From positions 36,270,001-36,334,000 of the forward strand of contig CM060733.1 in assembly GCA_030704615.1 (NCBI GenBank): DNA of 64,000 nt, written 5' to 3'. The notes under the pieces were generated by a model. The model was not told the origin of the DNA. It worked only from the letters and a program-made list of their open reading frames with translations, and ran no database searches. Source of the DNA: Takakia lepidozioides. Taxonomy: Eukaryota; Plantae; Bryophyta. A program made the translations under genes and the position numbers. Position 1 is the first letter of the stretch; every line of letters begins with the position of its first letter. Shown one piece after another: positions 1 to 64,000 of the stretch.

Positions 1-9
1 CGGAATCAC

Positions 10-185
10 CATTCTTACCACTACACTATCCCTAAAAACTCAACAACCCCCTCCTGTAAAATTATATTTAAGGTGTTTTAAACCCCCCTCTGTATGTATA
101 ATGTTGTACATGGGGGGGTTTAAAATACCCCCTCATGTGCACGCACGTGGCTGGTACATTTAATGAGGAGTGCACCCCCCGGGCT
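10..185. repeat. Dispersed direct repeat, second copy at ~1262-1432
   Basis: The run cttaccactacact...taaggt...ccccccc..tgtatgtataatgttgtac.tgggggg...aaaataccccct...tgcacgca.gtgg.tggtaca occurs at both positions. Confidence 0.8.
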
Positions 186-186
186 G

Positions 187-802
187 GCAGTGCAGTGGTA
201 AGCAGACTGGGTTTCATATTGAACCTAAAATTATTCTGGAACTTAATGATGGCAGCCAATTACCTCTACACCTGATTATATGTTTCTCTTTCCTTCTTCG
301 ACCTTTACCCTGTGAATATGCATATTGAACTTCTTGCTTGAAAATGTAAATGATTGTTGCATGGTCTTTCTACAAAATGAGTTTTTATTGGGTCCTGGGG
401 ATGTGTACTGACCTGTGCAGCACTCCGCTGTAACCCCCAATCTCAATCATAGGCCATCTTTGCCAGTTTTCAATGATAACATTTGGGCTACGTCTGTTTT
501 CTAGGAAATATACACTAACCTTCCCCTCTTAGTTTTACAGGCACTAGCGAATCATAATCATACTTCATAGGAATATTGTGTCAACATTAGATATCATTAG
601 AGTTTTCATTGCAACCATGCGCACCGATTCTCTGCTTCATGGGCAATCTGACAGCCTAGATATGTTCCGACCCATATTGTGGATACTGTGTGCAGGCTGG
701 CCTGCATGAACAAATCAATTTTGAAAGAGTCTCTACTAATTCTGGTCATCTTCAGTGATTAATATAATAGGTAGTGCCACTCTAAAAAATGGAACCTTTG
801 GC
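187..802. repeat. ~600-bp segment duplicated in inverted orientation at ~17490-18495
   Basis: gaaagagtctctactaatt (~723) matches aattagtagagactctttc (~17942); gctggcagtgcagtggtaag matches cttaccactgcaatgccagc; the sequences are colinear in between. Confidence 0.9.
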
Positions 803-879
803 AGGCTAAACTAGGTTACTGATGTCGATCTAATTCTAATTGTGATAATTTATTGGAAGGAAGACCGTCATGTTAAACA

Positions 880-1099
880 GGCTTGCGGGAAAGGCAGAAA
901 ATGAAGTTGAACATAAAAGGATGATCTGAAGGGCCAACGTACAATTGGCAGTGGACTGAAATTTAAACTAAGGGTGGGGAGCCTACCTTTGAACAATAAA
1001 CATATGCAACACCATGGGGATGACCCACCCCTTTTTGTGCAAATTGAATGTAGTTCTCAGAATTCGTCGCTAGTAGTGCGAAGCAACGCGAAGCCCTAG
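880..1099 (+). mobile_element. Helitron 3' terminal segment (related copies: 14358-14570 -, 14570-14700 - partial, ~22150-22303 +, ~23480-23580 partial)
   Basis: Ends in gtagtgcg(a/g)agcaacgcgaagccCTAG|T, a short GC hairpin followed by CTAG and a T target. The same terminus is on the minus strand at 14358 and ends CTTAG|T at 22303. Confidence 0.65.
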
Positions 1100-1120
1100 T
1101 CATTACATTTGCTTCAAGAA

Positions 1121-1285
1121 TCGTGGAGTAGCCTAGTGGTATGGACGTACTCGTGGTGTGTAGGTGGTCTCGAGTTCAAATCTGCGCAGCGATTTTTGAA
1201 GTTTTCGAAAAACTCAAGATTGCATGGTGATTTAAACCCACGATGGGTACGTGACAATGCTAATCCTTACCACTACACTACCCTC
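1121..1285. other. Two convergent degenerate tRNA-like (SINE-head-like) sequences
   Basis: Plus strand 1121-1195 has A-box-like tagcctagtggt and B-box-like gagttcaaatct. Minus strand 1285-1217 reads gggtagtgtagtggtaag...ttgtcacg...gggtttaaatc, resembling tRNA-Asp(GTC). The stems are degenerate. Confidence 0.45.
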
Positions 1286-3072
1286 TCAATCATGCTAACC
1301 TATTGATGTAGACTTATATTTAAGGTATTGTTTCCCCCCCCTATGTATGTATAATGTTGTACGTGGGGGGGTTAAAAATACCCCCTCCTATGCACGCATG
1401 TGGTTGGTACAGGTTGGCTCAGGTGCACCCCCAAGCAACTTGGTTGTCCCTACATAAGAGGTGGACAGAGCACTGAGTGCCGGGGGTTATACCTGGTTCA
1501 AATTCCCGCTCCATAATTGTATGTCTGCTTCATCATGGGCCAAGAAGAGGATATTTTCCTTTCACTGTAATTAAGGCGTCTGAGGGTTGCTTCTCCCGTC
1601 TGTAAAATAAATAAAGCCCAGCTTTCCTTTGATGCTCCTAGAGAAAAAGGGGCAGTATGTAGTGCTAGTAGAATTCAGCACTGGTTCTACTTCTGTTCAT
1701 AGGCTCTGTAGCTTCTCCCGGTTCCATTCTCTTCCTAATTCTCTACTTGCTGCTCTTTTTCCGTCTCTAAATCTGAACTGTTGGCTCGGAGTGAAACCTC
1801 AATTCTCTGCCTCCATGGCTATGTAAGGTTATTTTTTCCTTACCTTTACGCTGTTCTGCAATAATAATAATAATAATAATAATTCTAAGACAATTAAATT
1901 AAAATTTCTGATTTTTTTATTTTATTTTTATTTTAAAGGCGAAGGCCAGATTACAACAACCGAGTTCAAGCAAGCCTAAGGCACCCTACAGAGAAGGAAA
2001 CAGGGAAAAAATAACCCTGAGAGGGCCATATAGGCAAACTAAGAGGATACCACCCCGTAACCAAACAAAGAGGGAGAAGATAAGAGAAGAGGGAAAAAAC
2101 CTGTCACTAAGGAAGAGAGAAGTAAGGTAGAGCGAAATTATCAAACTCCGGCGAAGTCCAAGTGAGCATTGCTCTTGCGAGGGCGAATCCGCACATGACG
2201 CCAATTGACCTCTCCCTCCTCAGCCTCAGGCATTGGACTGGGACTCCCATGCCAGGGGATGTAAAAACTTACTTTCAACCTTTTTAAATAAGGTGGTTCT
2301 TCAAAAACATGAAGGGAATTTCTTAATGAACAAGCGGCTAGTCGCGTATTGGCTCCACCAGGCTAAAACTCTTAAGTTGAAAATTTCCCCAAAAATATTA
2401 TATTGAAATATATCATATTCACATATTCGATTTTACCTTATTTTTATCTTTTTTGCAAGGGCGTTGGCGTTTACTTTATATTCGAATTATATGTCAAACA
2501 TATTCTGCATAAGAGGGAAATTTATTTATTTATAAAGTCGGGGACAGAGGTCCTGGCACAACTTTATTGATGTGTGAATTAAATATTGATGTATGATATT
2601 ACAATACTGATCTTTGAATTTACTAGTTATTAAAATACTTGTTCTGGCTGAAATACTGAAATACTTGCTGAAAAACTCGCTGAAATACTGAAATACTGAA
2701 ATAGATTCTAAAATAGAGTCCCAGTGAACGTTCCTAAGATTTCAAGCTGCACATCCACTTGCTGGATCAGATCACAAAAAACCTTGTCTAAATAATATGC
2801 ATTGGCTTCATGGCATCAACCATTGGGGACTACATACATAAGCCCTACCTCGTGCTCCAATCACTCGCAACTTCCTGTATTCAGAGAGAATACCCTGGAC
2901 AATGTAAAGATTGAGAGAGAGAATGTACTCATAAGACGTAAAGGGAAGCTTGAGTAAACAGGCAAGTCCAGACTGTTTTTATGATGACAAAAGATGGACA
3001 CTTGAGAAGCAGATGGAAGAGAGTCGAACAGTTGCAGCACTTACACTGCAGTCAGGGGAGCCACCATGGCTC

Positions 3073-3312
3073 TCAACATTGCAAACACATACAAACGTTA
3101 TGAGGTCGGGCTTCACCCCTTCCCCCCATCATTTGCTCATAGGTCTCTAGAGCCTCCATCCCGCGCTCTTGCTCTGCATACCCTGCAAGCATCGCACTCC
3201 ACGACACCACATCTTGTTCAGCCTGCATAATGTTGAACACTCCCTTTGCATCCTCGATGCCCCCACATTTGGCATACATGTCCACCAGGGTAGTGTTCAG
3301 AATGACATCTGG
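3073..3312 (-). pseudogene. PLS-class PPR fragment
   Basis: NTTLVDMYAKCGGIEDAKGVF...DVVSWSAMLAGYA motifs; truncated and frameshifted. Confidence 0.85.
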
Positions 3313-3325
3313 TAATCTGACGGGC

Positions 3326-4480
3326 ATTCACCTTTTTGCTTGGGTTGTCCCACCATTGATTGGGGTCAGAAAAGTATTCATTCCACAGCTTCTACTCAAT
3401 TATGTTACCTGTTTTTGGATACTTTCCTGTTGTCACATTGGCAGTATCATGTCAAAGTCACTCCAAACTAGATTCACTCAACCAGCTAACTTGAAAAATT
3501 CAACATGGAAATTTAGGCCGATTCTGATAAGAGGGAAAAACAGGGTCAAATGTGTTGAAGAAGGTGTCTTCATTAGCAGTGCCTGATTTTATCAATTGTG
3601 CCGCTGCTGCTGTGGCTTCTAGTTGACCATCTACCCATGCAGGTTTCTTGTAGCGATTGATCCACAGGGATTCATAGGTAATCTTGTGCTTGAAATCTGG
3701 CCCTCTTGGATGAATTGGGACCCACACTCTATCCCTTTATCTTCAGCTATCAATGCCTCTGCACAAATCATGCATACATCTTTGCCTTGCTGCTAGCAGC
3801 TGACAATGACAGCCTAGATTTTTTCTAGGAAAACACCCAAACCCTACTTATCACACTAGTTCCTATGCTACTTGCGTTGCTTCCAACAGACATTCACCTT
3901 TTTGCCTCGGTTGTCCCACCATTGACTGGGGTCAGAAGAGTATTCATTCCACAGCTTCTCCTCGTCTCTGTTACCTGTTATTGGATACTTTCCTGATGTC
4001 ACAGTGGCAGTATGATGTCAAAATCACTCCAAACTATCAAAGATTCACTCAACCAGCTAACTTGCAAAATTCAACATGAAAATTTAAGGCCGACTCTGAT
4101 AAGAGGGGAAAACAGGATGAAATGTGTTGAAGAAGGTGCCTTGAGTAGCAGTGCCTGATTTCATCAATTGTGCCGCTGCTGCTGTGGCTTCCAGTTGACA
4201 CATCTACCCATGCAGGTTTATTGTAGCTATCCTTCCACAGGGAATCATAGATAATCTGGAGCTTCAAATCCGGCCCTCTTGGATGAATCTGGACCCACAC
4301 TCTATCCCCGTTCCTTCAGCACGACGTGAAGTTCTTCCAACAAACACCCCAACCCTACTTATTACAGTAGAGTCCAATTCTAAATTGCATTAGCTTTTCT
4401 GTAATCCAACAGGCATGCACCTTTTTGCCTCCATTGTCCCATCATTGACTGAGGTTGGAAAAGGGTTCATTCCAAAGCTT
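3326..4480 (-). pseudogene. Tandem fragments of an OSB-like organellar ssDNA-binding protein gene (PDF motifs)
   Basis: HPRGPDFKHKITYESLWI..KPAWV and its paralog HPRGPDLKLQIIYDSLWK..KPAWV, plus LWNE.F..PSQWWDN..KK exons ending at gt donors; multiple stops and frameshifts. Confidence 0.7.
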
Positions 4481-5419
4481 AGTAAAAGCTTTGATGTAAA
4501 ATTAAACAAGAGAAATTTTAGATAAATGGTAATGTAGCAGGAAGGTATATGACCTACAAAAACCATGCCAAGATACCACATAGCCAGCATTTGCAGGGAC
4601 TGCGATTTTCTCACTTTGTTTCTGAGCCTAGACCCTGTCTCTTGCATGTTCACTTCCTTGCATCTTCTGACATTAACATTAATGAACACATCTCAGTTCA
4701 GAGGTTCCAGAGCTGATACCTCTTCAATGCTTCAGCATTTCCTTCCCATCTGTCTGCAAATTGCTCCTGTAGTCTGCCCAACAGAGCAGACACCCTGGTT
4801 AAGCCGCTGGGCTCCCAATGGTTAATTCTGAGTCAATGCCCAACTCATATCACACCAGTCCCATGTAGTGTTTATATGCATCCGCCCATCCACCCACCCA
4901 CCATGCGGTCATAAGTGTGAAATGGCATACAACTAGAACAAGGTGGTTTTGGCAATGCTGTTACAACTCACTGCATAGGTCCACCAAGGCTAGCAATGAA
5001 GGCAAAGAATGTGATTTTTGGTTGAACCCCACTGTTGACATTTCATCAGTTTGAAACATGTTCCCAAACAAACACATTTTCTTGTAAAAGCACCATTCCA
5101 CCATTTTGTCCAAGTATTCGGGGGCCATCCTGATCTAGCCCATCTATTTCTTCCCTGGATTGCCACCTCTCAAACAACTGATCATTATCTGACTAGTAAC
5201 TCCAGCCTTCATCCCTCCACAAAGCTTCTTGCAATAAGAAAAACAAGAGTTGAACAACAAACTTGCAAGCAGTCTCTCTTTCACGAACTTCATATCTCAT
5301 CTTAACACAACAGGGGACAGCATTCCACACCTTCACAGCCACCTCCTCACCCCCCACACTCACCATTTTCCATTTATGGACATGCACCCTTGTTTGACAA
5401 ATGATGCAAACTGCAGGCC

Positions 5420-5700
5420 ACCATCAACCTATGTCAAAGTCACTCCAAACCACCACAGATCCACCCAACGAGCTAACTTACAGAATTCGATATGCACATT
5501 CAGGGCTGAGTCTGATGAGAGGGCAAAACAGGCTGAAATAGGTGGAAGAAGAACTCACCACATTGTCCTCGACCTTGTGTCATGACCCATGGAGGATTCA
5601 ACCGACCATCAACCCAAACGGACCTCTTGTGTGTGCTGCTTGTGTCTCTAGTCAGGTAGTGTCGGATTGGTCTGTGAGAACCACCACGGTGCCGCTGAGC
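5420..5700 (-). pseudogene. OSB-like PDF-motif fragment (paralog of 45460-45790)
   Basis: NPTLPD.RHK...WVDGRLNPPWV motif; near-identical reverse-complement copy at 45460-45660. Confidence 0.6.
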
Positions 5701-6942
5701 GGCCAGTGGTAGAAACACAGGAAAATACACAGATATGTCTATCCATATATACTATATATCTTTCATTTATGGGTCTTTATTTATGAATATTTAGGTAGGT
5801 ACTATCTATGTAGGTACTATCTAGTGGAGGTATATCAGGATCTTACTCATTTTTGGTGGTCTCTCCCTTGTAGGGAGGAGCCAACAAAAAAGGAGGGACA
5901 GGTTCACTGTGGCCCACAAGTGGGAGGCCATCCTGATTTTTGCATATATTCCGGTCGACGACCGGATGTTGCCGGTTGTGTGGTGTGCGTGAAGGGCCGT
6001 CGTGGCGCCCACCGCGTCACTTGTTACCCGAGGTAGCCGGTAACCGGTCTCCGAAGGCCCTTGCGCCTGAGGCCACTCGAGCTTGAAGATTTATCCGGTG
6101 CCTTGTAATCTTGAATGCGCGAGAACGATTGATGGGGATTGACGGTGTGCTCTGCTGCCAATTGAATTCTGTGATGCTGTCTGGCCAGGGAGAGAGACGA
6201 ACAATCGAATGTGAATGGTTTTGATTTTATGAGTGAGGTGTGGTGTGCGTAGGAGAAGAAGACGGCTATCCAATGATGTCCCGCTCTCGCGTTTCTGGTC
6301 ACCATGGTTGGAAAGAAGCTTGGATGTGATGCCCGGAGGCTGGAGGGGTGGAGGTAATTTAATTTTCTCCTGCGGTGGTAGTGGTCACCATTCGTGGCAA
6401 GAATCGTGCAGCTGTCTTCGAAGCCTGCGTCGGGAGCCCCCTGTTGTAAGGATTCGCTGTATCTTGTTCTGGCTTCTGTGTTGAGTGTCGAATTTGTGGA
6501 CTAGACAAGCTCAATGTGGATTTTGGCTTGCCGGGGTGCTTCACAGGTCCCGCACGGCCGGAGGTTCTCAAAAGGCCTGCAATTCTAGTCAGTATTGAGT
6601 GAGCTGTATTGATGCTTATTTGTTTCAGGGTAAAATCAGCTCGCTGAACAATTTGTCGAAGGTGTGTAGCGGCCAGCATTTACAAAGCTTCCCTTTTGGA
6701 GCATGTTTTGGCTCTCACCGCCTCTGTTGCGATGGACGGCGTCTCTGCTCTCGCATTCGTTTGGAGAGCTTGTCTGTCACATTCAATCAAAGGGATTAAA
6801 CGTTCTTCGTTCCGGTTATGAAGATTCTGAAGAATTACAAGTACTTAGGGTTTGCTCGTGCAGGTATGTAGGCAGGCAGGCAGGCAGGCAGGTGATTGGG
6901 AGTACAAAGGATGTTTCTGCATAGGCTTCTGGACATAGTGCA

Positions 6943-9900
6943 ATGGAGCAATCAGATTCGCGAGATGAATCCACAGGTGTAACCAAGTTTGGCCCCAATC
7001 AACCACCTCACAGGGGGCCTTCGGAACCCACTCCCTTCGCTACAAATGATGTAGATTCTGATTTCAGTGATGGCCTTTGTCCGGGAGAAGTGACATTGAG
7101 GCAATGGCTCAGCAGACTAGGGCGTGAAGTGGATAGATTTGAAAGCTTACACATTTTTAGGCAGGTCTTAGACTTTGTGGATCTTGCCCATATGCAAGGT
7201 GTGCTACTACGGAACATTCGCCCATCCTGTTTCTTGCTTTCGCCGTTGAATCGGGTCGCATTCATCGACTCTCCCAGCACTCGCTCAAGTTCGGACCGGT
7301 CACCGGACCACTCGCCTGGGAGGGCGTCAACCTCAGCGGAGGAAAGATACACTGGCGGAGATGTACCAAGGAGTCACTCAGAGTCCATGGTGGAGCCACC
7401 AGTGGAGGCGTCAGGTTCCTGGAGGCCCCCAAACAGGCCTGAGGGAGGCCCTCGGCGATCAGAGGGAGGAACTTCTAGACAAGAGGGAGCGGTATCGGTA
7501 TCTGGTGGATGGATTCGAGAGTGGAGTGGCAGCTCAGCGTCTGACTGGTGTGGAGAAAGAAGGCCGGGAATGAGGGCTTGCGCAGAGTCTTCAGAAATTG
7601 AATCCTCATCAGGGAAGCGGTCTGAATCTGAATCTGGCGACGACACAGTGGTGAGGACTACCGACCATCGTTTCCCGCAGAAACAAGTATTACTTATGGA
7701 GCAGACCTGGTATACAAGTCCAGAGGAGCTCACAGGGGGGACAAGCATATTTTCTTCAGATATATATAGACTAGGGGTACTCATGTTTGAGGTAATTCTA
7801 CCCTCGATTCTGCCCGGTCAGGTTTTTTTGTATGTGTGTTGTAGTTGTATCTTCACAGCTAGTAGTAATACCACCATGCAAGGAAACAATGGCTTGGTGT
7901 ATTTCTGGCTAGTGATCTGTAACACCTTTGCATGGTTTCTATGAGCAGTTGTTTTGTACTTTTGAATCGGAAATGGAGCGAACAAGAGTTATGGCAGACC
8001 TGCGGCACCGCATTCTTCCTCCTCATCTTCTATCAGAATGTCCGAAAGAAGCCTCTTTCTGTCTCTGGCTGCTGCACCCAGAGCCATCTTCCAGGCCAAA
8101 GGCAAGGTGGGCGCGTTGACTTCTTGAGCTCTTGATAGATACTATCCTAAAGACATGGTGTCAAGTCTCTCAACGGTCTTTACAGTCGACCATCTGTTTG
8201 TTTCACACTGTATTACTGATATGATATCCTCAGATATCTATTATTTTGTAAGGTAACCAATGCAGGAATTAGCCAGTCTCAGCATTTGTGCCTCGGCAGA
8301 AAACCAGAGTGGTGAATGTCTCAAGGGGTCAGTTTTCCCACAAAATGTACTGCATGGTCAATCTGTTGTTGGTTGGAATGGGCTTGTGTTGCAGAAATTT
8401 GACAAGCACTCTTGATGGCATGCAGGGAATTACTACATTGTGAGCTTTTAACTGAAGCAGGAGAAGCATTAGCAGAGAGACAGGCTGCAGTATGTTTGGA
8501 GGAGAAAGAGACCGAGTCAGAGGTATTGTTGGACTTTTTGGTCCGGATGGAGCACCAGAAGCAAGACCTAGCCCAGAAGTTGTCGAACGATGTAGCTCGC
8601 CTTACTTCTGACATCCAAGAAATTGAGAGAAGGCGTCTTCTGTTAAAGAAGAAATGGGCATGGCCAACATCTGCTGAGAAGGCTGATAAGCTGAAAAGCA
8701 CAGGTAGCAAAACTAATGGGGTTACATGGTCCTCAGCAAACCTGCAAGAGAGGAAATCAGGACTGTTAGGGAAGAGACCACAACCGGAGGGCCTCAGTGC
8801 AGGCAATGAGAAAGGTGTTGTTAGTAGCGATGAACAGGGTAGATTGCTCGGTAAAATGTCATCGAAGAGTGCTCGATTTATGACCAATTTTAGCCATTTA
8901 GAACGAGTCTACTTTGCCATGGATTGGAGAGCTGGAAATCCTGGGATGGTGTCAACCAAAGCACTTACAGGGCAAGGAGCACGTAGTCTGAGTATAGGAT
9001 GTTCTGCAGATGGAGAGAAAGAAGGGGGAGGCAAGGAAGAGGACTGGCTGGGCTGTTTCTTTGACGGTTTGTCGAAGTACGCACGTTACAGCCGATTTGA
9101 AGTGAGGGCCACATTGCAGCATGGGGACCTGTTGAACACAGCAAATATGGTGTGTTCTTTGGGTTTTGATCGGGATGAAGAGTTTTTTGCAACTGCGGGA
9201 GTGTGCAAGCGAATCAAGGTGTTCGAATGTGATTCTGTGCTGAATGAGCATGTGGACATCCACTACCCCGTGGTGGAGTTGTTATGTCGATCCAAGCTCA
9301 GCAGTGTTTGCTGGAATGGCTACATCAAGAGCCACCTTGCCTCATGTGACTACGAGGGTGTAGTTCAGGTCAGCATTCCAAACTGCTGGTGGTATTAGAG
9401 AGGTCTGGTTTCGGATTTCTGTGTGGTCTCGGACTGAAATACCAAAAGGAAGAACTCCTGAGTAGCCTGTCAGGAATGCACTTCTATAGATGAAGCTCTC
9501 AATTTACTTTGTTCTATAATTTCACTATTTTGGAAGGCAAATGTGGTTATGTCACCATGCACCATGCCTCAATCACATCATGCCATATCATATCATATCA
9601 TACCCTAAGTTAGTCCCAATGACTAAAAAACAATGCTAACGCATGTAGAGCACTTGCCTTGTGGCAATTTTCTCATAATTGGATGTTATTTTGCTAGTTT
9701 TCTTCCTTGATATGTCTCTGGGTCTCTAGGTGTAAACTTAGAGGTTCATGCTCGACACTATTACAGGGTTTTGGGTTGTGCCAGTGTGGGCTACTGCATG
9801 AGAGACTTAGAAAAAATACATCACAACGCCCATCCAGAGCTAACAAAGTGGAAAAACCTATGTAGATTGGCATCGCACTTTAGTTGTGGCAATCCTATTG

Positions 9901-11697
9901 GCTGTCTATCAATGGTAGGTGGCAGCCCATTCGCCGAAGTGAACCCTTGTTATTCTAATATCTAGTGTGCTATGGGATAATTGGTTTATTAAGTTGTACT
10001 CTTGTTCTCCGCTCTTACCTCGTATCAAGGGAAAGCAAGTTAGCAGTGCACTTGTATATCAATCTTAAACTTGGTGTGGGCCACCAGTTGTGGGATACCA
10101 GCACACAACAAGTGCTGATGGAGTATGAAGAACACGAGAAGCGTGCTTGGTCTGTGGACTTCTCTCGGGCCGATCCAACCAAACTGGCCAGTGGCAGTGA
10201 TGATGGCACTGTCAAGTTGTGGAGCATCAATCAGGTTTGGCTGCCTATCTGTGTTTCTTTTGGATCTCCACATGTTTAATAGGTCCTTGGACATTGTCGA
10301 GTTTTCATGTGGTATCAGTCAAGGTTAAGCATTTTGACCCCAAGACATGCTGCAAATCATCTCAAGAGCTGGAGTGCTGAAATAGAGAGGTCAGAGCAGA
10401 GGAAATCCGACAGAGCTACAATCAAATACTTTACAAATATTGAACTAGGGTATCGGTTCAGAGTTTGAGACCTATTATGATGCGTTGCACTTGAAATAGT
10501 GATGCGTTGGCTTCCTTCATGTTCACTGGAGGCCCTCAGCAGAAATAGGCAGAGTAGGCACTACCAACTGAACAAGTCTATAGTGTACATCGTGAATGTT
10601 GAGCCTGAAGTGTGTGGAAATTTGCCTTGATTTCATTGCAGGAAAGCAGCGTAGGGACTATAAAAACCAAGGCCAATGTGTGTTGTATACAGTTCCCACC
10701 GGACTCAGGACATCAACTTGCATTTGGTTCAGCAGATTACAAGACATATTGCTATGATTTACGCACCACAAGGATTCCATTGTGCATCCTGGCGAGCCAC
10801 AACAAGGCAGTAAGCTATGTTAAGTTTGTGGACCCATTCACACTTGTTTCCGCCTCCACAGACAACACACTCAAGCTGTGGGATCTGACACGGGCCAATA
10901 CAAATCCTGGGGCTCACACTGCATGTTCTCTCACCTATACTGGACATACCAATGAAAAGGTAATGTATCACATTGTGATGTCAATGTTTCTGCTTTAAGC
11001 TTACAGTCTAGAGTTCACTCCCCTGCTTCATGGAGGCTTACCTGTGTAAGTTGTTGTTTGCTCTTCAGATTGATAATGTTTGAATGCTATTTAGGATCAT
11101 TGCCCTGTACATGGTGGATGCCATGCCCTCTTTTCAAGCTGCCATTAATCCTCAAATATGCTACAGAATTTTATTGGACTTTCAGTTGTGGATGGGTATA
11201 TCGCATGTGGATCAGAGACAAATGCGGTAAGCCTACACCCACCTCGTCTTGTTCCTGCCATGTACCTGTCGGCTTTCCTTTGGGGGGGGTTGTCCTTTTG
11301 AATGGAACTCACAGAAGTCCAGGGGTCTTGTTCTGCTGTTGGCTTTGATTTGCGTAGCTTGTTTGGGCAGTGGTTTGGGCACCGCATTTGTGTCTAATGA
11401 ATCGCAGAGTGTTGGACAAAGTGCAGCTGAGGGTAGCAGGTTTTAGGTTAATAGGTGCCAGGGGAAATTCTCTGATGCGGTCAAACGTTGTGATGGCATA
11501 TGCAGGTTTTTGCATATCACAAGTCACTTCCAATGGAAATGGCATCCCACAAGTTTGGGTGCACAGATCCTATCACAGGACAGGAGACTGAAGAGGATGT
11601 TGGGCAATTTGTCTCGAGTGTTTGCTGGAGAGGAAGGTCACAGACACTAGTGGCTGCAAACTCCTTGGGAAATATTAAGGTTTTGGAGATGGTGTGA
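6943..11697 (+). CDS. SPA1: SPA1-related protein (kinase-like domain, coiled coil, WD40); exons 6943-7791, 7949-8106, 8426-9368, 10088-10234, 10642-10959, 11167-11226, 11506-11697
   Basis: Diagnostic SPA motifs [77 protein letters not shown] and [23 protein letters not shown] introns have consistent phases. The symbol denotes family, not proven orthology. Confidence 0.95.
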
Positions 11698-12313
11698 GCT
11701 TTTCTATGGGGATCAGTGATACTGAGCTATGTTTCTCTGATCCTCTGGGGCTTACACATCGTTGGATCTTTTGGGTACCATTGTGCAATGGCCCAAGGAA
11801 CAAGTCAGCGGTGGATCATCTCTTGTTGCTGAAGCACCTTGTCTACCCCTTTTTGTTACAGAAGCTACATTGAATGTGCGAGGAGTGGTCATTTCTGAAT
11901 GCAAAACTTCCTCAGTAGAATTACCATCGACACTCTATTGCAGTGACCTGCTGTTGTAAAGTGAAGAGGGTATTACCTTCTGATATTGAGGTTAAACTTT
12001 GCTGGTCTGTTGTGGTCATGTCCCTACATATCCTTGCTTCTTCCTTATCTGCGATTGACTTGGTTCTTATGGATTTTTACGCTCCATCTCTGAGTTGGCC
12101 TCTTGGTAATAACAAGGATGCATTTTATGTTAGCTGGCCATGGATGTATTGTCGGGTGTGAAGAAATGAACTGGTCTATTCGAACCCTTCCCCATAATCT
12201 AGATGGAGGGAAGGAGCACAGAATTTATGCCACCACTTGAAGTCCCGTATTTATCTCTAGACCTCATTGTACCTCTTCAACGGAAAAGGATTTGCGACAT
12301 GCATTGGCATGTG

Positions 12314-13420
12314 TTTTTTTTTTTTTTGACAGAACAGGGGACAGTGGCCCTGTATAAATCTTTATTAACAATTGTTTGGGGAAAAAAATTAAAACCCCTA
12401 TTACACCATGAGGCACACACACCTTAGTCTGTGAACAAATGAACTGTACCTCCTAGAGTAGGAGAAACGTCTAGAAACAATGTAAGCATGTGTCCTCTAC
12501 TCAAAGCACTAAAGTAAGGTAAGGTGGACTGATTCTCTGAAGATTGAAGGGTGAAAGGCCTGGAGGTGAAGTCACTGGAAATGTCTGGCCAGAGAATCTT
12601 GTAGAATTCCACAGAGATCTCCCTCCAGAGGAGAGGCTGCCTGAGGGGTGAAAATCCTGGGTGCGTGTTGGAGGCATGATTCTTGGAAAGGCGATGGGTG
12701 GAGGCTGGAGAGGTCGCTTTGGAAAAGGGTTTTGGGCAGAAGAAAGTTGGGCCATGGCTCTAGGGGTTGTGGCAGAGGTGCCAGTGGCTTGGTCCATTAA
12801 CTCTGTCATGCATCGAGAGGCTCTCCTCAACTTAGTCTTGTCAAAGAAATACTTGGACATCTTCTCGCCTTTGGTGGACCAGTGCACCCCAACTGCCTGG
12901 AGTTTCCATTGGCGTTCTTCCATCTTGAAATGGATGTCCAAGTTGTTTCTAGCCTCTACATAGGTCTGGTAAGTGTACGCATCGCAGCGGGGAGATTCCA
13001 ATCTTTTTTGGCAGACTGTCAGGCATTTTGTAAGGGCAGTCACTTTCCATTTTCTGATAGCAGCCAAGGCTCTGCTCATGCGCTGGCCTTCCACGTTCAC
13101 AGCTCGAAGCTTAGCTAGTAATTTATCAGTTGCATTTTGCAGGCTTGTCAAAGTACCTGCTTGTGTAGGGGAAGTTTTAGGAGTAGGCTATTGAGCTTAT
13201 ACAGTCGTCTTCCTCTTTTCTGCGCCGCCGGGATGGTAGTAGTCAAGGATATAGGGGCATGATCGAACCCATGGGGATTGGTTGCTGGAGCTATCTTTTG
13301 GTCCATTGCACAAGGCTGAATGAGATGTAAGCTCTGTCCAATCTTACCATGTGTAGGTCTGCTAGAGATCTATTGTTGGTCCAGGTAAAGGTAAGGTGGC
13401 ATGTTTTGTTTGGTTTCACT
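12314..13420 (-). mobile_element. L1/Tx1-like LINE fragment, internally deleted
   Basis: Minus-strand endonuclease-end motifs FTWTN, RLDRAYIS and DHAPISL, then HWSTKGEKMSKYFF. The T-run at 12314-12327 is a minus-strand poly(A) tail. No RT core is visible. Confidence 0.8.
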
Positions 13421-15599
13421 TCACATGTGTTTATGTTTTTTTATGTAGGCTCTTCTAAATTTGTAGATAAATAATGTAGTAAACCTTCCCAAGGCCACGG
13501 TGCAACTCTGTAATGTGAGTTCAATGCCCCTGATCCAGGCCACACTTGGCCCGCTAGCTTTGAACAAGTAAGGTTGGATTGGCACTCCAAGTGCTAGTGA
13601 GTAAATGCTTTGGTGGGATAAGAATGCGGCATTATCCACTAAATCCACACAAAATGGGAGAAAGAGAGAGAGGGGTTTGGCCAAGTAATATGTATGCTGA
13701 TTTATTAAGAAGAGCTAGCAACCTTAAGAAAATGTCTTGGGTCATTTGTATGATTGCTTATCATCGTGTCCTCCTTCCCCCAACACAGCAAGTGCTTTTT
13801 CTTTGAGAAATACCACCCCATGGCATCCCCGCTCCCCTCCTCTTCTGAGAGCTCCATAGTTTCATTGTCTTTTGTTTCCACCTCAATAAGCTTGTCATCA
13901 TCTATGTTTCCCAGCATTGGTACATCTGCACCCACCTCTTGCACTTACATGCCAATTCAACATTCTGCAATTCAACTTTTTATACTGGATCTGAGGGATT
14001 CCAACAAAGAAAGTTGGCCCTTTCAGCTCTCTATGGTGAAAGAAGGGTGAGGAAAGAAAAAACAAATTTCCACAAGGCCAAGGGGTAATCAACTTGGGGG
14101 CAGCATTTCTCTTATATAATACATTGTGGTGTGAGTGGCATCCATGAGAACCTAAGTTGAGCATGTATGATGAGGGTACCATGAAGACCAAATGCATGTT
14201 GAATGAGTGTTGGGCGAATGAATCCAAAGCATAGTAGCAATTGAAAAATGACATGAAGTATCAAGAGTTAAACACAAGATCATTTGCAATTGAGGCACTC
14301 GCTATACCACCAAGCCAAGAAGAATCAATACAAAAATGTACATAAAGTATATACTTACTAGGGCTTCGCGTTGCTCCGCACTACTAGCGACTAATCCTGA
14401 GAAGTATGTTCAATTTGCACAAAAAGGGGTGGGTCATCCCCATGGTGTTGAATCTGTTTATTGTTCAAAGGTAGGCTCCCCACCCTTAGTTTACAGCCCA
14501 CTGCCAACTGTACATTGGCCCTTCAGATCATCCTTTTAAGGTCTTCATGCTCAACTTCATTTTTTGCCCTTCCCGTTGCTCCGCACTACTAGCGACGAAT
14601 TCTGAGAACTACGTTCAATTTGCACAAAAAGGGGGTGGGTCATCTGGTGTTACATACATACATCCCGGATTTCATTGTTTTTCGCAAGAAAAATGGCAAA
14701 CATTTCACTGCCAAATGTATAAACTGTCTCCCTGAAGTCTATCACACACTTGCTTCCCTTGTTTGAGGAGAGCCACTCAAGAATGCTGTACAGTAAATGA
14801 AGTTTTCCAGAAATCTCATGAAGTTCTTTGGAGCAAGTCTGCCACCAGGCTCATTCATGGGCCTTGAACAACGAGTGAAAATTATTGTCATATGCAAAGG
14901 TTAGTGGGATCCATTTGAACCCTGATAAGCAGAGAAGGGTTAACTGGATATGTACTTTTATATTATACCAATATAATCCACTTATTTTATTTTACTCCAC
15001 AAAATATTTTATACTAAATACACTAAAGAGTTATATTACTAATTCTTAGCCAGTCCATATCAGTGAGGCCTTGTGATGGCATGGCACTGACTTCATCATT
15101 TGCCTCCATGACTGGCCGGTCGTCCAAACTTTTGCAGGATTATTATGGATGAAAGTAGATTTCACACTTTGCAATTCTAGCCATCAGTTGTGATACATGT
15201 CATTATACTAATTCATCGCCCATTAAAAACAGTTTAGATTAACTTCAAAATATTATATAGATATGTGAATTTATTTTATTTTATTTTCCACAGAGCGAAA
15301 AGGTTTGTTAAAAAAGAGGGGAAAAAGTTAAATCATTGAGGCGGTTACACACTGAAAACCAACGGAGGGCCTAGCCACCTCAAGCTACAAACCCAAAGGT
15401 CAGGGAAGACCAAAGGCTAAGAACCAGCAAAAGCTGCCGAGAGATCAACAACCAACCACACATCACATAGAGATAGAAACGTGAAGACATTTAGGTCGAA
15501 CATTGAACAGAGAAGCAGCAAAGTAGATCCTAAAACAGTACGCGGGACTGGGAGGAGGCAGGGAGATGTTTCCCGTTAATGTCTCTGGCGCTGGATAAG

Positions 15600-15860
15600 C
15601 GATGACGATCCATGAGATCACATCCTGTTGAGCCACATTACAAAACACTCGAGGCATTCTTCATGCTACCACATTTGGCATATAACATGTCAATAAGGGC
15701 AGTCCCCAGAATGATATCTGCAACTCCAGTTTCATTCATGGCAGCATGGACATCTTTACCTGTTTTGCTCATAGATCTGAAGAGCCTCTCTGCCACAACC
15801 ATGCTGAGCATATCCTGCAATCATGGTGTTCGACCATGCCACCACATCTTGTTGAGTCAT
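15600..15860 (-). pseudogene. PLS-class PPR fragment
   Basis: GKDVHAAMNETGVADIILGTALIDMLYAKCGSMKNA, with frameshifts. Confidence 0.75.
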
Positions 15861-15944
15861 TTTGTCAAAGCAGAAGCATAGGATGCGCATAGGATAAGCG
15901 GATCAAGCTCGCAAATTTCTGAAGGGGAAGTTGACAATCAAGTT

Positions 15945-16740
15945 TGTGAAGCCAAGATTGTCCGTCTATCCAGCTAAGCTGCAAATACTGTTGAGCCTCT
16001 GCGTCGCTTAGTTTGTGGGACCATGGCACACGCTGAGCCTGATTCGATCCTGGCCCTGTACAGTCAACCAAAACTCGCCATGCACCAGAGGGTTTTCCCA
16101 AATGGACTGTATATCACTACTTCTGATGTCCATCGTAAGCAAGATGGCTGGAGTAAAGACTACGTACCACTCTCTTTGGGAGTTACCCCAATCTTGCCAT
16201 CCGGCAGGAATGATGATGTCGTCCATGTAAGTATAATGTAGATTGTTCGCGAATATGGCCCCCAGGCGCACACTAAACCTGTGCCAGTGATCACACAATT
16301 GATAAACACAAACCTTGTGTTCTCATACGGGATTGACTGCTTCTGTGCCGTAAGAGATCCTGAACTGCTGGCATGCAACTCACAGTTCTGCGCAACAGAC
16401 AGCCCATCTGGATTAGCTTTTCAAACTACTGGGGTTCCGAAACTAGGTCAGATTAAGGTAGGTCTGTGGAGATTACGGAGGCCTTCAAACCAACCACTTA
16501 TGAATGATTATTCCTCAAGAAAAGCCCCAGTAAGAGAGCTCCATGCAGAATACTTCGAAAGACCTCTCATTTGAGAGCTGCTAGTCAAAATGGTTGGCTG
16601 CAAGCCTACTTTTTACAATCTTGCTCAAGCTTCGTTGTTTCAGCATTCGAGAGATAGAGATACTGGCTTACTTGGAACACTGACTGCGTATCTCCAAAAA
16701 TGAAGTCAATAGAGTCACAAGGCAGGCAGTTGAAATAACT
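15945..16740 (-). pseudogene. Pectin methylesterase C-terminal fragment (3 exons, frameshifted)
   Basis: SIDFIFGDTQSVFQ|gt; NCELH..GSLTAQ...FVFINCVITGTG..AWGPYSR; YMDDIIIPAGWQDWG; CTGPGSNQAQRVPWSHKLSDAEAQQYLQLSWIDGQSWL. Confidence 0.85.
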
Positions 16741-17174
16741 CATTCACGAACCTTACAGTGTGAGATAACATGCAAATCTAACCAAATATCACATGTACTA
16801 GAAAATCACATTCTGCCCCAAGAATCCCACTGGAAGGTGCATGAAGAAGTCTCGGAGCTAGAGGCTAACGTCAGCAAATATGCTCCGGTGGCATTCAACG
16901 ACAGAAATCCTTCCATAGGGAATCATAGGTAATCTGGAGCTTGAAAATCTTGAGGCTGAGCCTGAAGCCTGGCCCACTACAGTATCCTAGGCATAATTTC
17001 TAGGTCTAACAGTGAGGAATCCTGTGAAGAATGGAAGGACACAGTTGGAAAAACTGTTCCTATAATTCAAGACAGCCCTGCTGAATTGGAGTATATTTCA
17101 AAGGCTTACAACGCTCCCATTAGTTCTTCGGAGAGATATGAGATCCATGACATAATCACATCAATGAATAGCCT

Positions 17175-17490
17175 CTACCTTGTGGCACCCCAGAAAGTTA
17201 AGCACTTACTTGGCACACAAACGTTATGTGGTCGGCCTTCCCCCATCATTTGCTCATAGGTCTCCAAAGCCTCCATCCCGCGACCCTGCTGTGCATACCC
17301 TGCAAGCATCGCGTTCCATGACACTTCAGCCATAGTGTTGAACACTCCCTTTGCATCCTCGATGCACCCACATTTGGCATACATGTCCACCAGGGCAGTG
17401 TTCAGAATGACATCTGGTAATCTGACAGGCGTTCACCTTTTTGCCTCAGTTGTCCCACCATTGATTGGGGTCAGAAAAGTATTTCATTCC
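17175..17490 (-). pseudogene. OSB-PDF/PPR chimeric fragment, a copy of the ~3073-3385 junction
   Basis: Same junction gacatctggtaatctgac.ggc.ttcacctttttgc as at ~3304; DMYAKCGCIEDAKGVF. Confidence 0.8.
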
Positions 17491-17531
17491 AAAGGTTCTA
17501 TTTTTGAGAGTGGCAATGCCTATTATATTAA

Positions 17532-17909
17532 TCGTTAAAAGCAGGTGTGGCGGATTCTGCCACTTTTTCGGCCTAATTCTCAGGCCGAATGGGCAGGGAT
17601 GGCCGATTATGCACAGAGGACGGCAGACCTACCACCGGGAGAGGATATAAAGGGGGCGAGCCTCAGTTGAAGGCCGGTGGGTTGATGGCTGATGACATGG
17701 GCCTGGGGCTCTGCAATCAATATGGGATAATCGAACCTCAATCATATTGCACCACGTAGCGGCGAGAATCCGCCACACCTGCTTTTAGCGCCAGTGAACG
17801 GGTCACGTTGGCCGACTCTGCCCTGTGCGCGGCCATAGGACTCGCCCTGACGGGCTCGCCCAAAGGCCGCTTACAGGGCAGAATCGGCCAAACACGGCCC
17901 GTTCTCTAG
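17532..17909 (+). mobile_element. 378-bp non-autonomous Helitron
   Basis: Termini A|TC...CTAG|T with no TSD and a 3' hairpin. The empty site tattatattaa|tcactgaagatg is seen in the inverted paralog at ~748-770. Confidence 0.85.
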
Positions 17910-19009
17910 TACATTGAAGATGACAAAGGCTGAAATATCAGAATTAGTAGAGACTCTTTCAGAATTGATTTGTTCATGCAGGCCAGCCTGCACACAGTAT
18001 CCACAATATGGGTCGGAACATATCTAGGACGTTGTCTGATTGCCCATGAAGCAGAGAATGAGCCCCGGTGGCATGGTTGCAATGAAAACTCTTGAGATCT
18101 CTAATGTTGACACAATATTCCTATGAAGTATGATTTATGATTCGCTAGTGCATGTAAAGCTAAGAGGGGTAGGTTAGTATATATTTCCTAGAAAACAGAC
18201 GTAGCCCAAACGTTATCATTGAAAACTGGCCTATGATTGAGATTGGGGGTTACAGCGGAGTGCTGCACAGGTCAGTACACATCCCCAGGAAACAATAAAA
18301 ACTCATTTTGTAGAAAGACCATGCAACAATCATTTACATTTTCAAGCAAGAAGTTCAATATGCATATTCACAGGGTAAAGGTCGAAGAGGGAAAGAGAAA
18401 CATATGATCAGGTTTAGAGGTAATTGGCTGCCATCATTAAGTTCCTGCATAATTTTAATTTTAGGTTCAATATCTTACCACTGCAATGCCAGCAAAGTGC
18501 AAAGTCAACTCCAGACCTAAATTGGAAAGTATGAACAAAAGAGCACATGTAAGGAGTGTCACCATATTTGGACTATCAACATCTTGAAGAGACATAACTA
18601 GCAGCTAGACCTCTTCACTAATTTCATCAGCTATTAGGACCAACAAAAGTACTGACAAACTTTCTGAAGAATGGGTGTATTGATCTCTGGAAATCTTACT
18701 TCACCTAACTCCGTCTCCGTAAAACTTCCTGTCACAATTACATGAGGTTCTTGTGGAGAGTTTCCTTCTGGAGAGTATCCTTCTGAGCCGGTTTGCTTTC
18801 AAGCAAATCTTTTTCCTCACTCTCCATCTTGATACTCTCCATTGGCTTACATAAGCTCTAGTTCGGACCCCAACTTACCAAGACAAACCCTCAATCTCCT
18901 GTTAACTTAAAGAGGAGTGACCATGGGAACTCCCATTATACTGGGAAGCTGTAGAGGATACATGATAGATTTTGCATGGTTGAACAAACAGGCAAGACAC
19001 AGACAAATG

Positions 19010-20460
19010 ACAGCATAGATTTCCTTAATTTTGGGATGCAACTTGTCATCTACAACGAAGGTGTGCACCCTGTTGCCAACCTCAATGCAGAAGCAACCTG
19101 GCTCCTTTTCTAAACCCTCTAACCTTCATCATTTTCTCACCTTTGCAGTATCATCCCACCTACCAGCTGCAGCATAGATGTTTGATAACAACACATAAGT
19201 CGCGACATCCTGTTCATCCAACTTGAGGATAGATGTTGTCGCACGTTCAGCCATCTCCACATTGCCATGGATTCTGCAGGCACCAAGCAAGGCCTTCCAC
19301 ACCACAACATCTGGATTGATTGGCATTTTATTAATCGGGTCCACTGCCTCATCCAATTGTCCCGCACGTCCAAGAAGGTCCACCATGCAGCCAAAGTGCT
19401 TTACTATCGGAGTAACACCATGATCTTGACTCAGGGAATCGAAGTAGCGTCTTCCTTCATTCAGTAGGCCAGTGTGGTTGCATGAAGAGAGAACACATAT
19501 AAAGGTGATATTGTCCGGCTTCAAGCCGTTCTTTTACATTCCTTCAAATAGTTGCAGGACCTCCCTATGACAACCATGCTGGGCATATCCTGCGATCATC
19601 GCATTCCACGACACCACATTTCGTTCAGTCACATTGTCAAATACTCCCTTTGCATCCTCAATGCATCCACATTTCGCATACATGTCCACCAAGGCAATGT
19701 CTAGAATGACATTTGGTACAATGCCAGCTTTGAGGATGTCACCATGCACCTCTTTGCCCTTTTCCAGGGCTGCCAGGCTTGCACAAGCATTGCAAACTCA
19801 CACAACTGTGATGTTGTTGCGCTTCACCCCTTCCCCCATCATTTCTCATAGGCCTCCAAGTCCTCCTGCCCACGCCCCTGCTATGCATATCCTGCAAGCA
19901 TGGCGTTCCATGACACCAAATCTCGTTCAGCCATATTGTTGAACACTCCCTCCGCATCCTCAATGCTCCCACATTTGGCATACATGTCCACGAGGGTATC
20001 GTCCATAATCACATTTGGTACAATTCCAGCTTTGGCGATGCAACCATGCACCTCTTTGCTCTTTTCCAGGGCTGCTAGGCTTGCACACACACTGCAAACA
20101 CACACAAACGTGATGTGCTCGGGCTTCACCCCTTCCCCCATCATTTGCTCATAGGTCTCCAAAGCCTCCATCCCACGCCCCTGCTGTGCATACCCTGCAA
20201 GCATCGCGTTCCACAACATCACATCTTGTTCAGCCATAGTGTTGAAAACTCCCTTCGCATCCTTAATGCACCCACATTTCGCATACATGTCCACCAGGGC
20301 AGTGTTCAAGATGACATCTGGTACAAATCCAGCTTTGACAATGTCACCATGGACCTCTTTCCCCTTTTCCAGAGCTCCCAGGCTTGCACACGCATTGCAA
20401 ATGCAAACAAACGTTATGCGGTGGGGCTTCACCTCTTCGCACATCAATATCTCATAGAAC
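19010..20460 (-). pseudogene. PLS-class PPR gene with E/E+ domain, disrupted
   Basis: Several P-L-S triplets across shifted frames. The E domain (HFGCMVDLLGRAG, VVWKALLGACRIHGN, YVLLSNIYAAAGRW) is followed by TGA TGA and then KEPGCFCIEVGNRVHTFVVDD. No DYW domain is seen. Confidence 0.9.
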
Positions 20461-21470
20461 ATCCTCTCAATCTGAGAAAATACCATGCAAAGTGAGGTCC
20501 GCAACAAAAAATACTGGTGAAATCTCCATTCAAAGATTCTCCAATTCGGTTCGTAGATCGACAGGATCCGAGTCATCAAATGCAAGGATTGCTGGCATGG
20601 ATGGGATACATTCAGAAACATCATTCAAAAGACAAAGACAAGCATGTTGTTGTAGAGGCAATGGCTCTGGATCCTGGAAACGACAGCGCTAGGCTTCTTA
20701 CAGCTATGCACGACGTGAACAAGTAAGTCATCCTAGAGACTCCACTGCCTCTCCAATGTCTTGTTGATCCCACCAAATAATGATTTTTTCCAATGCATTG
20801 TTTCCAATCTTTTTGCAGATCGACAGAGAAATCGCATGTGACAACAAGCTTGGTCCACACACTGTTCCGAATTTAGAGGATTGGTCTGATGAAGCTGGAT
20901 GATTTTCGCACAGTACTCCACCCGGATAATCAAGAAGTGCGAAACAGGAAGAGCTGCAGGCACTTGGTATTCTTTGACTCGAGAGGCATTTCTGGAGTAC
21001 ATGTATGCGGTAAGGCCGAGCCTGTACTCACTTGCCACTCTGGGGGTGGTGTATATACATATATACATATAAATATAAAAATACATATATATATATATAT
21101 ATACAATATATAAATTAACCCATGGGAGGAGGCGGGGAGGAGCTGCGAGACGACTCCCAACGGTCGTCTCGACCTTTCCGAAGCTTGTTTCTGACCCTGC
21201 TCAACCCCGTAGCCACTGCAGATCACTCTAGGCATCCCCACCCCATGCGCAGATCTCATTTGATATACTTTTTAAGTTTTTCCATAGTTTTTTCAAGATT
21301 AGTTCCTTCAGTTGTTCATCCTTTCAACCCTCGTCCTTTCATCGCTCGCATAGTTACACGCATCATCCCTAATCGGACAGCGTCGTCTCTAACTTAAGGG
21401 ATGCATAGTACTAAACAAGGTAGAGCACAATCTTGAAGTAGGCCCTTCTTTTTGCCCTACATCACATCAG

Positions 21471-22020
21471 GTGTTCGACTCTATGGCTCAACGGAATGTA
21501 GTCTCATGGAGTGCTATGATTGCAGGATATGCTCAGCAGCAATGTGGCAGGGAGGCTTTTGAGATGTATGAGCAAATGCAACCTCACAGGCTCACATTCA
21601 TTTTTGTTCTTAATGCGTGTGCTAGGCTAGGAGTCTTGGACAAGGTCTCATGGAATGCCATGATCATAGGATATGCTCAGCATGGATGTGATGGTGGTAG
21701 GGATGCTTTCAAAATGTATGAGCAAATGTCTGACAATGTCACGTTCATTTGCATCCTAAATATGCGCGCAGCCCTAGGAACCTTGCAAAACAGTAAAGAG
21801 GTCCAAGCTGATATAATCAAAGCTGGTATTGCCCCATATATCAATTTGGAGAATGCCCTTATTCACATGTATGCCAAATCTGGAAGCATGAAGGAAGCGT
21901 GACAATTTTCAACAATGGAGCACTATTATCACAAGATATGCACAACATGGTTGTTCTATGGAGGCTTTTGAAATGTATGAGCAGATGCTACACAATGGGT
22001 TGACTCCTGACAGGGTCAAA
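21471..22020 (+). pseudogene. PLS-class PPR fragment with internal deletions
   Basis: VFDSMAQRNVVSWSAMIAGYAQ, TFICILN and NALIHMYAKSGSMKEA. Confidence 0.8.
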
Positions 22021-23649
22021 TTATAGATCTAACAAACCATGGGCTGTTTAAACTTGTCCAGCAGTGGTTATAATGGGTAGAAAATGGCATGGCACTGGCC
22101 ACTGGGCTACATTGTTCCTATTATTTTTGGAATGAAAAATACAACAACATTCATAATATGGAGACCTGATACGATAATATGAAAAATAATGAAATACGGG
22201 ATGTAAATATGTAAGACCCTGGGGATGACAATCCTTTTTTCTGAAACTTGAACATAGTTCTCAAAACTCGTCGCTTGTAGTGCGGAGCAACGCAAAGCCT
22301 TAGTTGTTTAAGTGTGATATGAGTACCTCGACTGGCATGAGATGGAGGATTAAAAATATAATAATATTACATTTTACTGCTTTAATATAAATTATGTTGA
22401 TATTGCATGTTATCATATAGTATTCATATAATCATCTGCACAATGTGTCTACAGCTCCCAGTTAGACCAAGGTCTTTCAAAAAAGAGATATATGCGGGTA
22501 GCTATGCATGCTGCAATTGGAGTGTGTTTGATTGTACTTTCGTGGATTCGACCAATGTTGAACATCCGCATACCGATCAATGTGGAGAAACCGGATTTGA
22601 AGTCTATAACGCGGTTGGAGTTATCGAGTATGACACTTATCAACGGGGGCATACTATGCTACAATGGTAACAATCCTCCGGTTTCATGTTGGGTAGGACC
22701 ATGCCAAGGTCCAAACATCAATTGGGACGGAAGCATAGGCCCTCCTTCTAATATTTGCCCTAACGACATTGCTTAAAATGTGACAAGATTGTTTCAGTTG
22801 ACATTCATCTATATTATGAAGGAAAACTAGTACACAGATAATGTGTATGATATTAAAGAAGTTGCATATTGGATATACGTTGATATTTTTAGAGTTTTTA
22901 GAGAATGTTTTATATGGCTAAGGATGCAAGTAAGAGACCTAAAATTAATAGAATAAATTTTTAAACATATTATGAAATATGAGTCCATTACACAAGAAAG
23001 TATAACCATTTAGCCGACAAGATATCCACCATGATACACCCACACTAAAGCCATTGGAGGATGGCGGTGCCTGTGAAAACATTAAGGCTGCAAGATAACA
23101 TGTTTTACATGAAGGTACAGTGCATAGCCCACATTCTTGTGCATTTGTTGGTAAAGATCTGTTTTGACTCACATTCAGTGATATAGTGATGCACATACAT
23201 ATATTGGAACCCGAGCCCTGGCCAAAAGGTAGTAGCTTCCCATTAGCTTCGAAGAAGCACATATTCTCCACTACTGCAATGCACGGATCATGGGCACAAA
23301 AACATCACTTATATGCGGGATGGATTCTTACTTCTGCAAATGTTTCTGTCCTTTTGTGTAATTAGCACATTCTATCTCTTCATACGCTATCATTTGGCCT
23401 TCATTTCTGTTATATCCATGGGGTTGACAGCCAAGCCGCTATAGCAGGAAACATCTAGTTGTTTGCAACATGGCTGAGCACCTTAAGGATGATTTGAAGG
23501 GCCTAGCTACAGTCAGCACTAGACTGAAATGATCTAAACGGAGGGCGGGAGTCTATCTTAGAACAATAAACAGATGCAGACAAGAAAAGGACATTGTCAA
23601 TGCCGGCTAGCAATATTCATTTTTTGACCCTGCTTGCCATGACCCATTT

Positions 23650-24310
23650 GGGAGCTAGAGGCTAACGTCAGTAAATATGTTGTGGTGGCATTCAACGACA
23701 GAAATCCTTCCACGATGAATCATAGGTAATGTGGAGCTTGAAATCTGGCCCTCTTGGATGAATCTGGACCCACACTCTATCCCTGCTCCTTCAGCTATCC
23801 ATGCCTCTGCACAAATCATGCATACATCCTTGCCTTCCTGCTAGCAGCTGACAAAGACAGCCTAGAATTGTTCCAGCAAACACCCTAACCCTACTTATCA
23901 CACTAGTTCCTATGCTGACTTGCGTCTGCTTCCAACAGACATTCACCTTTTTGCCTTTATTGTTCCACCATTGACTGGGGTCGGGAACGTATTCATTCCA
24001 GATGGCAGAGCTTCTCCTTATTTTTGTTATCTGTTTTGTGATATTTTTTTGTTGTCACATTGGCAGTAACATATCAAAATCACTCCAAAACCACCATAGA
24101 TCCACCAATGAGCTAACTTGCAAAATTCAACATGAAAATTTAGGGACGACTCTGATAACAGGGAAAAACGGGCTGAAATGTGTTGAAGAAGACCCCTTCA
24201 TTAGCAGTGCCTTGTTCTATCAATTGTGCTATTGTCGTTGCTGTTTCCAGTTGACCATCCACCCACGTAGATTTCTTGTAGCTATTGATCCACAGGGAAT
24301 CAGAAGTAAT
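23650..24310 (-). pseudogene. OSB-like PDF-motif fragments (paralog of 3326-4330 and 16860-16950)
   Basis: Nucleotide similarity to 3680-3950 and 3400-3670 (ctggccctcttggatgaat, ccaccattgactggggtc). Confidence 0.7.
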
Positions 24311-26121
24311 CTTACGTTGACGCCCAGAAAGTTGTCCTTAGTGCAAGAGTTTTTTGCCAATCAAAATGTTGGCAACACTCTAGCTTACAACATGGCTTAC
24401 TACTCACTTGTCAACATTGACGCATTGACTCGAACTATAACATCAATCATGTTATAAACATAATGATATGATAATCTATAGATGCGTGTTGAAAGGTAAT
24501 TTATAGATGTATGTTAGATGTAATTCATTACAACCGCTTGTTGACCTATGACCTCATATATAGAGCTATATGAGGACTTTTGTGTGGGGCAGAATGGGAC
24601 AACCGCATTGCATTGATTGTGACAGCTAGAAGATGTTCACTTTGAAAAGTTAGCTTTAATCTAAATGAAACAATACAGTAATTTATGCTTGTCTTACCAA
24701 ATTTTTGTTTTCAGACGTTGCTCGCCTATTATATTAATTATGACATCAAAATTTCAGAGGTTGTGACATGTATTTAGGCATGGTTAATTCAGATAGTATT
24801 TATCCACTTATAGTTAAGAATATTTACACTTATTTGTATTTTGGGGTGTTAAATTGGACTTCATTTGGTCCCATGTGTCATCTCAGCGTTGAGTCTTACT
24901 TGCGACATGGGCAACCTTAAATCTCCATGCAGTGGGTGGAGGAGACTCATCTTCTTCTAGTTGAGCTTCCATAGCACAAGCTCTCAAAGAGAGCTGTGTG
25001 GTGAGGATTAATAACTGATCGATTCCTCTAATATGGTGCCATCGGCTTAACTTAGTTTATACGATAGAGTAGTTGATTTGTAGTTGTAAGGGCTAAGTAC
25101 CCGACCTAAGAGAAGCAAGCTTGAGTACATATGAGAGTTTGTGTCGCGCACCTCACTTCGGTAAGCTCCCCTTCAAGTCATAGTTACTCGCTTTGATGCG
25201 CGCGCCTAACTCCCAACCTGACCGCCGGGCCAACTCGGAGCTTCGGCTGCTCACCGGGACATAGTAACACCCTAACCCTACTTATCACACTAGTTCCTAT
25301 TTTTCCCCCAACAGACCCTCCACCAATTTGGGCCTAGTGGAAATTCCCTTTGGTAGATGGCAGTCCAGAATAGCTCCCCACTCCTTGGTCGCTTTCCGGC
25401 TCGTTCGCTTACTCACTAGTTTCTGGTCACCAACGGGCTTGCACCGTTCTCGGGGTTACTACTCCTTATATATACTTCAGTGACTGTCCACGGGGGTTTC
25501 ACAAACAACCATGCCATTTTATGGCGAACCACCACAAAGACCCTCGATTCCCGGTGATGAGTCGCGGTGAGTCTTGACCCACCTACCACGGCCCCATTGG
25601 ACTGTGGTGAGTCCCAAGACTCCCCACGACTCCCACCACAAGGTCTCCGCCCCATGGTGAGTCTTATGCCACCCCCACCAAGTCCCACTAAGCTACCACC
25701 ACCCCTTGTGGAGCCACCCCCACCGCAACCCGGTGTGCGGGGCTCCACCTAGTGAGTGCCTCCGCCTCCTTGAGTGCCTTGGGCACTCAAGGGTGCTTCA
25801 GCCCCCCGTACCTATTGCTGCCACCGCCCCCACCACAGGGGCAGCCCCTCTGCGTCCCGATCCCCTGCCCTCAAGGCAAAGGGCCGTGACACACACCCCT
25901 ACCAACAGGGAGTCGATGTCCTCATCGACTTGTCCATTTTGTAGAAACGAACATCCAAGTTGTGGCGTCTCACATCAATGAGTTTGTTTCCGCACCATGG
26001 CGTCCCATGGCAAAGAACCAAACCCCACACTTGACTCTACTCTCCACTAGCTCGTTCGGCCGACTTTCTCCAAGTCCCGGCCAAGGGTGGAGCCTCTCAA
26101 GCTCCTCTCAATGCACTCTTC

Positions 26122-27336
26122 TTGGCGCACCTGACATTGTTATTTTCACGACAGATCGCGGTGGGCTCATCTTTCTCGAGTTGAGCCTCACTGCGTCTAG
26201 CTATGGCGCCGTAGTGTGGATTTCCCATGGCGTGGGGTACACTTGGCTCGACTTAATATATGAGTGATGTTTTCATGTGCAAGTATATGAGTTTGAGAGA
26301 GTCTGTGTGCTTATATCATTCATTTTCCTTATCATTGTGATGGGCTAGTGGCAGCCTAGTGATGGACTAGTGGCTGCACTAGTGGTGGCTAGTGGCAGCC
26401 TAGTGGTGGACTAGTGGCTGCACTAGTGGTGGCTAGTGGCAGCCTAGTGGTTGGACTAGTGGTGGCTAGTGGCAGCCTAGTGGTTGGACTAGTGGTGGCT
26501 AGTGGCTGCCTAGTGTTGGACTAGTGGCTGCACTAGTGGTGGCTAATGGCAGCCTAGTGGTGGACTAGTGGTTGCACTAGTGGCAAGACTAGTGGTGCAC
26601 TAGTGGTGGATTAGTTATAGACTAGTGTTTGGTGTGCACATGTGTTGTGTGGTTTTGGACAGCGATGTAGTTGTGTAGCGATATGTATGCGCACGACAGC
26701 TGTCAAGTTATTTTACCACTAGTGTGAAGTTAGCTAGGAAATAACTAGTTCTTATATATTGACATTTGGGATTGACCCAAATGTCAATCCAGGGACTAAT
26801 ACATGTTTGGGCACCTGACGTTGTTATCTTCACGACAGATCGTGGTGGGCTCATCTTTCTCGAGTTGAGCCTCACCGCGTCTAGCTATGGCGCCGTAGTA
26901 TGGATTCCCCATGGCGTGGGGTGCACTTGGCTCGACTTAATATATGAGTGATGTTTTCATGTGCAAGTATGTGAGTTTGAGAGAGCTTGTGTGCTTGTAT
27001 CATTCATTTTCCTTATCATTGTGATGGGTGGCAGCCTAGTGATGGACTAGTGGCTGCACTAGTGGTGGCTAGTGGCAGCCTAGTGGTTGGACTAGTGGCT
27101 GCACTAGTAGTGGCTAGTGGCAGCCTAGTGTTGGACTAGTGGTTGCACTAGTGGTGGCTAGTGGCAGCCTAGTGTTGGACTAGTGGCTGCATTAGTGGTG
27201 GACTAGTGGTTACACTAGTGGCAGGACTAGCGGTGCACTAGTGGTGGACTAGTTATAGACTAGTGTTTGGTGTGCACATGTGTTGTGTGGTTTTGGACAT
27301 CGATGTAGTTGTGTAGCGATATGTATGCGCACGACA
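26122..27336 (+). mobile_element. Terminal repeats of a second split-repeat retroelement: partial A (~26122-26334) -t- B (26336-26698) -gc- A (26701-27018) -t- B (27020-27336)
   Basis: Same TGTCAAG start of A, GACA|GC|TGTC junction, ggctcatctttctcgagttgagcc hairpin, CTAG-rich B and terminal CGACA as the 49872-57231 element. Confidence 0.9.
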
Positions 27337-27344
27337 ACTTAGAT

Positions 27345-27620
27345 GACACTGGACACTTGAGGCCTCTACACTCTAAGTCTAAGTGCAATCCCTTATGTAT
27401 TCAAGTAGCGTCTCCTATATCAAGGCCCATATGTGAAGAATTGAAATCTAAACCCAAGTGTCATTTCTTATGTATCCAAGTGGGTCTCCTATGTTGAGGC
27501 CCAAGTGCGACCTCTTGTGTAGCCTATGCCGTTGGCCCATGTGTGAAGAATTGAAATCTAAACCCAAGTGCAATCTTCTATTTATGTATCCAAGTGCATC
27601 GACATTGGACACTTGGGCCA
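27345..27620. repeat. ~110-bp tandem-unit dispersed repeat; inverted relative at ~49115-49370
   Basis: cccat.tgtgaagaattgaaatctaaacccaagtg at ~27426 and ~27536; the reverse complement gaattcaattcttc.cacatggg occurs twice near 49150-49290. Confidence 0.7.
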
Positions 27621-29338
27621 ACGGAAGAGGCTACCCTAGTACATTTTAACAATCAATATATGAAGCGAGATGTTTGTTTGTTTTGTAGTGTTGAGGGCCA
27701 AAGAACGATTCTCCCCAAGGATCGAATCGCCTTACTGCAACAACATTGCTTGCGACGCTCATGATGCCGCTTTTGGCATCACCTTGAGCAAAGGTTCACC
27801 TTGAACCCTTTTTGACTAGGAAGATAACCTTGAACCAACCGTGCGCCCCAATCACTACAATTGGGTCCGCTTGAAATGTTGGCTTGAGGTACAGGAAGAT
27901 ACCTACATGAAGAGCCAAAAGCCGCAACTCGCTTCCTCCGGCAAGCTGTTGGCTGCAACTGTTGGTCTAATATCCTAATACCAACTTGACCCTAACTTAG
28001 AAACACCAAGCTTGACACTGCTCCCAAGTACCTTGTAAACGCCAAGCTCGTGAAACACCAAGCACGCCAAACGACACGGTCCAGCCAAGTTCTTATTAAT
28101 CGTTCGAAACAAGAAGAGTCATCTTTAACCCGCCGCTGGCTTGCATCGTTGTTCGCAGGCTGGTTGCACGTCTCTATAACATAATGAACACTCAAACTAA
28201 CAGTAACAATCTCTAACAAATAATATTCATCTGGATCATGACCTGAAACAAAATTTCTCTCTAACGCTAATTCTCCACCCTACAAATCTCACTAACACTA
28301 ATACTCCAGACTTGTCTTGCAAATCTAAGGTACTCTCCTTGCTCACAAAGATTCTACGCTCACATTTCGCTTGCTCCACGCTCTCACTATCTCCCTCACA
28401 CAGCCCGATCGAGCACCCTGGCTGAAAACAAAAACCAAAAGAGAGAGAGAGCTCTCTCTTTCACGATATAGACTTGGCAAATCGCTCATCTTTCTCACCG
28501 TCGGATCTGAGCCAGATCCGACGGTTGTGCTGTTTTTCCTTGGATGGAAAGAATGGATGTAGGGTGGATAGTCCATGCATCCATCCAAATCCATAACTAG
28601 CTACTTTGGGGGCCTTGCAACATCCATTATGGCGGGTAAGCGGCGCCTCCAAAAACACATTATGGGTCCATTAATGTGAGAATAAAGTGCAGATCTTGTC
28701 CCCCCCCCCGCTTAATTCCTCTTGGCATGCACTCAATGGACATTCAACGGTCGGGATCGTGCAGATTAAGAGGATAAAAAATGGACCTCCACACATCCGC
28801 GGATTTTGATTGGGCCGTCATCTGTACATGGCAGAAATTCATCCATCATGACCAATATTTCATCCAGGTTATGGTGAAGTAATCACCATTTTGACCTTGA
28901 TTAGTTTGATTAGTTCGATAAATTCGATCCCCTAGATAAATTTGATTAAATGTGGTATATGCATAAAGATCATATTCTCAAATTCTTTTTATTTTCTTCT
29001 TTAAAACAAAAAGATGAAGTGACAGCTCAAAATTGAGGCTCTTTACAAGGGGCGGGGGAAGAATGGGAGGGGATAAAATTGACCCTTAGTGACCGATCAG
29101 GATTTGAGCCTCAGACCACTGACGTGATGTGCACCATATACTGAATTGTGTCACTTACCATTATGGCGGGCCCCCACGAGTAGTTATGGCGGACAAGGGG
29201 GTGGCTCCGTGGCGAGCCGAAGGGCATGTGGGGTTTTTCTAAATGACTGCGCACACGTGGTAGCCTCACAATGGCCCAAATATTCTTCAAAGTCATTTTT
29301 CTGACTACCAATTTCATACCAAATTTTCGATAAATAAG

Positions 29339-32095
29339 GATTGTCACTATGCAATGATGTATACTAATGGCACGGCTATTGAGGCTGTTCTAATTGATGA
29401 AATATTCCATATACTATTTTTCGATAAGTCCACATCATCTGCAATCATACCAACTGGGTGTGTATATTTCATTTTGGTCTCATAAAGTCACATTTGTTTT
29501 TAGTCCAAATTTCGTTATATTCACGTAGACAACTTTTTAGATGAATTGGTTGTGAATGTATCAAATGTTTAGTCTTAGACATGTTCTTATAAGCATTTTT
29601 ACATAGGTGCTCATACTACCAAATAGGTACGGAGTACTCTACCGGAGATCCTATTGAATTGGATGGAATGATAGGCTTCAGTAGAAACGATCTTGGATTT
29701 TCTTACACCTTGAAAGCACAAGGCATCATCAATAAGAATGTGATAGGTCAATGTTTATCATCAATTGAATTTGGAAATACTGGAGAGCCCTTTGACAAAA
29801 CTATGGCAGGATACTTGCTCTTGGGAGATTATGATGGTATTCCGTATCAAGGAATGAATGGGACTCCGATGGTTGAATTCCACCGAATTATGTAAGTTAG
29901 CAATTGTCAATTTGTATACTTACTTCTCACGGGAGCACATCCAACGATTTTAAGGTGGACGTGAGACTTAACAATCTGGTTGTTGTGGGTGCCTGTGAAT
30001 TTTGTATAGCTTTATCGTAATGAGATACAGTGTGCAGAAGGGATAGCATGTCGCGCTATTTAAACTTGTACCGTATGAAAATTCATTGGCCTTGTCATAT
30101 TGAAAGAAATTTGTAGATACATTAACATAGTAGAAAGTATATATAGTAGAAAGGGTATTTAAGGTCACTTGAGAAAAAGATCTTCAAACAATTATGCATA
30201 AATTTACGGTGTGAAGTTTATAGCTTGCATATGGTTGATTAAAGTTTTTTTTCCCTCTTTTTCTTCACAATCTTTTGAGAACACATACAATCATGCATTA
30301 TGTGGCATGATTATAGATATCCATATGCATATGAGACGGACATAATCAGTGATTCGTACGGGAAGAAAATAATTTATGAAAATACACATGGATCACATGT
30401 TTTATTTGACAATGGCCATTCAACAACACATTTCACTGAGAAACTCCACCACACAATTTTTTCAGAGGTAATGACTTAATTGTCACTAGTTTTTAACAAA
30501 TAAAATATTAATCCCATAGTATATCTATAGAAAGTGATAGTTTACTAAAAACAAATTCATAAATCAGAACAGGTACATAAAGATGCCATTGTTCATGGCT
30601 TCAGAAAAGTGGAGGCTCTACCAGCTATACATTATGTTGGACCAATTTGGGAATTTCCTAGCACTTTGTAAGTACTATGCTCTTGCTTGATTGGAAATTT
30701 GTTTAGTCCAAATTAGTATCATAGAAAATACGTAATAGTAACATAGAACTTTGGCATTAAATTAGATAGAACAGAATCAATTGTAGGGGAATATAATTTA
30801 CACAATATCATTGGTGGTGGATCAAGAATAATTCTTTTGGTTGCCCAATAATCTAAATTGTTTGTTTCTCACCAATTTCAGTGTAAAAATATATTATGTG
30901 GGTGTTTTAAGTTTATATCATACCAACTATTCTCTTTGGGACGTTATATATATTCCGAACTTACTTTTGATTCCAATTTAAAAAGAAAAACAAACCATCT
31001 GCCTTGCCTCAAAATTTTCAGAGGTGTCGGGGAGATACTCTATTGATTGATCACCCCCCCCCACCCCCGAAGTGTATCAAATTTCAATAAGTTGCTATAA
31101 GTACTACTAAGCAAAGAAATTTTGAGGTGGATAAAAAGAGCCTAATACCCATTACAATTGTAATGCAAAATCTCATGCAATAAAATTGCAAGATAAATCT
31201 ATATGAACTTGGTAGGCTCCATTAGCTCGCATAATTGAACTATCATTAATATCTATACTGGATACAATTTGTCTGAGTTCAATAAGCTGAAATTGGAAAG
31301 GTGAACATCAACATCTATAGAGGAAGTCCAATTACCACACACAATAGAAGTTCAACAAGGAGTTATTTTACTTTTTATTTATTTATCTCCCCCCCCCCTT
31401 CCCCCAACTGGTGTGACTCCTAAATTTCTTTAATTTGATTAAAAGGGCTACCCTTTTTTTTTTTTTTAAACGATTACTTTTCATTTAATTGTCTGCAGTA
31501 CAGTCCCATGCTTTCTTTCTTCTTCTTCTTTTTCTTTTTTTTTTCGGGGTTTGGAAATGTTTATGTTTTCTTTTTACAATCAAATCCAAAGTCTAATTCA
31601 GCTTATATCGAACACATTAGGCCATAATACCTTTAGTTCTTAGAAAGCTGAAAAGCCATTGTATGTATATGTTGCCTATGAATCTTTGATATTGTATTTA
31701 AAGTTGTAGTTTTGGAGAGAGGGAGAGAGGGAGAGAGAGGGCCTATGTATATAAGAGCCGATTTCCCCTAGTAGTACCCCCCCCCCCCCCCCTGGGGCTC
31801 TATTAGTGTAATATATTGTTATGAGAAAAAACTTGGCTCGAAATAAGGCGGAAACAAAAAAAAGCTCAAAGTTTGTGCCATAAGTGTTGAATTAGTAGAT
31901 CCTGCTACATATATGTAGTAGTTTTGGACTTAACCAAATCTGACCTGAATGAGACAGCCCAGATCCATTACGAGTGTTTCGACCTTTGACTTTCAAGTTT
32001 AAAAGCATGTCTTACATTTTACCAACTGTGGTGGACATGGCACCAGCGATGGTCCTACAACCTCCAGTGTTCCTTACCTCTTCAATTTTCAGGGT
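29339..32095 (+). pseudogene. A1 aspartic protease (nucellin/Asp1-like) exon remnants
   Basis: Spliceable exons DCHYAMMYTNG...PTG|CSYYQ...DGMIGF...LKAQGIINKNVIGQCL...GYLLLGD; VLFDNGHSTTHF (a degenerate DSG motif, ~30400); FRPLTFKF (~31980). The N-terminal DTG motif was not found. Confidence 0.65.
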
Positions 32096-33366
32096 AAGTT
32101 ACTACAATGTGTAATGGAATGATTGACTAATCTAAAAACCTTGAGGTCGATCAATTTGATTTATGTAGTTACCAGGAAAATAGTTTGTCCGCGTTCCCGT
32201 CTTCTTGCATTTTGCGTTGCATCTGCTAATAAATTTTCCACTAAATAGACTAATCTCATAAAGTTTTAACCAAAACATATATTTTCTCAGAAATTTTAAT
32301 TTGCTATTGGCACTTCAGTGGATAATTGAAAATGGGTTATGTTGGGCTGTAGCAAAGAACCTATGTGCAATACAATGCGTACCCTCAAGACCCGCAGACA
32401 ACATCTGGAATGGATATACGTGTTTTTGGCGGTATATTCTCAATATCAAGATCATTTGATTGACCATGTAATAGGATAGCATAGGAGTGATGGGCTTTTA
32501 TACATAACTCATTCAAGCAAATTGATAAGATCACTCAAGGTTTTAGCTGACCATGTGAAACTTGGCATTTATTTATTTTACAATCATGCTATAATTTGTA
32601 TCAGTTTTCATTTTCCTCGATTGCAATGCAGAAAGAAAATACTAATTCACTGGCGGAAAACAAATGACAGAGGGGTTGGAAGATTTGCAGCTAGGGTTTC
32701 ATTATCGTGTTTGATAATGAAAGGGATTGGATCGGATGGAAGGAGAAGAAAGATTGTCGGAGCACACCCAAGGTGTGAGACTGGTACCCCTCAAACTATT
32801 GGGGTTGATTTTATTTATCTATATAAATAATTCAAATAAATGAAGCATTAAATATTTTAAATAACTTCTGTTTTATTGAATTGCTGACGGTAGGATATTC
32901 ACCCTGGTTGGGGTTATTGAAGCAAGTGCGTGCAATTGACAACTTGAAATCAGGTACCTATACACATTCCAATTTACTGTTATCATTCTTTCCCATGACC
33001 GTCTTTTGGGCTTAGATTGTTTTTAAAGTTCATGGTACTCTGTCCTGAAATGGCACTGGATGCGCTCAATCCTTCCGTCCGCATAAAAATGACAGTGTTT
33101 TAAAGCATGGAGAGTGTCTTCTCGCCCAACTGCCGTCCGGTGGACTCTATGTTGTAGGGTATATATATCACGGTATTTTCGGAAATGTTGTTATGGTAAT
33201 TGCCACTAATATTTCCAGCGGGTATCATCGAATCTGGATGTTCTAGTTTTCATACCCGCTGATATGGTTAGTCACCGGATATAAAAAAAAATTGGCCGGA
33301 TCTGGATCGGGAGACAGATATCTGGGTTAATATCCAGATGGGTCCATATCCGCCCAACACTGGTCA

Positions 33367-33537
33367 AAACATGCATTATAAACTATTATGTTGTGTTATT
33401 CCATAGGACGTACATGGGGGCAGGAAAATTGTTAGGACAACAACATTCCCTTATGGCCGTTAGAAATGTTGACCTTAAGAAAAAATTGGAGCCAAATTAG
33501 CCCTATGGAATAACACAACAATAGTTAATGCATGTTT
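33367..33537. mobile_element. MITE-like element with ~40-bp inverted ends
   Basis: aaacatgcatta...gttgtgttattccatagg pairs with cctatggaataacacaac..taatgcatgttt. Confidence 0.65.
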
Positions 33538-36500
33538 CAACGACACAATTTCCTCATTTTTTCGTTTAAATGCTGATATATTTATATACAATTATGTCGC
33601 GCCCGCGGCCCCATCCATTACTATTTATCTTAGAAGAAATATTTATTCGCTCCATTCAGTATGCTACCTTATATTAGTCGATACGGTTTCAAATTTGTAG
33701 TATACTGTGCATTCTTTCAAATTTGCGATGGAAATGTCGTGTAAAAATCAGTGAATATTGAGATTTTGTTTTGGTTCAGCTTTGTGACGACATCTCGTGT
33801 CTGAGACCAGCGTTCTTCTTCACCATTCACCTCCCCTAACTTGCTGGAACTATTGTGTGGATTCTGTCACAGATCAATGGATACCGTTGCCCAGTTGGTG
33901 CATTTGCTACCCTTTGGTTGTTTTACAAAGTGATTCATTGACTATTTAGGGTTTAGAATCCTCTATCACTCTGTTGATGTATATTCCCATGCTCATCAGC
34001 ACAGGTGGTTCCAGACCAAAAATTGTACAGACCAGTAGGAAAGTTCAGAAATTTTTGTAATTGGCTTTGTGCATGCCAGCAATTTGCATTGGTGAAGAAG
34101 CAGGAGGTGGGCATGCATGTTACATGATCCCCAAATTGAGAACTTGATTCATCTCCATCTAGCATGATAGGGAACTGGTTGTGATTTATTGTAAGGCTGT
34201 TGCTACCTTCACATCTCTCCCCAATCATTTGCCGCAAATCATGACTGTAGAAGATATGCTCTGAGAGACTGTTTTCCTTCTTGTCCACTTTGTGGGAGAG
34301 AAATGCAGTGTCATTCCAAAGCAGGCCATGGGGAATATAAATGTATGGCAAGCTTGCACGAGGAAAAATGCTGCTGGGGTGCACCAGCCGAGTTTTGATA
34401 TGGCCAAGGAGCTGGATTGCCCTGCTTGGTTTGCTATGTTGTTTTTGGAAGGGACCACCTCTTTGTGCATCAGCTACCCAAACAGCAATTCACCAGGGCT
34501 AGAATTGGAGTTAGAACTTTGACAGGAGTGGCTGAAGAAGGTGCCAGAAAATTGAGGATAAAATCTTCAACCCCAAAATATGTTTAACTTCACAAATCTT
34601 TGTGAGACAAGCCCCAAGACATGAGCCTAATTCCCAGGTCACACAAATTCCTGAGATACAAGGGTAACTCCTAAGAGGCTCCTTACACTTGGATCCCACA
34701 GGCATGTCCTGCTAGAACCACCAGGGGAGGGACTTATCAATAGCATAGATTACACATAGCCTCAGCAGTCAAAGAAAGTGCCAGTTACCTCCCTGATTTC
34801 CTTCCAAAATGTAATTAGCATCCATTTCATGCAAGGAGTCATCGAGAATCAAGATCCAAGGATGGTTAACCTTCTGGTGCATTTTTAAAGCTCTCAAACA
34901 CAGCAAAAGCAGGAACTTCTGAAGAGGGTAGGCTGTGAACTGCACCAGAATTTGTGAACCACCCTCATCACCTGTGGGGTGGTAATGAATTCTCTCACTT
35001 GCTGGTAGCTTATGCTTCAGAAGTAGGCAACCTACTTGATTTTAACTTCAGTCTAGTGCTTATCATGAGGATGCTTGAGCAACTCTCTGAGTGACAACTT
35101 GAACTGAGAAGCAGCTTCGCACTTGATAACAAATTATTCACAGGTACGAAAATCTTCTCCCTCCATAACGGAGGCCCTGTGGCAGGAGACAGGGCGAAAC
35201 AAAGTGAGAGAGAGGTTGGGGTACTGATTACACCCTGTTTAGAAAAAAGTTATGTGGGACAGAGTGCGCAACGGCGTAAGCCAGATAAACCCTTAACTCT
35301 GACAGGCTTATTATTAGGATGTATATCCTAATGCTCACCCTCTTGCGCTATGAGGCATTATAGGACCACACAGATTGAGCACTGGGGGTAGTATAAAAGC
35401 CTCCAATGTTGCGCGGCCTCTCCGAATGGCTGTGCAATATGGTGGACCAGGGCGCACTGCCAGTTCCAGCTGACCAACTGCTGCGCTCCTTCATTCCACT
35501 TTCTGCCTGCAAAATTGTCCTGCAACTCTCCACCATCCATCAGATCAGTACTAGACAGCAGTCTTGTATCAGCTTACTCCGACATTTGTGTTTAAACTTC
35601 TAGATACCCTAAGCCTGACACAATGAGCCACCATACACATTGGACCTTTAGATGCTTTCTGTATCTGCAACCAGTCACTTAGGGTCAATCTCTGCCCACA
35701 ACATGCTGCCACTGGATGTCTCCAGGCTAAGTGGCAACAAAACCAGTTACACTTGCAAACATTTTCAACGGAAGTTCCTGTCACTTTCTATCCCGTAAGA
35801 CTACAGAAGCAAGATTCAAATAAGATTGTGAGAAAAGAAAGAAAAATACTTGCATGAGCATCCAAACTTCTCTCAACCTCAGCAACACATTAAGGGAGCT
35901 CCAGCAGAACTACAAAGGAAAGAAGCCCTCACAGGCAACCCATTGTGGGGTAAAACTATAAATAGAAAGCCCAATCCAGCAGTCTAATTCCTGTCCAGCA
36001 GCTGCTGAAGAAACCCAGCATTCACTCTCGGAAACCATATCAGAGAAAATCTGAAACCCCATGAGACCTACCACATGATTCTTCAAACACCAAGAAGGGG
36101 CTCAATGGAGCAAGAAAGAAACCAAGTTTTCCTTTCAGAGTCTCAGAACCTCCTTTGCAAACTTCTAATGAAGAGAAGGGAGTTTCAAGCCAGTGGTTAG
36201 GGCACTGTGACAGCACTTAGCTTGGTCCTGGGTTCACATCCACAGGCAAATGCTTTTAGTTGCTGAGCACAGTTAACCCAACTCCAAGGGAGTTATCAAC
36301 AAGCTGACTGTTGGCTCTTCAGGATGACAAGACATGCAGGAAGAGCATGCAGTATGTCTGAGCAACTGGTCAACAGGAGACTCTTAGAAATCTGACTTGT
36401 TGAAGGAGCCCAGCACTCCAGAATGGACCACATCTACCGCAGCAGTGAAGGGGTCCATGATCATGCAGCAATAACTGGAACTAATACCAATAGATCAGTT

Positions 36501-38714
36501 TCTCAGCCAGAAGTGGCCAGAACTTTGTAGAGGCACCTCCTTGGGCCTCTAATCTTAGGATGAAATCCAAAAAACATGTCATAGGGAGAAAAGTGACTGT
36601 GCACTTCTTCCCGTCCAATGACTCTTTCCTCCTCCCCAGTCTGTGGGTTTGAAAGAAGGGTCCATCAATCCCATCCTCTGCTGTATGTTGACTTCAAAAC
36701 CTGGATAAATACAGTGTGAGATTCTCCATTGCGGCAGAGGTATGAACCCAAATGGGGTAAACCTGCAGATAAAACTGGCCAAGCTCTTAGTCCACTTTGC
36801 AAAACTAGTGGCTGGACCCAGATGAGGGAACATCTTTGTCCTACAAGAATTTTGGGCTAGGGTTAGGTCCGATTCAATGTCTCATGTCTCTAAGAAAGTT
36901 CGAAGAACCTCTGATGACCACCAAGCCACGAAACCTTTCCACCTTTGTTTGGCAAGGCGTTCACTTAGTGCTTAGCTAAGAATTGAGGATTCACTTTGCT
37001 CAGAGCTTGTGCAGCTACGAGAATGAGGCAAGTTTAGGGCTTGAGGTGGAGTGCTGCCTCCTCTTCTCCCCTTGAGCAAAGAAAACTTCTGCCCCTCGCT
37101 TCAGAGCTCTTCAGCCACTAGCTTCACCTGGAGTGAGGTCTCCAACTTCAAAGCTCTCCTACCATTCAACTCTTCCACTAACCGCACGTTTGTTGTGTAA
37201 TCTGCAACAGCATCATTTGGTTTCCACTTAGTTACGTAATAGGAACTCCTATTTTGTGCTGTAGAATGCTGGAGGTCGTCCTTACAGCCCTATAGGATAG
37301 CACTTTGTTTGGAATTTGAACATCTTGTGACAAGGTGTTCTAATGGTAGACAAAGAGAAAGCCAAGACCTTGTTCAGTACTTAAAAGCTGATGACACAAA
37401 TCTCATTATTGTCCCGAACACATCAACAGTCACATGGTTCGACCTCCCAAAAGAGTGGACAACAGGTATTGATGATGGTTGCTGCCAATCAGAGGATCTA
37501 CAGCCTACATCACAAATAATCACCCAGAATCTCAGTTTACGTTTGTGCTAACCAGAGGCAGGTTACATCAACCGGCTATCTCTTGGCTTGTGGATGTGTT
37601 CTCCTTGACCAGTCCCTGTTGACATTGTTGTCAAGTGCTCAGCAATAGCAAGATACTAAGTCACATCCAATCACTGGCAGGAGGGATCTGAAGAGGGAGG
37701 TAGCTCTATTCTGGAGGTGCAACTTGAAATCCTTACTTCTTGCAGGTCCTGATTATGCCTTACTTTCATCTGCTACATGGTTGCAAGCTTGCCTTGCTGG
37801 GTGTCTAAATTTACATTTCCATGCTTTCAAGCATGTGTCTCTTACCACTCCTTGCCAGTTCCTGCCCCTGTCGAGTTATTTGGATCGGATGCTGGCCTTA
37901 TCTGGCATCTCCCTTTTCAAGCATTTTCATTTTGCTTTTTAAATTCATGGAAGGCGGGTTAGCCTGGCCACCGTAAGACTTGGGCTGCTAAACCTGTCTC
38001 GGGTATCATGTTTTGGTCATGATACTTATATTCATACCAATATGTGGAAAAAAAAATACATCCACCATTAAATAGACGGACTGGTATGAAAATTTTGTGA
38101 TACGTCTGGTACCATGACCAGTCTGGTATGTAAAAAACTTGATACCAGTCCAACACTGGTATCAACCAGGGTATTGAATAACCGACCCGGCTGGTATTGG
38201 CTATTGATACTATGGCTAATAACCGAACCAGCTGGTGTTGGCAATTCCAATACTAGGGTTAGTGCAATACCACACTAGCATCCAAGAAGGTCAGATCATA
38301 TCCAACCCAAACCAATTGGGAAGTTTAAGTCACAAGCCCAATAGAAAGCTCAACTATAATCCTGACAACCCCATTAAACTGGACCAAAGCCTCAGCAGTC
38401 AAAAAAGTATTCACACAGAGAAGTAACCTGCTCTCAGACTGCACAGATGGTATGCACTAAAGCCGTGACTTTAAAACACCAGGTAAGAAAGGGTAGAGTG
38501 TTCGAACAGGTATTTGGGGGGGTGGGGTAGGAGGGAAAGTGTTAAACCTGCTGCAACACCACTTGAATCAGATGACATACTTTGTTGGGTGACAAACTGA
38601 TACAACATGGCAAAACACCAAATTCCAAGGTATGATTGAGTTCAAAGAACATATAGTGTGGCAACGACAAAGGATCTCTCAAGAATCAACACAACCTCAG
38701 ATGATGAATGAAAC

Positions 38715-40263
38715 TTACCCACGAGCGAGGCGTGCTAGACTTTCACGATACTCAATAATTTGACCACGCAGAATGTGATTTGGCCGTAGGGTTTTGTCCA
38801 CGCCCGTTCCATTCCCACCTGGTGGGGGTGGCAATACTTCACCGGTTATGGGGCTCGTATCATGAGTCCTGAAAAGAAGTCAGATCCAAGATTAGCATAA
38901 ACATGTTGTTTTATTTGCCTGTCTTGATATTGGGATAGTCCACTGTCAAGAGGTCTCAACAGGAAGAGACCAACATTTCCACAACCACAAAAAGGACAAA
39001 GTAGCAATGTTGTACTTTGGGATTTCCTTCCTTGGAAGTGGTAAGGTCTTCATCTAAGTTCACTTGCAATTTCCAGCTTTTCTAAAGACGGTGGCACATT
39101 AATACAAGGCAGAGCAATTACACTCGTGGATTTGCATGTTACCAGATATTCATCTGTGGTTACACCCTGATGTGTTGTTTCAAAAGCTTTCCATTAGGAC
39201 AATGCTTAATATGTGAAGCATTATCCAAATTCATCACATACACATACACACAAATATCTTTCTTTTCATTACCTTAAGCTTTAACTATGTACACTAGACT
39301 TGCCATAGACTTGTTGCCATAGACCCCATCATCAACAAGCAAAAAAGAGAAAAGAGTGGGAGAGAGAACGAGATCACACAGAAAGGGAGGGTAAGGAAAG
39401 GTACGGAACTGGAGCCAGCGTAGAATCGCAGATCGCTCGTAGGAGTGACCATCGGCTGTAATAACTGGGTCCCTCATCACCTCCTGTGTGATGCAATCGA
39501 CAAATTCAGGAGGAACATGGGGCTGCTGCTGCAGCGCATCACTGTCATCCCAGATCCGCAGCGCCGACTCAAATGCCGACTGATCTGACCACAGGCTATG
39601 GCTGCTCAATGACAACGGGGCAGTGCAGCTCAAAAGATCACTGTCCAAAGTTCCCGTATGTTGCAGATGTGGTGAGAACAAGCAAGTAGGCAATTGAGTC
39701 TCAATTGAGACTGCGCTACTTGGACTCGCATCCTTGGATGCTGTTTCCAGTATTTCGGACCCCAGCGGAACCATCCAGGGTAGGGGATTCGAGTTGACAT
39801 TCAAAGTGGGGAGCTGAATCTGGTCCAGCTGTGGGGCATCCCACATTTTCCACTTTCCCTCACCAGAAATGGCCTCCTGCCCGTGGAATTCCAGTCCTCC
39901 AAGGCCTTGGCCCCTACCCCCAGAATTTGCCTCATCTCCCCAGGGCTCCAGAGTCTTTGGCAATTGATCTTTTGGCAAGGAATAATCTTGCAACGACCCC
40001 AAACCTGGAGCATGGATTGGTGGTTGCGGTGCAATAGGAACCATATTCCCCAGGTAATTGCTGACAGGAAGCCCTTGCCCAAACAATGTGTCAAAGGCAC
40101 CCTCTCCTGCATGCTCGATCAGGTCTCTATCCCCCAATGAAGGCTGGCTGTCCGTGACAGCACCTACAGCCAAAGAATTAGAGAATGGATGGGTGCCCCA
40201 TGATCTTGTCGGTGCCTCCACCACCTGCATTTCTCCAAGCATTCCCTGGTCATATTGCTGCAT
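38715..40263 (-). CDS. U-box domain protein (exons ~40263-39410 and 38868-38715)
   Basis: VPPEFVDCITQEVMRDPVITADGHSYERSAILRWLQ splices (CA|gt...ag|G) to THDTSPITGEVL...LRPNHILRGQIIEY. The 5' and 3' limits are uncertain. Confidence 0.85.
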
Positions 40264-41394
40264 GAGGTAGCTACTCTCTCGCTCTTAGGGCCTCCCCAGA
40301 TCGAATAACCGCAGCAGAAATTGACTTCTTCAGGGTCTCGCCTCCATGGCAGAGGCCTTTAGCTATGAAGACCTGAAGTAGGGACCTCCTTCTATGAGGC
40401 AGTACACCTTCATGCCACACTTCATTATTTCTTTGGCTTTGTCTTAGTGGTTCTGTTTCAGTTTTGCGTAACTTGGGCCCTGTAGGCCTCCTGTAGACAT
40501 AATGACTTCCGTTTTGCGTTCTTTCTTTCCTCTCTCAAAAAAGAGTGACGACCCTCAAAGTAGGAAAAGATAGCCACTAGTCAAATCTGTTGCAGCCCAT
40601 CCTCGAGGATTACAACTTGAATAACTCTCATGCTCTCCAGCACGTTGGCAATGCCAGCCATAAACCAACAATGTAATAGGACTGCCCTTGTCTCTGCTAA
40701 GGACATCGTGGGCTGAATCTCAGTTCCATCCGAGACTCAAAGAAGACAGCAGCAGTTCTATTTCACACGGTGGGTAGCAGGAACAGAGACAGTCATGTAC
40801 TGAACTTCCAATTCATGAAAAACACCAACCTCAGTGGTGCAGCCTGCAGAGCCTACTCAACACATTCTCTGATCAGTGCAATCAAACCTTAGCCATGAAT
40901 GGCATGGTGAACCAGAATAATGGTAGCTGGATTCTGATATGGCAGCTGTCCAGGAAGATTTGCTGCAAAGTCTTCACAAAGTCTTCATCTACCATATGTG
41001 ACCCAGACCACTGATTCCCTGAACCCCTGAAATTGCATTTGGGATTTCATGGACATTTCGACAGACTTATGTCGGCTCTTATATACCCACACAGCTGAGC
41101 CAAATTTCACGCTCTGCCTACATGGAAAGGGGGAGAACCGTGGCCTTGTGGCCATAGACCCTGAGGGAACGACACTACATTTGTGAGAGGCTCACTACAA
41201 GTGAGACCTACCTTGATATAACCAATGGACAGGGAGAGAGAGAGAGAGAGAGAAAGAGATTGCAAGGAGGCACAAGTAAAGGAACTGGAAAAGGAGCTAA
41301 AGAGAAGCCAACAGAGGATGTTGGAGACAAACTACAAACTCGCATGGAACCCTGCTAAACCAGAAGTAGGGTATTAAAAACCCTAGTAAAGAAC

Positions 41395-43314
41395 TTAGGG
41401 TACCTGTGAACAGAAGAAATAAACTGGATGAAAATCCAGGACAAGGAAACCAACCCAACCTTGACCTACTTCTGAAGGCCTGCATTGAAATGGACAATGG
41501 TTTTCTGTAAGACATAATCCATCAGAGTAACGCTTAGAACTACTTACAGGAGTGGGAGAAGGCTCGGAGTCATTGCTGCCATTCATCAACTGTTTTCCTC
41601 CAGTCCATTGCCCTCTTTCTGAGTGACCATTACTGGAGTTTATTTGGGAGGCAATGTTGTTGGGGAGAATTTGAGTTGAATCAGAGCTTTTATCTGCTAT
41701 TGGTGCCGAAAAACCTTTGCCCCAGACCTTGTTCCATGGCATTCGGTTCCATGCAGAGTAAGAACTATCTGAATGCTTTGCATTCCTTCCTCCATTCATG
41801 CTAGAGATGGGGCTTGTTGGTATCGACCCCACAGAGGTAGTGACTCCTTTGCTGGGTTTCACCCCCGTTGTCAAGCTCTTACCCCAAAAAGATGATGAGT
41901 TTGTCATGTGAGGCTTGGAAGCTGCCACAGCACTACCCTTAGCAGTACTGCGTGCCTTTAAAGCTCCTGCAATCTTCACCTCACTACCCCTTCCACCCAA
42001 GTCCATCCTAGAAGCCTTGCCAACCTTCTTGACTGAATCACCAGAATTAGCTGGACTTGAAAGACTCTTCAATCCATCCACCTTCTTCTCACTATCCTTA
42101 CCTTTACTGTCTCTCTTCTTGAGATCCTTCTTTGACTCCTCCGAGTCCTCTGTATCACGGGAAGCCCTCTCCTTCCCAAATTCTCGCTCTTTTTCTCTCA
42201 TCTTTTCTTGCCGCCGCCTCTCCACTTCTCGCTCTCGTCGCAGCTCTCTCTCCCTCTCGGCAGCTGCCTCCCGCTCGCTTTCCCTTTCTGCCTCCATCTT
42301 CTCATCGCGAAGACGTCGTCGTTCCTCAACTAATCGAGCCACTTCCTCTCTCTGTCTGCGCTCTTCGGCCTCCAATTGCTCTCTCTCAAATCGAGCTTGT
42401 CGTTTCTCTTCTGCCTTCCTTCTTGCCTTCTCTCCCCTACTTCCTTCTTTGCTTCCTCCATCTTCTCCCCTTCGCTGGCCCCCTCTCCGACCTCCATTCA
42501 AGGGGTCTTCCCTTACCCTCTCTCTTCTCCAGACCTTGTGCCATAGCCATCTCAGGCATGCAAAGACCAAAAAGACCATTCTAAATAGAAGAGACTGGGA
42601 AGAGTCTCCTGACCCACATTTCTCTTTACTAAAATTCCCTCCACCTCCATAGCTGCCACCACCGTAACCCCCTCCACCGCTTCCCCAGTATGGAGACCAG
42701 GAAACGTAAGTACCCTCCCTCAACGAAGTCCTGGAATTGGTCCAGCCCCGGCCAGCCCCAACAGAAGAAGGGGGGTTCATTCGCTCAGGCCATCCCCGAC
42801 CTCCCCACAATCCCCTACTATCGCTCCTAGCCCTAAAGATCCCACTAGGAGAATGATGACCTCCAGATTGAGCTAACCCACCCGGAATTCCAGCTCCATT
42901 AGGCCCTCCGGGTACATCCAACACAGGCCGTCTTGACACATGACCGCAATAGGTACACATAAACTTACCACCTCCAGGAGTCTGATCCCGATAGGCTGAA
43001 AGGCAGTTCCGGCAACGTCGAGTAGCCTCTTTCCGCCATTTGGCAGCCTCCTGCGCTTCAATTCTTCTTCTCTCTCTCAGGAAGGCACTCCTTCGAGCTC
43101 GCCACAGTGACAGTCGGGGCATTGCCAGCTCATACCACCCCAGGCTAACCAGTAGCACACCAACACAAGCAAGCCTAGGAGAGGTCACTTCAAATCGAAA
43201 TCCAGGCGGCAATAGCTGAGAGAGAGCCCACAATATTATGAGAGGAATTATGAGCCACGGCAGCATCGTCACGATACGGCGCGACCACCTTGATGCCACA
43301 CACAGAATGCACAT
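41395..43314 (-). CDS. Conserved plant protein like Arabidopsis At3g51640/At3g51650 ('NST1-like'): N-terminal transmembrane segments, CxxC zinc ribbon, charged coiled coil
   Basis: MCILCV..WSRR..TMLPWLIIPL..LWALSQLLPP.FRFEVTSPRLACV; RRCRNCL..YRDQ.PGGGKFMCTYCGHVS.RPVLD. The 3' end is probably spliced near 41470. Confidence 0.85.
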   Translation of the reverse strand: MCILCVASRWSRRIVTMLPWLIIPLIILWALSQLLPPGFRFEVTSPRLACVGVLLVSLGWYELAMPRLSLWRARRSAFLRERRRIEAQEAAKWRKEATRRCRNCLSAYRDQTPGGGKFMCTYCGHVSRRPVLDVPGGPNGAGIPGGLAQSGGHHSPSGIFRARSDSRGLWGGRGWPERMNPPSSVGAGRGWTNSRTSLREGTYVSWSPYWGSGGGGYGGGSYGGGGNFSKEKCGSGDSSQSLLFRMVFLVFACLRWLWHKVWRRERVREDPLNGGRRGGQRRGEDGGSKEGSRGEKARRKAEEKRQARFEREQLEAEERRQREEVARLVEERRRLRDEKMEAERESEREAAAERERELRREREVERRRQEKMREKEREFGKERASRDTEDSEESKKDLKKRDSKGKDSEKKVDGLKSLSSPANSGDSVKKVGKASRMDLGGRGSEVKIAGALKARSTAKGSAVAASKPHMTNSSSFWGKSLTTGVKPSKGVTTSVGSIPTSPISSMNGGRNAKHSDSSYSAWNRMPWNKVWGKGFSAPIADKSSDSTQILPNNIASQINSSNGHSERGQWTGGKQLMNGSNDSEPSPTPVSSSKRYSDGLCLTENHCPFQCRPSEVGQGWVGFLVLDFHPVYFFCSQVP

Positions 43315-45039
43315 TCTGCAGATTCTACTCCTACCCTTACCCTTCACCCCTTGTCTTCTCCTATTTGTCTTCTCCTAAAGCTCAATCTTGCGAATGGGAC
43401 GAGGTTAGCTGTGACAGAGCTATGCCGCTTCCTTGATCAAATCCACCACCAACTAGCAAGGGTTGCATTCTGCTTGCTCTACCCCAGCAGGCCGTGTGAA
43501 ACAAGTAAACGGTAATATGCATCAATCAATCTCTTGTCTGCTCCTCCACTCTTCCTCCCTTTCTGCAGCCCTATCTATAGTTTCACCTCCAACCCCTCCT
43601 TGTTCTCCTCGTCTCTTCCTTGTGCGACTCTCATATGCCCCCGAATGCCCGCCTTCTTCTTTCTCCTCCCTCTCCCCCCAACCCTCTCTGCTCCGCACTC
43701 ACAACTGCCACGCCCTCCCTCTTCTCACACCCTGCGATTGCTCCTTATATTCCCGTTGCTCTATACCTAAATCTCTTCACCTTCTCCAACCATGTCTGTC
43801 CTCCCGGGAGATCACATCAAGCCACGGGCTCCGTCGCCATCCCTGCCAAAGGGTTTCGCGTAGCCTCACAGTATGTGCCAGCCATGGCCCTCTCTCTCTC
43901 CCTCTCCCTCTCCCTCTCCCTCCCTCTCTCTCGCTCTCCTTCCTCTGTGTGCGTGTTCGAACTTCGCTGCAACCTCCTCTTTTTTTTTCTGTTTTTTGTT
44001 GGCTTCTCTTTATTCTAAAGAGGCCCAGACTACGCATCAGTGCCAAAAATGGCTAAGCCCCTGTTGTGCCTTCCCCAGGTGTCACCTCATCTCCTTTGCT
44101 GAAAACTACTTCCTATCAGTGTTTTTTAAGAAATTTGGAAACAGCACGAGTGGCTACAGAGTTTTGCAGAAAATAGCGGTATATTCTGTTCATCCACTTA
44201 AATTCAACCACCTCTGTGCCATAATCCATTTGTATCATCCATATTTGGCAAATTCATCCATAATTTATTTTTTTATTTGGAGAAATTTGGCGATTTCATC
44301 CACGAAAACACAGGGATTTGCGACAGAATATTCAGTTTTATTTTTTGAGGTCGAAATCTGGCGAAAATTCGCCAATAAAAAAAACGCTGCTTCCTATGCC
44401 TCCAGGTAGCACCTTAAGTAACATCTCTCTTATTGAACAATTTATGAAGAATAAATTGTTGATTTTCTCAAGTTTATTATGGATGAGAATAGATTTTGCT
44501 ATTTGACAAAGAGGAGCCATAAGCGACTAGCCGCTTGTTTTTTTATTAAGGGACACCTCTCCTCTTCCTCTCGAGTCCAGGCTCTTCTTCTTTGTTGCTT
44601 GGCTTTTCTTGTTTTTTTTTTTGTCCTTTGTTTGGACTACCTAGGGAAAAAGATTTTTTTAAGCGGAATAATTTCTTAAAGTTGGAATGTTACAGGCTTA
44701 CTGACTTGTAAGGCGGGCGGCTCGAGTCCCAACTCTATTTTTTAATCATTATTTTATCCTTTTATCCTTTTATCCTTTATTTTATCCTTTATGTTTATTA
44801 TTTTATTATTTTGTCCTTCCGAAAAAAAAAAAAAAAGGGCTCATTGTCTTGTACCTTTCCCTTGGTGGTACTAAGTGATGAAAAAGTGACCATACATGAA
44901 CAAGTGACCAAGCTTTTATGAGGTTTATGGATGACAGTAGTTCTCCTTCCCAAGCCAAAAACAAAAAACAAAAAGAAATGACTCTCTAACTTACACCATG
45001 GAGTCGGTTGTTCAGGGCATCCCCCTGTTCTCCAAAATT

Positions 45040-45250
45040 CTAGCGACGACCGAAGGTCGGAAGTTTTAGCATAGAGAAGAAATAGGGTGCCAAAGTGCCA
45101 CGTTTTCGTCGCCACATCATCGTCGCCACGTTTCGTCGTCAAATTCTTTAAATCTGCCCGGACTGCCCGCCCAATAAACGCCAATAGAATTCGTGGCGCC
45201 AAGAGTTTCGAAACTGCCCGTTTCTTGAACCGCAGGAGGGTTTCACAGGC
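45040..45250 (+). repeat. Uninterrupted copy of the repeat into which the 49872-57231 element inserted
   Basis: gaaggtcggaag...aataggg|tgcca.agtgccacgt...tctgcccggactgcccgccc matches 49815-49871 joined to 57236-57370. Confidence 0.85.
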
Positions 45251-45459
45251 CAATCGCGATTCGCAAGAGACGTTCACAGATTATGAGTACACAGCAGGAG
45301 CAATTGCAAGGTGTGGCTTTTCTTAATGCACGATGTGAAGAAAATTGTCCATCCTGCAAATGGGGGCTCTTAGTACCATGATTTGTTATTCTTCCTGATG
45401 TTTACAAGGTTCGTGGGAGATTCAGCTTGGTCTTAGCAGGCCGTGTTTCAATCTTTGCC

Positions 45460-45790
45460 TGCTCAGCTGCACCGTGGTGGTTCTCACACACTAATCCGAC
45501 ATTACCTGACTACAGACACAAGCAACACACACACAGGTCATTTTGGGTTGATGGTCGGCCAAATCCTCCATGGGTCATGACACAAGGTCAAGGACAATGT
45601 GGTGAGGGCACCTTCTTCTTCGACCTATTTCAGCCTGTTTTGCCCTCTCATCAGACTCGGCCTGACAAGTTACTGCCATTGTGGCAGCAGGAAAGTATCC
45701 AAAAACAGATAACAGAGATGAGGAGAATCTTTGGAATGAACACTTTTCCAACCCCAGTCAATGGTGGGACAATGGAGACAAAAAGATGAA
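45460..45790 (+). pseudogene. OSB-like PDF-motif fragments
   Basis: NPTLPDYRHKQ..RSFWVDGRPNPPWV and DEENLWNEHFSNPSQWWDNGDKK. Confidence 0.7.
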
Positions 45791-45791
45791 T

Positions 45792-46060
45792 GCCGGATGG
45801 AAATTCGGCGCCGAATTTCCATCCAGGGGATGTTCTCTGTCGCCAGTTGTCGGCCTCTCCTCCCGAGACGACTTCATCCGACCGGCCCCGGATGGAAATT
45901 CGGCGCCGAATTTCCATCCGGGGGATGTTCTCTATCGGCCAGGTGCCGGCCTCTCCCCCCGAGACGACTTCATCTGATCAGCCCCGGATGGAAATTCGGC
46001 GCCGTTTTTCCATCCGGGGTTGTTCTCTGTCGACCAGGTGTCGGCCTCTCCCCCCGAACA
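45792..46060. repeat. 3 x ~95-bp tandem repeat, each unit carrying a 30-38-bp palindrome
   Basis: ggatggaaattcggcgccgaatttccatcc at 45795 and 45890; degenerate at 45986. Confidence 0.9.
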
Positions 46061-47048
46061 CGACAGAGTCATTGCTCACGCCAGACTTGTTGGAAGCTAT
46101 TTTGAAACGGGAGATAACCGACCTACTTGACATTGTACACAACGACACATACCTTATACACCATTGCTTGTCTGCGGTGCGTGTTTGCCGAGGGCAGATG
46201 CAGGACATCCTCGTCAAAAAAACTTCCGGCATATTACATCCGGCTGCAGCACGAGCATTCAATCGTGTAAAAGACAACAACAACATGTCATTGAAGAGGA
46301 AAAAATATTTTGTGAAACATTTTCAAGCTCGGCGGAAAATGAAACTAAATGGGGGGAAACGTGTGTCCCTTCCCCCTGTTAGCCATATTTACTCGGCTCT
46401 GAGGCGGGTGTCTCATCGTCCAGAACTGAGAAAGAATAATCAATTTAACTAAGGAAAGGACCTGTAGTTGTCCAATGCGGTAGACCAATACTCACCTGCA
46501 GTAGACCAATGCGGCAGACCTGCATGATCGCAGACCACCTGCAGTAGACCAACACTGACTTGTAGTAGACCAATGCGGCAGAGCATCTGCGACTCCCTTA
46601 ATGTGTTTTTTAAAGGTTTGATGAAGGAGACCAATGAAGTCAATAAATGAGCGAAAGTGAACCAGTAAACAAATGTAGTAATGAAGCAAGCATAGTTCAA
46701 TGAAACAGACCAATACAGTACAGGGGTAGACCAAGACAGTACACTCGACTAACGGTGGGACTGACATGTGCCACTTTTAGGCGACCACCGAATTTAGTAT
46801 ACCACTATCTCACGGAGCAGACCAACAACCGTGGTCCAAACTAAGTCCACTCCATGGAGATAGCATACCAATAACATCAGTTCAACAGCAGACCATGGCC
46901 AGGAGTACTGCATACATCGAGAGATCAATAATCTGCCCTATGGTCTGCCCTATGGTATGCCTTATGGTCCGCTCTAGGGTCTGCTATATGGTCTGCCCTA
47001 TTTGGTCGGCCCTGTTTTGTCTCACGCTTGTGGCAGTGCTGAATACGA

Positions 47049-47730
47049 ATGCCCGGTTCAGGCACTTCTAACTTTGTGGCCGCATGCAGGTCTATTTTCA
47101 CAGGAGTATGCATTTTCCTTTGCCTTTGGCATGTACGGAAGGTCTGGGTCAAGCAATCATGCCAGAAAATCAGTGATCCGGGAACATCCTCGAAACTGTT
47201 GGCAGATATGGGCGACCTTATATACTGCAGAGGTGGACCGCAAAAAGAAGATGAAGCTGTGAAATGGGTTAAGAAAAAATTGAAGGCAATGAAAAAGAAA
47301 TATCTTGCTGGTCAGTTGTTCCTCCACTACATTCATGTGTACTGGGTTCCCAAAATCGCTATGTGACCAGTGTACTGCTGCCCGCAACATTCCACATGCA
47401 AGCCAAGATATTAATGCAAGCATCGAGGCATACCACGGAAACTTAAAGGCGAGACTTAATATGGGCAAAGGCAAAATAACGGGTCGAAGAGCCGATTGGC
47501 TCATATGGGAGTTGACTGGGCGTGTACTGGTCCACTACTGGTACGGCATTCATCTGAAGACACATGGGTTTATTTGCAACGATAAACAGGAAAAGCACAT
47601 TTCCAATGCAATATGTGCAGCCCGTGACATACCTCTTTCACGTGTGACTTCGCCTGCAGCGCCTGGGCAGCCTGCTTACGTGATCAGCTCCTCCTATCCG
47701 AATACAACGTACACCATTTGCAGGAAAATG
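47049..47730 (+). mobile_element. MULE/SWIM-family transposase-like remnant
   Basis: FLCLWHVRKVW...YWVPKIAM, then after a frameshift QDINASIEAYHGNLKARL...RRADWLIWEL...HYWY. Upstream gtagaccaa and ggtctgccctat short-repeat arrays (46470-47000) may be subterminal repeats. Confidence 0.65.
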
Positions 47731-50700
47731 GCCCATCCTTTGGTGTTTGAAGACATTGTCGCAGTGGACGTATAAGAAAGCTTTCTGGTTGGGCGTCGAC
47801 GGCCGCTGCCATATACACTGCAGTATCCCTTCGCGCACTCAAAAGCACCTGCAATACGATCTGGAAAAGTGGAAGCGAAGGACGACAACATGCACGTTCT
47901 TGGCAGGACGGAAGCGCGTTGGCAGGAACAGACCAAAGGGAGGAAAAGACCGATGAAACAGTCTTCGCCCACGATTGGCGGCGGCTGCCATGCCCTAAAT
48001 CCGGGCGGCTACGATAGCAGCGCGGTATCACGGTGAGATAGGCGCCACATCATATGGGGTGCGTTTGGGTCTGCTGGATCGGGTTGCTTGGCGGCAGACC
48101 CCAGCAGCGGGTAGACCGAGCATGGGCAGACCCACTGGGGACCCGATGGCGGGCGGACCCAGCGGCGAGGGCGGGGGCCGCGGTCCGGGAGCGGGCTGGG
48201 CGGTGTGCGGGCAGGGCCGCGGGCAGGTGGGGGTGGTCGGGGCGGGGGAGGGCGACCCCGCGTCCGTGCGGGCGTGCGCGCCCTGTCCTACACGCGCGAC
48301 ATAAACTCCCAATTATTCAAAAATGAGAGATTAGGCAACTGGAATTGGGATATACGAAAAACTGACAATTTGTCCATTTCTACATTGGGTCATTTGGTCA
48401 GTTCTTAAGTTTATTTTGATTTTGATAATTTTTTTAATTTTTTTTGTTTTCTAACCTCAATCAATATGACACTCAAATTATAAAAATGATATATTCAAAA
48501 TCAATAGTTCGACAATGACTTTTTTATTTCTACAATAGGTCTAACCAATCTGGTTTTTTGGTTTTTACAATTTTTATATTGTTAAAACATAAATGCACAT
48601 CCAAGTTGAAAATGGGACATACTGAAAAAATCAGCTTATGAAAATCTTGTAAATTTCAAGATTTGTTTCTTTTTATCATTTAAAAAAAATTGTATTGGCC
48701 ACCCTACCTACCAGCTAGGCATGGTCTTACCTACCCGGGTTGATATCAATATTGATACCTTGGTTGGACCTATATACAACACTGGTCTCTACGTGTTATT
48801 TGTATCTGTTGTGAGTTGTGAGTGAGAGATAAGGAGCCTCTTTGGGACTTAAGCGCATTCAGCGACAACCTAAGAGTGATTGATCACCATAGATTTCATC
48901 CAAATCCAACAGCAACGGCCTCACCCCATAGCACGTCGTGCCTCTTACATTGTGCGTTGTATATCAGACACGTCCATAGGACAACGGATATCGCACAAGG
49001 CAGATAAGTGGCATTACAACCCACCATAGGAGCAGTCGGCTATAGTTGACGTACGATTTTTTGCCACCAAGGCTTAACTGCAAGTGCCGAAACTTGTTGG
49101 AAATCACATTGGAGATGTACTTGGATACATAGGAAATTGCACTTGGTCTTAGAATTCAATTCTTCCCACATGGGTCAACGGCATAGGCTACACTAGAGGT
49201 CGCACTTGGGCCTTGACATACGAGACGCATCGGGATATATAGGAAATTGCACCTGGTCTTTATAGAATTCAATTCTTCACACATGGGCCAGCGGCACAAG
49301 CTACCCTAGCGGTCGCACTTGGGCCTCAACATAGGAGACGCACTTAGATACATAGGAGATTGTACTTGGGCTGTCTTCACGAGGTTGTTGGAGGAAGGTC
49401 GTGAGGACATGATGGTTAATGTGAATACCTAGGCACTGTCACATAATACATTTAGCTTCACACTTGGGAAAACAACAGAAGCTAACCTAGTTACAATATT
49501 TTTTAACAGAAAAATTCATATGACACGTAGTTTTTAAAGATCTATCGTGTTTTTATTTAAAATTTAAATTATACATAGATATTAAATCATTTTTTCCGCC
49601 TAATAATTCCAAATGAATTTAAGTTCAGGGCCTCAGTTAGTCCCCTGTTCATTTTTTATTAAAAAAACATATAAAAAAAAGGAGGAAAAAATCTTTTGTC
49701 GACAGCCGAAGTAGCTATGTTGTCAATCAAAAGGAAATAAAATGTTGAACTTTTTTAGCATTGTTATCAGTAATAGTCACTAGTAGTGCAGAACATCACG
49801 CAGCCCTAGTACTATTTCTAGCTACGATGATTGAAGGTCGGAAGCTAGTTTAGCGTAGAGCAGGAATAGGGTGTCAAGTTATTTTACCACTAGTGTGAAA
49901 CTAGCTAGGAAACAGCTAGCTTTTACATATTGACATTTGGGATTGGCCCAAGTGTCAATCCAGGGGTCAAGGCAGATTTAGGCCCTGGAGTGGTTATCTT
50001 CACGGCAAGCGCGGGAGGCTCATCTTTCTCGAGTTGAGCCTCACCGCGCCTAGCTATGGCGCCGTAGTGTGGATTCCCCATGGCGTGGGGTGCACTTGGC
50101 TTGACTTGTATTTGAGTGATGAGGTTATATATGCATGAGTTTATGCTTCAGATTTGTGAGCTCGTGCTTGTATTCTTCTTCTTTATCACTCGAGAAAGAT
50201 GAGCTCGTATCTGTGAGTGCCAGATACGAGTTAGTTGTAGCACTTGTGGTTTTTGCTTGAGAATGAGAGAAACCAAGTTGTTATGTAAGGAGCACCGTGG
50301 AGCTCTTGGTTGTTAGAAGCGGAGGCGATGTGGGTTACGAGGTGGTAGACCTTGGCATTCGATCTTCATCTTTAGAGATGAAAGCACCATGCTGCAGGTA
50401 ATTCCAGAGCACCTTGATGGTTTCAGATTGTGTACATGCATGAGCAAGCACGATTGGGAAGAGGACCAGTCAAGAGCATGTTATAGTGGCTTTGGTGGCA
50501 AAGCTGAGAACTGGACTTGGGAATGCGAGCTTTCATTGTGTGAAGGATTGCAAGACCAAGCGAAAGGGTTGATTTGGCTTGGGGCAAATCAGTGCACTTT
50601 GTGGAGTATGGTGAGATTGGGTTTCAATCTCGAGCTTCAGCATTGAGAGGGCTCTTGTCATGGCAAGAGCAGGGCTGGAACAGGAGCTAAGAGATGCGGC

Positions 50701-51718
50701 AAGGCCATGGAATGTGCACCTAGGGTTTCAGAGCTTGGAAGAAGAGCTCTTGCACCACAAGAGAAGTGTCTTGTGGCTGGAAATGTAAGCCTTAGGGTTT
50801 CAGGAGCTTGGCAAAGGCTGTGGAGTGCTTAGTCTTGTCTTAGAGAGCATCAAGGAGCGAAGGAGCCAAGATAGGGGGCTGATATCTCTTGTGTGAAGAG
50901 GTTGCATGTGTGGAGCATGTATTCAGCTCATTGAAGTTTCCATCTTCAAGCTTGGAGGGCAAGCAAGGAAGAGGGAAGGGCTGACTTCCCTTATGTGAGG
51001 GCAATGCATGTGTGGAGCATGCTATCAGCCTGGTGAAGGCTTGCACTTTCAGGTGTAGGAGTGCAAGAAAGGAAGAAAGGGGCTGGTTTCTTTGTAGGGC
51101 ATGTGGAGCATGCTTTTAGCCTGCTGAAGCTTGTATTTTCAGGTTTGTGGGTGCAAGAAATGAAGCAAAGGAGCTGATTCTCTTATGGTGAGAGTGGGGC
51201 ATGTGTGGAGCATGCCTTCGGCCCATTGAGGCTCTTGTTTTCAAGCTTTAGAGAGCTAGAACGGAAGGTCTAGGGCTGGTTTCCACTTGGAGTGAAAGAA
51301 AAGCACTTGTAGGGCCTATGTGAGTTGGGGTTTCAACTTCAAGCTTGAAGGGAGCGCAACTCTTGAAGCAGTAGGTGTAGGGGGCTGGAATAGGCTCTAA
51401 GACAGATGCTATGGCCAAGGAGAGTGCTTGAATGAGTGCTCACAAGGGCTGGGAACCAGCAGGGCTTGGTTGTTTGCCATTGAGTTTAGTGGCGTGTTTG
51501 GGGAGGCTAAGTGAGAAAGAAGGCTTTGTTTGTGGCAACCACCTCATGGCTTAGGGCTACTATGGTGGTGTGTGGGAGCCGAAAGAGTAAGAATACCTTG
51601 CTGATTTCCTCCACAGCCGCCATAGCTCGGTGGAAAGAAGCCTAGAGTCCAAGAGACACAAACCCTAGCTTGGAGTGGCTAAACCCCTTGGAGAAATGGC
51701 TAAATTGCCAGAGCGGCC

Positions 51719-52800
51719 ATGGATGGGGCTGTGACGGGCCAACAACGGGCGGATGTGGTGTGCTGGACATGTAGAGGACCCCATGTCAAGAAGGATTGCC
51801 CAGAGGGAGGCAAAGGGCTGGCACATGCACAGCCTGCACAGTTGCAGTGTGGGCATTCTGGCAAGCACGGGCATGGAGAGGCCCAGTGTTATGGTTTGCA
51901 TCCTGAGTTGCGCCCAGGCCAGTTCCAAGGGAACAATGGTGGCCGGGGGCAAGGTGGAGCAGCCCAGAGAGGACGAGGTGGCCAGCCACAAGGTGCAGGC
52001 CAATGGCAATCTCAACATGGCCAAGGACGCGGAGGTCAGGGGGTTGACCAAGGCATGGCCAACCGGCTTCAGCAGCTAGAGCAGAGGCTCGCTGCCATGG
52101 CTACAGCTCAGGTGGTACCGGCTCTAAGGCCGGATGGTCCACCTCCTGCTCCTGAGGGAGGAGATATGGGAGGTATGGGATTCATGTGTGGAGCAGCACT
52201 ACCACTAGTGCAGGTGGAGTCTGCTGCAGCCGTGACTCAAGGAGCAGCACGAGTTCCTGAGCCACGAGGTGCAGAGGTGGAGTTGGATCCACAGCGTGGG
52301 GAGGCAAGCTGTCAGGCTAGGCTTCCTCAGTCATTCATATTGGCGGAGACAGTGTCGACGCCATCCATGGCACCTAGTTCTCGCCCGACTGTTACCGAGG
52401 CGGAGGTTACTATGTCATTGGGGAGAGCTACACGGGTAGCACCACTACCTAGTATTGCCAAGGCTACGGCAGCTAATGTGCTGCTAGGAGCGGCCACACC
52501 TGTGTGCCAGGCTCCATTGTTCTCGGCTACCATGATTGCGACGCCGGGGGTAAGACCAGCTGAGGTGTTCAGGCTGGCAGCTACACTCTGTGAGAGTGGG
52601 AAGGTTACTTCATCTTCTACGGAGATAGTGGGAGGTGTAGTGCCGGAGGGATCCTCGGATTTGAGGGTCAAGACTGCCACGGCGGCGCCATGACAAGCTG
52701 CAGCTGCCAGGTTGATGGAGCTGCCAGCTAGGCCAGCCATTGAGCGCGCCATGGTGACACCTGGAGTTGTCATGTTAGACAACCAGGATGACATTTCTGT
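51719..52800 (+). pseudogene. Gag C-terminus with two zinc-knuckle-like motifs and a linker
   Basis: CWTCRGPHVKKDC and CGHSGKHGHGEAQC, followed by a G/Q/R-rich tract; TGA at 52691 and a 1-nt frameshift near 52795. Confidence 0.7.
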
Positions 52801-53230
52801 TTGAGTGGACCAGCAGGCAAGAGGTACCGGCCACTGCGGGTCTTGTTGGACTCGGGAGTTCAGCCATTGATGCTAGGCAGAGCTGCTATTGCAGGCTTGG
52901 GCCTCACGGAGGCGGATATGGAGCCTTGTCCTTTCCAGATACAGACGTCTCTGGGAGGATCGGAGCAGACTTGGGGCATGACACGGCATGAGTTGGCTAT
53001 CAGACTACGGCCGGATCATCCTACAGATGGCTCAGTGATGTGAGCCAAGGCCATTGTGACAGACGCAGTCTCATACGATGTCCTGGTTGGTGGGGAAGTG
53101 TTGTACCCCATGGGCTTCACCCTGGATTTTTGGGAGGAGTCAGCTTCCTATAGGCCTGCATGGCAGTCAAGGGAGGGCCAACGTGTGCAGCTCCCTGTGA
53201 CGTTCATAGGAGGAGTTGCGGTTGCCCAGT
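52801..53230 (+). pseudogene. Retroelement aspartic protease
   Basis: LRVLLDSGVQPLML and SYDVLVGGEVLYPMGF; in-frame TGA at 53041. Confidence 0.8.
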
Positions 53231-53559
53231 GAGGCAAGATGCCGACACTAGCAGCATTCACAGTGGCAGTGAGTTGGCCTAGAGAGTTGCTTGAGAGCAA
53301 CGCTCATTCAGAGGATGTGCCACCTCCGGGAGAGCAGGATGACATGTATGGTATGGCGGAGTTGCCTACCATGGTTGCTCAGACTCCATTGTGGGGCACG
53401 AGCAATGATTTGCAGCGGGATGCTGATCGACGGGTGCAACAAGACTGGGTGGAGGCTTTTGTACCGTCAGGAGAGGAGGAGAGTGCGGGGATTGCACCAG
53501 GACCACCTCAGTTGTCTCCATTGGACACCACACCTATTGTGTGGCAGTATCCGGATGAA

Positions 53560-54500
53560 GGCATTTGTCTTCTGGACTTGTTTGGCGGGATCAACATCGG
53601 ATTGGCTGTTGTGTTACAGGCAGGTGTACGAGTTCGGCGTTACCTGTATGTGGAGGGGGATAAGACTGCACAACGCGTTTCACTTCGCCATGTTGCTCAG
53701 TTGGTGCAGCGGTACCCTGAGTTGTTGTCGGTGTCTGCAATTCATGGATATCAGCAGGCCTTGCCAGCAGACATTTCGTTGCTGGGGGCGCAAGATTTGG
53801 AGCGGGTTGGCTCCATTGATCTAGTAGTGGCAGGTTGGCCCTGCCAAGGGCATTCATCGGCCGGGCATGGCAATGGATTGCGAGACTCGAGGTCGGGTCT
53901 GTTTTGGGAGATGGTGCGGGTTTTGCGCCACTTGCAGCTTCATCAAGCTGTATCTCCAGCATACATCTTGGAGAATGTGCCACTGATGGGCGATTCTCGG
54001 GCCAGGGTGATGGCCAGTGTGCATCAAGTCCGGTCGTGGCTTGGGTCAGCAGTGTTGCTAAATGCAGCTATAGTGGGGTCACGGGCTCATCGTCCACGGC
54101 TATGGTGGACTAACTTGATGCCACCCGCACTGCTCAAGCGTGCATTTGATGGGGTGCAGCGGCCAGCACATCTCACAGTGGATAGCATTCTGGACACAAG
54201 GAGGCAGTCTCAATGTGTGAGACACGATGACCGTTCGCCTTTGGCAATGGTCAACAAGGTGGGTCAACCACGAGCAGCATTACCTACACTGCTCAGCTTC
54301 CCAGGATCGCATGCTTTCCGGGATAGTGGACCTGGCCTCCTATGGGATGCTCAGTTGTAGTAGTTAGTGGAGCCTAATGCTGACAAGCGTGAGCAGGCAA
54401 TGGGTTTTACCACTGGTACCACGGCGGTGTCGTCTCTTTCTGAGGCATCACGTCGTCAAGTGTTGGGGCAAGCAATGGATCTCATTTGCTTGACCTGGAT
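53560..54500 (+). pseudogene. C5 cytosine DNA methyltransferase domain (DNMT3-like) inside pol
   Basis: Motif I LDLFGGINIG, IV GWPCQGHS (53839-53847), VI ENV (53971-53979), VIII RAHRPRLWW, IX/X REQAMGF...SRRQVLGQAM. Same frame as the protease; TAG TAG at 54358-54363. Confidence 0.92.
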
Positions 54501-54859
54501 TATCAGCTTGGCTATGGCTGAGCAACGCAGAGTGCGGAGTACACTTCCCTCGATGGTCTATCTGCCTACCGAGACGATACATGCAGTGAGTGGGGGCGAG
54601 CATGTGAGGACCACGGGGTGCATGCATCCATGGCACACGTGGGAGGTGCTCGAGGTTCAGAGGGAGTTGGCAGCCAAGGCGGCTGTGATGGATGAGGTTG
54701 GGGATTCTTCTCGGGTTGAGGAGGTCCTCAAGGATGAGATGATGGGGTAGGATGAGGCCTTGTCATTGATTGAGCAGGTAGGGAGTACTGCTCAAGAGGT
54801 TGCGGCATAGCAACCACCGGACGTGTCCTCTACCTCTAAGTCTGCTGGACTTAAGGTTG

Positions 54860-56274
54860 CAGTTACGAAGGGCAATTGGGAGCCTGACGTTGGACCTATT
54901 GTCACTAGAGGAGAGAGACGACGTATACGGCGGTTCCTGAGGCTTACAGGAATTGCTTTGCCTCTCGTGCTACGGTGGATGAGCATGAGAAACATGTTTA
55001 GGTTGTGCATCGGGTTTGGTCAATAGGGATGCGGATGGATTGCGTCGCAATCCATGCACGAGCCAGCAGGATGACACTGGAGCTCGGTGGCATGGTGAGA
55101 CGGACGAGGAGATGGTGCCGGGATGGCATGCATCTGCCTTTTTGTGCATCTTGGCATCGGGAGGTCAGGTTGGACCTACAACAGGGATGACTGTAGACGG
55201 AGTGTTTGAGGACCCTAAGGCTAGTGATGAGCCAGGTGGTGCCAAAGATATACATGAGGATTTGGCTGTGTTGGACTACCTCCGCACGGGAGACACGGCA
55301 GCCACTGTGACTGCCAAGGAGAGGGATCGGATCCTGCAACAAGAGGTTCAAGTGGGAGGGGATACACCTACTTCGAGTGTGGGAGGATGGTCGGGTGAGG
55401 ATTGTGCCTCACCCCACACAGCGTGCACGGTTAGTGCGGCATGCCCATGAGGAGTTGGGGCATTTTGGAGTGCGACGCACTCACAGTTTACTGCAAGGGC
55501 AGTATTGGTGGCTTGGCAGAGAGAGTTGTTTAGACGGTGAAGAGGGGTTTGCGCAAGTATGGCTTGCAGAAGGGACACCTATGAGATTGGGATCTTCAGG
55601 TTCCTTGGTTAGCCATGGGCTACAAGTTCAGCAAACAAGCATCACTTGCCTCCTTCTCACCATATTTCCTTCTCTTTGACCGAGAGCCGGATTTGCCTGT
55701 AGCCATTCGTAGGGACACTGCTCAAGTCCTTAACCTTGACGATCCGGACGTGTGGGTACATGCATGTGATCAGCGTGCAGAGTTGTTCAAGAAAGTCATG
55801 CCCATGGCTTTTGAGAACCTTGCCATTGCACAGCACCGTGATACGTTGAGGTATGCCACTATACGTGGTGGAGGATATCGTCCTGGGGTTCGGAGGTTTA
55901 GCCCTGGTGACTATGTTTATTTGCAGCAGACTGCTCCTACGACTCTGGATGTTACTGCAGGGCGTGTTATTCTGAGGGTTCAAGAGGTGTTGCCCTCAGG
56001 AGTCCTGATCTTGGAGGGTCGGGATGGCATGACTTGGAAAGACCATGTGCGTAATTGTGCGCCATGTCACCTTCCCAATGTCGATGGCAGAGTTGACCCA
56101 AACTTGGCAGTGGTACCTGCAGGTTTGAGGTGCATGCTCTGTGGGTCTGCCAAAGAGGCAGCCACCATGCTGGTGTGTGATCGATGCTCAAGGGGTTGGC
56201 ATATGGGATGCTTGACACCACCTCTTGAGAAGGTTCCTGACGTAGATTGGTTGTGTCCACACTGCTTGGGATAG
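54860..56274 (+). pseudogene. RT/RNase H scraps and integrase (zinc-binding region, GPY/F-like tail) with C-terminal PHD finger
   Basis: TVDEHEKHV (RT scrap), VNRDADGL.R (RNase H end), HAHEELGHFGVRRT..LLQGQYWW, FSPYFLLFDREP, FSPGDYVYL and CMLC...VCDRCSRGWHMGCLTPPL..VP..DWLCPHC. The RT and integrase catalytic cores are deleted. Confidence 0.85.
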
Positions 56275-57532
56275 TGGCAGTGGACATGACTGGAGGCAAC
56301 TAATAAGACATGGGAGGCCAAGCTCATAGAAGTCAATACATGAGATCCCAAGCTCAAGTTCACAGGTTGCAAGACGGCGACTAATGATGGGGCAACTCTT
56401 GCACCCGGCCTCTTGATCTATCGAGTTTGAGTGTAGTAGGGACAGTGGTGGAGGACTTAGTGAGGCTATGGTCACTATCACATCTTGTGGCTACCTGGAC
56501 TTAGAGGGACCTAAGCACCAGCTAGGGGGGCGATTGTGTGGACTAGTGACTGCCATAGTGGGCAGCATAGTGGCAGCCTAGTGACTGACTAGTTGTAGCC
56601 TAGTGGTTGGACTAGTGGCTGGACTAGTGGCTGGACTAATGATATACTAGTGTGTGGCGTGCACATGTGTTGTGTGGTTTTGTACAACGATGTAGTTGTG
56701 TAGCGATACGTATGTGCACGACAGCTGTCAAGTTATTTTACCACTAGTGTGAAACTAGCTAGGAAATAGCTAGCTTTTACATATTGACATTTGGGATTGG
56801 CCCAAGTGTCAATCCAGGGGTCAAGGCAGATTTAGGCCCTGGAGTGGTTATCTTCACGGCAAGCGCGGGAGGCTCATCTTTCTCGAGTTGAGCCTCACCG
56901 CGCCTAGCTATGGCGCCGTAGTGTGGATTCCCCATGGCGTGGGGTGCACTTGGCTTGACTTGTATTTGAGTAAAGAGGTTATATATGCATGAGTTTATGC
57001 TTCAGATTTGTGAGCTCGTACTTGTATTCTTCTTCTTTATCATTGTGTGGACTAGTGACTGCCATAGTGGGCAACATAGTGGCAGCCTAGTGACTGACTA
57101 GTTGTAGCCTAGTGGTTGGACTAGTGGCTAGACTAGTGGTGGACTAGTGATATACTAGTGTGTGGCGTGCACATGTGTTGTGTGGTTTTGTACAGCGATG
57201 TAGTTGTGTAGCGATACGTATGTGCACGACAAGGGTGCCATAGTGCCACGTCTTCGTCACCATGTCATCGTCGCCACGTTTCGTAACCACGTTTCGTCGT
57301 CAAATTCTTTGGAATCTGCCCGGACTGCCCGCCCGAAATATTCCAATAGAAATCGTCACGCCAACTTTTTCGGAACTGCCCGCAATGCCCAAATCTTGAT
57401 CTTTGATCTTGGTCTGCGTTTTTTGCCATTGTTCATCTTGCAAGCTGCAAGCTCTCAACGAATTAAGGAAATCCATGCTGAGTTTTTGAATACATGTTTG
57501 TAATTTGTTTTTACTCATCCCTGCTTTGATCA

Positions 57533-59813
57533 ATGCAGCAAGAATTAGCAGAGGCAGCTGAGAAGGGGAAATCCAAATACTACCGCACTACAACAGAGGA
57601 ACTTAGGACATCAAAGGGTGTGGAGGCAGCAATGAAGAAGGAGTATGAAATTCGGAGAACCAAACTGATGTCCTCCTTCTCTAAGCAGCTTAGAATAGTA
57701 GATCTTGGCCTTGGAGAGGAGTTCCTTCTGCAGATCAAATCTCACTATGACAAGCACGTGCACCCGGAGATGCAACATGAGAAATTGCACAGGCTGGCCA
57801 TCTCCATGGTTGACCCCAAAATTAGATGGCTAGAGATTTGGAACTCAGATCAGATAGTGACTCGAGCAGAATTTGAAGGACTCGAATATTTCTATTGTTT
57901 CCCCGCCTGCAATGACATTGGAGGCATACATCAGGAAGTGGAGAGGTCTCACTTGGCGTTACTGTTTTTTCCGGGAGTTTTCGAAGGATGGTAACATTTT
58001 GTGGTCAACGACTTTGACAGTCAGGTTGGGGGGGAGTGGGCCATGATGCGAGTTGTGTACAGATGAATTTCCAACTAGAAACTATGTTGCATCAGCTGAG
58101 TAATCCTAAGGCGTTGTTAGAAGGGCTCTTCACTGATAGGAAGTGAATGTCGGTGCCGACATTCACTTCCATGACTGTGAGCTCTTATGGACAGAGATTT
58201 CATTCACTTGGATTACGGAACTTAGGGTGTGTTGGCAGTGTTCTTGAATGGCATTTTGTGACTGTCGTTGACAACCATGGCATCCAAAACTAGTGTAAGC
58301 TTCTATACCGAGAGATTTCTTGTACATTTTCTAGGCTGCCCAATAGTTCTATGCAGTGTTTCTCTCACGAATTTCTGAATGTCAGTGCCGACATTCACTT
58401 TGAGAACAATGGGCTTCTGCATAGAGAGGTTGATTTCCAGTTTGTCTCTTGGTTCGCAGGTACACAAAATATGTGCTGATGGATGGAAATCACCTCAGTG
58501 GTGTCCCGGATTATCTTGACATGTGGTCGGACCCGGGAAACGATCCAACCATGTATACTGCAGGGATATTGAAGGACTGGAGTCCTGCACACTTCAGGGA
58601 CTTTGGTTGGTACCTGGACTGCCTTCCAGAGCACACGACTTTCCAGGAGCAGCAAATGAAATATTTGAACAATCATGCTAAGATGCTGGCACCTCTGAAT
58701 GATGAGGAGTACCAAAGAAACATAGCAGCACTGGTTGCCAAGGAGCCTGACGCTCAGGAAATAGCCCAGAAGGGCAAGAAGGGCGGGCGCAAACCCAAAG
58801 ACAAGGGTGCAGATGGCACAGCCAAGTCACCAACAAAGACAAAAGACAAAGACAAGTTGAAGGAGAAGGAGAAGGAGAAGGAGAAGGAGAAGGAAAAGGA
58901 AAAGGAAAAGGAAAAGGGGAAGGAGAAAGAGCAAAAGAGTGAGAAGGACTTCACCGCCGGAAGGTACACCCGCACAATTCAGTGCGTGTTCGATGCCAGG
59001 CCACACCCTTCCCATGCTGATTCTATAGGGGAGATTAAGATTGTCAATGAGGGATGGCTGGCGATGATGGAGAGTCAGAAGAAAGGATACACCGGGGTGC
59101 CTTCGCCTACTTGGGACAACATGATCTCATTCCTCAATCTGGTGGAAATTCAACTTTCTCTCTTTTGCATTCGTAAGTGACGTTGGCAGTATTGGTATTT
59201 GTTTCTTTGCAGTCATTCTTCTCTTCATTCTCAGATTGAACAGGTCTATCGCAGGTGAGCATTGGTCCCTCCTTTGTGTGCGGTGTGCAGAAAACGTTTG
59301 CTGCAGACATGGTCATTCTTGACATCCCGGACGGCCAGGCTATGCCAGACGTTCTTCCGAAGAACAAGACGCCAAGCTGGAACAAATACGATGACAACTA
59401 CTGGAGTTGGGTGTTCGGGTTCTGCAACTATTTCCTTTCTGATGCAGGGACACTTCTACTCTTTCAGTCTTGTGACAAGGATAGTCGTCAGGCATTGGCA
59501 TCGTATCTGAAGTCCTCTGGCTTTGAAATTCTGCGCACATGGAATTGTGTGAACATCCTCTACCTTGTGAAAGGGGGTTGTCCTGGTCAGCTGGTATGAC
59601 ACCTCCCTCTTAGGTGTGCTTTGTTGCTTTATTTCAATGTATTCTACAGTGTAACTCTACAATAATCTGTGATGATCGTCACCGATCATCAAACACACTT
59701 GACTGATCAGTTTGTTGCATGCCTATGTTTTGAAGTGTCAATCTACAAAATTCCATTGTTGTTTATGTTTCGCACCCTAACCTTCTGTCTTTCGCAGACG
59801 AGGATGTTCAAAG
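57533..59813 (+). pseudogene. Multi-exon ORF remnants of an unknown, possibly TE-borne gene with a KE-rich tract and a possible amino-methyltransferase-like segment
   Basis: ORFs 57533-57994, 58449-59180 and 59255-59599 are flanked by gt/ag sites. DMVILDIPDG...W...YWSWVF..CNYFLSDAGTLLLF. The next exon (TRMFK) is cut by the insertion at 59814. Confidence 0.45.
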
Positions 59814-60290
59814 TGTCAAGTTAAATAAGCACAGTGTGAAAACAGCTAGAATAAAACTAGTTATTTGTATTTAACACTTGGATTTAGGTCAAGTGTTAAA
59901 TCAGGTGTCAAGTTTAGTTTGACACCTGGTCCGTCTTATCTTCACGAGAGCGGCAGTCGCGCGGCTCATCTTTCTCGAGTTGAGCCTGCGCGACCAAGCT
60001 CCTGCATGCGGTTAGATTTGAGTGTGCTTATGTAGGGGTACAGGTTGTTGTGGGGTGGAGTCCCCATAGCTTGGGGTGCCCCTGGCTCGACTACTATTTC
60101 TAAGAGTGATGGTTTGGTTTTCATGTTTTGTGTAAACAGTGTGTTCGTTGGTTTTCTATCACTCGAGAAAGATGATCTCTTACCTGTGAGTGCAAGGTAG
60201 GAGTTGAGGGTTAGCACTTGCAAGATTACCTGTGTGAAAGTAGTGCTTAGTTTGAGAAGCATATCATTGAATGTGATCACAAGATTCAGC
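59814..60290 (+). mobile_element. 5' end (A repeat 59814-60161 plus PBS) of a third, diverged split-repeat retroelement
   Basis: Starts TGTCAAGTT with no B upstream; invariant ggctcatctttctcgagttgagcc; A ends tatca and is followed by ctcgagaaagatga. Confidence 0.85.
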
Positions 60291-61409
60291 GTGCCCTGAA
60301 ACGCCTGGAGGATGACGATGCCGGAGCCGCCACTGTTATTGCAGTCGCTAAAGCTACCAAGTCACCAGAGGCTTTGGAGTACACGAGGAGAGACTTAAAA
60401 ATGCAGCAGCAAATGCTAGTTGGCACCTATGCGAGATCCTTGAAGCTGGATGATTGTTTCCCCAGTAAGCTTATAGAGAAGCTCTACCGTGCAGCACGGA
60501 GCAGCGCTGGCAAGCTGTGAACGCTGATACCTGCACTCTTGCAGTCTTGGAGTCCAAACTAGGACACGGGGAATATGACCGGTCAACAACCAAGGTGCTG
60601 CATTTGATCAACAATCCTGAAGCGGAGGGAGCCCAGGCCACGGACTAGCTCGTCTCGTCTTACCCTGGGAGTGCAAAGGATGAATAGGTGAAGATTCTTT
60701 GGCAGATCAGAGCAGGGCGGAGCTCGTTGCGTTGACTGGCTAGCCGTTATATGGTCGACAGTCGCTTAAGCTACAGGGTTACGTTGCCGGGTGATCGATA
60801 TTGTTTCCAGGTCTTCATTTGGTGGGCATGCCGGGAGCGTGGAGGGATGACATTGAGACGGCAACAGAGGCTCAGCTGTGGAGGCAGTTCACATTAGCAA
60901 CGTGGCTTTACCGAATACAACAGCTTTCTGGACAAGATGCTTGCGAGGTTGTAGGGGTCAGCTGCAAATGCTAAATGCCACTCTGTTCACTTGCAGGTAG
61001 CTTCTGCGACAATCTAGTACAAACAACATGCACAATTGTAGCAGAAGGATGGTCAGACGAGTTCTCCAGGAAAGCTCTGAAATGCACAGGACCATTTCTG
61101 CTCCGTCTAATGGGTATGCTGTGTCTGTTGCGGCAAAGCTGTGACAAGCAAATTGTAGGCAGATCACCTTCACCTGCATGTGGTTTCATGTGCTCTTTGG
61201 AGACTTGTGTCTCTGTTCCTTATGAAAGGGCTGTTGCTATGGATTGCGACTGGTGATGCTCAGTTGAGTAAAGGAACGAAGTTCACTCCTCCGATGTTTT
61301 TGTGTGCAACCTAGTCTGTAATTGGTGCCAACCTGGCTTAGGGGGCAGCTGGCTTGTAGCTGAGGTGAAGAGCCGGTTGAATGCGGCCATTGGGGGCTCT
61401 ACCCACATT

Positions 61410-61836
61410 CTCCATACACTCAAAGGTCCCAGCAGTAACGGGCTCCACAATCAATGCGTCCTTGAGCTTTCCATCATCATCTTTTTGAAAGCAGTGAGCC
61501 AAGCCTAACACAATATAGTCATCGTCATTCCAGTCCGGGTCTTCTCCCACGGCAAAAGCCTTGGCAATCGCACAGGAAGGTTTTAGACTGTGCCTGGCAG
61601 GTTTAGAAAAACAGACAGAGGTTCCCGTCAGTGACGGCTCTACAAAAGGAGAGCGAGAAAGACGACTTCATGTGGATGATGAAGCTGGCTCTCCCAAGTA
61701 AGCCCTCCGTCAAGTGAACTGCATCTACTGGAGCTCGGCTCGACGAAGCCTTTGCTGACGATGCCTCTCTGTTGGAGATGGCGTCTACCGCCAAACCAGT
61801 TTTCAAAGCCTTCGAGTAACCTGCTACAAACGCCAT
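61410..61836 (-). pseudogene. Probable plastid-targeted protein of a cyanobacterial conserved-hypothetical type; frameshifted as read
   Basis: S/A-rich N-terminus from ATG 61836, then in another frame DDYIVLGLAHCFQKDDDGKLKDALIVEPVTAGTFECMEN, which I recognise from memory as resembling cyanobacterial and green-algal hypotheticals. Confidence 0.45.
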
Positions 61837-63094
61837 CGAAACAGCTACAGCCAGGAAGCGAAGCGAAGAAGACAAAAGACGTTGATGAGTGTAGAAGGAT
61901 AGCTTAGAAACTGATGGAAAAAGGCCGAGGTGGGCTGTCACAGGTATTCGCCATACAGGTGAGTGGGCTCCGTGAAGACCTCCAAAAAAAAAAAAACAAA
62001 AAAAACAAAACATGCCGGCACCTGTGCACTGCAGAAAAGCAATGGAGAAGGGAGCAGTTTTTAATGGCGAGAAAGTTTTGGTGTTAAAAAAAAAAAAATG
62101 ATTTTAAAAAAAAAAACCATTTTGATCTAATTTAAATGATTTAGAGCCTGGTTGGTCATATCTTTGTCAAATGAGCTCCGTTTGACTCAGTTCTTGAGGG
62201 GATAGCTGCAGAAAGGGGAAATCTACCTATCTAGACCTGGTTTTTGTTTTTGGGACTCTGCTAAAAATCTATGGAATTTTTTGAGTGTGAGTGTGCCACG
62301 AAATATCCACAATCCTGTTTCTAGAACCTGTGCTGGTCTATATGAGAGACAAACCTGTGGATGTACTCCTTGTATGGCTGGGGGAAATGAGGACGTAATT
62401 GAAGGGCAGGTCTCTTCTCTTAGCCTGTGCACACAAGGGGACAGGATTTATGTTTCCCAAGGAACTCAGATTGATTTGAGTGGAGAATAGTTGGACGAGT
62501 TGATTGCATACTGGGAGTCAGGCATTAGCAGTTGACAACAGACTGCTGTAGTTGGCATTGAGGGCCTCAATATCGCCTTGGACAGTCAGAACTCTGTTGG
62601 AGCCAGCAGTTCTCCAGCTGTAGGTGAAATACCAAAGTGGGTGAAAGCTAGGCTTGGAACACAGCCAAAGACAGCCCCGGGGACCAAGGTGTTCAGCCAC
62701 AAGGCCGTGGTGTACTGGAGCAGAGGAGCAGGAGCTACACAAGTTTGTGCAATCAGACATGGTTGCAGCCGGACACGCTCTGCACAAGGTAACCACGAGC
62801 GGGGGTTCATTGACAATGACAAGTTTGTTTTGCTTGAAGGAGATGCAGTCATTCGCAATGTGGACACGAGTTGATAGACTATCAGACCCTACCTTTGTTT
62901 TCTTTAATGTTCAGTGAGCGGGAGATAGGGGAGTATTGCTTTGTCTCTACCTGGCAGAAAGAGGAGGAGGGTTGGTTAGAGCGAGCTACTGTAGCTTGGG
63001 ACAAGGTTAGTGGCAGGTTTCTGGACATAGATATACCTCCTACACCTTACCATCACGCAGAGCGAGGCACTTTGAGAGAAGTCTGGAAGTTGAT

Positions 63095-63478
63095 AGCATA
63101 GTGGCAGTCTTGACCCTCAAATCCGAGGATCCCTCTGCCACTACACCTTCCACTAACTCCGTAGAAGATGAAATGACCTCCCCACTCTCACAGAGTGTTG
63201 CTGCTAGTCTGAACACTGCAGCTGGCCTTACCCCCGGCGTTGCAATCATTGTGGCCGAGAACAGTGGGGCCTGACACACAGAGGTGGCTGCCCCAAATAA
63301 CACACCGGCCGCACTAGCCTTGGCAGCATGAGTCAATGTTGCACGTGTAGCTCTCCCCAATGGCATAGTAACCTCCGCCTCGGTAACAGTCGGGCGAGAA
63401 CTAGGTGCCATGGATGGCGTCGATACAGTCTCCGCCAATGTGAATGACTGAGAAAGCCTCGCCTGACGGCTTGCCTGG
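63095..63478 (-). mobile_element. Inverted gag-protease linker fragment of the same retroelement family
   Basis: AETVSTPSMAPSSRPTVTEAEVTM...GSSDLRVKTAT is near-identical to 52300-52685. Confidence 0.9.
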
Positions 63479-63599
63479 AGTGATGACCAGCAAGACCACC
63501 AGTGTTTCTTCTATGGTGAGGCTGGGTTGATGACCAGCCAACCATAGGAGTTCTTGCGGTGGATGCAGGTGCAGGTGCCCTGAGCCATTGGGATATGAC

Positions 63600-64000
63600 C
63601 CTTAGACTGCAACAGGTGCCCACCCGTGTCACTATTAGATTAGTACTAGAGCCTTATAGTGTCACGTGGAGGAGGTGCACATTGTGAGTGTCATTACGGA
63701 GTTACCCAAGGGTTTTGAAGGGAGTACGGCTACAAGCAGTAACAGTGAGAGTGGGTTCACAAGACGAGGTATTCGGTTCAGACCACCTTCACCGCCACCC
63801 TCAATTACTGTAGAGTCAGACACAGACTCGGAGGCTTCATCAACAGGTGTGCACTTTCATTCGCCATTGTTGTGGGACGACATGGAGGAGATGTATGGAG
63901 CTACCAAGGGGCCTCGTAGGTACTCTGGAGCTGTGGGCACAATCGAGTTGGATGACTTTATCCAGGAGTTTGACAGCTGCTGTGATTTGCAGCAGATGCG
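63600..64000 (+). mobile_element. Probable gypsy gag N-terminal region, running off the window end
   Basis: KGPRRYSGAVGTIELDDFIQEFDS resembles the gag P..FSG...F motif. Confidence 0.45.

Follow-up and report, generated by a model that had tools for sequence, protein, structure and literature searches.

The window, by which we mean the whole 64,000-nucleotide stretch of Takakia lepidozioides DNA analysed here, contains a dead copy of a Ty3/gypsy retrotransposon (49872-57231) flanked by the 4-bp TSD AGGG (49868..49871, identical to 57232..57235). All its features are given on the forward strand, except for the junction within the 3' repeats, which is unstranded. The element begins with repeat A1 (49872..50187), which starts with TGTCAAG and includes a predicted self-primer segment (50018..50034). 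The 17 nt of this segment are the exact reverse complement of a predicted PBS of the Tf1 self-priming type directly behind A1 (50188..50204). The internal region holds a 3' remnant of gag (51737..52690; CCHC knuckles at 51746-51910), an aspartic protease (PR) with the motif LLDSG (52795..53214; 95% to the PR of copy L035), a DNMT3-type C5 methyltransferase domain (53545..54534) and a conserved in-frame TAG followed by CAACCA (54808..54816). Further downstream lie remnants of the start of RT and the end of RNase H (RH) (54811..55057, with about 1.3 kb gone), the zinc-binding and C-terminal parts of the integrase (IN) (55238..56109; PF17921 E 1.8e-8) and, at the end of ORF2, a PHD finger (56110..56271; PF00628 E 5.4e-11), for which the PHD fingers of CHD4 and KDM5B are the nearest solved structures.

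At the 3' end, a PPT recognised by its sequence (56523..56532; 24 of the 40 3' ends sampled have it in the same place) lies immediately 5' of repeat B1 (56533..56723, ending in CACGACA), about 190 nt ahead of the TG end. It is followed by a second copy of each repeat, A2 (56726..57041; 98.7% identical to A1) and B2 (57042..57231; 97.4% identical to B1), the latter forming the 3' end of the element. The junction ...GACA-GC-TGTC... between B1 and A2 (56719..56730), which includes a 10-bp palindrome (56720-56729), is the predicted integrase cut site, and the joint between A2 and B2 (57041/57042) is a predicted end-joining scar. Termini of the form TG…CA with the TSDs of 4-5 bp that characterise Ty3/gypsy elements are present in the window copy, as they are in seven of the ten long copies. 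What is absent is a pair of complete, co-linear LTRs with a PPT beside the attachment end of the 3' LTR; instead the terminal repeats are split in the layout A…B-GC-A-B (A1…B1-GC-A2-B2 in the window), so that standard LTR finders would likely miss such elements. Both the split repeats and the C-terminal PHD finger were missed in the preliminary description of this DNA.

The few mismatches between A1 and A2 (4 of 317 positions) and between B1 and B2 (5 of 190) indicate that the insertion in the window is young, roughly a million years old at plant substitution rates. Deletions have removed the 5' part of gag, the core of the integrase and most of RT/RNase H. Relative to copy L035, the deletion upstream in gag amounts to about 3.3 kb and takes in the capsid region, and the integrase core is short of about 0.4 kb at 55509-55516. 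A host gene in the neighbourhood of the element has look-alikes in streptophytes.

The family is an abundant, recently spreading PHD-finger Ty3/gypsy. In the 326 Mb of genome searched, an exact 24-nt pattern across the DNMT-RT boundary identified at least 1,235 copies (reversed control, 0), and a DNMT query returned 3,701 candidates, all 144 scored of which show 91-100% identity; subfamilies of lower identity, down to 72%, are also present. A genome search with PF00145 likewise led back to the family, with all 30 fetched loci (123 scored) being 72-95% identical to the DNMT of the element. Ten copies, selected for long frames, were fetched for their architecture. In each of them ORF1 encodes Gag-PR-DNMT in 1,391-1,411 codons and ends at the same TAG, behind which ORF2 (RT-RH-IN-PHD) continues in frame, with its full 1,044 codons in five copies. 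Pfam recovers the domain order Gag-PR-RT-RH-IN in L035 and L039, where the gag and PR matches are under the curated cut-offs and the CCHC and DSG motifs are present. The integrase is of the DDE type (rve E 1.7e-13), and Pfam matches no tyrosine recombinase in ORF1 or ORF2, no chromodomain in L035 and L039 and no DNA-targeting module beside the DNMT. TSDs of 4 bp flank the window copy and seven of the ten long copies, the remaining three being without a callable end; among five metagenome elements the TSDs match in three, mismatch in one and are not callable in one. Contigs of one read set, which is RNA by our guess and perhaps DNA, fall on the element.

Reading frames and the conserved stop

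The preliminary description had placed PR, a full C5 methyltransferase motif set and the region before RT in one reading frame interrupted only by point stops, and had taken the DNMT for a pol domain between PR and RT rather than a passenger gene. PR and the motif set do share the frame 52801-54810, with LDSG at 52846, LFGG at 53578, GWPCQ at 53833, ENV at 53971, RPR at 54091 and LGQAMD at 54463. The methyltransferase motifs are complete, in canonical order and non-permuted, but motif I reads FGGI..G and not FGG.G. The profile check proposed at the time matches PF00145 with E 1.7e-13 (51 bits, cut-off 22), and Asp_protease_2 is matched with E 0.016, under its cut-off. No frameshift falls within the interval, 1-nt gaps relative to another copy lying just outside at 52793 and 54940. 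Among its six stops (53041, 53230, 54358, 54361, 54748 and 54808), of which 54358 and 54361 lie in the methyltransferase domain, five are absent from the long-frame copies. The final TAG (54808-54810) is conserved family-wide; it is therefore no point mutation, and it places the DNMT on the Gag side. The DNMT is indeed a fixed, selected polyprotein domain between PR and RT, but the conserved stop parts Gag-PR-DNMT from RT-RH-IN-PHD.

The sequence TAG-CAA-CCA was found at the DNMT-RT boundary of all 30 loci from the DNMT search and of all ten long-frame copies. Genome-wide, TAG is present in 1,167 of the 1,235 flank matches, and among the first 100 matches listed there are 96 TAG, two TAA and two sense codons. 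The motif agrees exactly, as UAG-CAA-CCA upstream of the polymerase, with the type I (TMV) readthrough context UAG-CARYYA as defined in PMC5382211. It differs from readthrough of the TMV type in that the stop follows PR and DNMT instead of Gag alone, and its leakiness is predicted here. Readthrough in a few per cent of cases would very probably yield RT-RH-IN-PHD, and the DNMT, to judge from the sequence, is likely produced in larger amounts than RT and IN as part of the Gag-side product. The placement of the enzyme at the level of Gag suggests its use in quantity inside particles.

Eighty metagenome loci, many of whose contigs are repeat assemblies of the same few data sets and not independent ones, were divided into 44 near (DNMT identity at least 49%) and 36 distant ones (36-43%). 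Among the 30 scorable near loci, 27 have TAG or TAA followed by CAR, two have another stop and one has none, the stops being located 15 or 22 codons before RT. None of the 28 scorable distant loci shows a stop followed by CAR in the 40 codons before RT; 19 have no stop and nine have unrelated stops. The distant metagenome clade (19 of 28 loci) has DNMT and RT in a single ORF, unlike the Takakia family. The proteins P0033 and P0034 are fused without a stop between DNMT and RT. In P0001 and P0002 of Marchantia, and in the majority of the 50-53% group, the protein stops 70-130 residues past the DNMT.

The interchange of TAA and TAG favours a real stop over a splice acceptor, as TAA removes the AG. 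Splicing around the stop, which we also considered, is disfavoured for this reason. In L035 and L039, no Met precedes residue 86 of ORF2, a position that already lies within RT. Many relatives carry CAACCC, which misses the last base of CARYYA, with an in-frame ATG next, so that re-initiation is possible in those relatives.

Terminal repeats and the route of integration

The primer site pairs with A1 over 13-19 nt in each of the eight copies tested from this genome, one of which (L039) has a compensated change. Pairing recurs over 15-17 nt in four of seven metagenome relatives of differing sequence (control maximum 9-10) and is weak or absent in the other three (L101, L114 and L072). Very probably the RNA of the element primes itself in the manner of Tf1, and plus strands begin at the PPT before B1. 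This would result in a linear [B-GC-A]-body-[B-GC-A], the tips of which are not attachment sites; the repeats would enclose the TG/CA attachment sites in the form of the palindrome GACA-GC-TGTC. The position of the PPT before B1 and of the primer site after A1 implies such B-first cDNA ends. Of the 40 sampled 3' ends, 16 were set aside for want of a PPT match, and the 24 kept comprise 18 of the B-GC-A types and six called 'B only' automatically, three of which are mutated full ends by eye.

The two joints of the repeats were compared throughout the genome. Among the matches listed (100 of 1,070), the spacer of B-GC-A is 2 nt in all 100, with the bases GC in 91, AC in five and GT in four, and metagenome relatives with as little as about 40% DNMT identity still have the junction. 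The A/B joint is off its modal A in 18 of 100 among the matches listed (of 416), 17 of them by length. Remnants at this joint include GA (three times), GCGA and GGGGCGA from the PPT side and ACTA from the primer side. Such pieces of PPT and primer caught in the joint are as expected if it is made afresh from cDNA tips.

We consider it probable that the tips are joined, either into a circle or a head-to-tail concatemer, and that the integrase cuts at CA^GC^TG, which would produce the 4-bp TSD and leave A…B-GC-A|B. Retroviral integrase is able to cut a palindromic circle junction (PMC1180852). A cut at the 5' palindrome would lead to the observed layout, and a cut at the other one to A|B-GC-A…B. 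The latter layout was found in copy L153, with the TSD GCAC on both sides. Exact patterns of the two cut products count 370 and 4, respectively; two of the four alternative matches start with A|B-GC-A and one was traced to a matching TSD. Of the further alternative-layout copies traced, L154 could be followed to no 3' end, L155 proved to be rearranged and L156 to be a tandem. Three copies end at B1 (L163, L186 and L194), of which L163 was traced, with the TSD GTTT. This layout can also arise via recombination between B1 and B2, and it is therefore not counted as support.

Alternatively, the split repeats might be copied from RNA in DIRS/Ngaro fashion, with the integrase using linear ends regenerated from a B1-A2 template and no end-joined intermediate. 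Such a repeat layout is called DIRS-like in the legend of Fig. 4 of de Mendoza et al. 2018 (PMC5890265), and the ratio of 370 to 4 is unlike the equal cut products predicted by a symmetric circle, a bias that is unexplained and counts against a simple circle. However, a templated A/B joint should not gain remnants of PPT or primer copy by copy, the PPT and primer site define B-first ends, and the layout of L153 together with its TSD would be unexpected. We thus regard copying of this kind as unlikely. The split ends suggest an end-joined, self-primed cDNA that is opened by integrase, and the hundreds of end-joining scars in the genome point to joined cDNA as the normal substrate of the enzyme, an integration route long debated for retroviruses.

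Fold, possible roles and descent of the methyltransferase

Solved relatives of the domain by sequence are, in decreasing order, DNMT3A (E 8e-8), M.HhaI (3e-4) and DRM2 (9e-3). An AlphaFold (AF2) model of the L035 domain, built on a 48-row alignment, has a pLDDT of 95.4, and Foldseek places DNMT3A/B/C closest to it (top DNMT3A, E 4e-20, TM 0.73/0.85). As modelled, the fold is that of DNMT3 and not of DNMT2, in agreement with the label 'DNMT3-like' given initially. The lack of introns and the non-permuted order of motifs indicate that the domain is not a DRM. The catalytic residues C101, E144 (invariant), R184 and R186 are kept in at least 90% of the 48 aligned homologues and the full set of six motifs in 28 of 30 copies; variants of motifs IV and VI (ECQ, ENT, ENA) are frequent in distant relatives. 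A database cluster search (Atlas) yielded generic PF00145 clusters only.

The search for intact copies and the dN/dS estimate advised in the preliminary description gave long-frame copies and a DNMT dN/dS of about 0.2. Between subfamilies the values are 0.18-0.22 for DNMT and 0.13-0.14 for RT, and against four metagenome relatives 0.05-0.08 for DNMT, where dS is saturated. Identity to these four relatives is 69-73% in DNMT, 74-78% in RT and 57-59% in PR. These sequence comparisons indicate that the DNMT is under purifying selection.

Joined to Gag, the DNMT would enter the particles in larger amounts than RT and integrase. On balance we favour the interpretation that it puts 5mC, probably at CG, on the cDNA before insertion, so that the element would arrive marked like host DNA during a prolonged extrachromosomal phase. 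Three considerations lead to this interpretation: with Gag as its fusion partner the enzyme would be carried to the cDNA, CG is methylated in yeast by a related enzyme of DIRS elements, and a joined intermediate implies a period off the chromosome. For packaging in particles, methylation of the cDNA and opening of a circle at the palindrome taken as a whole, which would be the reading suggested by the sequences, we estimate a probability of about 0.55. The DNMT3s of Symbiodinium DIRS elements carry out de novo CG methylation in yeast, and the Klebsormidium homologue gave no methylation there, a result that its authors called inconclusive (PMC5890265). The missing yeast activity of the Klebsormidium domain speaks against methylation of own cDNA, as does the mutation footprint, which fits host silencing. 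The C-to-T excess per 1,000 is 3.6 at CG, 2.4 at CHG and 0.85 at CHH, with A/T transitions at 0.33; it fits ordinary host silencing and is not assignable to the DNMT of the element.

It is also conceivable, if unlikely, that the DNMT acts in trans on chromosomes, i.e., on sister copies or the insertion site, thereby damping the family or shaping chromatin together with the PHD finger. Expression at Gag level would supply much enzyme, the copies bear a methylation footprint in CG and CHG, the PHD resembles fingers that read histone H3, and a self-limiting role was raised in de Mendoza et al. 2018 (PMC5890265). On the other hand, fusion to Gag and PR would put the enzyme into the particle, within reach of the cDNA, the PHD is encoded on ORF2 and unlinked to the DNMT in the major product, and the DNMT adjoins no DNA-targeting module. 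Still less likely, the domain may be kept for binding (of cDNA, the palindrome or genomic RNA, as a structural part of the particle) or for RNA methylation. This would match the inactivity of the Klebsormidium domain in yeast (PMC5890265), the common ECQ, ENT and ENA variants of distant relatives and a Gag-like stoichiometry, which suits a structural part, but it conflicts with the retention of the catalytic Cys, the ENV Glu and the RxR arginines described above and with a fold of DNMT3 rather than DNMT2.

A more far-reaching and doubtful proposition is that the joined cDNA circle is the obligatory substrate for integration in a green-lineage Ty3/gypsy clade, in which the DNMT would be the protective half of an arrangement in restriction-modification style. 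By methylation it would shield the palindrome that is first to turn double-stranded, which bears CG/CHG sites, so that the integrase cuts the other. If true, this would account both for the conserved sequence CACGACA-GC-TGTCA and for the bias of 370 to 4, which favours the layout retaining the 3' repeats required in the next round.

Relatives of the DNMT that are 59-77% identical over the aligned part occur in Marchantia polymorpha, M. paleacea, Calypogeia, Riccia and Sphagnum (one degraded Sphagnum model has 50%), and homologues in Closterium and Chromochloris are 32-41% identical. A second architecture, RT-RH-DNMT-IN-PHD, is found in 63 of the 68 proteins with both DNMT and RT and groups with the Chromochloris sequence. 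Quick tree and FastTree reconstructions, in which this group II is represented by a random sample of 22 of its 63 rows, separate the two architectures alike for DNMT and RT, save one row. The distances in the two trees correlate with a Spearman coefficient of 0.96 in the PR-DNMT-RT group (18 rows) and 0.23 in group II (22 rows). Among 118 new ORF2 homologues, 26 have an in-frame DNMT, and most others start at RT. The sequence trees show the DNMT module to be inherited together with RT across bryophytes and algae. The one-off capture against which the preliminary description had warned is contradicted by all ten long-frame copies carrying the DNMT and by its trees following RT. That the element picked up a host DNMT3 recently, and neutrally, in the Takakia lineage is highly improbable: although the best solved matches are cellular DNMT3s and no host DNMT3 could be placed in the tree, the domain is intronless with a dN/dS of about 0.2 or less, has the bryophyte and algal kin listed above, and its trees are congruent with RT. 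Searches for host methyltransferase exons, by DUF3444 and in nine flanking stretches, found none.

The function of retrotransposon DNMTs was left open in de Mendoza et al. 2018, where the Klebsormidium case is presented as lineage-specific and of few copies (PMC5890265). With inheritance alongside RT, more than 1,000 copies and close kin in the tractable model Marchantia, this question becomes testable. Such elements also inflate the DNMT gene counts of bryophyte annotations.

Comparison with known systems

The Gypsy-DNMT3 kind of element is already known from KnitGypsy-Dnmt3 of Klebsormidium nitens, and the precedent of retrotransposon DNMTs in de Mendoza et al. 2018, cited in the preliminary description, stands. 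KnitGypsy-Dnmt3 is described as an element with DIRS-like repeats that was acquired in the K. nitens lineage (PMC5890265). The name recurs in bioRxiv 10.64898/2026.05.21.726589, and PMC12344493 refers to LTR elements of this kind; both speak of 'streptophytes' only, and their supplementary trees could hold bryophyte sequences. As far as the text of PMC5890265 describes it, KnitGypsy-Dnmt3 shares with the Takakia family the Gypsy domain set, an intronless, non-permuted DNMT3-type domain with the key residues, purifying selection near 0.2 (criterion there, Ka/Ks < 0.2) and a DIRS-like repeat layout with Gypsy domains, the layout according to the legend of Fig. 4. The two differ in that the Takakia family occupies a land plant in at least 1,235 copies, in comparison with 33 DNA_methylase genes in all of K. 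nitens, and in that its DNMT lies at the end of ORF1 before a readthrough-type stop, in contrast to 'in the Pol ORF' (PMC5890265). The term PHD is absent from the main text of PMC5890265, its sections 9-11 offer no model of how the Gypsy element replicates or integrates, and its three searched supplements do not contain the words 'Marchantia', 'Sphagnum' or 'stop codon'. A PHD was noted in a Gypsy polyprotein in the Chlamydomonas v6 preprint. Literature searches, judged by titles and the beginnings of abstracts and mostly outside subscription papers, brought up nothing on members in land plants, on the readthrough or on the integration route proposed here. Homologue searches with the DNMT of the element returned no named K. 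nitens DNMT. The named RT-IN proteins of K. nitens reach 43-47% to ORF2 and are not sister to the Takakia family, and three K. nitens RTs fall outside its clade, with weak deep support. The Takakia family would work like KnitGypsy-Dnmt3 and is probably a member of the same broad group.

DIRS elements use a tyrosine recombinase. The Takakia family shares with SymbioDIRS-Dnmt3 a DNMT3-type domain in a retrotransposon polyprotein, the enzyme of the latter being proposed for cDNA methylation and active on CG in yeast (PMC5890265), but possesses a DDE integrase and 4-bp TSDs. With Tf1/Sushi and Tcn1, as portrayed in PMC6317226, it has in common a primer site complementary to its own LTR and no use of tRNA. 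Those elements are chromoviruses, and the REXdb main text mentions neither PHD nor methyltransferase nor Marchantia (PMC6317226). The Takakia family, by contrast, combines a PHD finger, a DNMT and split repeats, without a chromodomain match.

In retroviral 2-LTR circles the palindrome is the end-to-end joint, and their integration is a debated side path. The cleavage of such circles in foamy virus and HIV-1 offers the closest likeness to the integration route proposed here, in that integrase cuts the palindrome of two joined attachment sites (PMC1180852; see also PMC1905944 and PMC4372172). In the Takakia family, by comparison, the palindrome is encoded in the genome as part of the repeat and is distinct from the true joint, which has another position, and the route is apparently the normal one.

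A second family member and repeats lacking an element body

A second copy of the DNMT-retrotransposon family (loci L243 and L244) occupies window positions 59814-64000, with its start at 59814 and its primer site near 60163, and runs on beyond the window end. There it carries the protease, the DNMT, the TAG-CAACCA as in the first copy, RT, RNase H, integrase and PHD, and it terminates in B-GC-A-B ends. The copy is flanked by AAAG/GAAG, and relative to the first copy the segment 63101-63476 lies in inverted orientation.

Family repeats also occur as a cluster without an element body at window 26139-27337, in the order partial A, B, GC junction (about 26699), A and B (ending at about 27336), in which the 11-nt units of B are expanded. 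Elsewhere in the host genome (G000) the B-GC-A unit forms tandem runs at C1:25000605-25001474 and C1:62299118-62300715, which contain two and four A|B joints, respectively. These runs are consistent with an origin by repeated end-joining or by unequal crossing over.

Host-type frames are likewise present in the window, at 39277-43374 and 19884-20624, all on the minus strand. One is part of a U-box protein, another comprises 659 codons and resembles uncharacterised streptophyte proteins, and a PPR frame lies within 302-bp repeats.

Subfamily differences upstream of ORF1

A second subfamily possesses an extra frame 5' of ORF1 (1217-2035 in the own-genome copy L039), with matching frames in L043 and L045 and a length of 273-279 codons across the three copies. 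A Pfam search with the L039 frame gave no match. The window's subfamily, by contrast, has tandemly arrayed units of roughly 50 nt at this place.

Position of the methylase domain in related elements

The metagenome loci L103-L140 make up a clade that is only distantly related to the family but shares its ends, and their DNMT-RT interval is free of stops; one of them, L109, has ECQ as motif IV and ENT as motif VI. In a large group of proteins (P0035-P0075 and others), which clusters with a Chromochloris protein, a related DNMT is placed between RNase H and integrase. The domain has therefore either moved within Pol or been acquired twice.

A gypsy-type protein, P0450, in which the PHD precedes the integrase, has a precomputed match to PF05869 (Dam adenine methylase). 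It resembles the DAM-LTRs of bioRxiv 10.64898/2026.05.21.726589.
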